Source: Bacteroidales bacterium
GTDB taxonomy: Bacteria > Bacteroidota > Bacteroidia > Bacteroidales > JAFGXI01
DNA: 41,720 bases
Assembly: GCA_026985625.1 (NCBI GenBank)
Contig: JALSQC010000160.1
Coordinates: 1-41,720, forward strand
Reading direction: 5' to 3'
The position numbers and the translations under genes are program-made. Positions 1 through 41,720 of this stretch are shown here, piece by piece. Every line of letters starts with the position of its first letter. The first letter of the stretch is position 1. The notes beneath the pieces are model-generated. The model did no database searches, was not told the origin of the DNA, and saw nothing but the letters and a program-made list of their open reading frames with translations.

Positions 1-1
1 T

Positions 2-385
2 TATTCGGGAAATAAATCTATTTGCATAAAACCTGATAATGAATTTATAGAATTAGTGCCCGACCAAAATATAGATAATACATACAGCCGTTTATTCTTT
101 AATTTAACTTGTAATATATTAAGTAAGGATACAACAAACGGAGTTCCAATAATAGTTTGTCATATTGTCGATAAAAATAATAAAACAATTTTTTGGAATA
201 AAATAGATTTTTTCCATACCGAAAAAATTAAATACAACAAATGGACAAGCATAACCGGTAACTTACAAATTCCTGTTGACAATCCAAGCAAAGGATATGT
301 TTTTAAAGCATATATATGGAATTCAAAAGCTAAATTTTATATCGACGATTTAGATGTTAGTGTAACCGGAAAACCTATACATTAA
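2..385 (+). CDS. hypothetical protein, C-terminal fragment (5' end lies left of the window)
   Basis: The frame is open from base 2, with no stop before the GTG at 56 used by the ORF track. Stop TAA at 383-385. No motif recognised. Confidence 0.4.
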   Translation, partial: YSGNKSICIKPDNEFIELVPDQNIDNTYSRLFFNLTCNILSKDTTNGVPIIVCHIVDKNNKTIFWNKIDFFHTEKIKYNKWTSITGNLQIPVDNPSKGYVFKAYIWNSKAKFYIDDLDVSVTGKPIH

Positions 386-987
386 AAAAATATTAAAACT
401 CCCAAGACACTAAAAAATCCTACTAAAAAACCAATACTAACTTGTAATAAATTATGTTTTTCTAAAAACAATCTTGCCGAAGCAACAAGTCCTGCAACTA
501 AAATTGATATTATAAAATAAAACTCAAGATTAACTTTAAAAAATATTGATATTGCAAAAATTAGAGCCGAAATACCTCCAATTCCTATTAAATGTGCACT
601 TATTTTCCATCTTAAAGTAATAATTAAGGTTAACATTACCGACACAAACGAGCTTAGTAAAAATATAATAAATATGTGAGGTATAGGCAACGATTTTAAA
701 AGGTAAAACGTAAAATAATAAAAAACTGCAGTTACAAGAATAGGTAAATGTCGTTCTTCTCGATTATCTAAATAAACCGATGATATTTTTCCAAAAAAAT
801 AAAACAACGGTATTGTTAATACGGGCAACAAAAATGTTCCCGTAAAAACAAAAAAATATAAAAATTTTTGCAAATCTATTGGCTCAAGATTTAAATAAGT
901 TCCCGAGTTAAACAAAATATAAAATCCGGCTAAAGGCATTAGCAAAGGGTGAAAAATTATAGTAATAACTTTAAAAAATATTTTCAT
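382..987 (-). CDS. PAP2-superfamily-like integral membrane protein
   Basis: 201 aa, hydrophobic throughout with multiple predicted helices. KISAHLIG and SARLFLEKHNLLQ (R-x5-H-x3-Q) resemble PAP2 phosphatase motifs 2 and 3. Starts 5 nt after the rpoN stop. Confidence 0.5.
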   Translation of the reverse strand: MKIFFKVITIIFHPLLMPLAGFYILFNSGTYLNLEPIDLQKFLYFFVFTGTFLLPVLTIPLFYFFGKISSVYLDNREERHLPILVTAVFYYFTFYLLKSLPIPHIFIIFLLSSFVSVMLTLIITLRWKISAHLIGIGGISALIFAISIFFKVNLEFYFIISILVAGLVASARLFLEKHNLLQVSIGFLVGFFSVLGVLIFF

Positions 988-992
988 TATAA

Positions 993-2453
993 CTATAATT
1001 GTTTACGTAAACGGCCTACCGGTATTTTTAATTGTTCGCGATATTTTGCAACAGTCCGTCGAGCAATGTTGTATCCTTTTTCTTTTAAAATCTGCGATAA
1101 TTTTTCGTCGGTAAAAGGTTTCGATTTATCTTCGTTTTCGATAATTTCGGTTAATATTTTTTTAATTTCTTTGGTAGATATTTCCTCTCCACTTTTGTTA
1201 ACAATTCCCTCCGAAAAAAAATATCTGAGTTTAAACGTTCCAAATTCGGTTTGTATATATTTGCTATTACTAACCCGCGATATTGTAGATATATCAAGTC
1301 CTGTAATTTCGGCAATATCTTTTAATCGCATTGGTTTTAATTTTGTTTCGTCGCCCGACACAAAAAAATCGTATTGATATTTTAAAATTGCCTCTATGGT
1401 TTGCATTAAAGTATTTTCGCGTTGTTTTATGGCATCGATAAAAAATGATGCACTATCTAATTTCTTTTTAATAAAACTCTCGGCAGATTTATCAGATTTG
1501 TTTTTAGTTTTTTTATTAACATACGAGTTATACATTTTTTTATACTCGTTGTTTATTCTAAGTTCCGGAGTGTTTCTGGAGTTTAAACTAACTTTAAGCT
1601 CGCCATAATTATTTTCTAAAACAAAATCGGCAATTACACTTTGATTTATTTTGTTTGCCGAGTTTCCGGTTGAGTTTCCGGGTTTTGGATTAAGTTTTTT
1701 TATAACATCTATAGCATCTTTAAAATCGTCTTTGCTTATATAATCTAAATTTTTTAAAATTTTATCGTAATGTTTTTTTGTAAACTCGGTATAATAATTT
1801 TTTAAAATCTCTATGGCATTAATAATTGCAATGGTTTTATTTTCTTTTCGATAAAGTTGTAACAATAAACACTCTTGCAAATTTCTGGCAAAAACACCTG
1901 CAGGGTCTAATTCCTGTAATTTTTTTATTACGTCGTTTATTTCTTCTTCGGTTGTTTTTATTGCAAGTTTAAATTCTATTTGGTCAACAAGTTTTTCGGT
2001 TTCTACACGCAAATATCCTTCGTCGTCGACTGTTCCTATTAAGAATTTTGCAATTTCTTTTTGTTTATCGGTTAACGATAATAAATGTAGCTGGGATAAT
2101 AAATAATCGTAAAAACTTTGTTCGCCCGAGTAAGGTATATCTTTAGGTTTATCGTCTTTCGAAAAATTATTGGCATGTAAACGATACGATGGTATATCGT
2201 CGTCGCCAACATAATCTTCTAACGAAAATTCGTTATCTTTTTTTTGTTTTTCTTCGGCTGATATTTCCTCGTTACTATCTGCAAATTCTTCGGGTGTTGA
2301 GTCTGTTGCTTTTTCTAAAGCAGGGTTTTCTTCTAATTCTTTTTCTATTTTTTCTTCTAACTCTAATATTGGTAATTCAAGCATTTTTATTACTTGAATT
2401 TGCTGTGGCGATAATTTTGTCGATAATTTTAGTAATTGACTTTGTTTTAGCAT
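993..2453 (-). CDS. rpoN: RNA polymerase sigma-54 factor RpoN
   Basis: N-terminal MLKQSQLLKLSTKLSPQQIQ region I and the C-terminal RpoN box ARRTVAKYREQLKIP. I chose the ATG at 2453 (MLKQ...) over the ORF-track start at 2483, which falls inside the predicted -7 box. Confidence 0.93.
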   Translation of the reverse strand: MLKQSQLLKLSTKLSPQQIQVIKMLELPILELEEKIEKELEENPALEKATDSTPEEFADSNEEISAEEKQKKDNEFSLEDYVGDDDIPSYRLHANNFSKDDKPKDIPYSGEQSFYDYLLSQLHLLSLTDKQKEIAKFLIGTVDDEGYLRVETEKLVDQIEFKLAIKTTEEEINDVIKKLQELDPAGVFARNLQECLLLQLYRKENKTIAIINAIEILKNYYTEFTKKHYDKILKNLDYISKDDFKDAIDVIKKLNPKPGNSTGNSANKINQSVIADFVLENNYGELKVSLNSRNTPELRINNEYKKMYNSYVNKKTKNKSDKSAESFIKKKLDSASFFIDAIKQRENTLMQTIEAILKYQYDFFVSGDETKLKPMRLKDIAEITGLDISTISRVSNSKYIQTEFGTFKLRYFFSEGIVNKSGEEISTKEIKKILTEIIENEDKSKPFTDEKLSQILKEKGYNIARRTVAKYREQLKIPVGRLRKQL

Positions 2454-2480
2454 AGTTTGTAATTTAAACAGATATTTTAA

Positions 2481-2488
2481 CAAAGTTA
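2481..2488 (-). promoter_or_regulatory. Bacteroidota-type -7 promoter box (TAACTTTG on minus strand) upstream of rpoN
   Basis: Plus-strand CAAAGTTA is a perfect TAnnTTTG on the minus strand, about 28 nt upstream of the ATG at 2453. Confidence 0.4.
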
Positions 2489-2572
2489 CGTAAAAAAAAT
2501 ATTTTTTTAGATTAAACCTTTAAAAATAATTATAATCATAAGAGTGTATAAACTTTAAAAAAATAAATAATT

Positions 2573-3031
2573 ATGAAAAAGACTAGAATTTTAACATTAA
2601 TCTTAGTATTAATTTTTGCAAGTAACTTATCGTTTTCGCAACGAAACGGCAAAATGCCTCCTGCTCAAAAAAGACAACACGGAATAGAAAATAGAATTCC
2701 TAATTTAAGTGATCAGCAAAAAGAGCAAATTAAAAGTTTGCGACTATCTTTTATGTCGGATGTTTTACCGTTAAAAAATCAACTTAAAGAAAAACAAGCT
2801 CATTTAAATACTTTGCAAACAGCAGAAAAAGCAGATTTAAATCAGATAAATAAAACTATTGAGGAGATAGGTAATTTAAAAATTAATATTGCTAAACGCA
2901 AAGCTTTATTTCGCCAAAATGTTCGTAAAAATTTAGATGACGAACAACGTATTTATTTTGATACTCATTTTTCTAAACGCGAAAAAATGATGCATAATAA
3001 AATGAAAGGAAATTGCAAACAAATGGATTAA
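2573..3031 (+). CDS. Spy/CpxP-family periplasmic protein (LTXXQ-type, heavy-metal-sensor-like)
   Basis: Signal peptide MKKTRILTLILVLIFASNLSFSQ. Helical and K/Q/E-rich, with LSDQQKEQIKSL and LDDEQRIYF repeats typical of the Spy/CpxP family. Confidence 0.65.
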   Translation: MKKTRILTLILVLIFASNLSFSQRNGKMPPAQKRQHGIENRIPNLSDQQKEQIKSLRLSFMSDVLPLKNQLKEKQAHLNTLQTAEKADLNQINKTIEEIGNLKINIAKRKALFRQNVRKNLDDEQRIYFDTHFSKREKMMHNKMKGNCKQMD

Positions 3032-3048
3032 CAAAATTGGTTTAAATA

Positions 3049-3081
3049 AAAAATCCGTTAAAATTTTTAACGGATTTTTTT
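3049..3081. terminator. bidirectional intrinsic terminator between convergent genes
   Basis: Perfect palindrome aaaaatccgttaaaa / ttttaacggattttt (core stem tccgtta/taacgga). It is flanked by an A-run on the left and a T-run on the right, so it is U-tailed on both strands. Confidence 0.7.
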
Positions 3082-3104
3082 ATATCTACACTTGGTCTTA
3101 AATA

Positions 3105-3809
3105 TTATAAATTTAATTTTTCTATTATATTTTTAGCTGCATTTTTTTCGGATATTTTTTTTGAATTTCCTAAGCCTTTTCCAATTTCTTTATTATCTAT
3201 AATTATGCTTGTAATATACGAATGTCCTTGCATATCTTCTTCGTTTTGTTTTGTTTCAAAAACTAAATTTAGTTTGTTTTTTTGTGCATAATTAATTAAA
3301 CGGCTTTTATAGTTATCATCAACTTTTATAAGTTCGTTAATATCAAAATATTCCCGTATAACTTTATTAATTAAAATTCGTTTTGTTTTTTTATATCCTT
3401 TATCAAGATATATTGCTCCCACAAAAGCTTCTAATGTGTTTCCAAAAACATCTTTCGGGGAGTTTGTTTTGTTAATAAACTGTTCAAAGCCAAGGTCTTG
3501 TGCTAATTTATTTAACGATTCTCGTTTTACTATTCGCGAGCGCATTTGCGTTAAAAAGCCTTCGTTTTCTTTTGGAAATAATTGATAAAGGTAATCGGCA
3601 ACAATTGCTCCAAGAACAGCGTCTCCAAGGTATTCTAATCGCTCGTTGCTTAACTCTGCTCCATCAACAACAATATGTGATTTTTTTTGTGTAAATGCCA
3701 ATTTGTAATAAGAAATATTATTAGGATACTCTCCAATAATATTTTTTATCGAACAACAAATATTATTTTTTTTTAATAAGGATAATTTGCAATTAAAAAA
3801 ACTAAACAA
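3105..3809 (-). CDS. rnc: ribonuclease III
   Basis: RNase III signature ERLEYLGDAVLGAIV, a C-terminal dsRBD-like region (KISEKNAAKNIIEKL) and the classic position downstream of fabF. Start codon choice is uncertain. Confidence 0.92.
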   Translation of the reverse strand: MFSFFNCKLSLLKKNNICCSIKNIIGEYPNNISYYKLAFTQKKSHIVVDGAELSNERLEYLGDAVLGAIVADYLYQLFPKENEGFLTQMRSRIVKRESLNKLAQDLGFEQFINKTNSPKDVFGNTLEAFVGAIYLDKGYKKTKRILINKVIREYFDINELIKVDDNYKSRLINYAQKNKLNLVFETKQNEEDMQGHSYITSIIIDNKEIGKGLGNSKKISEKNAAKNIIEKLNL

Positions 3810-3811
3810 AG

Positions 3812-5056
3812 TTATAATTTTTTGAAAATCAACGAAGCATTATGCCCTCCAAATCCAAAAGTATTTGATATTGCAACTTTAACTTCTCTTTCTTGGTATT
3901 TATTTACCGTAAGATTTAATTTTTGGTCAATTCTTTCGTCGGGAGTTTTAAAATTTATTGTTGGAGGAATAATATTGTGATTTATTGCTTTAATTGATGC
4001 AATAGATTCTACTGCTCCTGCAGCACCTAACAGATGTCCTGTCATTGACTTTGTAGAACTTATATTTAATTTATAAGCATGTTCTCCAAAAACATTATTT
4101 ATTGCTTTTGTTTCCGATATATCGCCTAAAGGTGTAGATGTTCCGTGAACGTTTATATAATCAACATCTGTTGGTTTTAAGTTTGCATCTTCTAAAGCAA
4201 ATTTCATAACGTTAGATGCTCCTATACCTTCGGGGTGTGGAGCTGTTAAGTGATGTGCATCGGCTGTCATTCCAATACCAACTATTTCGGCATATATTTT
4301 TGCTCCTCTGGCTTTTGCGTGTTCGTATTCTTCGAGAATAAGAGCTCCTCCGCCTTCTCCCATAACAAAGCCGTCGCGGGTAGCATCAAACGGACGAGAT
4401 GCTGTTTTATAATCGTCGTTACGAACCGATATAGCATGCATAGAGTTAAAACCTCCCATACCTGCTTCGTTTATTGCAGCCTCGGAACCTCCCGTAATAA
4501 AAATTTTTGCTTTTCCCAGTCGTATAAACTCAAAAGCATTTGCAATTGCATGCGAAGAAGAAGCACAGGCAGAAACCGTGCTGTAATTTGGACCCCTAAA
4601 ACCATATTTTATAGAAATATGTCCGGCTGCAATATCAGATATCATCTTAGGTATAAAGAATGGACTAAATCGCGGAGTATAATCGTTTGTAACATAATTT
4701 TTTACTTCTTGTAAAAAAGTGTCTAAACCTCCTATTCCGGAACCCCAAATTACGCCTGCGTAATTTTTGTCGATTTTATCTAAGTCCAATTTAGAATCTT
4801 CAACAGCCTGTTTTGCTGCAATTAAAGCAAATTGAGCATATCTGTCGAGTTTACGAGCCTCTTTTCTGTCAAAATAGTTTAAGGGGTTAAAATTCTTTAC
4901 TTCGCAAGCAAATTTTGTTTTAAATTTAGTTGCATCAAAGTTAGTAATTAACTCGCTTCCGCTTACACCTTTTACAAGGTTATCCCAATACTCATCAACA
5001 TTAGCACCTAAAGGTGTTATTGCTCCTAATCCTGTAACTACTACTCTTTTAAACAT
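3812..5056 (-). CDS. fabF: beta-ketoacyl-ACP synthase II
   Basis: 414 aa. Active-site Cys context STVSACASSSHAI, catalytic His contexts (NVHGTSTPLGD, MTGHLLGAAG) and C-terminal NTFGFGGHNASLIF. Confidence 0.96.
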   Translation of the reverse strand: MFKRVVVTGLGAITPLGANVDEYWDNLVKGVSGSELITNFDATKFKTKFACEVKNFNPLNYFDRKEARKLDRYAQFALIAAKQAVEDSKLDLDKIDKNYAGVIWGSGIGGLDTFLQEVKNYVTNDYTPRFSPFFIPKMISDIAAGHISIKYGFRGPNYSTVSACASSSHAIANAFEFIRLGKAKIFITGGSEAAINEAGMGGFNSMHAISVRNDDYKTASRPFDATRDGFVMGEGGGALILEEYEHAKARGAKIYAEIVGIGMTADAHHLTAPHPEGIGASNVMKFALEDANLKPTDVDYINVHGTSTPLGDISETKAINNVFGEHAYKLNISSTKSMTGHLLGAAGAVESIASIKAINHNIIPPTINFKTPDERIDQKLNLTVNKYQEREVKVAISNTFGFGGHNASLIFKKL

Positions 5057-5091
5057 AATATTATAAAATGTAACTAAATTTAAAACTTTAT

Positions 5092-5328
5092 TTATGCAAC
5101 GTTATTTTCAATGTATGATATAGCGTCGCTAACTGTTGATATTTCTTCTGCTTTATCATCAGGAATTGCAATGTTAAATTCTTTTTCGAATTCCATAATT
5201 AACTCAACAGTGTCTAATGAGTCTGCTCCTAAATCGTTTGTGAAACTAGCTTCGTTTGTTACTTCGTTTTCGTCAACACCTAATTTATCAACGATTATTG
5301 CTTTTACTCTAGAACTAATGTCTGACAT
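5092..5328 (-). CDS. acpP: acyl carrier protein
   Basis: 78 aa with the phosphopantetheine attachment motif [16 protein letters not shown]. Lies upstream of fabF. Confidence 0.96.
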
Positions 5329-5496
5329 AATTTTATTATTTTAGTTAAACTTAAATTTTATTGTGCAAAGTAATAAATTTACTAATAATAAATCAAAATT
5401 TTTTACTAATTTATTTATAAAAATTTTATTTTTTTACTTTTTAAGTATCTTTACAGTATAAAATTTTAAACACAATCGATTTGTAACAATTAAAAT

Positions 5497-6069
5497 ATGA
5501 CAAATATTGCTATTTTTGCTTCTGGTTCGGGAACTAATGCCGAGAATATTATTAATTATTTTAAAAATGATAATAATATTAATGTTTCTTTAATTTTATC
5601 TAATAATAAAGATGCATTTGTAATAGAACGTGCTAAAAAGTTTAATATTCCTTTTTATATTTTTTCTAAAAATAATTTAAAGTCTAATAATGTTTTGGAC
5701 AAATTATCGGAGTATAATATTAATTTTATTGTTCTTGCAGGTTTTTTGTTATTAATACCGGAAAATATAGTATCAAAATTTAATAATAGAATTGTAAATA
5801 TACACCCGGCATTGCTTCCTAATTATGGGGGTAAAGGAATGTTTGGAATGAACGTCCATAATGCTGTTATTAAAAATGGAGAAAAAGAATCGGGTATTAC
5901 TATACATTTTGTAAATAACAATTATGATGATGGTGATATTATTTTTCAAAAAAAATGTAAAATTTCTATTGATGATACTCCCGACGATTTAGCTCAAAAG
6001 ATTCATCAATTAGAATATAAATATTTTCCGGTTGTAATTAAAGAAACTATAAAAAAAATAAATTTATAA
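5497..6069 (+). CDS. purN: phosphoribosylglycinamide formyltransferase
   Basis: IAIFASGSGTNAENII, VLAGFLLLIP and NIHPALLPNYGG...HFV..NYDDGDII formyltransferase motifs. 190 aa. Confidence 0.92.
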   Translation: MTNIAIFASGSGTNAENIINYFKNDNNINVSLILSNNKDAFVIERAKKFNIPFYIFSKNNLKSNNVLDKLSEYNINFIVLAGFLLLIPENIVSKFNNRIVNIHPALLPNYGGKGMFGMNVHNAVIKNGEKESGITIHFVNNNYDDGDIIFQKKCKISIDDTPDDLAQKIHQLEYKYFPVVIKETIKKINL

Positions 6070-6462
6070 TTTAACTTGTTTACTTATTTTTTCGGCAATT
6101 TCTTTAAATTCTTGGGTAGTTAGTTTTAATTTTGGGCTTAATATGCTCATTTCTTTTACGTTATTAAAAGGTATTAAGTGTATATGTGCATGAGGAACTT
6201 CGTCGCCAATAACTAAAACTCCGACTCTGTTGCATGGTATTTCTTGTTTTATTGCTTTTGCAACTTTTTTTGCAAATATCATCATATCCGATAATAAGTC
6301 GTCGTTTATATCAAAAATATAATCTATTTCGGTTTTAGGAACAACCAAAGTATGTCCTTTTGCCAGAGGATTTATGTCGAGAAAAGCATAAAAATTATTG
6401 TCTTCGGCTATTTTATACGATGGTATTTCTTTGTTAATTATTTTTGTAAATATAGAGCTCAT
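6064..6462 (-). CDS. HIT family (histidine triad) protein
   Basis: Histidine triad HAHIHLIP, preceded by the nucleotide-binding region FLDINPLAKGHTLVVPK. Its 3' end overlaps the convergent purN by 6 nt. Confidence 0.9.
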   Translation of the reverse strand: MSSIFTKIINKEIPSYKIAEDNNFYAFLDINPLAKGHTLVVPKTEIDYIFDINDDLLSDMMIFAKKVAKAIKQEIPCNRVGVLVIGDEVPHAHIHLIPFNNVKEMSILSPKLKLTTQEFKEIAEKISKQVKL

Positions 6463-6471
6463 AATTTTTTA

Positions 6472-6945
6472 TTATAATGATATTTCTAATATTTCAAATT
6501 TTATTATTCCCGAAGGAACTTTAACTTCTACTTTTTCGCCAACTTTTTTGCCAAGTAAACCTTTTGCTATTGGTGTGCTTATTGATAGTTTTTTTTGTTT
6601 TAAGTCGGCTTCAGATTCCGAAACAATTTGATATTCCATTACGGAGTTATTGTTTAAATTTTTTAATTTAACTTTGTTAAAAATCTGAACTTTTGATGTA
6701 TCTAATTTTGACTCGTCAATTAATCTTGAATTTATAATTGTTTCTTTAAGTTTAGATATTCTCATTTCTAACATACCTTGAGCTTCTTTTGCTGCATCGT
6801 ATTCGGCATTTTCGCTTAAATCGCCTTTATCTCTTGCTTCTGCAATTTGTCTTGATATAGATGGTCTTTCGACGTTTTCTAAATATTCTAATTCTTTTTT
6901 TAATTTATTTAATCCTTCTTCTGTTATATATGAATATTTTGCCAT
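6472..6945 (-). CDS. greA: transcription elongation factor GreA
   Basis: 157 aa. The coiled-coil tip has DKGDLSENAEYDAAKEAQ and the C-terminal globular domain has ISTPIAKGLLGKKVGEKVEVKVP. Confidence 0.95.
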   Translation of the reverse strand: MAKYSYITEEGLNKLKKELEYLENVERPSISRQIAEARDKGDLSENAEYDAAKEAQGMLEMRISKLKETIINSRLIDESKLDTSKVQIFNKVKLKNLNNNSVMEYQIVSESEADLKQKKLSISTPIAKGLLGKKVGEKVEVKVPSGIIKFEILEISL

Positions 6946-6977
6946 AGCTAATTATTTTTTAGTTATTTTATAAAAAT

Positions 6978-7005
6978 AAAAGAATCTCAAAAAAGAGACT
7001 CTTTT
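6978..7005 (-). terminator. intrinsic terminator after the PorV-like gene, possibly also a greA leader hairpin
   Basis: On the minus-strand RNA, agagucuc-uuuuuu-gagauucu forms a fully paired 8-bp stem. The single irregular position is a G-U wobble on this strand but an A-C mismatch on the other. The stem can extend by 3 A-U pairs and is followed by uuuuauuuuuau. Confidence 0.55.
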
Positions 7006-7011
7006 AAAATG

Positions 7012-7019
7012 CAAATATA
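7012..7019 (-). promoter_or_regulatory. Bacteroidota-type -7 promoter box (TATATTTG on minus strand) upstream of greA
   Basis: Plus-strand CAAATATA is a perfect TAnnTTTG on the minus strand, 67 nt upstream of the greA ATG. It sits just upstream of the hairpin at 6978-7005. Confidence 0.35.
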
Positions 7020-7029
7020 TAAAAATTTT

Positions 7030-8139
7030 TTATAATGTTACACGAACTCCTATACTATGCACTCCCGAAAAGTTCATTGTTGCTCTATATGAATAATCTA
7101 ACGAGAATATAGAACCGTTTTCTTTATTTAAGGGTATAAGAATAGAGAATCCTCCTGTAGGTCCTGTATATGCTGTTGCTCTTGTATTATCGAAAATGCC
7201 GGCTTCGTATATATATCCGCCTCTAAGCTGAAACATTTTTTTAAAACTGTATTCTATACCAAAATGTATTTGATCTTTTGTAAACGAGTTTGATGTAAAA
7301 TTACCTGCAATAGTTATTATTTGATCGTTAATAACTTTTTTTGTTGTTGTATCAACTTTTTGATTTATATAAATATCGTAAGCTACACCTATTTTAATAA
7401 GCGATGGTAATTCGTAATCGGCAGAGCGTTGTTCTACGGTCATATTTGTTCCTGCAGGAACGTATCCTCTAAACGAAAGGCCGTCTCCTTTGTATCTCAT
7501 TGTAGGACCAACATTTTTCATCGACATACCAAATTTAAGGTTTTCGTGATTTCGTTTGCCTGCTTTATTTTTTCCTAAACCTGTTACGTATTGTATGCCT
7601 GCGTCTAATGCTATTCCGCTACTTGATAAATCTGATATACCTTCGTTTAAGATTTTTAAATCCAATCCTCCATAAATACTATTTGAGAAGGCTTTTGCAT
7701 ATGCTAAAGTAATATTTGTGTATGTAGGGTGAAATGTTCCTAATCCTCCATCGGGTAAATCTACGGTTGTAATATCTATGTTACCAAAGTCCATAGACAT
7801 AAAAGCTAATGACATTACTCCTGTTTCTCCTACTTTTTGCGAAAGACCAAACGAATAAATATTTATTCCTGAACCTGCAAGCCACGATGAACTTGAAAAA
7901 ATTAATTCGGTTTTTTTTGTAAAAGCAGTTCCTGCAACATTTAACGATAAAGCCTCTATACCGTGAATAGATGCTGAGTTTGCTTGTCCAAAACCGGTTG
8001 TCCTAACCCATGGATTTATGAGTAGTTGTCCTCCACCTGCTTGCCCAACTCTTTGGTCGTTTCCTGCAAATGAAATTGCTGATATGCCTAAAAACAGTAC
8101 TATCGAAGTAAATATTTTTTTTATTGTTTCTTTTTTCAT
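7030..8139 (-). CDS. PorV/PorQ-family outer-membrane beta-barrel protein (T9SS-associated)
   Basis: Signal peptide, then GQAGGGQLLINPWVRTTGFGQANSASIHGIEALSLNVAGTAF. This matches the N-terminal PorV/PorQ pattern (g-aG-qfL-i-aRa-amGgA-A--d-sal-wNPAGla). Alternating beta-strand character, ending VRVTL. Confidence 0.65.
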   Translation of the reverse strand: MKKETIKKIFTSIVLFLGISAISFAGNDQRVGQAGGGQLLINPWVRTTGFGQANSASIHGIEALSLNVAGTAFTKKTELIFSSSSWLAGSGINIYSFGLSQKVGETGVMSLAFMSMDFGNIDITTVDLPDGGLGTFHPTYTNITLAYAKAFSNSIYGGLDLKILNEGISDLSSSGIALDAGIQYVTGLGKNKAGKRNHENLKFGMSMKNVGPTMRYKGDGLSFRGYVPAGTNMTVEQRSADYELPSLIKIGVAYDIYINQKVDTTTKKVINDQIITIAGNFTSNSFTKDQIHFGIEYSFKKMFQLRGGYIYEAGIFDNTRATAYTGPTGGFSILIPLNKENGSIFSLDYSYRATMNFSGVHSIGVRVTL

Positions 8140-8177
8140 ATTTATAAATTTTTATTATAAAAATATCAAGTTTATTT

Positions 8178-11100
8178 TTAAAAGTTATTTAAATCAATTG
8201 GACGTAATGCTCCAAACCATTTAAGAACTTTTTCGCCAACTCCGGGAACTTCTATATGTATTATATAAACTCCTCCTGCAATTGTAATTCCTGATTCGTT
8301 TGTTAAATTCCAGTCTTGCCAGGTTAACTCGTTGTCTTTTTTAAATGTTCTAATTAAACTACCGTTAACATTATAAATATTTATTGTACAAGTTTGAGGT
8401 AAGTTTGTAAATTTAATTTTCTTTTCTAATTGAGTTAATTCGTATTCGTTATATGCGTAATATGGATTTGGAACTACATTTATTTTCTCTAAAGCATCTT
8501 TTGCTACTGATACATCATTAGTTTCGGTTGCAATATCTTTTGTCGAGAATTTATATAGTGGCCAGTTATTGTTTTGAGGATTTGCTTTTGCTTGTTCTTT
8601 TATATTAATACAATATGGATTTGCCATACGTAATTTTATTTCTAAGTCTGATTTTATAAATCCATAAGGATCTGTTGTATCATAATTGGCATATTCTTGT
8701 TTTAAAATAGGTAAAGCAACCCACATAGCGTTTTTCCACACATCGCCTTTTGTAAAATCGTAAGGTCCCGATGTGTTTTCTAATTTATCGTGTAACCATT
8801 TTCCTCCGTCATACATAGGACATAGATTGTTTAATCCGTTAACTACAGTATGACCAAAAACATATATGTAATGTTTTCCTCCTGCATAGATGTCTCCGTT
8901 TGCTCCTCCTGTCCATTGATATAAATCGCTTACCATATCGCTTGTTGGATTCCATATCATATCTCTACCGTTTTCTGCAGGAAATCTTGAATCTTCGCCA
9001 AAAGCCATATTTAGTCTTTCTCCTGTTTCAATATCAATTGCATAACCCGGGAACCAACCCATTCCGTCTTCGGCAATATAGTTAGGGTCGTTAGGATTTG
9101 TACTTGCTCCACTTCCGGTTGTTGCATATACTTTTCCTGATTTGTCAACAGATGCGTGTCGTCGTAAACCAAATTTCCAAGCTCCTCCTTCAGATAATCC
9201 AACGGTTAAAGAGTTTGTTGATGTGTCAAATTCACACATTTCTATAACCGGACATCTTGTCCATTTTGATTTATCACTTGTAATAACAATATCAACGCTA
9301 CCTATTCTGTAAAATTTAGGTTGTATTCTGTCGTGTCGGTAATAGTATGCTGTTCCGTATTTTACATTAGGAGAACTTGATCCGTTATCGGTAGAGCATA
9401 CACAATAAGGTCCCCATTTTCCTTGAAGTATTCCTTCGAAAAATTCTAAGGAATCTACAAATTTACCTGACTGCATAGCATCATTATAACCGGGGCTTCC
9501 TCCTACTGTTCCACTACGTATCCAGTTTAATGGGGTTACAGATTCTTGGTCGGGAATAAAACTTAACCATGCATTATTATCGTCAGACCATGTCATTGTT
9601 GCGTTTATAAATCCGTTTTGATTCTTTTTAGAATTACCGGGATATGGTGATTGTTTTATTTCTACCGATAATCCCCATTCAGGTATTAATTGTTCGTTAT
9701 CGTAAGTTATCCAAGAGTTAGAATATACTGTATCGTTTCCTGAGTATAGTTTCCATTTTGCTTTGGTAATGTTTCCGTTTGATGATGTATATTGCACAGA
9801 ATCGAAAGCTAAAACAAAATCTTTGTCGGGAACATTTAATGGGTCTATAACTTTAACTTTTATAGGTCCATATCCGTTTTTGTAGGTTAATTCTTCGGCT
9901 GAATCGTTTTCTAATATTTCGTTAATGGTTTCTTGTGTTAAATCTAACTCGTTATATGAATTTCCATGACCTTCGATTTGAGTAATTTTAGGTCCATATC
10001 CATAAGTAGCAGGTAATGTTGTTCCGTTATTCTCCGGTTGATTTAAATGAGGAACAACATCATAAATTTTTATAGCTTGACCATCGCCGCCTTTTCTACT
10101 TGATTTATATGGCATAGATTGTCCATCGATATATTCTGGAGTTGTATTATCGTATTTTTTAAATAAATTGTATCCATAGGCAATAGCAACGTAATAGTAT
10201 GTTTTGTAATTAACTAAACGTTTGTCGCCTGTTGCAAATTTATCTTCGGTTAATACGAATGAATGTTTTATTCCTTTGTTCTCGCCATCAACTTTTAATA
10301 CTGGTTTTGAGGCTCCTAAATCTTCGTCGTATTCAAAGTTTATTAATCTTCCTATAGGATTTCCTGATTTGTCATAGTTTTCTATATCGCATTGATAAAC
10401 TAATCTTGCTTTATCTTCGTCTCCTATATCCGAAACAGAACAAGATGCATCTTTAAGTTGGAAAACTTGATAACCTTCGAATTTATAAAATTTATCGCAA
10501 GAAGGATTGTCGGTAGGACAAACAATAAATGGATCTTTTTCGGAGTAATCTTCGGGGTAATTTCTGTAGTTATTAGAGCCTTTTTTATTCCATATATGGA
10601 ATATTAATTGTTGATTCATTTCTATAATTGTTAATTCCGGAGCATCTGGTCCATCAACAACTTTAAAGCAATTTTCGAATAATTTTTGAGCTTTGTCGTC
10701 GGCTCTTTGCACTTCGGCAACAGAAGCCCATGCTCCTCCTGTTGAAGCTCTTGCCCAAACTATACCTTCAGTAATATCATTAACGGCTCCCGGTTCTAAT
10801 GTAAAAGGTCCTGCCGATTGTACAAATCGTTTATCTCGTGGAGGGTTATTATCGGTAATTTCTGACCATTGAGGTTGTGGATTTCCTGATGTTCCCCAGC
10901 CGCAAGGATCTGATACGTCGGGAAATAAAAAGTCGGTTTCTATAGAACTTGATAAATGTCCTGTTCCTCCATAGGTCATTCGTGTATTATCGGTCCAATA
11001 ACCTCGTAAATAATTATAATATTCAACTGCTGGCTCGGGGTCTCCTTGTCCTGTGGGTCCTCCGTTTATATAATAAACAAATCTACGCATTCCCCAACGT

Positions 11101-12326
11101 TCGTTATCTACTATTCCATCTTCGAAATTAAGACCGTTAATGCTACCTTCTTCGAGATTAGCACGGGCACAGTCTAAGTTTCCTGTAATTGTATCCCAGT
11201 TTGATTTATTATCTTTTCCGTCAGGGTCTTGATATGGTCCTTCGAAAAAGTCGATTCCTATGGCTGGTGGTTGTGGCCCGTAAGCCCAAACTTCGCCGTC
11301 GTCGTCGTCATCGCCATTATAACAATATCCTAAACCTCTATTAACGTCGCAACCAACATAATCGTCGGCAGCACTACCTAAATCGGCATCGGTATTAACG
11401 CCAAAATAAGTGTTAAATAATGTATATGTTGATCGGTTTATTAATTCGTAATGTCCAAATGTCATATTATTTAGTTCGTCGTTTGTTGAAAATGCAAAAG
11501 CTTGTGCTCTAATTTCCATACCAATTGCGGCTCCATTTGTTTCGGTATGTATATTACCTTTATCGTTATAAACCCACCATATTGTTTTATCACCGTATAA
11601 TTTTGGTTTTCGTAATTCTCTTGATGTTCCGCAAGGTTCTGAGTTATCTAAATCGTAAAACGGATAATCTCCTGCATCAGGATTATAATAATCGTCGCCG
11701 TCAACATCGACAAAAGGAGCTAAATGATAATCGTATCCTCTTGATACATCGCCGTGAGCAGGCCAATCGTAAATAATTTGAGGTATTTGATATCCTTGGA
11801 ACTCGGGATCGTTTAATACTGTAGTATTATTTGATAATAAAGCGGTTATATAAGTTCTGAATTTTGCTACTTCGGCTTTGGTTATTACCCAGAATTTATC
11901 GTAAGCTTCGCAAACATCAGGGGTTATACTTGCTCGTTCGGGACCTGATGTAATTAGTGGACCAGGCCAATAATCAACACCATTTTGTCTATATCGTATT
12001 GCGGCTAAACGCAGTTGTCCGTTTGCATCGGTTCCTCCAATCCATATAGAACCTAAGAAATTTGCCATTTTTCCGCTTCCTTTTGGAACCTCATAAGCCG
12101 GATTTCCTACAGATTGATCCCACCACATATCTCCTCCGTTCATTATCAATGCCTTTACATTGTTAAAATCTAAATAAATTGTAGCAGTTGCAGGAGAACA
12201 ACCGGCTGTTGCACTTTTTTCTTGTTTTGTAGATTTGCTTACGTAAATACTTTTACGAGCAAATATTGTAGTTGAGAAACTAAATATTAAAACAGCTAAT
12301 AAGATTTTTTTACTTATATTTTTCAT
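8178..12326 (-). CDS. very large secreted protein of unknown function with a T9SS-type C-terminal sorting domain
   Basis: 1382 aa. Signal peptide MKNISKKILLAVLIFSFSTTIFA. The C-terminal ~80 aa (TINIYNVNGSLIRTFKK...WNLTNESGITIAGGVYIIHIEVPGVGEKVLKW) fits the type-A T9SS CTD pattern. I recognise no other domain. Confidence 0.6.
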   Translation of the reverse strand: MKNISKKILLAVLIFSFSTTIFARKSIYVSKSTKQEKSATAGCSPATATIYLDFNNVKALIMNGGDMWWDQSVGNPAYEVPKGSGKMANFLGSIWIGGTDANGQLRLAAIRYRQNGVDYWPGPLITSGPERASITPDVCEAYDKFWVITKAEVAKFRTYITALLSNNTTVLNDPEFQGYQIPQIIYDWPAHGDVSRGYDYHLAPFVDVDGDDYYNPDAGDYPFYDLDNSEPCGTSRELRKPKLYGDKTIWWVYNDKGNIHTETNGAAIGMEIRAQAFAFSTNDELNNMTFGHYELINRSTYTLFNTYFGVNTDADLGSAADDYVGCDVNRGLGYCYNGDDDDDGEVWAYGPQPPAIGIDFFEGPYQDPDGKDNKSNWDTITGNLDCARANLEEGSINGLNFEDGIVDNERWGMRRFVYYINGGPTGQGDPEPAVEYYNYLRGYWTDNTRMTYGGTGHLSSSIETDFLFPDVSDPCGWGTSGNPQPQWSEITDNNPPRDKRFVQSAGPFTLEPGAVNDITEGIVWARASTGGAWASVAEVQRADDKAQKLFENCFKVVDGPDAPELTIIEMNQQLIFHIWNKKGSNNYRNYPEDYSEKDPFIVCPTDNPSCDKFYKFEGYQVFQLKDASCSVSDIGDEDKARLVYQCDIENYDKSGNPIGRLINFEYDEDLGASKPVLKVDGENKGIKHSFVLTEDKFATGDKRLVNYKTYYYVAIAYGYNLFKKYDNTTPEYIDGQSMPYKSSRKGGDGQAIKIYDVVPHLNQPENNGTTLPATYGYGPKITQIEGHGNSYNELDLTQETINEILENDSAEELTYKNGYGPIKVKVIDPLNVPDKDFVLAFDSVQYTSSNGNITKAKWKLYSGNDTVYSNSWITYDNEQLIPEWGLSVEIKQSPYPGNSKKNQNGFINATMTWSDDNNAWLSFIPDQESVTPLNWIRSGTVGGSPGYNDAMQSGKFVDSLEFFEGILQGKWGPYCVCSTDNGSSSPNVKYGTAYYYRHDRIQPKFYRIGSVDIVITSDKSKWTRCPVIEMCEFDTSTNSLTVGLSEGGAWKFGLRRHASVDKSGKVYATTGSGASTNPNDPNYIAEDGMGWFPGYAIDIETGERLNMAFGEDSRFPAENGRDMIWNPTSDMVSDLYQWTGGANGDIYAGGKHYIYVFGHTVVNGLNNLCPMYDGGKWLHDKLENTSGPYDFTKGDVWKNAMWVALPILKQEYANYDTTDPYGFIKSDLEIKLRMANPYCINIKEQAKANPQNNNWPLYKFSTKDIATETNDVSVAKDALEKINVVPNPYYAYNEYELTQLEKKIKFTNLPQTCTINIYNVNGSLIRTFKKDNELTWQDWNLTNESGITIAGGVYIIHIEVPGVGEKVLKWFGALRPIDLNNF

Positions 12327-12349
12327 AATTTATATATAATATTTCTTAA

Positions 12350-15300
12350 TTAAAAATTTAACGATATACCGAATTTGATTTGACGAGGCAGACTATAATT
12401 GTAAGGATTATTAACTAACATTAAGTAATAATTTCTATAGGCTTCTTCGTCGTATTGATTTTGTATTGATGTTTGGTTTTTAGCTAAATACAAATATCCG
12501 TCGTCATCGGGATTACCTGTTGTGCTATATACACTGATAACATTTTTTGTATTTAAAATATTTGAGATATCAAAATAAACATTTAAATACATTTTATCTT
12601 TTTTGTTTTCTCCTTTTTTATCTAATGCAATATCTCTATCGATTCTCATATTTATAGTAGTTCGAGATGGTTTTCTTGAACCGTTAACATTTCCAATTAC
12701 GGTTCCGTTGTTAGGATCTTTTTTGGTGTAAGGAGAACCTGTTCCAAAATTAAGCACAAAATTAACACCTGTATTTTGGAATATATCTTTGCCAAACCAT
12801 TTTGGTCCGTTGTATGCTTGACCACTTGCATATCTGTAATCTGTAGTTATAACAATTGCATGGCGTTGGTCGTAATTAAGAGGTAATGTTGTTCGCAAGT
12901 TAGGTTGTCCTGATTGTATCATTGATTTTTGTGTTTTAGCATCGGAACCTGTTCCGTTTGCAAATTGCAATGTATAACTTGCACGTAACGATATGTTTCC
13001 TGTTCTTCGTAAATCGTAAGACATTGTAAATCCTTTAACTGTTCCAAAGTCGATGTTTGAATATGTCATATAATTTACAGGATATGCTCCATAAACCATT
13101 TGAACTTGAACCATGTCTTGCATTCTTCGATAAAATGCCGAGAGTTTTATTGATGATGAGTTACTTACTTTTTGTTGGAATCCTAATTCGTAATCTATAG
13201 TTTTTTCGGGTTTTAGGTTAGGATTGTTAACTTGGTTTGTTCCTCGTGTTTGTATAAATAAATAGTCCATAGGGTTTAATCGGTTTCCTGTAGTTGGTCG
13301 TTTTGTTAAAATATCGTAGTGTGCAAAAAACAAAGCTACGTCAGAAATAGGAAAAGAAAAGGATATACGTGGCATTGCGTTTATTTGTGGTTTATAATCT
13401 TCGAAAGCATCGGCAGTTAATCCTGCATCGGCATCTACTAAATAAGGTGCAATTCCTGTTGCTGCAGCTATTTCGCTTGGGTCGTCAACTAATGTTCCTT
13501 GTGCGTTATACCATTTTGCTGTTGACGGTTCGGTTCCTGTTCTGTATCCTTTTATTGATGTTGGATTTTTTATATCATCAACATAAACTACATAATTATC
13601 ACCCATTGCCGAGTTTAAATCGTTTGCCGATATTGATGTTTTGCCGTTTTTAATATCTCCAACAGTATATGCTTGTCCAAAAATGTATGGATCTTTTAAA
13701 ACTTTTTGGTTTGCATCGAATCTGTCTACACGAAGTCCTACGTTAAATACTAAATCGTTAAATGCAAATTTATCTTGTATGTATGCTGCTGAGTAATTAG
13801 GTTCGAAAGGAGCAACTTCTCTTTTATAAAAACCATTTTCGTCTTTTGCATTAAAAAAGTCGTCAAGAGTAGGTTTGTTTGTTAATTTTTTACCATGATG
13901 GTCGTAACCGTAATAGGAAACAAATTGATTTCCGTCGTTTAATAATTCGTCGGCACTAAAATAATCAATTGATAATTCAGATGGGTCGTAAGAGTCTATA
14001 TCTACCCAATCTAATCCGTCAACAGCTAATCCAAGATGTTTTCTCATATTAATATCGAATAATCGTTGTGCTGTTGCATTATATAATCTGTCATAATAAA
14101 CTGTATCTTGAAAAACTCCATCGCGATAAACATAATGAGGATTTTTTACATCTAACTCTAAAATATGAGAGTTCATATTATTACGTGCAAGAGTCCACAA
14201 ACCTACCGGTGATACTCCATAATATCTATCGTTACGTTGTTCAAATTCGAAACCTATTGATATTTCGTGATCTTTAATGTCGGCAGAACCACTTGCCGAT
14301 ATACGGAATTGATTTGCATCGGATTTTGAATATCCGTTGTATTGTGTGCCGGGAGCATTGTATAGTCCGTAAATTGCATCGGGTTGATCGCCGTTTAGTA
14401 AGCCTCCTCCGTTTTGAATTAAAACATCGTTAGAGTAATGAAAACTAAACGGATCGTATAAACTGTAATATCTTTCGGTATATTTTGTTAAAACCGGATT
14501 TATTGTTGTTGGTTCAAATGATACGTTTAAGTCTCTAAATCCGTCTTGCATATAAACACCGTTAGGGAACATTTGCATTGTGTCGGTAATAGAGAAAGAT
14601 CGTGTTTTTAATGTTTTAAATTTACCAACATAACCGTAGTCGAATAAATTATCTTTATGAGAATCGTCTTGCATTATGCTGTTTGTTTTAGAATAATCTA
14701 CTTGTATTCGATAAAATACGTTTTTAAGTATTGATGCTTTTGCTTGTTCTTCGTCTTGGTCTTCGGAACCGAATTTTTGAATTAATCGAGCATATACTCT
14801 CCAGTTTGAATATATTTGTTGTGGGTTGTTATCGGAATTAAACATTTGATTTTCGGCTCCACGGTTAAATTTATTTTTTCTACTAAAATAATATAAGTGT
14901 CGATTTCGGTAATCCATGCTACCTCCAATTGTAATATTTACATTTTTTGAAGGTTTTATATCGACTTTGCCTGCAATTTCGGCTTGATATTTTGATATAT
15001 TTTGTTTTGCTTTTACATTTTTAAAATTTGTTTTGTCAAGGTAGTTTGCATTATATATTGTTACATTTCCATCGGGAGATGGTTTAATAGGGTCGTTTAT
15101 TATTGAGTTTAGTGCATCGTCGGTTGCAACCCAGTTTCCTATTGCTGAAGGATAGTCGTCTTTAACATAATTTAAACTTGTTGATAAAAAGAAACCTGCT
15201 TTAACATCTTTCTTAACTTTAGATGTATCGTTAGGATCAACGGTTTTTTTAACCCACAAAGGAGCAGAATACATAAATTCTGCAAGGTTGTAATGATATC

Positions 15301-16027
15301 CGTCTAAAAATTCGGAAGTAACGTATTCGGCAGAGCCAAAAGCTTTACGTGTTGGTCCTTTTGTTGTAATGCTGATAATACCTCCTGTTGCATCGCCATA
15401 TTTTGCGGCAAGTCCACCTGTTACTACGGTAACTTGTTCTATTGCTGATTTTGGTAATGAGCTTGAGCCTCGAACTTTTACTCCGTCGATGTAATATACG
15501 GTTGCTTCGGAACGAGCACCACGTATGCTTCCGACTTCGCCATTTTCGGAATAAACTCCACCAACAGTTGTTGCTACCGAAGCTGCTGAACGTCCCGGCA
15601 TTTTTGCAATATCTTCTGATGTTACAGTTCCTCCTGTTTCGGTTTGGTCTTTACTAATTAAAGGCACTTTGTAATCTTTAATAACAACTTCCTCGAGTTT
15701 GCTTACAGTTGATATCATTTTAAAGTTCTGGAAGGTTATTTTTCCTGCTATAATTTTTACTCCATTTAATTGTATGGTTTTATATCCCATATATGTGGCT
15801 TTTACTGTATATGTTCCTGCAGGAATTGGTTTAATGGTATATTTACCATCGAAATCGGTCATTGCTCCATTTACAAGACTTCCGTTTTGATAAATTGATA
15901 CGTTTCCGAATGCAATTGGTTCTTTATTTCCTCCGTCGTAAAGTTTTCCCTGTAAAGTTCCTGATTGTGCATAAATACCTTGTGTAAAAGCTATTACGAA
16001 AACAAAAAACAATAATTTTTTTAACAT
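12350..16027 (-). CDS. TonB-dependent-receptor-like outer-membrane protein with N-terminal carboxypeptidase-regulatory-like domain
   Basis: 1225 aa with a signal peptide. It has a CarboxypepD_reg-like beta-sandwich (GTLQGKLYD...GTYTVKATYMGYKT) and plug motifs (IRGARSEATVYYIDGVKV, VTVVTGGLAAKYGDATGGIISITTK). The long barrel ends in the OMP signature KFGISLNF. Confidence 0.85.
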   Translation of the reverse strand: MLKKLLFFVFVIAFTQGIYAQSGTLQGKLYDGGNKEPIAFGNVSIYQNGSLVNGAMTDFDGKYTIKPIPAGTYTVKATYMGYKTIQLNGVKIIAGKITFQNFKMISTVSKLEEVVIKDYKVPLISKDQTETGGTVTSEDIAKMPGRSAASVATTVGGVYSENGEVGSIRGARSEATVYYIDGVKVRGSSSLPKSAIEQVTVVTGGLAAKYGDATGGIISITTKGPTRKAFGSAEYVTSEFLDGYHYNLAEFMYSAPLWVKKTVDPNDTSKVKKDVKAGFFLSTSLNYVKDDYPSAIGNWVATDDALNSIINDPIKPSPDGNVTIYNANYLDKTNFKNVKAKQNISKYQAEIAGKVDIKPSKNVNITIGGSMDYRNRHLYYFSRKNKFNRGAENQMFNSDNNPQQIYSNWRVYARLIQKFGSEDQDEEQAKASILKNVFYRIQVDYSKTNSIMQDDSHKDNLFDYGYVGKFKTLKTRSFSITDTMQMFPNGVYMQDGFRDLNVSFEPTTINPVLTKYTERYYSLYDPFSFHYSNDVLIQNGGGLLNGDQPDAIYGLYNAPGTQYNGYSKSDANQFRISASGSADIKDHEISIGFEFEQRNDRYYGVSPVGLWTLARNNMNSHILELDVKNPHYVYRDGVFQDTVYYDRLYNATAQRLFDINMRKHLGLAVDGLDWVDIDSYDPSELSIDYFSADELLNDGNQFVSYYGYDHHGKKLTNKPTLDDFFNAKDENGFYKREVAPFEPNYSAAYIQDKFAFNDLVFNVGLRVDRFDANQKVLKDPYIFGQAYTVGDIKNGKTSISANDLNSAMGDNYVVYVDDIKNPTSIKGYRTGTEPSTAKWYNAQGTLVDDPSEIAAATGIAPYLVDADAGLTADAFEDYKPQINAMPRISFSFPISDVALFFAHYDILTKRPTTGNRLNPMDYLFIQTRGTNQVNNPNLKPEKTIDYELGFQQKVSNSSSIKLSAFYRRMQDMVQVQMVYGAYPVNYMTYSNIDFGTVKGFTMSYDLRRTGNISLRASYTLQFANGTGSDAKTQKSMIQSGQPNLRTTLPLNYDQRHAIVITTDYRYASGQAYNGPKWFGKDIFQNTGVNFVLNFGTGSPYTKKDPNNGTVIGNVNGSRKPSRTTINMRIDRDIALDKKGENKKDKMYLNVYFDISNILNTKNVISVYSTTGNPDDDGYLYLAKNQTSIQNQYDEEAYRNYYLMLVNNPYNYSLPRQIKFGISLNF

Positions 16028-16262
16028 AACAATTGTGTTTATTTATAAATACTTATTTTTCTTAAACTCATTTTTTACAAACCGTAAATATAGATAATAT
16101 AATTTTATTTAAAAAAAATTAACATTATTTTTTATAACTTAACATATAATAAAGTCAAAACAATTTAAAAAACAACATAATAAATTAAGATAAATTTTAT
16201 ATAAGGATTAATTATTTTGATATCTTTTTGTTTAATTTTACCGTTTTAAAATTATTAAACAG

Positions 16263-18185
16263 ATGAAAAAATACACATTATTAGTTTTATTTTTTTTAGG
16301 AACGTTTGTTATTTTGGCTCAGGATTTACCATATAATAATTTATATGTAAAAAATAATAAATCGTATATAAAAATAAACGGAAAAAAATATAGCGAAATA
16401 AAGTCGACATTTTATAATAAATATAGACATGAGCAAAATATAGGATTTAAGAATTTTGAAGATTGTGCTTATGGGTTAAAAAATTCTATTGCATTTGATT
16501 TTAACAGTAAAAGGTTAAATGGTAAATTGTATTACGGTTTAATACCTTCGGACACTAAATATCCTCAACCAGTGTTTTTTAAAGTAAGTTCTAAAATTAA
16601 GAAAGGTAAAGCAAAAATTAATTTAATGCCTTTGTTAACGGGAAAATACGATTTTATTAATTGGCAAAAAACAGGTATTGGCAAACTTGGATATAGAGTT
16701 GTTAACGAAAAAGGAGATATTATTTATGATGGCAGATTAAATTTTACTTTTGACTTTAAAACTAAAGTATTTAAAGTTGTAGCAAGTATTATCGAGGGTC
16801 CGTTTGTAAACAAACTAACCGATAATTCGGCAACAATATCATACAGAACAAATATCGATGCTATAACTATTTTAGAAGCTAACAAAAAAAGTTATCGTGA
16901 TAAAATAAGTTGTCGTAATCATGAATTTACAATAAGTAATTTAAAATCAAATACAAAATATGAGTATACTGTAAAAACAAAAACACATAGCGAGAAATAT
17001 TATTTTACAACAGCTCCAGAAAAAGGCTCAAAAACAAGTTTTACTTTTGCTTATGCAAGCGATTCGCGAAAAGGAAACGGTGGAGGCGAAAGAAATATAT
17101 CGGGAACAAACGCTTATATAATGAAAAAATTGTCAGCGGCAGCAAGTTTATATAATGTAAAATTTTTTCAATTTTCGGGCGATTTAATAAACGGATATCT
17201 TATCGATAAAGATATTGCAAATTTACAATATATAAATTGGAAACATTCTATCGAAAATTTTTGGCATTACAGTCCTGTTTATGTTTCGATGGGAAATCAC
17301 GAGGTTATGGTAAAAGCTTATGGCAGAAAGTTATTATCGAAAAAAAAGCGAGAATTAATTTTAATTGAAAATTTTCCGTTTAATAAAAATTCGTCGGAAA
17401 AGGTTTTTGCCGAAAATTTTTGTAATCCAGAGAATGGTCCTATTAGCGAAGATAATTCTAAATATGATTTTGATACTACGCAAATTAATTTTCCGTCGTA
17501 TAAAGAAAATGTTTATTATTATACTTATGCTAATGTAGCGGTAATTGTTCTTAACTCTAATTATTGGTATTCGACAACATTATCGGATAATGATGCAACT
17601 CGTAAGGTTGGCGGTAATTTGCACGCTTATTTAATGGATAATCAATTAAAGTGGTTGGAGCAAACGTTAAATAAATTTGAGAAAGATACTAACATAAATC
17701 ATATTTTTGTAAGTCAACATACTCCTGCTTTTCCTAATGGGGGACACTCAGGTGATGATATGTGGTATAACGGAAATAATTTTTTTAGACCATACGTAAA
17801 AGGCAAGCCTGTTGACTATGGTATAATTGAGCGTAGAGACCAATATCTTGATTTGCTTATAAATAAAAGTTCTAAAGTTCGTGCAATTTTTACGGGCGAT
17901 GAGCATAATTATAATCATCTGGAAATATCGGATAAAATACTTAGATATCCTAAAAACTACGATAAGCCTAAAGTTAAATTATTACGTTCGATAATGCAAA
18001 TAAATAATGGAGCAGCAGGAGCTCCTTACTATTCGCAAGAAAAGTTGCCGTGGTCTAAGTTTACAAAGGGTTTTTCGACGCAAAATGCTATTGTTCTAAT
18101 ATCGGTAAATGGCAAAAAAGTTAGTGCAAAGGTTGTAAATCCTGAAACTTTTGAAGTTTTAGACGGTTTTGATATTACCCGCTAA
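16263..18185 (+). CDS. metallophosphoesterase (calcineurin-like), exported
   Basis: Signal peptide. Metallophosphoesterase motifs FSGDLINGY (GDxxxxG), SMGNHEV (GNHE), VSQHTPAF and FTGDEHNYNH. An N-terminal FN3/purple-acid-phosphatase-like region carries TKYEYTVKT. Confidence 0.8.
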   Translation: MKKYTLLVLFFLGTFVILAQDLPYNNLYVKNNKSYIKINGKKYSEIKSTFYNKYRHEQNIGFKNFEDCAYGLKNSIAFDFNSKRLNGKLYYGLIPSDTKYPQPVFFKVSSKIKKGKAKINLMPLLTGKYDFINWQKTGIGKLGYRVVNEKGDIIYDGRLNFTFDFKTKVFKVVASIIEGPFVNKLTDNSATISYRTNIDAITILEANKKSYRDKISCRNHEFTISNLKSNTKYEYTVKTKTHSEKYYFTTAPEKGSKTSFTFAYASDSRKGNGGGERNISGTNAYIMKKLSAAASLYNVKFFQFSGDLINGYLIDKDIANLQYINWKHSIENFWHYSPVYVSMGNHEVMVKAYGRKLLSKKKRELILIENFPFNKNSSEKVFAENFCNPENGPISEDNSKYDFDTTQINFPSYKENVYYYTYANVAVIVLNSNYWYSTTLSDNDATRKVGGNLHAYLMDNQLKWLEQTLNKFEKDTNINHIFVSQHTPAFPNGGHSGDDMWYNGNNFFRPYVKGKPVDYGIIERRDQYLDLLINKSSKVRAIFTGDEHNYNHLEISDKILRYPKNYDKPKVKLLRSIMQINNGAAGAPYYSQEKLPWSKFTKGFSTQNAIVLISVNGKKVSAKVVNPETFEVLDGFDITR

Positions 18186-18936
18186 CGTAGTAAGCTTTTA
18201 TTGACCCTACAAGTATTTTAGCTTCTATTAATATTGGAATTTTGCGTTTATCGTCAGATACCCAAACGGTCATATCCTCGCCTCCGCTAAAAATACTGCC
18301 TTCGATAAGCAAAACTGAGAATTTAGAGCAGTTAAATTCTTTATTTTCGCGAGTTGTTATTTTTTCTTTTCCAAGATAACGTATGTATAAATTGTATATT
18401 TTATTGTCGATAATCATTGTAAGCGGAATTTTATCGCCGTTTTTATATTTAGAAAAATCAAGGGTGCGAGCTTTATAAATCATCGAAAGGGCATCGAAAA
18501 TATTTTTTTTAATTTTTAGAGTATCTTTATGTAATGGTATTTTGGAATTTTCGCATTTTGTGTAAATCTGTTTTTTTGCGTAGTCAAAAATATAGCGATT
18601 GTTAACCGAATATCCTCCCTCGTATGAGTTGCGAACAAAAGCGATAGGTTGTAAAGTGTTTTTTTTGACTATGGACTCGTAAGTGTCACGAACTTTATAA
18701 AATAAATCATAAGATTTGTATGTTGTTCCGTAGCTACGAAACCAAAAATAATTTTTATTGTTTATGGTTTTATTCTCGACTTTAAAATATACTTTTCCGG
18801 CATTCATCCATATAAAACCTACATTATAGTATATCTCGTAATTTACTTTTTCGCCTACGTAAAACGGATATTTTTTTTGCGAAAATAAATTTGCTGTTGT
18901 TAAAAAAAATAATATTGTAAATAATAATGTTTTCAA
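18175..18936 (-). CDS. DUF3108-like exported protein
   Basis: Signal peptide. FYVGEKVNYEIYYNVGFIWMNAGKVYFKV near the N-terminus and VWVSDDKRKIPILIEAKILVGSIKAYY near the C-terminus match the DUF3108 pattern as I recall it. Confidence 0.6.
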   Translation of the reverse strand: MKTLLFTILFFLTTANLFSQKKYPFYVGEKVNYEIYYNVGFIWMNAGKVYFKVENKTINNKNYFWFRSYGTTYKSYDLFYKVRDTYESIVKKNTLQPIAFVRNSYEGGYSVNNRYIFDYAKKQIYTKCENSKIPLHKDTLKIKKNIFDALSMIYKARTLDFSKYKNGDKIPLTMIIDNKIYNLYIRYLGKEKITTRENKEFNCSKFSVLLIEGSIFSGGEDMTVWVSDDKRKIPILIEAKILVGSIKAYYVSG

Positions 18937-18942
18937 AAAAAA

Positions 18943-19257
18943 CTATGTTTTTACTTTTCCTATTTTATTTTCGATAGATTCTATTTTTTGAATCATTCGA
19001 TTATTTTTGCCTTTGCGTATATCCATTGTAAGAGTTGAATAAACCCTATCGGCAAACGGTTCGAGAACTAAATACGATTTTTCTACAATTTTAAGAGCTT
19101 CGCTAATAGTTTCGGTTTCGATTATTGTTCCCATTGGAGTTAATTTGTAGCTTACTCCGCTATTTCGTATCATATCAATAATTTTACTAACATACGGGCT
19201 TGAGCTACTGCCTTCTTTACTTGTGGGAAACATTGCAAATTCTAATAATACTGACAT
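18943..19257 (-). CDS. MTH1187/YkoF-family (UPF0045) thiamine-binding-like protein
   Basis: 104 aa. LEFAMFPT....SPYVSKIIDMIRNSGVSYKLTPMGTIIE is the characteristic N-terminal half of this family. Confidence 0.7.
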   Translation of the reverse strand: MSVLLEFAMFPTSKEGSSSSPYVSKIIDMIRNSGVSYKLTPMGTIIETETISEALKIVEKSYLVLEPFADRVYSTLTMDIRKGKNNRMIQKIESIENKIGKVKT

Positions 19258-19261
19258 TTTT

Positions 19262-20071
19262 TTATATTAAAATTAATATTTTTTGGTTAAATGCTTTTAC
19301 TTTTTCAAAAAACGATAAGTTTTTGTTTTTATATTCTTGCAAATAATATTTTGCTTGATTAATAGCTTTGTTTTTTCTATAATATTTCTCGGCTTTAAAT
19401 AATACGTATTTTTGTTGCTTTTCTGACAGATAATCGATTAATTTTTTTTGTGCGTGAGTTTTTTCGAATGCTATTAATGGTAATATTTTTTTATTTTTTA
19501 TTTTTATTGTATTAAAAAACTCCCACTGGTGTAACCAAAACGGATAATCATTAGATATTGTTTTATAAAAATTAGAGTATTTTATAATTTTTTTGTTTAA
19601 TTTTTTTTGGTTTAGTTTTATTGTTGCTTGTAAAAAAACAAGCATATTGTTTGAAAAATTATTAGTTGTTTTTTTTCTGAGGTTATATATTTCGATAATT
19701 TTATTTTTTTTGATATTTAATTTATAGCATGCATCAAAAAACATTTGTTTTGCTAATAAATCGTAAGTTTTATCAGCAAACAAAAATTGTTGTCGCAATA
19801 TAGATATTGCACTATTGCCGTAGTCGTTGTTTAAATTATACGATTTTGCAAGTTCTATAAAAAATTCTGATGCCCGGGTTTTATTTATTTTGTTATTGTA
19901 AATAATACTGTCGGCAATAAGCTCGGCATTTCTGTAATTATCGGCAGCTAAATATTTGTTTTGTTGTATAAAAATAAGTTTTAAATATTCGGTTTCGACT
20001 TTTAAACTGTTTTGTGAAAATAAAAAAGTCGAAAAAAATAAGCTTAATAAAATAAATATATATCTCATCAT
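19262..20071 (-). CDS. hypothetical exported helical protein
   Basis: 269 aa. Signal peptide MMRYIFILLSLFFSTFLFSQ. K/N-rich and probably helical-repeat. No motif recognised. Confidence 0.5.
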   Translation of the reverse strand: MMRYIFILLSLFFSTFLFSQNSLKVETEYLKLIFIQQNKYLAADNYRNAELIADSIIYNNKINKTRASEFFIELAKSYNLNNDYGNSAISILRQQFLFADKTYDLLAKQMFFDACYKLNIKKNKIIEIYNLRKKTTNNFSNNMLVFLQATIKLNQKKLNKKIIKYSNFYKTISNDYPFWLHQWEFFNTIKIKNKKILPLIAFEKTHAQKKLIDYLSEKQQKYVLFKAEKYYRKNKAINQAKYYLQEYKNKNLSFFEKVKAFNQKILILI

Positions 20072-20076
20072 ATATT

Positions 20077-20664
20077 TTAAAATTTTACAGATAACCCTAA
20101 AGCGGGCGAGAATTTAATGTTAGACGATAAATTTTGTTCAAGTTTTAATTTTATACCATATTTATAACGAATCATATTTTGTTTTTTTTGTAGTTTATAT
20201 TGTCCGTGAATCCAATCGTATAAATAAGTCGAAAAAATTGTAACCATAGAAGCAACAACAACAACATCGGATTTTTTTACCGACCAATCTTCTGTAATTT
20301 GAATATTATTTGTATTATCTTTTGAGTTTATTAATCCGCTATACCATTTATCGCCACGGGCTTTACTGGAAAAGTAAGAAGCCCCAAGTCCTATATACGA
20401 GGCCGTTCGCAATGTTAATAACGTATAGGCTGTTTTGTTTTCTTTTGCTTTAAAATGGACATATCCGGGAACAATTATTGCATACATCATATCTTTCATT
20501 CGCAGGTTTTGCGATAAAAGTTGAAATTCGTTAAAACTCATTGTCGATGGTATTTTTGGCGAGGTTATATTATCGTCTTTTTTTATATTATATAAGTCTA
20601 TATCCTGCGAAAATACCATGCTTTTTACAAGTATAAGAGATAATATTATTAATATTTTTTTCAT
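20077..20664 (-). CDS. hypothetical exported/membrane protein (possibly DUF5683-like)
   Basis: 195 aa. Signal peptide, two hydrophobic segments (AIIVPGYVHF..., VVVVASMVTIFSTYLY), ends ...LGLSVKF. Its start overlaps the upstream gene's stop by 4 nt (20661-20664). Confidence 0.5.
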   Translation of the reverse strand: MKKILIILSLILVKSMVFSQDIDLYNIKKDDNITSPKIPSTMSFNEFQLLSQNLRMKDMMYAIIVPGYVHFKAKENKTAYTLLTLRTASYIGLGASYFSSKARGDKWYSGLINSKDNTNNIQITEDWSVKKSDVVVVASMVTIFSTYLYDWIHGQYKLQKKQNMIRYKYGIKLKLEQNLSSNIKFSPALGLSVKF

Positions 20665-22412
20665 AATTCAAAAGTTTCTTCTACGTCCCAATTTGCTCTA
20701 ATGTTTATTTCTTTATCAAAAAATTTAATTCTCTCGGGTTGTATTTTATTTTTGTAGTTACCTGTATCCCATTTTTTATTATTGTTTGAATCAAATATTG
20801 CTTTTAAATAATATTTTCCGGGTTTTAAATATAAAAAATTAAAACTATTATTAGTGTTTGTAAAATATATTTTTACAATATTTTTTTTAGAATCTAACAG
20901 TTGCAAAATAATATTTTTGTTGTTTATAGAGTCTAACGTAATTTTTAAATTACCGTAATCGGAAAATTTTGTTACAGAAAAGTATATAGTGTTTGATTTG
21001 TTACAAACATTATAAATGCTGCAAAAACAACTATCGTTTATAACTAATTTGTAATTTCCTGATTCTTCCCATTTATTTTTTAAAACAATTTTTTGTTTGT
21101 TTAAGCTATCCTCAAATATTTTAGGATTTATTTTTATAAAACTTGTATCTTTTTTTTGATAAAGATATATTTTGTTTATTTTTTTTTGTTTAATAGGAGT
21201 ATTTAAAGATATATTAATGTTTTTATAAATATCTAAAATACCTTTGTTTTTTACATTGATAGAAAAACTTGTTTTTGATAAATTATTATTGAATTTTTGT
21301 TCGCCGTTTTTTAAATAAGTTGGTTTTGTTAGTTCAAAAGTATCGGTTTTTAATGTTATTTTTTGTAACGAGTCGGTAATTTCATGTTTTATTAATAAGT
21401 GTATTGTGTCGGCATTATATGCCAAACTATCGGTAATCCATACGTTTAAGGTATCGTTTGTTGCATTTGTGTCTATTATAAAGCAATTTTTGTTAGAGTT
21501 ATTTAATAGTTTTATTAGAGGTGTAGTTTTTAAGGTTTTATTAAAAATTAAAATTAATTTTTCTTTTGATACTCGTTTTGCAGATACTAAAAATTGTTTT
21601 TTTTGATTCTCATTAAACAAAAACATCTTTATATTGTTTGGTAAATATTTGTTTAATTTAAATACAACAATGCTATCGTTTTGTAAGGTATCGGTTTTTA
21701 TTGTGTCGATTTTTTCGATAATTTTAATATCCGGTTTTATAAGTGTATCGCTAAATGCAATATTTTCTGAAGGCGAATCAAAAATAAAATTACTGTTTTT
21801 ATCGTCTAATGCAAAAATCATATAATTTGATTTTGCAATGTTTGTAAACTCAAAATTACCTGTTTTATTGGTTTTTGTTATATAGTATGGTTTTTGTTTT
21901 AAAGGCATTGTGTCGTTTGTATTTTTATATAAAAACACAAAAATATTTTTTGCAGGAGTTAAGTCAAAAGCATTTAAAATTTGCCCCGATATTTTTAGCG
22001 AGTCTATAATATTACCTGTAGAAAAAACAAATTTAAAATTTGATTTTGGATTTCCTTCGTTTATATCAACAATTGCATCGTTAAAATTAAAAGTATATGT
22101 TGTATTTTTTTGCAAACTGTCTTTTATACTTATTATTAAACTCTTATTTTTTATTTTAACATCAGGTTTTTTGTTTAACGGTGGCGATATAATTAAATTT
22201 TTATTTAAATTTTTTAGTTTAATATATTCATCAAAATCTATTTTAATTTTTTTATCGTTAAAATTTACCGATTCGTTTTTAGGATAAGAACTTATAACAA
22301 CAGGAGCTTGTGTGTCTTTTGGCCCTCCCGATGGAGCTCCTACGTTTGCACAATCAATAAAAATAAATATTGATATAAAAAATAAAAAATATTTAAAAAA
22401 ATATTTTATCAT
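20661..22412 (-). CDS. Ig-like (SbsA/Big_5-type) domain-containing lipoprotein
   Basis: Lipoprotein signal MIKYFFKYFLFFISIFIFIDC, followed by ANVGAPSGGPKDTQAPVV, typical of a widespread Bacteroidota Ig-like lipoprotein family. I trimmed the start to the ATG at 22412, which removes the overlap with glpD. Confidence 0.65.
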   Translation of the reverse strand: MIKYFFKYFLFFISIFIFIDCANVGAPSGGPKDTQAPVVISSYPKNESVNFNDKKIKIDFDEYIKLKNLNKNLIISPPLNKKPDVKIKNKSLIISIKDSLQKNTTYTFNFNDAIVDINEGNPKSNFKFVFSTGNIIDSLKISGQILNAFDLTPAKNIFVFLYKNTNDTMPLKQKPYYITKTNKTGNFEFTNIAKSNYMIFALDDKNSNFIFDSPSENIAFSDTLIKPDIKIIEKIDTIKTDTLQNDSIVVFKLNKYLPNNIKMFLFNENQKKQFLVSAKRVSKEKLILIFNKTLKTTPLIKLLNNSNKNCFIIDTNATNDTLNVWITDSLAYNADTIHLLIKHEITDSLQKITLKTDTFELTKPTYLKNGEQKFNNNLSKTSFSINVKNKGILDIYKNINISLNTPIKQKKINKIYLYQKKDTSFIKINPKIFEDSLNKQKIVLKNKWEESGNYKLVINDSCFCSIYNVCNKSNTIYFSVTKFSDYGNLKITLDSINNKNIILQLLDSKKNIVKIYFTNTNNSFNFLYLKPGKYYLKAIFDSNNNKKWDTGNYKNKIQPERIKFFDKEINIRANWDVEETFEL

Positions 22413-22460
22413 CTGTAAAATATATAATTTTATAAAATTAATTACAAAGAAAAAAAATAT

Positions 22461-24137
22461 ATGAACAAAGATATAAGTTTCTCGCAATTAAATAGAAACA
22501 TTTTTATTGATTCGGCAAAAAATAATTATTTTGATTTATTAATCATAGGAGGAGGAATAACAGGAGCAGGCATTGCCCTTGATGCTACAACACGTGGACT
22601 AAAAACAATATTAATAGAAAAACAAGATTTTGCCGAAGGAACAAGCTCCCGTTCTACAAAACTTGTTCACGGAGGATTGCGATATTTGCAAAATTACGAG
22701 TTTAAACTTGTTCGCGAGGTTGGTCGCGAAAGGGAGATTGTTTATAATAATGCATCGCATATAGTTCGCCCGCAGAAAATGATGTTGCCTATTATTAAAA
22801 ACGGGTCGATTAATAGGTTTCTCGGATTTGTAGGTCTTACAATGTATGATTATTTAGCCGGAGTAAGAAAAAAAGAACGTAAAAAAGTATTATCGAAAGA
22901 AGAAACTTTAAAACAAGAAAAACTTTTAAATAAAGATATTTTAAAAAGCAGTATTCTTTATTACGAATATAAAACCAACGATTCGCGATTAACAATTGAG
23001 GTTCTTAAAAAAGCTTTTGAATATAATGCAACGTTATTAAATTATGTAAAAGCCGAGAACTTTATATATAAAAATAATAAAATTACAGGTGTAACGGCAA
23101 AAGACATATTAACCGATAATACTTTTGATATATCGGCTAAGTATATTGTTAATGCAACAGGACCTTGGGTTGACGATTTACGCAAAGCCGATAAATCGAT
23201 AAACGAACACAGTATACAATTAACAAAAGGAATACATTTAACCGTATCTCGCGAAAGATTTAAAATTTCTAATGCAATATATTTTGACAATTGCGATAAA
23301 CGAATGATATTTGTTATTCCTCGTGATAATAGTGTTTATATAGGAACAACCGACACTTTTTACAATGACGAAAAAGAAAATCCAAAAATTAATATTTCCG
23401 ATATTAATTATTTATTAGATGCTGTAAATAAAATGTTTCCGTTGGTAAAATTAACAATTAATGATATTAGCTCGGCGTGGGCAGGTTTAAGACCTCTTAT
23501 AAAAAAACAAGGAAAAAAGCCATCGGAACTTTCGCGTAAAGACGAAATATTTATTTCGCCGTCGGGATTAATTTCAATAGCAGGAGGAAAACTTACAGGA
23601 TACCGATTAATGGCAAAAAAAATTGTTGATAAAATTTTTGACTATATACAAAAAGATAATGATAACAAATTTGTTGAATGTAAAACTAAAAATTTAAAAT
23701 TATCGGGAGGTGAGTTTAATTTTGATACCCACGGTTTTAAACTTATAGAACTTGCCGAATCGAAATTTTACGATGCTCAACAACTAAATTTGTCGGTAAA
23801 AGATTCTGATAAACTTTTTTTTAGATACGGAACAAATTACGATAAAATAATAGAAAAAGCCTACGAATTACGTTCGGCAAACGAAACATCAAATTTGTGG
23901 TTAAAAGCAGAGTTGTGGTATTGTATTAATTATGAGATGATAAATAATTTATCGGATTTTTTTATTCGCCGAACAGGAATGATTTTTTTTGAATATGATA
24001 ATATTAAAAATCTTATAAATCCTACCGCCGATTATATGCAAAAGATATTAGGTTGGGATAATAAAACAAAAGAAAAAAAAATATCGGATTTTAAAGCAAA
24101 ATATTTAAGTGTTAAAAATTTTTTTACGAAAAATTAA
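22461..24137 (+). CDS. glpD: FAD-dependent glycerol-3-phosphate dehydrogenase/oxidase
   Basis: FAD-binding fold FDLLIIGGGITGAGIALDATTRGLKTILIEKQDFAEGTSSRSTKLVHGGLRYL. 558 aa. Confidence 0.88.
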   Translation: MNKDISFSQLNRNIFIDSAKNNYFDLLIIGGGITGAGIALDATTRGLKTILIEKQDFAEGTSSRSTKLVHGGLRYLQNYEFKLVREVGREREIVYNNASHIVRPQKMMLPIIKNGSINRFLGFVGLTMYDYLAGVRKKERKKVLSKEETLKQEKLLNKDILKSSILYYEYKTNDSRLTIEVLKKAFEYNATLLNYVKAENFIYKNNKITGVTAKDILTDNTFDISAKYIVNATGPWVDDLRKADKSINEHSIQLTKGIHLTVSRERFKISNAIYFDNCDKRMIFVIPRDNSVYIGTTDTFYNDEKENPKINISDINYLLDAVNKMFPLVKLTINDISSAWAGLRPLIKKQGKKPSELSRKDEIFISPSGLISIAGGKLTGYRLMAKKIVDKIFDYIQKDNDNKFVECKTKNLKLSGGEFNFDTHGFKLIELAESKFYDAQQLNLSVKDSDKLFFRYGTNYDKIIEKAYELRSANETSNLWLKAELWYCINYEMINNLSDFFIRRTGMIFFEYDNIKNLINPTADYMQKILGWDNKTKEKKISDFKAKYLSVKNFFTKN

Positions 24138-24232
24138 TGCAATGTAATAAAAAACACGGGGGTTAATTACAAAAAAGATATGTTTTTTTTGATTTTGTTT
24201 AAAAATTAAGGGGGTGTATTAAATTTTTTTAA

Positions 24233-24240
24233 TACTTTTG
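24233..24240 (+). promoter_or_regulatory. Bacteroidota-type -7 promoter box TACTTTTG upstream of glnN
   Basis: Perfect TAnnTTTG, 27 nt upstream of the glnN ATG at 24267. Confidence 0.45.
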
Positions 24241-24266
24241 CGTGAATTTATAAAAATTTAAAAAAA

Positions 24267-26453
24267 ATGAATTTTAGACAACAAGCTATAACCGAAATAT
24301 CGAAACGAACATTTTCGAAATTTGATATACCTGAGAAAAAAACATCAGATTATTTTGCATCAGAAGTTTTTACACGCAAAAAAATGCAAGAATATCTTTC
24401 GAAAGAAGCATACGAAAATATTATATCGGCAATTGATTACGGTAAAAAAATTAATCGCAGAATATCAAACCAAATAGCTTTAGGAATGAAAGCTTGGGCT
24501 TTAGAAAAAGGTGTTACTCATTACACTCATTGGTTTCATCCGTTAAACGGAGCTACAGCCGAAAAACACGATTCGTTTTTTGAACCGACAAACGACGGTG
24601 GTGCAATTGAACGTTTCGACGGAGATATGCTAATTCAGCAAGAACCTGACGCGTCGAGTTTTCCTAACGGAGGAATACGAAATACTTTTGAGGCTCGCGG
24701 TTATACGGCTTGGGACCCGTCATCGCCGGCATTCATTATGGGAAAAACCCTTTGTATTCCTACAATATTTATATCATATACAGGCGAAGCGTTAGATTAT
24801 AAAACACCCCTGTTAAAAGCTCTTAATTTATTAGATACCGAAGCTACAAAAACCTGCAATCTTTTTGATAAGAATGTAACAAAAGTTATATCAACATTAG
24901 GTTGGGAACAAGAATATTTTTTAATTGATAAAGCCTTATATTTATCGCGTCCCGATTTGGTTTTAGCAGGACGAACACTTATGGGACACGCCTCGGCAAA
25001 AGATCAACAATTAGAGGATCATTATTTTGGTTCTATTCCCGATAGAGTTGCAAACTTTATGCGAGAATTCGAATACGAAGCTCTAAAATTAGGTATTCCG
25101 GTAAAAACACGACACAACGAGGTTGCTCCTAATCAATACGAGTGTGCTCCTGTTTTTGAAGAAACTAATCTTGCTGTTGACCATAATCAACTTATTATGG
25201 AGCTAATTTCTAAAATTGCAAATAAACATAATTTAAAAGCTCTTTTTCACGAGAAACCTTTTGCGGGAATTAACGGTTCCGGAAAACATAACAATTGGTC
25301 GTTAATGACAAACACGGGTGTTAATCTTTTAAAACCGGGCAAAAATCCAAAATCTAATTTACAGTTTTTAACTTTTTTAGTAAATACAATAAAAGCTGTT
25401 TATGATAATGCCGATATTTTACGAGCAAGTATAGTATCTCCGGGTAACGAATACCGTCTTGGAGCAAGCGAAGCTCCTCCTTCTATAATATCGGTATTTT
25501 TAGGGAAACATCTTACCGATGTTTTAAATGATATAGAAAAAAAAGTTACCGATACCAAAATGACTCCCGAAACCAAAACAGAGTTAAAATTAAATATAGG
25601 AAAAATTCCCGAGATACTTTTAGACAATACCGATAGAAATCGCACATCGCCTTTTGCTTTTACAGGAAACCGTTTTGAGTTTAGAGCTGTTGGTTCGTCG
25701 GCAAATTGTGCAGCTCCTATGATAACGCTTAATACTGCAGTTGCAAATCAATTAAAAATTTTTAATAATAAAGTAAATGAGTTAATATCAAAAGGTATAA
25801 AAAAAGACGAAGCCATTTTTAATATACTTAAAGAAATAATTATTGAATCGAAAAAAATAAGATTCGAGGGTAACGGTTATGGACAAGAATGGATAAATAA
25901 AGCAAGAAAAATAGGATTATCGAATATAAAAGAAATGCCCGATGCCATAAAAGCCTATATATCAAAAGAATCGATTAAATTATTTGTTGATAATAAAATT
26001 TTTACAAAACGCGAATTAGAAGCTCGATACGAGATACGACAAGAAATTTATATTAAAAAAATTCAAATAGAATCAAGAACTTTAGGCGATTTGGCTATAA
26101 ATCATATTATACCTATAGCTTTAAAATATCAAAATTTATTGGTAAATAATGTTCAAGGATTAAAAAATATTTTATCGGATACAGAGTTTCAAGAAACTGC
26201 AATATCACAAATAGAATCAATAAAAAAAATATCAAAACATATACACGAAATTCGTATTTTGGTTAAAGAAATGGTTGATAACAGAAAAGTGGCAAATTCA
26301 AGCAAAAACTTATCGGATAAAATAGAAAAATATAAAAATAATGTTAAACCGTATTTAGAAAAAATAAGATATAATATAGATAAACTTGAGCTTATTGTTG
26401 ATAACGAGATTTGGCCTTTACCAAAATATCGCGAACTTTTGTTTTTACTATAA
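24267..26453 (+). CDS. glnN: glutamine synthetase type III
   Basis: 728 aa, the GSIII size class. GS catalytic motifs HNEVAPNQYECAPVFE and NGSGKHNNWSL, plus EAPPSIISVFLG. Confidence 0.93.
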   Translation: MNFRQQAITEISKRTFSKFDIPEKKTSDYFASEVFTRKKMQEYLSKEAYENIISAIDYGKKINRRISNQIALGMKAWALEKGVTHYTHWFHPLNGATAEKHDSFFEPTNDGGAIERFDGDMLIQQEPDASSFPNGGIRNTFEARGYTAWDPSSPAFIMGKTLCIPTIFISYTGEALDYKTPLLKALNLLDTEATKTCNLFDKNVTKVISTLGWEQEYFLIDKALYLSRPDLVLAGRTLMGHASAKDQQLEDHYFGSIPDRVANFMREFEYEALKLGIPVKTRHNEVAPNQYECAPVFEETNLAVDHNQLIMELISKIANKHNLKALFHEKPFAGINGSGKHNNWSLMTNTGVNLLKPGKNPKSNLQFLTFLVNTIKAVYDNADILRASIVSPGNEYRLGASEAPPSIISVFLGKHLTDVLNDIEKKVTDTKMTPETKTELKLNIGKIPEILLDNTDRNRTSPFAFTGNRFEFRAVGSSANCAAPMITLNTAVANQLKIFNNKVNELISKGIKKDEAIFNILKEIIIESKKIRFEGNGYGQEWINKARKIGLSNIKEMPDAIKAYISKESIKLFVDNKIFTKRELEARYEIRQEIYIKKIQIESRTLGDLAINHIIPIALKYQNLLVNNVQGLKNILSDTEFQETAISQIESIKKISKHIHEIRILVKEMVDNRKVANSSKNLSDKIEKYKNNVKPYLEKIRYNIDKLELIVDNEIWPLPKYRELLFLL

Positions 26454-26463
26454 TTTTAAAAGT

Positions 26464-27876
26464 TTATTGTCGTCGTCTTAAAACTTTTGTTACAAAATAT
26501 CTTTCGAAGTATTCGGTTGGTGTTCGTGCCGGATTGGCAATTATTTTGCCGTAAGGGTCGATTAAAATATATGTAGGATATGCTAATACATTGTATTCGT
26601 TTATTAGTTTTTTATTTTCTCCGATATTTAAAAAAGTCCAATTTAATGTTTTGTTTTTAGATTTAAATTCTCGTAATTTTTTTAAGTCGGTATCTAAAAA
26701 AATTGTAATTATTTGTAGTTTATCGTTATATTTTTTTTGCAGAGTTTTTAATAGCGAGAAATCTTTCATACAACTATATGCTTTGCTATACATAAAATTA
26801 AGATAAATATATTTTCCTCTAAAATCTTTAAGCGATATGTATGCACTATCGCTATTTTGCAGACTAAAATCAAAACTATTTATATTTTGTGTGGGTTTTA
26901 TATTTATAATTTTTTTCTTAATTTTTTTTGCTATAATTTTATGTTCCTTAATTTTTGATTGTATTATTAAAGTATCAAGAGCTTGCACTATAAAACGTTT
27001 TTTAAAATCGTTATCGTAAATGGCATCGTGTAAGCCTTTAAGTGTTATAAACTCTAAAAGTGTTGTGTCGTCGGTTATAATTTCTTTTGATAACGAACGC
27101 ATAATTACATTTGAACTTTTCGATAAATTTACATTTGAGTATATGTATTTTCCTTTTACCGAATGTCCTATATCGGTAAAATAGTTTCGATACATATTGT
27201 TAAATAAATCCATATATGCAATATTGTTATAAAGTATAGGCTTGTTAACAAAATAGTAATGGGTAATATATTTGTAATCGCGTTTATACGAGAAAAATTT
27301 AAGGTAAGCTATTTTGTAGTATAAATAATTTTTAAAATAATTGTTGTTATATTTATTAAAAGTAGTATCTAAAACATTTATCATAGAATCTATATCGGAT
27401 TTTTCGCGTAACCGAAATATTTTATAAAAATTTAAATTAAGATATGGGTTTAGAATATTGTTAAATTTTTGTATAAGAACATTTACGTCGTCTTTTGCGG
27501 GATTTTTTATTCCTATATTTATTAAAAACGGTCGAAAATACGGGTTTAAGCTGTCTTTTAGTTTTTTTTCGACTAACGGTGGTAAAATAATATTATATTT
27601 TTTATACGGTTCGGCAAAAAAATATGCTTTGTATATGCCTATATTTGTAAAAACTTGTGTTGTTCGATTTAAATTAAACGATAGTTTAAAATTGCCGTTA
27701 TTATCTACTATGCTCGAGTCTAATTTGTCGATATCTTTTGTTATGGGATTGTTGTATTTGTAAAAAACAATAGTTTTGTTTTTATAATCTTTGGCATTGC
27801 CAAAAACACTAACATTTTGCGATTTGGCAAATAAACTTATAATTATTAATAATATTATTAATTTATATTTTAGCAT
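26464..27876 (-). CDS. thioredoxin-fold (TlpA/AhpC-TSA-like) exported protein with a degenerate AxxC motif
   Basis: Signal peptide. The C-terminal ~140 aa is redoxin-like: KYIYLNFMYSKAYSCMKDF aligns to FWASWCxPC with the first Cys replaced by Ala, and a cis-Pro loop LAYPTYILIDPYGKI is present. Confidence 0.65.
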   Translation of the reverse strand: MLKYKLIILLIIISLFAKSQNVSVFGNAKDYKNKTIVFYKYNNPITKDIDKLDSSIVDNNGNFKLSFNLNRTTQVFTNIGIYKAYFFAEPYKKYNIILPPLVEKKLKDSLNPYFRPFLINIGIKNPAKDDVNVLIQKFNNILNPYLNLNFYKIFRLREKSDIDSMINVLDTTFNKYNNNYFKNYLYYKIAYLKFFSYKRDYKYITHYYFVNKPILYNNIAYMDLFNNMYRNYFTDIGHSVKGKYIYSNVNLSKSSNVIMRSLSKEIITDDTTLLEFITLKGLHDAIYDNDFKKRFIVQALDTLIIQSKIKEHKIIAKKIKKKIINIKPTQNINSFDFSLQNSDSAYISLKDFRGKYIYLNFMYSKAYSCMKDFSLLKTLQKKYNDKLQIITIFLDTDLKKLREFKSKNKTLNWTFLNIGENKKLINEYNVLAYPTYILIDPYGKIIANPARTPTEYFERYFVTKVLRRRQ

Positions 27877-27912
27877 TGATTTAAGAAACTTGTTTTTTAT
27901 ATAAATTATTGC

Positions 27913-28374
27913 CTATTTTTTTAAAATAATTCCTTTTGGAATAAATTTATAAGTTTCGCCTTTGTGTTGGTATATATCGCGAATTATTGTAGAGTTTATT
28001 GCTGTAAACTCAGGTTTTGTAAGAATAAATATTGTTTCGATATTGTTATCGATAAGTTTATTGTTTTGAGCAATCATACGTTCGTATTCAAAATCGGCAG
28101 ATGTTCGCAATCCGCGAATTATAAAATTTGCATTGTTTTTTTTGCAAAAATCAATTGTAAGTCCTTCGTATAAATCTACTTTAATTTTTTTATTATTTTT
28201 AAATGTTTGTTTTATCCACTCTAAACGTTTATCAATAGGGAAAAATCCTTTTTTTTGGGAGTTATATCCTATTGCAATAATAATTTCGTCAAAAATTTTT
28301 AGAGCTTTATCGGCAATGTATTTATGTCCTATTGTAATAGGGTCGAACGATCCTGGAAAAACAGCACGTTTCAT
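27913..28374 (-). CDS. coaD: pantetheine-phosphate adenylyltransferase
   Basis: MKRAVFPGSFDPITIGH (nucleotidyltransferase T/HxGH motif), IRGLRTSADFEYE and INSTIIRD. 153 aa. Confidence 0.94.
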   Translation of the reverse strand: MKRAVFPGSFDPITIGHKYIADKALKIFDEIIIAIGYNSQKKGFFPIDKRLEWIKQTFKNNKKIKVDLYEGLTIDFCKKNNANFIIRGLRTSADFEYERMIAQNNKLIDNNIETIFILTKPEFTAINSTIIRDIYQHKGETYKFIPKGIILKK

Positions 28375-28378
28375 AGTT

Positions 28379-29140
28379 TTATATTTTTTTTATCAAGTTA
28401 TTAATATATTCGGGCGATTTAATTAAACGGGAACCATACCAAGCAAAATATTCGCAATCGACTATAAATAATTTTGTTGATTTAAGATTTGTGAAAATTT
28501 TTTTATGTTTTTCGGTAAATTTATATGGTTCGGTTGATAAAAAAATAATATCAGGATTTAGTTTTTCTATCTCGTTTAATGTTGTTACAGGATATCTGTC
28601 GTGTTTAAAATCAAAAATATTTTTTCCTCCTGTTTTTTTCATAATATCGTTTATAAATGTATTTTTTCCTACAACCATTAATGGATTGTTCCAAATAAAA
28701 AATGCAAAAGATTTACCATTTAACGATAATGATATTTTGCTGAAATTATGTTTAATTTTATTAATTATTTGTTTTGCATTTTTTTTTGTTTTTGTAATTA
28801 TTCCGATATTATTTATTTCTGTAAGAGCATCGTCTAACGTATTAATATCGGTTAAATATATGTTATATTTTTTTGATAATTCTTCGATTTGTTTTTTTGT
28901 ATTTTCTTCTTTGCTTGCAATTATTAGGTCGGGATTTATTGTATTTATTTTATCGATGTTTATATTTTTTGTTCCTCCTATTTTTTCTATTTTTTTTACT
29001 TTATCTTTAGGCGATATACAAAAATTTGTTATTCCTTTTATATTTTTTTCTAAACCTAAATCAAACAATAATTCTGTTAACGAAGGAACTAACGATACAA
29101 TTTTATTTATTGTAATATTGTCGGTTTTTTTTATAAACAT
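28379..29140 (-). CDS. BtuF/TroA-like periplasmic-binding-protein-fold protein (cobalamin/iron-chelate binding-like), no signal peptide
   Basis: IVSLVPSLTELLFDLGL...I.GITNFC, NPDLIIASKE and LNPDIIFLS are typical class III substrate-binding-protein segments. The N-terminus is not hydrophobic. Confidence 0.65.
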   Translation of the reverse strand: MFIKKTDNITINKIVSLVPSLTELLFDLGLEKNIKGITNFCISPKDKVKKIEKIGGTKNINIDKINTINPDLIIASKEENTKKQIEELSKKYNIYLTDINTLDDALTEINNIGIITKTKKNAKQIINKIKHNFSKISLSLNGKSFAFFIWNNPLMVVGKNTFINDIMKKTGGKNIFDFKHDRYPVTTLNEIEKLNPDIIFLSTEPYKFTEKHKKIFTNLKSTKLFIVDCEYFAWYGSRLIKSPEYINNLIKKI

Positions 29141-31356
29141 TAACTAATTTCTTTTTCTTTGGTAGAGTTTACAAATAATACGTTTCCTATATCGGGATAT
29201 TGGTTAAATAGTGTTACATCGTTTTTTTCTATATCTTCTTTTAAAAATCCCACAATTGTTAAATCTGCATCCATAGAGTTTTCGGATATTATTTGAGCAT
29301 TTGTTTTATTTGTATTGTTTGATATTAAATTTACATTTTTAGATGATATTGGCAATCGTCCTGTTTTTATTAATTCTTTAATTTTTTGTTTTTGGTTTTC
29401 TATATCAGAATTGGGGAATATTGCAAAGATTTTAATTATTCCGTGTTTCCATTCGGGGTGTCCCAGTATAATATAGGCTATTAAAATCATAAGATTTGCA
29501 TTTTCAAAATCGTTAACCGTAATCCAGATATGAATATATTTTTTGTAACCAAAGCCTTTATACGATGTATTTAGAATACAAATATCGAGATTAGATGCAC
29601 AAAATAGCTTGTAATTTTCGAGGGCGGTTTTTAAAACGTCGGGATTCTCCCTCGAGAACTCAAAAAGTATCATATTATTTCCTTTTCCGGCTATTCCCGA
29701 TAGCTGAACAACTTGTGCTAATGCTGATGTATATGACGGGCTTATTATTGTATCGAGGTAAACTCTGTTTTTGTTTCCCGATGCAAGATTTATAAGTTTT
29801 TTTAATACTTTTCGTGATTCTTCGTTAGTTTCTTTATTTAACATACCTTTTATATAGTGTATATAAGTTCCAAATCCGTATTTATACGACATCCATCGTA
29901 AAAAATCAAATGCTGAACGGCGTTTAAAGGTGTCTTCTGATATACATATTATAAATGGTCGCCAACTTATGTCTCTTTCTTCTTTATCGGCACGTTGGGC
30001 AAAAACCTGTAATTGACGGCTAAGTTGAAAAATTACTCCTTTAAATAGTTTTCCTATACCTTGTTTTTCATTAGATGTTTTTGTAATAGCATAATATATA
30101 ATTGTCATAATTATTAACGATAAAACAGCATACGGCATATTCATTTTAAACATTAACCATATTGATAATAATGCACCTGCTGCCGATAAATACCATTTAG
30201 ATTTAAAAGTAGGGCGATATGCAGGGTCGGCTGCAAAATGTTCGAGAAATGATATTGCACAAATTGCACCATACGTAACCATAAAAAACATTGATATTAT
30301 CTGTGCAACAAAGTTTACGTCTCCTATAAAAATAAAAATAAATGCAATAATTATTGTTATTATTGATGAGTTTTGTGGTTCATTTGTTTCTCCTTTGCCT
30401 TTAGATAACCAACGGTTAATTTTAATATTGGGTGCTATTTTATCTAATCCTATTGCTTGTAATGTTCTTGGGGCAACCATAATTGAGCCAAGTGCCGACG
30501 ATATTGATGCGGCTGCTAAACCTATGGGAATTATTGGTCCCCAAATGGCTATACGTTGCATTATTAATTGGTCGTTATTTAAATCTTCGGGGCTTGCCGA
30601 TATTGCTAATTTATATGCAATTAATACATAAATAATTATTCCTATAATTGTTGCCCAAATAGTTCCCCTGGGTATTGATTTTTTTGGGTCTCTTAAATCT
30701 CCCGATAATCCTAATCCTGCGGCAAGTCCTGTAAATGCAGGAAATATTATTGTAAATACTTGAAAATACGAGTAATTGCTATTTACATGAGCACTTAAAT
30801 TGTATTGATTATGTGGTGTTAGCGAATGTCCAAATAAAAACATTGTTAATGATAGCCCAAGTATTGCAACAACAAGATATAAAATTTTCATTCCTACATT
30901 TGCTCCTTTTGTTAAAAAAACAACCGATAATAATGCCATTGTAGGAATGCTTATTGCTCTTTTATCGTAAATTAACCAGCCCCAATTTTCTGCAATATAT
31001 TTTATTAGAGGGTCAAATGCCTCTGAAAAGGCTATTACATAAAACGCAACACTAATGGCTTGCGAAAGGTATAATGTTAGTCCTATAGCTCCTCCAATAT
31101 TTAAACCAAACGAACGCGAAATTATATAATATGCTCCGCCGCCCATTACTTTTTGATTTGTAGCTATCTCGGCAACAGCCATAGCTGTGGGAACTGTTAT
31201 TAAATGGCCAAGAATAATAATCCCTAAAACTCCCCAAAAACCTACTTGTCCTACAGCCCAACCAAAACGTAAAAATAAAATAGCTCCAAGTATGGTTGAT
31301 ATGGCTGTTAAAAAAACAGGAAGGGTTCCAAATCCGGCATTTTTTTGTTTATTCAT
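29140..31356 (-). CDS. APC-superfamily permease with a large C-terminal cytosolic domain (SLC12 cation-chloride-cotransporter-like)
   Basis: 738 aa. A ~12-helix amino-acid-permease-like N-terminal half (FGTLPVFLTAISTILGAILFLRFGW...) is followed by a ~270-aa soluble C-terminal half. Its stop overlaps the next gene's start by 1 nt (TAATG). Confidence 0.75.
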   Translation of the reverse strand: MNKQKNAGFGTLPVFLTAISTILGAILFLRFGWAVGQVGFWGVLGIIILGHLITVPTAMAVAEIATNQKVMGGGAYYIISRSFGLNIGGAIGLTLYLSQAISVAFYVIAFSEAFDPLIKYIAENWGWLIYDKRAISIPTMALLSVVFLTKGANVGMKILYLVVAILGLSLTMFLFGHSLTPHNQYNLSAHVNSNYSYFQVFTIIFPAFTGLAAGLGLSGDLRDPKKSIPRGTIWATIIGIIIYVLIAYKLAISASPEDLNNDQLIMQRIAIWGPIIPIGLAAASISSALGSIMVAPRTLQAIGLDKIAPNIKINRWLSKGKGETNEPQNSSIITIIIAFIFIFIGDVNFVAQIISMFFMVTYGAICAISFLEHFAADPAYRPTFKSKWYLSAAGALLSIWLMFKMNMPYAVLSLIIMTIIYYAITKTSNEKQGIGKLFKGVIFQLSRQLQVFAQRADKEERDISWRPFIICISEDTFKRRSAFDFLRWMSYKYGFGTYIHYIKGMLNKETNEESRKVLKKLINLASGNKNRVYLDTIISPSYTSALAQVVQLSGIAGKGNNMILFEFSRENPDVLKTALENYKLFCASNLDICILNTSYKGFGYKKYIHIWITVNDFENANLMILIAYIILGHPEWKHGIIKIFAIFPNSDIENQKQKIKELIKTGRLPISSKNVNLISNNTNKTNAQIISENSMDADLTIVGFLKEDIEKNDVTLFNQYPDIGNVLFVNSTKEKEIS

Positions 31357-31462
31357 TTTGTATGTAGAAAATAAATATTTAAGTAAAAATAAATATTTTA
31401 TTTTATTAAATCTATTTTTTATAAAATATTATTTGCAGGGTAATGTGTTTTTTGTTTCTTAA

Positions 31463-31891
31463 TTAAACGCGGTTATTAAAAATTTTTGATAGATAATAGT
31501 TTTCTAAGTCTCGCATTTTCTTTGTTTCTTGCTTTGTTTTATCGTTTTGTCCTGTAAGGTGTAAGATTCCATGGATTAAAACTCTGTAAAATTCGTGTAA
31601 ATATTTTTCTTTAAAAATTTTTGAGTTTTCTTTTATTCTGTCAATACTAATATAAATATCGGCATTTACGGTTTTTAAATCGGTATAATCAAATGTAATT
31701 ATGTCGGTATAATAATCGTGATTAAGATATTGATTGTTTATTTCTATAATTAAATCGTCGGAACAAAAAATATAGTTTATTTCTCCTATTAAAAAACCTC
31801 TTGATGTAATTGTGTCTGAAATCCACTTTTTTGTTTTTTTACGCAAGAATGCAGGAGGATTTCTGTCTTCGGAAAAAAAATTAATTGCCAT
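31463..31891 (-). CDS. ybeY: rRNA maturation endoribonuclease YbeY
   Basis: 142 aa. Zinc motif HGILHLTGQND and preceding NADIYISIDRI, typical of YbeY. Confidence 0.88.
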   Translation of the reverse strand: MAINFFSEDRNPPAFLRKKTKKWISDTITSRGFLIGEINYIFCSDDLIIEINNQYLNHDYYTDIITFDYTDLKTVNADIYISIDRIKENSKIFKEKYLHEFYRVLIHGILHLTGQNDKTKQETKKMRDLENYYLSKIFNNRV

Positions 31892-32285
31892 TTAATTTAA
31901 ATTTAATTTCTACCGCAGAGCCGTTATTTATAAAATTTAGTTCGTCGGATAAATGTTTTATTAAGAAAATTCCTCTTCCGTCGGGTTTTTCAATATTTTC
32001 GGGTAATGTTGGGTCGGGTATGTTTTTATAGTCAAAACCGTTGCCTTGGTCTTTTATGTAAAATTTTAATGTATTTGAATCAATATTGCATTCGAGACTG
32101 ATAAATTTGTTGTTGTCTAAATTATTACCATGTATTATTGCGTTGTTTACTGCTTCGGTTACCGAAACTAAAACGTTTCCAAATAAATCGTCTTTTATAG
32201 ATAGTTTTTTTGCTATTTCTTCTATAAATTTTTCTACAAGATTAATATTTTCAATATCAGAATTAAATTCTAACCGAGTTTTCAT
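31881..32285 (-). CDS. HATPase_c-type ATP-binding protein (RsbW/SpoIIAB-like anti-sigma serine kinase fold)
   Basis: 134 aa. N-box VTEAVNNAIIHGN, G1 box IKDQGNGF and G2 box GRGIFLIKHL. Its 3' end overlaps the ybeY start by 11 nt. Confidence 0.72.
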   Translation of the reverse strand: MKTRLEFNSDIENINLVEKFIEEIAKKLSIKDDLFGNVLVSVTEAVNNAIIHGNNLDNNKFISLECNIDSNTLKFYIKDQGNGFDYKNIPDPTLPENIEKPDGRGIFLIKHLSDELNFINNGSAVEIKFKLNGN

Positions 32286-32363
32286 TATAATTTAAGTGTT
32301 TATAAATAGTGTATTTTCTTTATACTAAAAAATTTAAATTGTGTTACATTTTTTTATAAAAAA

Positions 32364-32385
32364 AGCAGAATTTTAAAATTCTGCT
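32364..32385 (-). terminator. strong intrinsic terminator ending the psr-yeeE-rhodanese operon
   Basis: Perfect 22-nt palindrome agcagaattttaaaattctgct lying 23 nt past the stop at 32408. On the minus-strand RNA it is followed directly by a run of seven U. Confidence 0.75.
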
Positions 32386-32407
32386 TAATATATTTTATGT
32401 GGATTTT

Positions 32408-32467
32408 TTAACCACAACCTCCTGTAACTTCTTTTTTCTTGCGTTTTATAAGTTTTTTCTTTGGTTT
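32408..32467 (-). repeat. copy 1 of a 60-nt direct repeat encoding the KPKKKLIKRKKKEVTGGCG* tail
   Basis: ttaaccacaacctcctgtaacttcttttttcttgcgttttataagttttttctttggttt. 58/60 identical to copy 2 and 57/60 to copy 3. Confidence 0.95.
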
Positions 32468-33556
32468 TGGCGAAGAGTTGTTAGTATTTGTTGCTGTATT
32501 TATTTTTTTATTGCTTGGTTTTTCTCCTTTAATTAATGGAAAGTCGTGTAATTTTTCGGCTGGTTTAAATCCGTGCCAATGTTCTCGTGATACTAAAACA
32601 TCGTGCATAAAACTATTTGCTCCAAAACCAAGGGTAAATGCTTTATATCCTAATAATCTTAGATATGCTATTGTAAAAGCTGCGTTTTGTCCTGTAAAAC
32701 AATATACTAATATGTTTTTATCAGTTGGTAATGTGTTTAAGAATGTTGTGTCGCTTAAGTCGTGTTTTGGAGTATATTGTATTGCTCCGGGTATATGGCC
32801 TTTTAAATATTTATCTTTTGGCCAATAGTTTATAATATAAAAATTACTGTCGGCAAAAGCTTTATCGGCTTTAACTATTAATTTATAGAATGGTATGTTT
32901 AATGCTTCTTTTGCTCTTTCTTTAAGGATTTCTGCTCCGCATTGTTTTCCGGTTTTTATTTCGGGAAGGTTATATTTTCTTCCTTTGGGATTATTTTTTG
33001 TTTCTAATGCATTTGCATATTTATTTGATATGTTTTTTGACCAATCGTCAAAAGTTCTGTTCCACGAACCCATTCCGTATTTCATAGCATATACATTATT
33101 ATATCCTAGTAATCGCAATATTGATGTTGCGTAACTTGATGATTGTCCGGAATAACAAACTAAAACTATTTTATCGTATATTGCAGGTACTATATTTTTT
33201 TCGAAATAGTTGATGAGATTGTTCATTTTTACATTAACGGCTCCGTTTATATGTCCTTCTACATAATCGTCGTGTAATCGTGTATCTATAACAAAGTAAT
33301 CTGATAGATTTTCGTTTACATCTTCGGCAGAAACCATATTAGGAACTCCTAATGTGTTTATATAATCACCGGTATTTTTTATATACTCCATTAATATCTG
33401 GTTCTCGGGTAATGTTATGGAGTCTTCGTTGATTGTTTTTACATTTAATCCGGGATTATAATAATGTTCGCAACTACTTGTAATAATTGCAAATGATATA
33501 AATACAAATAAAATTTTTATAATTCTTTTCATTTTTGTTATTTTATAAATTAACAA
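32408..33556 (-). CDS. exported tandem-rhodanese lipoprotein with polybasic-GGCG C-terminal tail
   Basis: Lipoprotein signal (...FAIITSSC). Two rhodanese domains each carry an active-site-loop Cys (VLVCYSGQSSS and LVYCFTGQNAA). Ends PKPKKKLIKRKKKEVTGGCG. An alternative start at 33532 (MKRIIKIL) is at least as likely. Confidence 0.85.
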   Translation of the reverse strand: MLIYKITKMKRIIKILFVFISFAIITSSCEHYYNPGLNVKTINEDSITLPENQILMEYIKNTGDYINTLGVPNMVSAEDVNENLSDYFVIDTRLHDDYVEGHINGAVNVKMNNLINYFEKNIVPAIYDKIVLVCYSGQSSSYATSILRLLGYNNVYAMKYGMGSWNRTFDDWSKNISNKYANALETKNNPKGRKYNLPEIKTGKQCGAEILKERAKEALNIPFYKLIVKADKAFADSNFYIINYWPKDKYLKGHIPGAIQYTPKHDLSDTTFLNTLPTDKNILVYCFTGQNAAFTIAYLRLLGYKAFTLGFGANSFMHDVLVSREHWHGFKPAEKLHDFPLIKGEKPSNKKINTATNTNNSSPKPKKKLIKRKKKEVTGGCG

Positions 33557-33576
33557 ATTATTTTTTATTTTTTAAA

Positions 33577-33636
33577 TTATCCACAACCTCCTGTAACTTC
33601 TTTTTTCTTACGTTTTATAAGTTTTTTCTTTGGTTT
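33577..33636 (-). repeat. copy 2 of the 60-nt tail repeat
   Basis: ttatccacaacctcctgtaacttcttttttcttacgttttataagttttttctttggttt. 59/60 identical to copy 3. Confidence 0.95.
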
Positions 33637-34215
33637 AGATGATGTGTTATTATCGGTAGGAACTGTTCCTCCTGCTGTTTCGGCTACAACTTTCGCATAA
33701 TCGTATTTTGGTTTTTCGTCGTTATAAATTCCAGTTTTTATGCCGAAATCGTTTATCATATATTTATTTATAAAATCGAAACCACCTAAAGCTACTTTAA
33801 TATTTTTATAATTAAGTTGTTTTAGCATTAGATATACATCAATGGCTTGTGTTGCATTGTAACCATATATTACATTAATTTTTTTATCTTGATTTAAGAT
33901 GTCAAAATTTTCGTTATTAAAAATATCTTTTGCCGGCACATTAATTGCTGAATCTACATGATTTACTATAAAGTCATGTGGGGTTCTTAAATCTATAAAT
34001 CTGTATGTTTTCATTTTTTCTGGACAATAAAAAATATTTGCCACTTTTTCTACAGGTAATATATCTGTTTTATTAATGTATGTTTTTAATGTTTGTTCCG
34101 GAGATAAAACATATTTTTTACTATTGTCAACTCCACAACTAATCATTAAAACTATTACCGATAGTATTAATATTTTATTTATTATTTTCATTATTTTTAA
34201 TTTTTTATTATACAA
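33577..34215 (-). CDS. exported single-rhodanese-fold lipoprotein lacking the catalytic Cys, with polybasic-GGCG tail
   Basis: Lipoprotein signal (...VLMISC). Rhodanese fold (FIDLRTPHDFIVNHVDSAINVP), but the active-site loop reads VIYGYNATQA with no Cys. Ends SKPKKKLIKRKKKEVTGGCG. Alternative start at 34191. Confidence 0.8.
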   Translation of the reverse strand: MYNKKLKIMKIINKILILSVIVLMISCGVDNSKKYVLSPEQTLKTYINKTDILPVEKVANIFYCPEKMKTYRFIDLRTPHDFIVNHVDSAINVPAKDIFNNENFDILNQDKKINVIYGYNATQAIDVYLMLKQLNYKNIKVALGGFDFINKYMINDFGIKTGIYNDEKPKYDYAKVVAETAGGTVPTDNNTSSKPKKKLIKRKKKEVTGGCG

Positions 34216-34236
34216 TAATATTTAGATTATAAATAA

Positions 34237-34296
34237 TTATCCACAGCCTCCTGTAACTTCTTTTTTCTTACGTTTTATAAGTTTTTTCTTTGGTTT
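34237..34296 (-). repeat. copy 3 of the 60-nt tail repeat
   Basis: ttatccacagcctcctgtaacttcttttttcttacgttttataagttttttctttggttt. Confidence 0.95.
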
Positions 34297-34857
34297 ACTT
34301 GCTTGTTCGTTTCCAGATGACACTGTGCTTCCTCCTCCAAAATAGAAACTTGCTCCTTTTCTAAATTCGTATAAGTCTTCTTGTTTTCTATCCCATACAA
34401 TGGGGTTGTATTTTGGCCGTAATATGTTGTCAACCCAAGCATTTAATCCTCCGTCCATAATATAAATATTTTTATATCCTAAACGTGTTAAAATCATCCA
34501 TGCTACATCAGAGTTTGAGCTTCCGTTAGAAAAAATTACCGTGTTATATACATCTTGGTCAAAATAATCTAAGTTTTCCTTTTTTAATAAATCTTTTAAA
34601 GGAATATTAATTGCTCCTTTTAGTGTAAATTTGTTGTATTCGTCGGCAGTTCTTATGTCTATTAGTTGCAACGATGGGTCTTTTGATATTATTGCTTTTG
34701 CAACATCTTCGGTAGTATAAAATCTTGTTCTTTGTATTAATTTTTGCTGTAGTTCGTGAGGCGAAACTTTTGTGTTGTCATTATTGTTGTTTGACATTAA
34801 CAACCATATGCCTGTAATAAGCATTAACCCAATAATAAATTTATCTAGATTTTTCAT
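34237..34857 (-). CDS. membrane-anchored or exported rhodanese-fold protein lacking the catalytic Cys, with polybasic-GGCG tail
   Basis: N-terminal hydrophobic anchor FIIGLMLITGIWLLM. Rhodanese fold (LIDIRTADEYNKFTLKGAINIP), but the active-site loop reads VIFSNGSSNS. The only Cys in the whole protein is in the terminal GGCG. Confidence 0.8.
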   Translation of the reverse strand: MKNLDKFIIGLMLITGIWLLMSNNNNDNTKVSPHELQQKLIQRTRFYTTEDVAKAIISKDPSLQLIDIRTADEYNKFTLKGAINIPLKDLLKKENLDYFDQDVYNTVIFSNGSSNSDVAWMILTRLGYKNIYIMDGGLNAWVDNILRPKYNPIVWDRKQEDLYEFRKGASFYFGGGSTVSSGNEQASKPKKKLIKRKKKEVTGGCG

Positions 34858-34869
34858 TTGTTTATAATT

Positions 34870-35490
34870 TTATAGTCCGAGTTCTTCTATTTTTTCAACA
34901 GGTTTTTTTTCGTTTACTCTTTTTTGTATTTTATCAACAACTATAAAAGCAATTATTGCAATTATGAGAACGATAAAAATAAATAGTTCGTTAGACATTC
35001 CTAATTTTTCGGCAATATTTGCTTTTCCTAAACCTCCTTTTGAGCGTAAATTTTGAAATAGGGATTCGTATGTGAAAGCATATCCAAATATACCTATAAA
35101 TACACCTCCAACAAATGCTATTCCGTCAATTTTTCCTGTTGATGCCGCACAAATACTTGTACCGGGGCAAAATCCTCCGAGAATAAATCCTAATCCCATT
35201 ACTATACCTGCTATTAAAGTAGGTATCCAAAATGTTTTTGGATAAAATGTTAGGTTAATATCTATTAATCCGTAGCTGTCCATTAAAAATAATCCTATAG
35301 CACCTGTTAAAGCAGCTGTAAAGAATACTTTTAGAACAACAAAATCATAACCATAAAAAACACCTGCTAATTTTCTGGTATTAGTAAATCCTCCTGCTTC
35401 TAATCCTATACCAAAACCTATACCTATAAATATAGCAATAAATAGGTTTAAAGGATCTGAAATTAATTCTTGTGGAAATAATGGTCCCAT
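34870..35490 (-). CDS. YeeE/YedE-family sulfur-compound transporter, half-size subunit
   Basis: 206 aa polytopic membrane protein with the conserved LGGFCPGTSICAAS motif of the YeeE/YedE family. Confidence 0.82.
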   Translation of the reverse strand: MGPLFPQELISDPLNLFIAIFIGIGFGIGLEAGGFTNTRKLAGVFYGYDFVVLKVFFTAALTGAIGLFLMDSYGLIDINLTFYPKTFWIPTLIAGIVMGLGFILGGFCPGTSICAASTGKIDGIAFVGGVFIGIFGYAFTYESLFQNLRSKGGLGKANIAEKLGMSNELFIFIVLIIAIIAFIVVDKIQKRVNEKKPVEKIEELGL

Positions 35491-35504
35491 AATTTTTTAT
35501 TTTT

Positions 35505-36023
35505 TTAAATCCATAATTTTCTAAAAAAATATGCAAATGCATATCCTCCGCCAAATACTGCGGCTAATCCAATGTATCCCGATAAGGCGTTAACCGCCAT
35601 TCCGGACATAACTAATCCTGAGGTACAACCTCTCCCTAATTGAGAGCCTATTCCCCATAAAATACCTCCTATAATAGCAGCTATTATTCTGGTTTTGTTT
35701 GTAATTTTTGGCGATTTTCCTACTTTAAAATTAAGTCTACCAAAGTATGCTGCCGATAAAATTGCACCAAAAATAACTCCTATTATTTCGAATATTAACC
35801 AAGAGTTTAGTGGCGATTTTCCTTCGGATACTAATGGAGAGCAGTAAGCCGAATTAAGGGCATAATTATGATTTACACCATTAATTGTAGCAACTACTAC
35901 TTTTTTAAATGCTCCACTTCCGCCTAAACCTTCTCCCGAAAAATAATATGCGGCTATTAGCATTAAGCCTATTATAAAACCGGCTAAATACGGATTCATA
36001 TATTTATTACTTCTATCTTTCAT
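35505..36023 (-). CDS. YeeE/YedE-family sulfur-compound transporter, half-size subunit
   Basis: 172 aa polytopic membrane protein with the conserved GSQLGRGCTSGLVMSG motif. Confidence 0.82.
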   Translation of the reverse strand: MKDRSNKYMNPYLAGFIIGLMLIAAYYFSGEGLGGSGAFKKVVVATINGVNHNYALNSAYCSPLVSEGKSPLNSWLIFEIIGVIFGAILSAAYFGRLNFKVGKSPKITNKTRIIAAIIGGILWGIGSQLGRGCTSGLVMSGMAVNALSGYIGLAAVFGGGYAFAYFFRKLWI

Positions 36024-36036
36024 AATTTTTATAATT

Positions 36037-37032
36037 TTAGTATAAATATCTTGTCAATTGACCTGCCTCAACCATAATAAATCTAAATACCAAGCCTCCT
36101 AATAGTATTAAAAAGGCCGGAACAGCAATAGGTATTTTGTAGCCAAATAATTCCATAAGTTCTAAAAGAGCAGGTAATACTAATCCTATTCCTACAAAAA
36201 ATCCCCAGAATACAGCTGTAAATTCTCCTCCAAGGAATAATGCGGCGGCTTCTTGTTGAACTTCGGAACTTGCTAAATATCCCATAAACATGTGTATTAT
36301 AAAAAATAGCTCTATTGCTACTAGCATTAAATCTATTTTACTAAATGATATTTTCTCGAAATGGTCGCGAGCCATCCACATAATAACTGCTACGCCTGTT
36401 GATACTCCAGATACTAAGAAAAGTGGTCCTAATATAGATGTATTCCATAATGGTCTTGCATTAAATGCTGATAGTAATATTCCTGTATAAACTCCTAATA
36501 TTATTGATAATAATAATAGTATCCAAGCCATAATTTTTTGGTATTTTCTTGCTATTTTAATTATCCATTTTATTATGTGACATTTACCAATAATAATTTT
36601 ATCAACCCATTTTAAAAATTTTGTTATTATTTTACATTTACCATCAAAATAATCTATTATATCGTCAAGGTATAGTAATGGCCAAATGATTGATAACGGG
36701 GTTACTATACCTAGCGTCCAAGCTCCCCAAGACATTGGCGATTCAAATCGTATTGTTGTGTATAATTGCCAAAAGAATTGGGTGTGTTTTAAATCTAAAA
36801 GCAAGGCTAATAGTCCTATAATAATAGCAATTGGAGCAATAATAGGGGATATTTTAACTGCAACATTATATTTATCGGTTTTACCTGTTATAAAAAAGTA
36901 TGTTGCAAAAAATATTAATCCGGCAGCAAGCCCTCCTAAAAATAAATACAATGGTATTTGCCAATGCCATATATGCAAAACCGGGTCTATGTTTGGTATG
37001 TTTCTACCGCTTACAAAAAGTTCTTCTTTCAT
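36037..37032 (-). CDS. nrfD: NrfD/PsrC-family molybdoenzyme membrane-anchor (quinol-oxidising) subunit
   Basis: 331 aa with ~8 hydrophobic helices. N-terminal WHWQIPLYLFLGGLAAGL is typical of NrfD/PsrC. Sits immediately downstream of the FeS subunit. Confidence 0.85.
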   Translation of the reverse strand: MKEELFVSGRNIPNIDPVLHIWHWQIPLYLFLGGLAAGLIFFATYFFITGKTDKYNVAVKISPIIAPIAIIIGLLALLLDLKHTQFFWQLYTTIRFESPMSWGAWTLGIVTPLSIIWPLLYLDDIIDYFDGKCKIITKFLKWVDKIIIGKCHIIKWIIKIARKYQKIMAWILLLLSIILGVYTGILLSAFNARPLWNTSILGPLFLVSGVSTGVAVIMWMARDHFEKISFSKIDLMLVAIELFFIIHMFMGYLASSEVQQEAAALFLGGEFTAVFWGFFVGIGLVLPALLELMELFGYKIPIAVPAFLILLGGLVFRFIMVEAGQLTRYLY

Positions 37033-37043
37033 TATTCTTTATT

Positions 37044-37577
37044 TTATATTAAAAAATAAACTTGTGGTTTTGTTCCTGCTTCAGGAGCATTAACTTTCCA
37101 TTTTCTTGATTTCAATAATTTTGATACCGGAGAATTTGGATCGTCTAAATCGCCAAAAGTTAAACATCTGGTAGGACAAACCGATACACATGCCGTGTCT
37201 TGTCCTTTTGCCACACGATGGTCGCAGAATGTACATTTATCAACATATCCTTCTGGGTGGAAATATCTTGCTTCGTATGGACATGCTTGAATACATGCTC
37301 CACAGCCAATACATTCGTCGTGAGTAACTTTAACTATTCCTCCCTCGATTATATGGCTAGCTCCTGTAGGACATGTTCTTACACATGGAGCGTCGCCACA
37401 ATGGTTGCATCTTTCGGATCGAATTTCGAGATGTAGTTCCGGATATGTTCCGTCTACATTTTCTACAATCCAATCTCTACAGTAACCATGAGGGACATTA
37501 TTTTCTGTTTGACAAGCAACTACACAGTCGCTACATCCGACACATTTTTTTGTGTCCATTGCCATTGCGTATCTCAT
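37044..37577 (-). CDS. 4Fe-4S ferredoxin-type electron-transfer subunit (PsrB/PhsB-like)
   Basis: Four Cys clusters: CVGCSDCVVAC, CNHCGDAPCVRTC, CIGCGACIQAC and CTFCDHR...CVSVC. Its start overlaps the catalytic subunit's stop by 4 nt (37574-37577). Confidence 0.9.
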   Translation of the reverse strand: MRYAMAMDTKKCVGCSDCVVACQTENNVPHGYCRDWIVENVDGTYPELHLEIRSERCNHCGDAPCVRTCPTGASHIIEGGIVKVTHDECIGCGACIQACPYEARYFHPEGYVDKCTFCDHRVAKGQDTACVSVCPTRCLTFGDLDDPNSPVSKLLKSRKWKVNAPEAGTKPQVYFLI

Positions 37578-39817
37578 GCTTTAACCTCCTCGTTATTTGG
37601 GTTATCAGTTAATATTTCAACAAAATTTGATCTCATTCCTGTGCCTCCTGTAACATCGTCTATTAATACTTTTGTTATTAATTCCCAGTCGGCAGCTCCT
37701 TTTCCGTAAGCTGTTTTCATTTGTTTAGCTTTATTTCCAAAACCATGAGGTAAGTAGACTGAATCGAATCTTATTCTTTCGGTAATTCTAACTTTAACAG
37801 GATATGAAGAAACAACTCCGTCTTGATTTCTTAACCACACTTCTTGTCCCGGTTCTAAATATAATAATTTTGCTACTTTTGGGTTTACCCATAAATGATT
37901 TTCGCTTCGTAAATCGTTTAAAAAACGGTTATTTATAGTTCGTCCGAATGTATGCATTGGAACTCTACCGTAAATAAGTCTATAAAAACCGTCCTCGGGT
38001 TGTGGATGTTCTTTAAATACAGGCATAGGGTCGTATCCCATCGCATCTAAGTCGGTAGAGTATAATTCTATTTTTCCGGTATTTGTGTTAAAGAAGTATT
38101 CTTCTCCGTCTTCTAAAAACAAGGCTTCTTCTCTATCGAAAGTTTTAACTCCTATTTTTTTCATTTCTTCTAACGATGTTCCTACTTGTTTTAGTTGCCA
38201 ATCGAGAACTTCTTCTAAATCTTTCCAAGGATAATATTTTTCTAATCCTAATCTTAATCCTATTTCTCTTGCAATCCACCATCCCGGTTTTGATTCGTAC
38301 ATAGGTTTAACGGCCGGCATTCTTAATGCAATTTGCGGTTCTTTATGACGTGTTGTTCTTAAATAATCGTATCGTTCTAAATAGGTGCATTCGGGTAAAA
38401 CAACATCGGCATATCCTGTAATTTCTGATGGCATAGTATCTACAACAACTATAAATTCCATATTTTGGATAGCTTTTTTTGTTTTTTCTTGATCAGGTAT
38501 GGATTGTATTAAGTTTGTTGCGGTAATATACCATGCTTTTATTTTGTGTTTTAATTTGGTATCGGGTAATGATGCGTCTATTAATATATTTGTAACTCCT
38601 GTAAAAGCTCCTTTGTATTTATCTTTTGTAATATCTTTCCATGTCCATTTTGGTTCGGGGTAATGTGGTGTAGGATAATGTGGCACATGTATTTTCTCAG
38701 GAAAATAATATCCTCCTTTTTTTCCCCAAGAACCAAGTAGTGCGTTTAATATTGCTATTGCTCTTGTGCGTTGAGTATCGTCGCCATACCAAGCAGTATG
38801 TCGTCCAGGATGAATTGCTACTGCAGGCGAAGCATTTGCCATTTCTCTTGCAGTTTTTCTAATTAAATCGGGAGCTATATCTGTTTTGGTAAAAGCCCAT
38901 TCGGGTGTATATTTTTTTACATGATTTTTTAAATCGTCAAAGCCATAGGTGTATTGTTCTACATATTTTTTGTCGTATAAATCTTCATAAATTAGAACGT
39001 GCATCCATGCTAAAAGTAAAGCTAAATCTGTTGCAGGTTTAATTGGTAACCAATATTTTGATTTTGATGCAGCAGTTGAGAAACGAGGGTCAACAGTAAT
39101 AACTGTCATTCCTCTGTCGATACCTATTGACATATCTTGCACTATACCATTGTGCATGTTTTCTCCAATGTGACTACCTATTAATACTAAACATTTAGAG
39201 TTTCTAAGGTCGGTTGGTTCCGGAGAACCTATTCCTGCTCCGTATGTATTTATAAATCCTGCTTCTCGTGCTCCTAAACATTGAGCAATTGCTGGTTCTG
39301 CCGTGTTGTCGGAACCAAAAGATTTAAATAAATGTTCAAAGTGATGTGCTGTTGTTCCGTGGTCTAATAAGGCAATGCTCTCATAACCATATTTTTCGCC
39401 AACTTCTTTGGTTTTTTTTGCTACGTAATCTAAAGCTTCGTCCCAAGACACTTCTTTAAAAGTTTGGCTACCTGGTGCTCCTACTCGCATTAAAGGTTTT
39501 TTTAATCGGTCTTTATCGTATAACATTCCTACTCCTCCGGTACCTCTTGGGCATAATCTGCCGGTTGAATGTAAATCGCTATCGTTTCCTATTATTTTTT
39601 GAACTTTGCCATCTGCACCTTTATAAGCAAAAGCTGCACAGTTCCAAAAACAGACTTCGCAAATTGTTGGAGTTCGTTCTGCTTTTGATTCATCTATAGG
39701 AGTTTTTTCTTTTGGCAAAAAACTTGGAACCCAGTCCAAAACAGGATTTGCCAATGCTAAACCTCCTACGCCAATAGCCGAAATTTTAATAAAATCTCTT
39801 CTTGTTTTCTTTTTCAT
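37574..39817 (-). CDS. Tat-exported molybdopterin (bis-MGD) oxidoreductase catalytic subunit, polysulfide/thiosulfate-reductase-like (PsrA/PhsA-like)
   Basis: Twin-arginine signal KKKTRRDFIKISAIGVGGLALA. N-terminal FS0 cluster motif CEVCFWNC...CPRG. 747 aa. The substrate cannot be assigned by eye. Confidence 0.88.
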   Translation of the reverse strand: MKKKTRRDFIKISAIGVGGLALANPVLDWVPSFLPKEKTPIDESKAERTPTICEVCFWNCAAFAYKGADGKVQKIIGNDSDLHSTGRLCPRGTGGVGMLYDKDRLKKPLMRVGAPGSQTFKEVSWDEALDYVAKKTKEVGEKYGYESIALLDHGTTAHHFEHLFKSFGSDNTAEPAIAQCLGAREAGFINTYGAGIGSPEPTDLRNSKCLVLIGSHIGENMHNGIVQDMSIGIDRGMTVITVDPRFSTAASKSKYWLPIKPATDLALLLAWMHVLIYEDLYDKKYVEQYTYGFDDLKNHVKKYTPEWAFTKTDIAPDLIRKTAREMANASPAVAIHPGRHTAWYGDDTQRTRAIAILNALLGSWGKKGGYYFPEKIHVPHYPTPHYPEPKWTWKDITKDKYKGAFTGVTNILIDASLPDTKLKHKIKAWYITATNLIQSIPDQEKTKKAIQNMEFIVVVDTMPSEITGYADVVLPECTYLERYDYLRTTRHKEPQIALRMPAVKPMYESKPGWWIAREIGLRLGLEKYYPWKDLEEVLDWQLKQVGTSLEEMKKIGVKTFDREEALFLEDGEEYFFNTNTGKIELYSTDLDAMGYDPMPVFKEHPQPEDGFYRLIYGRVPMHTFGRTINNRFLNDLRSENHLWVNPKVAKLLYLEPGQEVWLRNQDGVVSSYPVKVRITERIRFDSVYLPHGFGNKAKQMKTAYGKGAADWELITKVLIDDVTGGTGMRSNFVEILTDNPNNEEVKA

Positions 39818-39846
39818 GCTTTAGCTTTTTGTTATATTGATTTTAA

Positions 39847-39854
39847 CAAAAGTA
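39847..39854 (-). promoter_or_regulatory. Bacteroidota-type -7 promoter box (TACTTTTG on minus strand) for the psr-yeeE-rhodanese operon
   Basis: Plus-strand CAAAAGTA is a perfect TAnnTTTG on the minus strand, 30 nt upstream of the ATG at 39817. It is the same octamer as upstream of glnN. Confidence 0.45.
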
Positions 39855-39953
39855 AATAATTAATAAAATTTTCATTAATTATTTAATATGTTTTTTAACC
39901 TTTTTTAATGTTTTTTTCTTTGATAAGGATATAACTACCTTAATGTCTTTTTT

Positions 39954-41207
39954 TTAAAAAATAGTTAATTTCCAAAAAATATAAAAAATCGAGAATGCCG
40001 ATAAAAATATTATTCCTATCCATGCGTGTATTTTTAACCAAAGTTTTGGACGTGCTTTTACAGGCATGTGTTTGTCGGTTACAACCATATAATTTAAAAT
40101 TGCAAAAAACGGAGCGGTTACAAATGATATTGTTGTTGCTAAATCTACCATAAATTTCATGCTTGAACTAAAAAAGAATAGCAAGGCTAAAGAGCCTGTT
40201 ACAACAATTGTCATCCAAAATATTGATATGCTGCCTGTATTTTTTTTTGTTTCGTTATTTTTTATTAGTTTTATTGATGGAGTTAAAACCCGCGAGTATG
40301 CGTCTAAACATGTTGTTGTTGTGCTAAACATTGTTGTAAGAGCTGCTATTGCTATTATCCAATAAGCCCAAGCTCCTGTGCTTGATGTAAACATTTTTAT
40401 TAATTGTCCTGAAAAAGCTATTCCTTTTGGCGAGAATTTTTCTCCTGAACCGTACATAACTAATGCTCCTAAAGATAAAAAACCTAAAGCAAGTATTATT
40501 GTTCCTATGTATCCAACATTAAAGTCGAAAAGAGATTCTTTAAGTTTTGGTTTATAGCCTGTGTCTTTTTGTTTTGCCACAGACCAAAATGAATGCCATA
40601 TAGAAATATCCAAAGGTGCAGGCATCCAACCTATAAAGGCAATTAAAAATGCAATATCAAGCGATTTTGTAAAATCAAAGTTCTTTGCAAATTCAGGATT
40701 TGGATTGTATCCTAATGAGAAGCTTTTAATAACAGCAAAAATTGTAGTTATAGATAATATTATAATTATAAATTTTATTAATTTATCGAGTATTGCATAT
40801 TTTCCAATAATTAAAATAACCATTGTTACTACAAGTATAATAGCACTTATTGTATTTATTGATATTGATAAATTAAAAATATTTCCTACTAAACCTGCTG
40901 TTACTACAGTTACAGCGGCTTGTATTGCAAACATTGTAGATATTGTGAGAATAATATAAAGAATAACTGCCCATTTCCCTATTTTGCTGTATCCCTGAAC
41001 TAATGTCTTGCCTGTAGATGTTGCGTAACGCGGACCAAATTCAAAAGATGGGTATTTTAAAAAATTGGCTAGTAATAATATCCAAATAAAATAAAATCCA
41101 AAATTGGCTCCGGCACGGGTTGATTGCACAAGATGAGATACTCCTACTGCTGCTCCTGCCCACAATAATCCGGGCCCTAAAGTTTTAAGAATATTTTTTG
41201 ATTTCAT
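39954..41207 (-). CDS. Nramp-family divalent metal cation transporter
   Basis: 417 aa, ~11 helices. N-terminal LKTLGPGLLWAGAAVGVSHLVQSTRAGANFGF resembles the Nramp/MntH-related family signature. Confidence 0.8.
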   Translation of the reverse strand: MKSKNILKTLGPGLLWAGAAVGVSHLVQSTRAGANFGFYFIWILLLANFLKYPSFEFGPRYATSTGKTLVQGYSKIGKWAVILYIILTISTMFAIQAAVTVVTAGLVGNIFNLSISINTISAIILVVTMVILIIGKYAILDKLIKFIIIILSITTIFAVIKSFSLGYNPNPEFAKNFDFTKSLDIAFLIAFIGWMPAPLDISIWHSFWSVAKQKDTGYKPKLKESLFDFNVGYIGTIILALGFLSLGALVMYGSGEKFSPKGIAFSGQLIKMFTSSTGAWAYWIIAIAALTTMFSTTTTCLDAYSRVLTPSIKLIKNNETKKNTGSISIFWMTIVVTGSLALLFFFSSSMKFMVDLATTISFVTAPFFAILNYMVVTDKHMPVKARPKLWLKIHAWIGIIFLSAFSIFYIFWKLTIF

Positions 41208-41248
41208 AATAAAAATTAAATGTTTATATATTAATCAAATAAATATAA

Positions 41249-41719
41249 TTATTTTTTTTTATTTAACGGTTTTACTAATTCTAAAAAATGTCCCATACGG
41301 TCTCGTTTGGTTTGCAGGTATTTTTCGTTATATTTATTTGGTTTTATCTCGTTTTTTACAATTTCTACTATTTCTAAACCGTAACCTTCGAGTCCTGCTC
41401 GTTTTACGGGATTATTAGTTATTAATCGTATTTTAGAAACACCAAGCTCTCGAAGAATTTGAGCACCAACTCCATAATCGCGCTCGTCGTCTTTAAATCC
41501 GAGTTTTATATTTGCATCAACGGTATCTACACCTTCCTCTTGTAATTTATATGTTTTTATTTTGTTCATTAATCCTATTCCTCTACCTTCTTGATTCATA
41601 TAAATTATAACTCCTTTTCCTTCTTTTTCGACTAATTGCATTGCTTTATGAAGTTGAGGTCCGCAATCGCAACGTAAAGAGCCAAAGATATCGCCGGTAA
41701 CACAAGAAGAGTGGACTCT
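41249..41719 (-). CDS. ribBA: GTP cyclohydrolase II domain, probably the C-terminal half of bifunctional RibBA (5' end right of the window)
   Basis: The frame stays open to the window edge: [31 protein letters not shown] (zinc site), [29 protein letters not shown] and [20 protein letters not shown]. Confidence 0.88.
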
Positions 41720-41720
41720 A

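Follow-up and report, generated by a model that had tools for sequence, protein, structure and literature searches.

A conserved Gly-Gly-Cys tail on three exported rhodanese-fold proteins of a Bacteroidales psr-yeeE operon: a candidate swinging-arm sulfur carrier

Three consecutive genes of a Bacteroidales bacterium raise the question of why separate exported proteins should end in one and the same peptide. In the 41,720-nucleotide stretch of DNA that we analysed (GCA_026985625.1 JALSQC010000160.1:1-41720, hereafter the window), the tandem minus-strand ORFs rhdA (206 aa), rhdB (212 aa) and rhdC (382 aa) are located downstream of a psr-yeeE gene set, and their products all terminate in KPKKKLIKRKKKEVTGGCG-stop. 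Outside this tail, the pairwise identity of RhdA, RhdB and RhdC is 25-30%. An earlier note, made from the DNA alone, had already recognised the identical 19-residue tail and had suggested that it may be a flexible thiol arm, with a Lys/Arg patch that could hold anionic sulfur or dock on an acidic surface or membrane. The operon is composed as follows.

psrA, 37574..39817, minus strand: molybdopterin catalytic subunit with the Tat signal TRRDFIK (Pfam Molybdopterin, Molydop_binding and Fe4S4)
psrB, 37044..37577, minus strand: 4Fe-4S subunit (Fer4_11 and related domains; NrfC/DsrO/TtrB-like by NCBIfam)
psrC, 36037..37032, minus strand: NrfD-type membrane quinol subunit (PF03916 NrfD, E=9e-45)
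yeeE1, 35505..36023, minus strand: one of the two halves of a YeeE/TsuA-like sulfur channel split over two genes (PF04143; GRGCTSG motif)
yeeE2, 34870..35490, minus strand: other half of the split YeeE channel (PF04143; GGFCPGT motif)
rhdA, 34237..34857, minus strand: membrane-anchored protein with one rhodanese domain, Cys-less loop, disordered linker and tail
rhdB, 33577..34215, minus strand: lipoprotein with one rhodanese domain, Cys-less loop, linker and tail; likely start ATG 34191
rhdC, 32408..33556, minus strand: lipoprotein with two rhodanese domains with loop Cys, linker and tail; likely start ATG 33532
Hairpin and T-run, 32363..32386, minus strand: terminator-like, 22 nt past the rhdC stop

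The psr genes encode a Tat-signal Mo-bisPGD subunit, a 4Fe-4S subunit and an NrfD membrane subunit, the composition of PsrABC; the PsrA protein matches Thermus thermophilus Psr (2VPW) over its full length (E=5.6e-202). PF04143 was identified in both YeeE halves, and the pore Cys is conserved; YeeE1 aligns with residues 234-326 of Spirochaeta thermophila YeeE, including the pore GGC motif (8J4C/6LEO). Counted from their likely starts, RhdB and RhdC are 204 and 374 aa in size, respectively. The hairpin and T-run likely mark the end of the operon.

This gene order is near-invariant among 121 loci (psrA-psrB-psrC-yeeE1-yeeE2-rhdA-rhdB-rhdC). PsrC precedes YeeE1 in 38/40 cases, YeeE2 is directly upstream of RhdA in 59/59, RhdB follows RhdA in 61/63 and RhdC follows RhdB in 59/63. 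At locus L189, YeeE2 and RhdA form one fusion protein, joined by an extra TM helix, and an octaheme cytochrome and a cytochrome b are present in place of Psr. Loci L024 and L029 contain yeeE1-yeeE2-rhdA alone, with no RhdC.

The bodies of the three proteins are of rhodanese fold. Pfam PF00581 identified two rhodanese domains in RhdC and one each in RhdA and RhdB, with E values of 6e-27 (two stretches), 5e-8 and 5e-17 across the three proteins, and rhodanese structures were the top Foldseek matches. Residues 33-174 of RhdA and the two-domain body of RhdC were predicted with confidence by AlphaFold. Their active-site loops and lipobox cysteines are located at the following positions.

RhdC loop 1, CYSGQSS, 33137-33157, minus strand: Cys is C134, conserved in 94% of orthologues
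RhdC loop 2, CFTGQNA, 32681-32701, minus strand: Cys is C286, conserved in 86% of orthologues
RhdA loop, FSNGSSNS, 34510-34533, minus strand: active-site-loop position, no Cys
RhdB loop, YGYNATQ, 33847-33867, minus strand: active-site-loop position, no Cys
RhdB lipobox Cys, 34135-34137, minus strand: conserved in 100% of RhdB orthologues
RhdC lipobox Cys, 33470-33472, minus strand: conserved in 97% of RhdC orthologues

The Cys that opens the active-site loop of a catalytic rhodanese, after the central beta-strand, is present in RhdC alone; the residue is Ser in RhdA, where SNGS is conserved, and Gly/Tyr in RhdB. Judged from the loop sequences, RhdC retains two catalytic-type rhodanese loops, and these loops are lost in RhdA and RhdB. 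Both the two-domain protein with its loop cysteines and the Cys-less loops of the shorter proteins had been read in this way in the earlier note, which had also assigned export signals to all three; these are the lipoboxes of RhdB and RhdC and the N-terminal helix of RhdA. As the note had further stated, RhdA contains a single Cys, its penultimate residue. The same is true of most of 120 homologues, and the tail Cys is the sole conserved Cys of RhdA. Besides its tail Cys, RhdB possesses the lipobox Cys and the non-conserved Cys63; therefore, the statement of the note that two of the proteins have no plausible reactive Cys other than that of the tail is strictly correct for RhdA alone.

The three copies of the tail, each 57 nt in length, are located at the extreme 3' ends of the genes.

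RhdA tail KPKKKLIKRKKKEVTGGCG, 34240..34296, minus strand: Cys codon 34243-34245
RhdB tail KPKKKLIKRKKKEVTGGCG, 33580..33636, minus strand: Cys codon 33583-33585
RhdC tail KPKKKLIKRKKKEVTGGCG, 32411..32467, minus strand: Cys codon 32414-32416

The copies differ from each other by one to three nucleotides (54-56/57 identical), and all the differences are synonymous. With bodies so weakly related and tail DNA nearly identical, the sharing of the tail is far beyond chance. No Rfam family matched anywhere in the window, and no RNA element was found there as a cause of the nucleotide conservation. Each tail is preceded by its own low-complexity linker of about 15 residues (NTATNTNNSSP, TAGGTVPTDNNTSS and GGGSTVSSGNEQAS), in agreement with the earlier description. 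Together they form an arm of about 30 residues that is predicted to be disordered: the AlphaFold pLDDT values are below 50 for residues 176-206 of RhdA and around 40 for residues 345-374 of the RhdC model.

Near-identical tail DNA on tandem paralogues could be a functionless by-product of gene conversion, and the RhdA and RhdB tails of lineage L187, which share 18/20 codons, are compatible with such copying. The tails are alike within one genome and different between genomes. Upstream of the near-invariant core, over a length of 10 residues, the identity of paralogues from one genome is 70% and that of orthologues 46%; for the linker, the values are 19% and 27%, respectively. By this comparison, concerted evolution is restricted to the tail. 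Paralogue tails usually differ synonymously yet keep their amino acids: where the residue is the same, the codon identity amounts to 0.64 within genomes and 0.53 between them, and the RhdC tail of L187 equals the RhdA/RhdB tail over 20 aa, although 10 codons differ synonymously, with no nonsynonymous difference. Synonymous differences with no amino-acid change indicate selection, not gene conversion alone, and rule out conversion as the whole explanation. G-G-C and the tail are also kept in hundreds of sequences from several orders. A functionless tail is hardly credible, and the synonymous/nonsynonymous pattern effectively refutes it. The likeness of the tails within a genome could partly come from tandem-gene conversion rather than from the constraint of a partner.

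More than 400 homologues have G-G-C, followed by 0-1 residue, at their very C-terminus. One general pattern is shared by hundreds of homologues, which come from Bacteroidota and Chlorobiota/Ignavibacteria MAGs; it consists of a disordered linker, in most cases followed by a Lys-rich run, and then G-G-C. The motif is present in all of the 120 RhdA-family matches save one frameshifted sequence, in 117/120 RhdC-family matches and in every tailed RhdB sequence. The tail is thus conserved in orthologous operons, one of the points at which the earlier note could have failed. The residues in front of G-G-C are more variable. Non-basic tails are known (…PVQRNTGGGNVGGCE and …ETIQVEGGC), and the whole lineages L187 and L189 have non-basic or acidic tails with G-G-C retained, so that the role of the Lys/Arg patch is not supported in the form proposed. 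Because the basic run is missing in some lineages while G-G-C persists, the polybasic patch is, on this comparison, not essential. Many Bacteroidales RhdB proteins end in an acidic Cys tail of another type (…KDFDEECPDLN); identity of all three arms is thus no requirement.

The tail is also specific to these families. In a scan of 185,579 species genomes for KKKEVxGGC, the C-terminal matches were confined to RhdA, RhdB and RhdC; the other matches were internal or in tiny ORFs of unrelated taxa. A metagenome DNA scan gave at least 110 C-terminal matches in the same families, and 10 further listed matches were unclassifiably short contig-edge fragments, tiny ORFs or unrelated ORFs. All classifiable C-terminal matches listed from the two DNA scans belong to the three Rhd families. 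Two protein searches, both weakly informative, agree: a tail-only profile against a 1.84-billion-protein library gave 5 matches, all of them Rhd proteins or fragments, and a tail-only search of 5.8 billion proteins gave 12, all of them C-terminal fragments of RhdA or RhdC. Occurrence of the tail on unrelated proteins, a further test named in the earlier note, was thus not found in the genome, metagenome or protein searches. A PDB search with the 33-aa tail as query returned no match.

Could such a tail be a C-terminal processing, lipidation or attachment signal, with an enzyme encoded elsewhere that cleaves it or modifies its Cys, for example into a second anchor? A single processing enzyme shared by the three proteins would select identical tails within a genome. 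The polybasic run and near-terminal Cys recall eukaryotic membrane anchors, in which a polybasic stretch is combined with a lipidated Cys, and G-G-C resembles positions -2 to +1 of a lipobox. However, the named C-terminal sorting signals of prokaryotes all have a hydrophobic segment. PEP-CTERM, GlyGly-CTERM and MYXO-CTERM each contain a signature motif, a hydrophobic helix and a basic cluster and have a dedicated sorting enzyme, and the T9SS CTD is a beta-sandwich of about 80 aa, also with a dedicated sorting enzyme. The Rhd tail contains no hydrophobic stretch, ends 0-1 residue after Cys and is matched by no Pfam or NCBIfam model; beside the operon, no further conserved neighbour gene, including any protease, transferase or processing enzyme, was found in the 121 loci. 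CaaX or polybasic prenylation requires a Cys followed by exactly three residues, whereas the Cys of G-G-C is last or penultimate in all the sequences. In addition, the proteins already possess N-terminal anchors, the tail is confined to three sulfur-transferase families of one operon, and G-G-C is still there where the basic run is missing. We consider a processing or lipidation signal quite unlikely, and less likely than a carrier arm.

By analogy with SoxY and DsrC, we find it moderately probable that the tail provides a swinging-arm carrier cysteine on exported rhodanese scaffolds, serving the reductase and/or YeeE. The interpretation of the earlier note is in this sense partly supported: the flexible thiol arm agrees with the G-G-C conservation, the predicted disorder, the family specificity and the gene order, and only the function of its Lys/Arg patch is not supported as proposed. 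We infer that the tail Cys would be loaded with sulfur and which partners it would dock on. By their export signals, RhdA is anchored in the inner membrane beside the split YeeE channel, to which it is sometimes fused, and RhdB and RhdC are lipoproteins. The loop cysteines of RhdC may strip sulfane sulfur off thiosulfate, polysulfide or elemental sulfur, from where it would pass to the arm cysteines as a persulfide, polysulfide or thiosulfonate adduct. The arms, about 30 residues long, would then bring the sulfur to the substrate funnel of a periplasmic reductase, usually the Tat-exported PsrABC and occasionally the octaheme cytochrome; they may also deliver sulfur to YeeE, or take it up from there, at the periplasmic mouth of the channel. 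If all three arms must fit one common partner site, their sequences would be held alike in each genome and would change jointly between genomes. The Lys run, common in the clade of the window, probably assists docking or anion handling and would be dispensable.

The tail Cys may instead act as a redox or resolving Cys, forming disulfides with the RhdC loop Cys or with other tails and so releasing sulfide from persulfides or holding the three proteins together in a complex. RhdC has two conserved loop Cys in addition to its tail Cys, the loops could be within reach of arms of this length, either in cis or in trans, and thioredoxin reductase provides a precedent with its mobile, redox-active C-terminal tail. 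On the other hand, the tail is strongly selected in RhdA and RhdB, which lack a loop Cys that it could resolve, and RhdA and YeeE occur without RhdC in L024 and L029. We regard a redox function as unlikely, although its chemistry overlaps that of a carrier and the two do not separate cleanly. The GCUG terminus of thioredoxin reductase is similar to the Rhd tail in being mobile and in having a reactive chalcogen beside Gly; different from it, thioredoxin reductase is a flavoenzyme with a redox-active Cys-Sec pair. When selenocysteine versions of the tail were searched (TGA for TGY), all 26 matches listed lacked an upstream rhodanese ORF and are chance matches, so no Sec version on a rhodanese host is among them.

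The closest named analogues of the proposed carrier arm are the VTIGGC(GG) swinging arm of SoxY and the DsrC arm with its penultimate Cys. SoxY, a component of the Sox system for thiosulfate oxidation, bears its intermediates on the Cys of VTIGGC (PMC5336275, PMC11237559), and DsrC carries sulfur on the penultimate Cys of a flexible arm that enters DsrAB (PMC3397948). Like SoxY, the Rhd proteins are periplasmic, by prediction, and have a candidate carrier Cys that is embedded in G-G-C-G where a flexible C-terminal peptide ends ((K)VTIGGCGG in SoxY vs KEVTGGCG in the Rhd tails; …EVTGGCG-stop in the window, with an arm pLDDT below 50). This resemblance is a motif of 6-7 residues, which cannot establish homology. 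One SoxY arm serves several partner enzymes, and the same is proposed for the Rhd arms. Different from SoxY, which is of Ig-like fold (Pfam SoxY/TIGR04488), the Rhd proteins gave only rhodanese-type models with Pfam and NCBIfam. Their arm comes after the low-complexity linker and, usually, the Lys-rich run; their putative partner is a reductase (Psr or octaheme cytochrome) and/or YeeE; and each operon encodes three carriers with co-evolving arms. No SoxZ, SoxAX or SoxB gene is present in the operon, whose content is psrABC, yeeE1/2 and rhdABC. DsrC/TusE likewise has a Gly-preceded penultimate Cys on a flexible arm; there the Cys becomes persulfurated and a cavity of the partner enzyme takes up the arm, and an equivalent insertion may occur for Rhd. 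However, DsrC is cytoplasmic and of another fold, has a second Cys 10 residues upstream, and its partners are DsrAB/DsrMK.

In function, the Rhd proteins are also comparable to Sud. As far as the titles in the reference list of PMC6378623 convey, Sud, a periplasmic rhodanese of Wolinella succinogenes, provides Psr with polysulfide sulfur, and a single Cys of Sud is used for the transfer. The resemblance, to the extent of those titles, is that of an exported rhodanese-fold protein thought to pass sulfane sulfur to PsrABC; Sud and rhodanese lipoproteins are encoded with psr in some species, and the Rhd proteins combine export signals with near-invariant linkage to Tat-PsrABC. The single Cys of Sud sits in the active-site loop, whereas the loops of RhdA and RhdB are Cys-less and the Cys is found instead where their C-terminal arm ends. 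Homology to Sud is not supported, since no Sud chain was among the top PDB sequence or fold matches listed. For Desulfurivibrio, it has been proposed that a psr operon includes exported rhodanese lipoproteins and that YeeE functions as a membrane sulfur transferase (PMC12142623).

The operon also resembles YeeE/TsuA-YeeD/TsuB, where a YeeE-type channel with the same conserved pore Cys motif is combined with a small single-Cys partner. Compared to that system, the channel is split over two genes, and at L189 the partner is fused to YeeE2 by the extra TM helix. YeeD/TsuB is cytoplasmic and of TusA fold, whereas the Rhd operon encodes periplasmic rhodanese proteins with a C-terminal arm; no gene for a TusA-fold Cys partner was found in the operon.

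A Gly-Gly-Cys tail of this kind has not been described on this rhodanese protein family. We tentatively suggest, as a possibility, that these proteins constitute an unrecognised class of periplasmic protein-tethered sulfur carriers in Bacteroidota and Ignavibacteria, that the substrate of PsrABC or the octaheme cytochrome and of YeeE is a protein-bound persulfide or polysulfide instead of a free ion, and that arms and docking site co-evolve as lock and key. Two long-standing questions are how an unstable and poorly soluble substrate reaches polysulfide and sulfur reductases, and what it is that YeeE-type channels exchange at their outer side. If the arms are carriers, the swinging-arm principle, represented by SoxY in sulfur oxidation and by DsrC in cytoplasmic sulfite reduction, would also apply to periplasmic sulfur reduction. 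A rhodanese domain followed by a disordered linker and G-G-C stop would then be a simple annotation marker for this pathway in MAGs from sulfidic habitats, and the operon would be a natural system, amenable to study, in which three paralogous peptides co-evolve with a single partner.

The operon is also present in assigned or cultivable relatives, namely a MAG assigned to Draconibacterium orientale, Lutibacter and Lentimicrobium.

Three consecutive minus-strand ORFs of the window end in a common C-terminus, KPKKKLIKRKKKEVTGGCG, followed by the stop codon, as the earlier note had read it. They encode the exported rhodanese-fold paralogues RhdA, RhdB and RhdC, and form the end of a tightly packed same-strand cluster of eight genes, together with the polysulfide-reductase-type genes psrABC and the two halves of a split YeeE/TsuA-like channel, yeeE1 and yeeE2:

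37574–39817 (−), psrA, with a TRRDFIK Tat motif and a full-length match to Thermus thermophilus Psr (2VPW, E=5.6e-202)
37044–37577 (−), psrB, 4Fe-4S subunit
36037–37032 (−), psrC, NrfD family
35505–36023 (−), yeeE1, PF04143
34870–35490 (−), yeeE2, PF04143
34237–34857 (−), rhdA, 206 aa
33577–34215 (−), rhdB, 212 aa (204 aa if ATG 34191 is the start)
32408–33556 (−), rhdC, 382 aa (374 aa if ATG 33532 is the start)
32386–32363 (−), terminator-like hairpin and T-run, 3′ of rhdC

Pfam places a single rhodanese domain in RhdA, another in RhdB and two in RhdC. The pore GGC-type motif of the window YeeE was aligned with that of Spirochaeta YeeE. Directly 3′ of the operon terminator, an anti-sigma-factor-kinase-like HATPase_c_2 gene and ybeY are located at 31463–32285 (−); this neighbourhood is not kept in other loci. 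The stretch 8178–16027 (−), with a G+C above that of the rest of the window, contains two ORFs of exceptional length, 1382 and 1225 aa.

Outside the tail, the Rhd proteins of the window are 25–30% identical. The low-complexity linkers ahead of the tails are unrelated to each other, and the active-site loops are located where the earlier note had placed them. The copies of the 57-nt tail DNA differ pairwise at 1–3 positions, all synonymous; such near-identical DNA suggests recent conversion among the window tails. RhdA contains a single Cys, the penultimate residue, in agreement with the earlier count. In the family alignments, the tail Cys is the only conserved Cys of RhdA; in RhdB it is joined by the lipobox Cys, and in RhdC by the lipobox Cys (97%) and one Cys in each of the two loops (94% and 86%). 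In RhdA, the loop S110-N111-G112, which lacks Cys, is at least 90% conserved, which argues that the RhdA rhodanese domain is under constraint and not decaying.

The AlphaFold2 model of RhdA, built from family alignments, contains an N-terminal helix and one confident rhodanese domain (residues 33–174), followed by residues 176–206 with pLDDT below 50. Like RhdA, RhdC is predicted to have a confident body, of two domains, and its last 30 residues have pLDDT of ∼40. Foldseek matched ordinary single- and double-domain rhodaneses. By our own rough estimate, an extended arm of ∼30 residues could reach up to ∼100 Å.

The reading of the earlier note depended on the tail being kept in orthologous operons, and G-G-C indeed ends nearly all listed homologues. 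The RhdA search returned more than 350 homologues of ∼207 aa; among the 120 listed, 119 end in G-G-C plus 0–1 residue, the exception being frameshifted, the majority have the ending [KR][RH]KKKEV[ETSA]GGC[GSED], and mostly there is no Cys besides that of the tail. For RhdC (516 homologues), 117 of the 120 listed end in the same way. Remoter members carry varied tails (…KKKPKKEEEGGC; …KKKKGGGGGC; …PVQRNTGGGNVGGCE; …ETIQVEGGC) under the same grammar: after a disordered linker there is usually a basic cluster, then a short run of small or acidic residues and finally G-G-C plus 0–1 residue. Judged from these sequences, the polybasic patch is therefore common and not essential, and the role suggested for the Lys/Arg patch in the earlier note is not supported in that form, the run being absent from tails such as the last of these. 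In many Bacteroidales (L009, L017, L022, L023, L026, L031, L045, L047, L051 and L052), the polybasic GGC tail of RhdB is replaced by an acidic one with one Cys, …NPNKVIKDFDEECPDLN-stop, and RhdA and RhdC of these loci keep the basic GGC tail; the acidic tail may be a partner arm of opposite charge. One locus (L190:4184-6539) encodes two tandem RhdC-like two-domain rhodaneses with the GGC tails …QQESSGGCG and …EGSSGGGCS; psr and yeeE genes are absent from the 4 kb upstream of them.

To locate the tail elsewhere, a degenerate DNA pattern for KKKEVxGGC was scanned against one genome per species (185,579 species). It matched 66 loci. All matches at a protein C-terminus belong to RhdA, RhdB or RhdC, in MAGs of Flavobacteriales, Saprospiraceae, Bacteroidales and Chlorobiota; the others are internal or within tiny ORFs of unrelated taxa. 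A metagenome scan with this pattern, TGA being also permitted at the Cys codon, gave at least 119 loci, including at least 110 C-terminal matches in RhdA, RhdB or RhdC. Ten others among those listed are either fragments at contig edges, too short for classification, or ORFs that are tiny or unrelated, and none of the listed matches has a selenocysteine (TGA) tail on a rhodanese host. Tail profiles, compared with 1.84 billion and 5.8 billion proteins, matched nothing but Rhd proteins and fragments of them, and no Pfam or NCBIfam model spans the tail of the window proteins. In these scans, wide occurrence on unrelated proteins, which would have spoken against the earlier reading, was not seen: apart from a few tiny or unrelated ORFs, the C-terminal matches that could be classified belong to the three Rhd proteins. 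In one metagenomic protein (P0242, 146 aa), an N-terminal fragment unrelated to RhdA is followed by the final ∼45 residues of an RhdA, tail included; this is probably a mis-assembly or gene-call artefact. A processing or lipidation signal would also account for identical tails; however, the tail is limited to one sulfur operon and lacks a hydrophobic segment, the surroundings of the operon encode no modifying enzyme that is conserved, and the Rhd proteins already possess N-terminal anchors, which makes such a signal quite improbable.

We compared the three tails of each of 27 non-redundant loci. In the 10 residues that precede the near-invariant core, paralogues of the same genome are 70% identical, whereas orthologues between genomes are 46% identical. 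In the linker just ahead, the values are 19% and 27%, respectively, which is the ordinary pattern, so that only the tail shows the reversal. Of the 27 loci, 9 have three tails that match exactly across the 12 residues ahead of GGC, and in 10 more this is true of two of the three. At L187:5645-8317, all three Rhd proteins share a 20-residue tail unlike those of other genomes, …PPPVVPVQRNTGGGNVGGCE-stop, which lacks a Lys run, and the RhdC copy differs from the other two at 10 codons, all synonymous. Codon identity at equal amino acid is 0.64 within and 0.53 between genomes. Because of these two observations, the likeness of the tails is not simply recent gene conversion, and the synonymous versus nonsynonymous pattern rules out that the tail is a functionless conversion product, a reading with next to no credibility. 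The simplest reading would be that new variants spread by conversion and selection then keeps them identical, a pattern that one shared partner site would impose. Codon usage is also skewed: KKK before EV is AAG AAA AAA in 134 of 196 distinct tails and never AAA AAA AAA or AAA AAA AAG (0/196), and nearby Lys codons are 78% AAA. This choice, seen over the KKK codons of the window (32432–32440, 33601–33609 and 34261–34269), looks as if slippery runs of at least 8 A were being avoided.

These data show the anatomy, conservation, specificity, gene linkage, disorder and concerted evolution of the arms; from them we infer covalent sulfur chemistry on the arm Cys, and a docking partner. The catalytic loops of RhdC would mobilise sulfane sulfur, which the arm Cys of all three proteins would bind as a persulfide, polysulfide or thiosulfonate adduct, and the arms would deliver it into the periplasmic reductase funnel and/or pass it to and from YeeE at the surface of the membrane. 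The closest likeness in mechanism is to the carrier arms of SoxY, whose VTIGGC arm swings (PMC5336275, PMC11237559), and of DsrC, whose arm with a penultimate Cys enters DsrAB (PMC3397948). The Rhd arms would occupy the niche of Sud, which appears as a sulfur supplier to Psr through the reference list of PMC6378623; Sud is not among the sequence or fold matches listed for the Rhd proteins. By family, these are rhodanese-domain proteins and not members of SoxY, DsrC, TusA or Sud. For Desulfurivibrio, exported rhodanese lipoproteins and YeeE have been proposed to act around Psr as sulfur transferases (PMC12142623); among open-access papers and family models, we found none in which rhodaneses carry a G-G-C arm.

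Among 121 loci, PsrC precedes YeeE1 in 38 of 40, YeeE2 precedes RhdA in 59 of 59, RhdB comes after RhdA in 61 of 63 and RhdC after RhdB in 59 of 63; no other conserved genes were found in the flanks. By gene order, the operon is near-invariant, with the YeeE–Rhd part as its core. Two units (L024:4950-6715 and L029:3363-5096) consist of yeeE1-yeeE2-rhdA only, with the RhdA tail …KKKEVEGGC-stop; psr genes, rhdB and rhdC are absent nearby, and the adjacent genes encode a PNP_UDP_1 phosphorylase and a hybrid histidine kinase. If the tail Cys served solely in redox or resolving reactions, a role hard to tell apart from carrier chemistry, such pairing of RhdA with YeeE alone would be left unexplained, and we consider this role unlikely. 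At L189:2273-8092, an octaheme Cytochrome_cB-family protein and a Ni_hydr_CYTB cytochrome b stand upstream of yeeE1 in place of PsrABC, and each of the three tails is acidic (…QVEGGC / …EVAGGC). A single 411-aa protein of this locus combines YeeE2 with RhdA; in this fusion, the last YeeE2 helix is followed by a Lys/Arg-rich loop and the RhdA TM helix; because of this loop (positive-inside rule), the rhodanese domain and arm would be periplasmic, beside the channel. Multihaem cytochromes of the same kind adjoin the module in L058 and L188. An additional exported rhodanese of 328 aa without the GGC tail (ending …GYTYE) lies upstream of the operon at L192:932-1918 and adjoins a Crp-family regulator; in L188 and L189, too, the module has Crp/cNMP-binding regulators beside it. 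In L187, tatA and tatC are located just 3′ of the operon.

Follow-up and report, generated by a model that had tools for sequence, protein, structure and literature searches.

Probable short-tract gene conversion within the concerted evolution of a cysteine-tipped tail on ancient rhodanese-fold paralogs of a Bacteroidales sulfur operon

Three adjacent genes for rhodanese-fold proteins, diverged along most of their length, end in nearly the same 60 nucleotides in the genome of a Bacteroidales bacterium (assembly GCA_026985625.1), and the question raised by the locus is how three gene ends could stay alike down to the choice of codons while the gene bodies drifted apart. The locus was analyzed within contig JALSQC010000160.1, the 41,720 nt of which are referred to as the window. 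The genes, called rhdA, rhdB and rhdC (names coined for this analysis), belong to an eight-gene operon on the minus strand of the window (Table 1), made up of Psr/Phs, YeeE and rhodanese genes only. The catalytic subunit is of the Phs/Psr molybdopterin type and starts with a twin-arginine (RR) motif; its best NCBIfam match is thiosulfate reductase PhsA (502 bits, below the model cut-off). All three rhd proteins carry the PF00581 Rhodanese domain, the only profile matched by them, and no match to Sox models was obtained in the profile searches of the locus. Signal peptides of the lipoprotein type are present in rhdA and rhdB, a signal anchor in rhdC. The second YeeE half continues at its C-terminus into rhdC in three relatives, as a fusion. 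A longer, TTG-started reading frame of rhdA extends to position 33556. The hairpin followed by a T-run past the rhdA stop is likely the intrinsic terminator of the operon.

Table 1. Genes, repeat copies and candidate terminator of the operon (positions in the window).
Feature	Position	Strand	Description
PsrC/NrfD-like membrane subunit, 4Fe-4S subunit and catalytic subunit	36037..39817	(-)	First genes of the operon
Split YeeE/YedE-type sulfur-transport pair	34870..36023	(-)	Half-size, 172 and 206 aa
rhdC	34857-34237	(-)	N-terminal membrane helix, rhodanese fold, Ser at catalytic position
Repeat copy 3	34237..34296	(-)	Last 19 codons and stop of rhdC; one private synonymous change (GGC)
rhdB, 204-aa form from MKIINK	34191-33577	(-)	Lipoprotein, one rhodanese-fold domain, linker and tail
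Repeat copy 2	33577..33636	(-)	Last 19 codons and stop of rhdB; equals the three-copy consensus
rhdA, 374-aa form from MKRII	33532-32408	(-)	Lipoprotein, two rhodanese domains, linker and tail
Repeat copy 1	32408..32467	(-)	Last 19 codons and stop of rhdA, KPKKKLIKRKKKEVTGGCG*; two private synonymous changes (CGC, terminal GGT)
Hairpin, then T-run, just past the rhdA stop	32356..32393	(-)	Candidate operon terminator

The C-terminal peptide KPKKKLIKRKKKEVTGGCG is common to the three proteins, and fits the pattern KPKKKxxKRKKKEVxGGCG. When the final 57 coding nt and the stop codon are compared, rhdA and rhdB are identical at 58/60 positions, rhdB and rhdC at 59/60, rhdA and rhdC at 57/60; three sites vary among the copies, all of them synonymous (CGC/CGT for Arg, GGT/GGC and GGT/GGA for Gly). 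Identity is bounded by the Lys-Pro boundary on one side and by the stop codon on the other, only 23-26 of the 60 nt preceding the tail being identical between genes, and the gene bodies have 31-34% of their residues in common. The repeats are direct, with starts 1169 and 660 nt apart. The initial annotation of the window had reported these identities and the synonymous nature of all the differences, the abrupt end at Lys-Pro, the weak similarity of the rhodanese bodies and the spacing of the direct repeats, and pairwise comparison confirms each of them. A comparison of dS in tail and body, which the annotation had proposed, separates the two sharply: according to NG86, dS is 0.09-0.30 and dN 0 in the tails, dS 1.0-1.1 and dN 0.8-1.0 in the bodies. 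The maximal-segment permutation test is significant for each gene pair (p<0.001). Searched with a 56-nt pattern, the window yields exactly the three copies, against none expected from shuffles; further DNA copies of the repeat were not found elsewhere in the 2.2-Mb genome, and among genome-wide ORF endings GGCx is found at those of rhdA, rhdB and rhdC only.

The three bodies are old. YeeE halves, rhdC, rhdB and rhdA follow each other in this order in each of the 7 further members of the family whose genomes were searched, as well as in many other families of the order and in metagenome contigs, and the nearest homologs in the protein collection are 62-70% identical. In a tree of the bodies, inferred after removal of the tails, 26 rhdC sequences form one clade (support 99) and 17 rhdA sequences another (support 100), which places the triplication before these lineages; judged by the body sequences, the ortholog groups are older than the order. 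Equally conserved flanks, the mark by which a recent duplication of whole genes was to be recognized in the initial annotation, are missing here, and such a duplication is excluded by the age of the bodies.

Tails follow genomes, not orthologs. Tails were compared in 26 related operons over the 14 residues up to the Cys. Paralogs from the same genome have on average 10.8 of the 14 residues identical, tails from different genomes 6.6, whether or not the two are orthologs; 47 of the 60 tails are closest to a paralog of the same genome. The peptide GGGGGGGC is found in all three tails of one relative (L034), EEEEGGC in both tails of another (L032), KKKKGVGGGC in both tails of L035, (Q/E)VSGGC in all three of L040, and GGGGCD in all three of L051. 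Variants ending in GGC occur in the relatives L031-L042. Sister genomes may differ in all their tails at once: EVEGGCG is found three times in L044, EVAGGCG three times in L046, and KAVKRKKK is found three times in L048, KVVKRKKK three times in L049. The E-to-A change that distinguishes L044 from L046 is common to all three tails, and codons flanking it remain ortholog-specific. Co-variation within genomes together with divergence between genomes had been named in advance as the signature of gene conversion, and is the pattern found.

The same partition is seen in the codons. Where same-genome paralogs have the same residue, the same codon is used 327 times, against 272 expected (ratio 1.20, window excluded), that is, in a fraction of 0.60 against 0.50. 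The fraction between genomes is 0.48, as expected (0.48), with ratios of 1.00-1.01 for orthologs and non-orthologs. The pooled z of the within-genome excess, about 5, is overstated, same-genome pairs being non-independent. An excess confined to tails of the same genome points to a DNA ancestry younger than speciation, that is, to gene conversion; codon use at expectation between genomes speaks against any position-specific nucleotide constraint. L048 and L049 provide a second clear case at the nucleotide level: the tails of rhdC and rhdB are identical at 56 and 54 of 60 nt, orthologous tails at 51 and 49 of 60, the bodies being 81-85% identical. In 7 of the 10 genomes with three tails the highest similarity is that of the rhdC-rhdB pair, the nearest on the DNA (about 660 nt), a result that fits distance-dependent conversion.

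Homogenization at the DNA level has not been continuous. In L026, 18 tail residues are identical and only 10 are encoded by the same codon (10.8 expected), and in most relatives the synonymous similarity of paralogous tails is near background. Selection on the peptide can thus keep tails alike in the long term by itself. Since near-identical peptides coexist with background codon matching in many genomes, conversion is episodic, as far as codons record it; the ongoing conversion put forward in the initial annotation keeps its signature, co-variation within genomes, and loses its continuity, the codons of L026 being at background. Because synonymous similarity is near background in most relatives, much of the long-term co-variation could stem from parallel selection rather than from conversion, an example being the E-to-A change of L044 and L046, found in all three tails amid ortholog-specific codons.

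Could the codons in the window have converged with no copying of DNA, under purifying selection on the peptide and the extreme codon bias of an AT-rich genome? Bias accounts for a good part of the identity, as 96% of Lys codons in this genome are AAA and 12-13 of the 19 codons would match in each pair of tails from bias alone. The rare AAG codons common to the tails were partly withdrawn as evidence, AAG being a genome-wide habit in lysine runs (75% of KKK runs contain it, against 4% for lone Lys). The codons matched are nevertheless 16-18 of 19 per pair, and include the minority codons CTT (0.18), CGT (0.24) and CCA (0.33). If three tails are drawn independently, variation at no more than three codon positions has a probability of 1.2e-4 with plain codon usage, and of only ~2e-6 once the lysine-run habit is modelled. 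Convergence is made very improbable by these figures and by relatives with equally conserved peptides and codon matching at background; a codon preference tied to positions is unsupported as well, codons matching between genomes as often as expected. The statement of the initial annotation that selection on the peptide alone cannot explain the codon identity holds on the same numbers. Marginally less credible still is a constraint on the 60 nt as nucleic acid, be it an mRNA structure, a site for an sRNA or a protein, or a signal for translational pausing or coupling. The repeat does lie at three cistron ends, is purine-rich, contains AGGAGG from its Gly-Gly codons, and the lysine runs of the tails never use AAA AAA AAA. 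Avoidance of A9 runs is however genome-wide and not specific to the tails, an Rfam scan of 32000-35200 gave no match, and each tail with its flanks folds no better than its shuffles (z 0.5, 0.9 and -0.06). Codon choice, moreover, is not conserved across genomes, and the mRNA element at cistron ends, one of the explanations of the initial annotation, was rejected.

The spread of a tail cassette, in which the tail of one gene replaced unrelated 3' ends by illegitimate or micro-homology recombination, is the least improbable of the alternatives, and still unlikely. It concerns rhdB in particular, the gene which in seven other genomes of the same family ends in ...DFDEECPDLN, and not in a GGCG tail. 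Endings of the CPDLN type are found in 77 of 120 rhdB homologs, among them the one with the closest body (70% identity), and the free tree nests the rhdB of the window in that clade. The nesting is weakly supported (SH-aLRT 84), however, and a tree with a single CPDLN clade leaving out the rhdB of the window is as good or better (lnL +14, AU p 0.69). As the free tree had hinted at capture of the tail by rhdB and the alternative survived the AU test, capture was kept only as a minor rival. Among rhdB homologs 41 have a GGC-type tail, as does rhdB in many other families, and because such tails are so widespread ancestral retention of the rhdB tail suffices. All three orthogroups being tailed in other families, the recent modular spread considered in the initial annotation is not needed, and the capture of a foreign cassette is not supported by the sequences compared. 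As to the repeat itself, it could have been made or homogenized by the metagenome assembler, the genome being a fragmented MAG of 425 contigs. This has next to no probability: three sites distinguish the copies, no reading frame is broken, relatives have the same architecture, and an independent ENA contig of the same organism (L043, the only identical locus found) has 0 mismatches over 6191 nt. A collapse of copies is unlikely because the 60-nt repeat is shorter than the assembler k-mer given in the name of that contig (k141). The repeat is real.

Recent conversion of short tracts, superimposed on an order-wide concerted evolution of the cysteine-tipped tail under selection for uniformity, is the explanation favoured by the sequence data, with a probability of roughly 0.7. 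Homologous C-terminal tails would have been present on each of the ancient paralogs since before the order diversified. In the lineage of the window the tail-coding segments would have been homogenized recently by ectopic, non-reciprocal conversion between closely spaced direct repeats, the tract being confined to roughly 57 nt that were already alike, and one to two synonymous changes would have been gained per copy since. Over longer times conversions would recur. Selection for uniform tails must also be at work, whether it fixes conversions or promotes parallel changes, and the two together would hold the tails of a genome to a common course, the rhodanese bodies evolving meanwhile as separate orthologs.

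What uniformity would be favoured for is suggested by the make-up of the proteins. The catalytic Cys is kept in both rhodanese domains of rhdA (CYSGQ, CFTGQ), and in 15/17 and 16/17 orthologs, respectively. In rhdB the catalytic position is occupied by Gly, as it mostly is in rhdB orthologs, and for this reason the domain is probably inactive. In rhdC the position is Ser/Thr in 26/26 orthologs, and the sole Cys of the rhdC of the window is located in the tail. GGC followed by 0-1 residue (G, S, E, D or nothing) closes 119 of 120 rhdC homologs, and the tail Cys is their only Cys in 103 of the 120. AlphaFold2 predicts for rhdC a confident rhodanese fold behind the N-terminal helix, and disorder in residues 177-206 (pLDDT below about 50). 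The three tails would thus be the same working part, in which a disordered linker leads through a polybasic segment to an invariant Gly-Gly-Cys tip. From motif analogy, the census of cysteines and the predicted disorder, the tail is probably a sulfur-carrying arm, which would swing in the way of the GGCGG arm of SoxY; its partners in the periplasm would be the Psr/Phs-type molybdoenzyme, the YeeE-like channel and the catalytic domains of rhdA. If the three arms share a partner, the advantage of uniform tails would be accounted for.

By extension of the same analogy, the tails can tentatively be seen as interchangeable arms, all delivering protein-bound sulfur of polysulfide or thiosulfate to one docking site, with conversion keeping the carriers matched to it while it drifts; this reading is somewhat doubtful. 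The single site may be the catalytic funnel of the Psr/Phs enzyme or the pore of the YeeE-like protein. If arms are interchangeable, the operon would feature delivery of substrate to a respiratory sulfur reductase by carrier proteins, and a built-in genetic mechanism for the co-evolution of multiple carriers. The restriction of homogeneity to one 19-residue module of ancient paralogs, across an entire order, is in any case a strong evolutionary pointer to function, and suggests that the need to match a shared partner falls on the tail rather than on the rhodanese body. On rhodaneses of Psr operons that carry a C-terminal Cys tail, nothing relevant was found in the open-access literature. In the Psr/Phs-YeeE operons that anaerobic Bacteroidota possess, the module would represent an undescribed cysteine-tipped arm borne by seemingly inactive rhodanese scaffolds; it lends itself to testable predictions. 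The locus is also a clean natural case in which co-variation of paralogs through selection can be told apart from co-variation through conversion.

Ectopic gene conversion limited to segments of bacterial paralogs is known from tufA/tufB, and from the bab/sab outer-membrane protein genes of Helicobacter, which have conserved 5' and 3' ends. Like these, the rhd genes are linked copies, have segments closer to paralogs within a genome than to orthologs between genomes, and show a synonymous excess limited to the tract. Unlike them, the tract spans only about 57 nt at the extreme 3' end, the paralogs are ancient to the point that nothing else is left to recombine, and the pattern extends over an entire order and coincides with one functional peptide module. 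Conversion of short tracts between linked paralogs is thus a known process, its target and persistence in this locus being new.

Sud, the periplasmic transferase of polysulfide sulfur that serves the polysulfide reductase of Wolinella, has a canonical active-site Cys in the rhodanese loop. The rhd proteins resemble it as periplasmic proteins of rhodanese fold encoded beside a PsrABC-type enzyme, which in Wolinella receives its sulfur from Sud. They differ in being three tailed paralogs, two of which, rhdB and rhdC, have no loop Cys and carry the Cys on the C-terminal tail.

In SoxY, the cysteine of the C-terminal GGCGG swinging arm carries the sulfur intermediates of the SoxYZ carrier (PMC6067878; PMC5336275, citing Sauve et al. 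2007). This arm is, by analogy, the closest functional analogue of the rhd tail. SoxY and, to judge from their sequence, the rhd tails are periplasmic, have an invariant, glycine-flanked Cys at the extreme C-terminus of a flexible peptide, and are encoded in an operon for sulfur metabolism. Yet the scaffold of the rhd proteins is a rhodanese fold, and neither SoxZ nor Sox enzymes are encoded in the locus; because the fold differs and SoxZ is absent, the rhd proteins are, on sequence grounds, not members of the SoxY family. Their tails end in GGC or in GGC plus one residue, after a polybasic stretch. They also differ in context, the rhd genes residing next to a reductive Psr/Phs-type enzyme, and the loading of their tails with sulfur is putative, whereas the function of the SoxY arm is documented.

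The Cys-tipped tail is borne by one to three genes per operon, the number varying among relatives of the window operon. In L033 (G025:C30) rhdC alone bears the tail, and the rhdA-like lipoprotein of L031 (G032:C4) is devoid of it. This variation would fit a history in which recombination between tails removed cassettes, though it is no proof of one. The hairpin and T-run found in the window (see table) are probably the operon terminator.

Gly-Gly-Cys is invariant in 119/120 rhdC homologs (P0121-P0240), and the Cys is followed by G (85 proteins), S (20), E (6), D (5), or no residue (3). In the homolog P0157 the tip is gone after KKKEVE, an apparent frame change. RhdB orthologs (window rhdB and homologs P0002-P0120) feature two kinds of C-terminus, an acidic ending (...DFDEECPDLN; 77 proteins, essentially one clade) and the polybasic tail (...KRKKK(E/A)VxGGCG; 41 proteins), both including a Cys near the C-terminus.

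AAA makes up 96% of the lone Lys codons in the whole window genome (G000), but 75% of KKK runs include one AAG, a pattern by which A9 homopolymers are avoided throughout the genome. In a codon-level listing of 37 GGCx-ending tails, AAA AAA AAA did not occur once. The window's own three tails lie at 32408-32467, 33577-33636 and 34237-34296.

Location of the window features and of the YeeE/YedE-rhdC fusions
Feature	Location	Strand	Remarks
Hairpin, near-perfect (AAGCAGAATTTT/AAAATTCTGCTT), then T-run	window 32356-32393	minus	just 3' of the rhdA stop
rhdB	window 33577-34191	minus	
Fusion, operon L040	G018:C30		
Fusion, operon L041	G030:C85		
Fusion, operon L042	G039:C48		

The second of the two half-size YeeE/YedE genes preceding rhdC is fused in frame to rhdC in three genomes from other families, and the resulting single proteins, 402-426 aa long, retain the GGC ending. 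These fusions argue that the tailed pseudo-rhodanese and the YeeE-like channel are physically associated.
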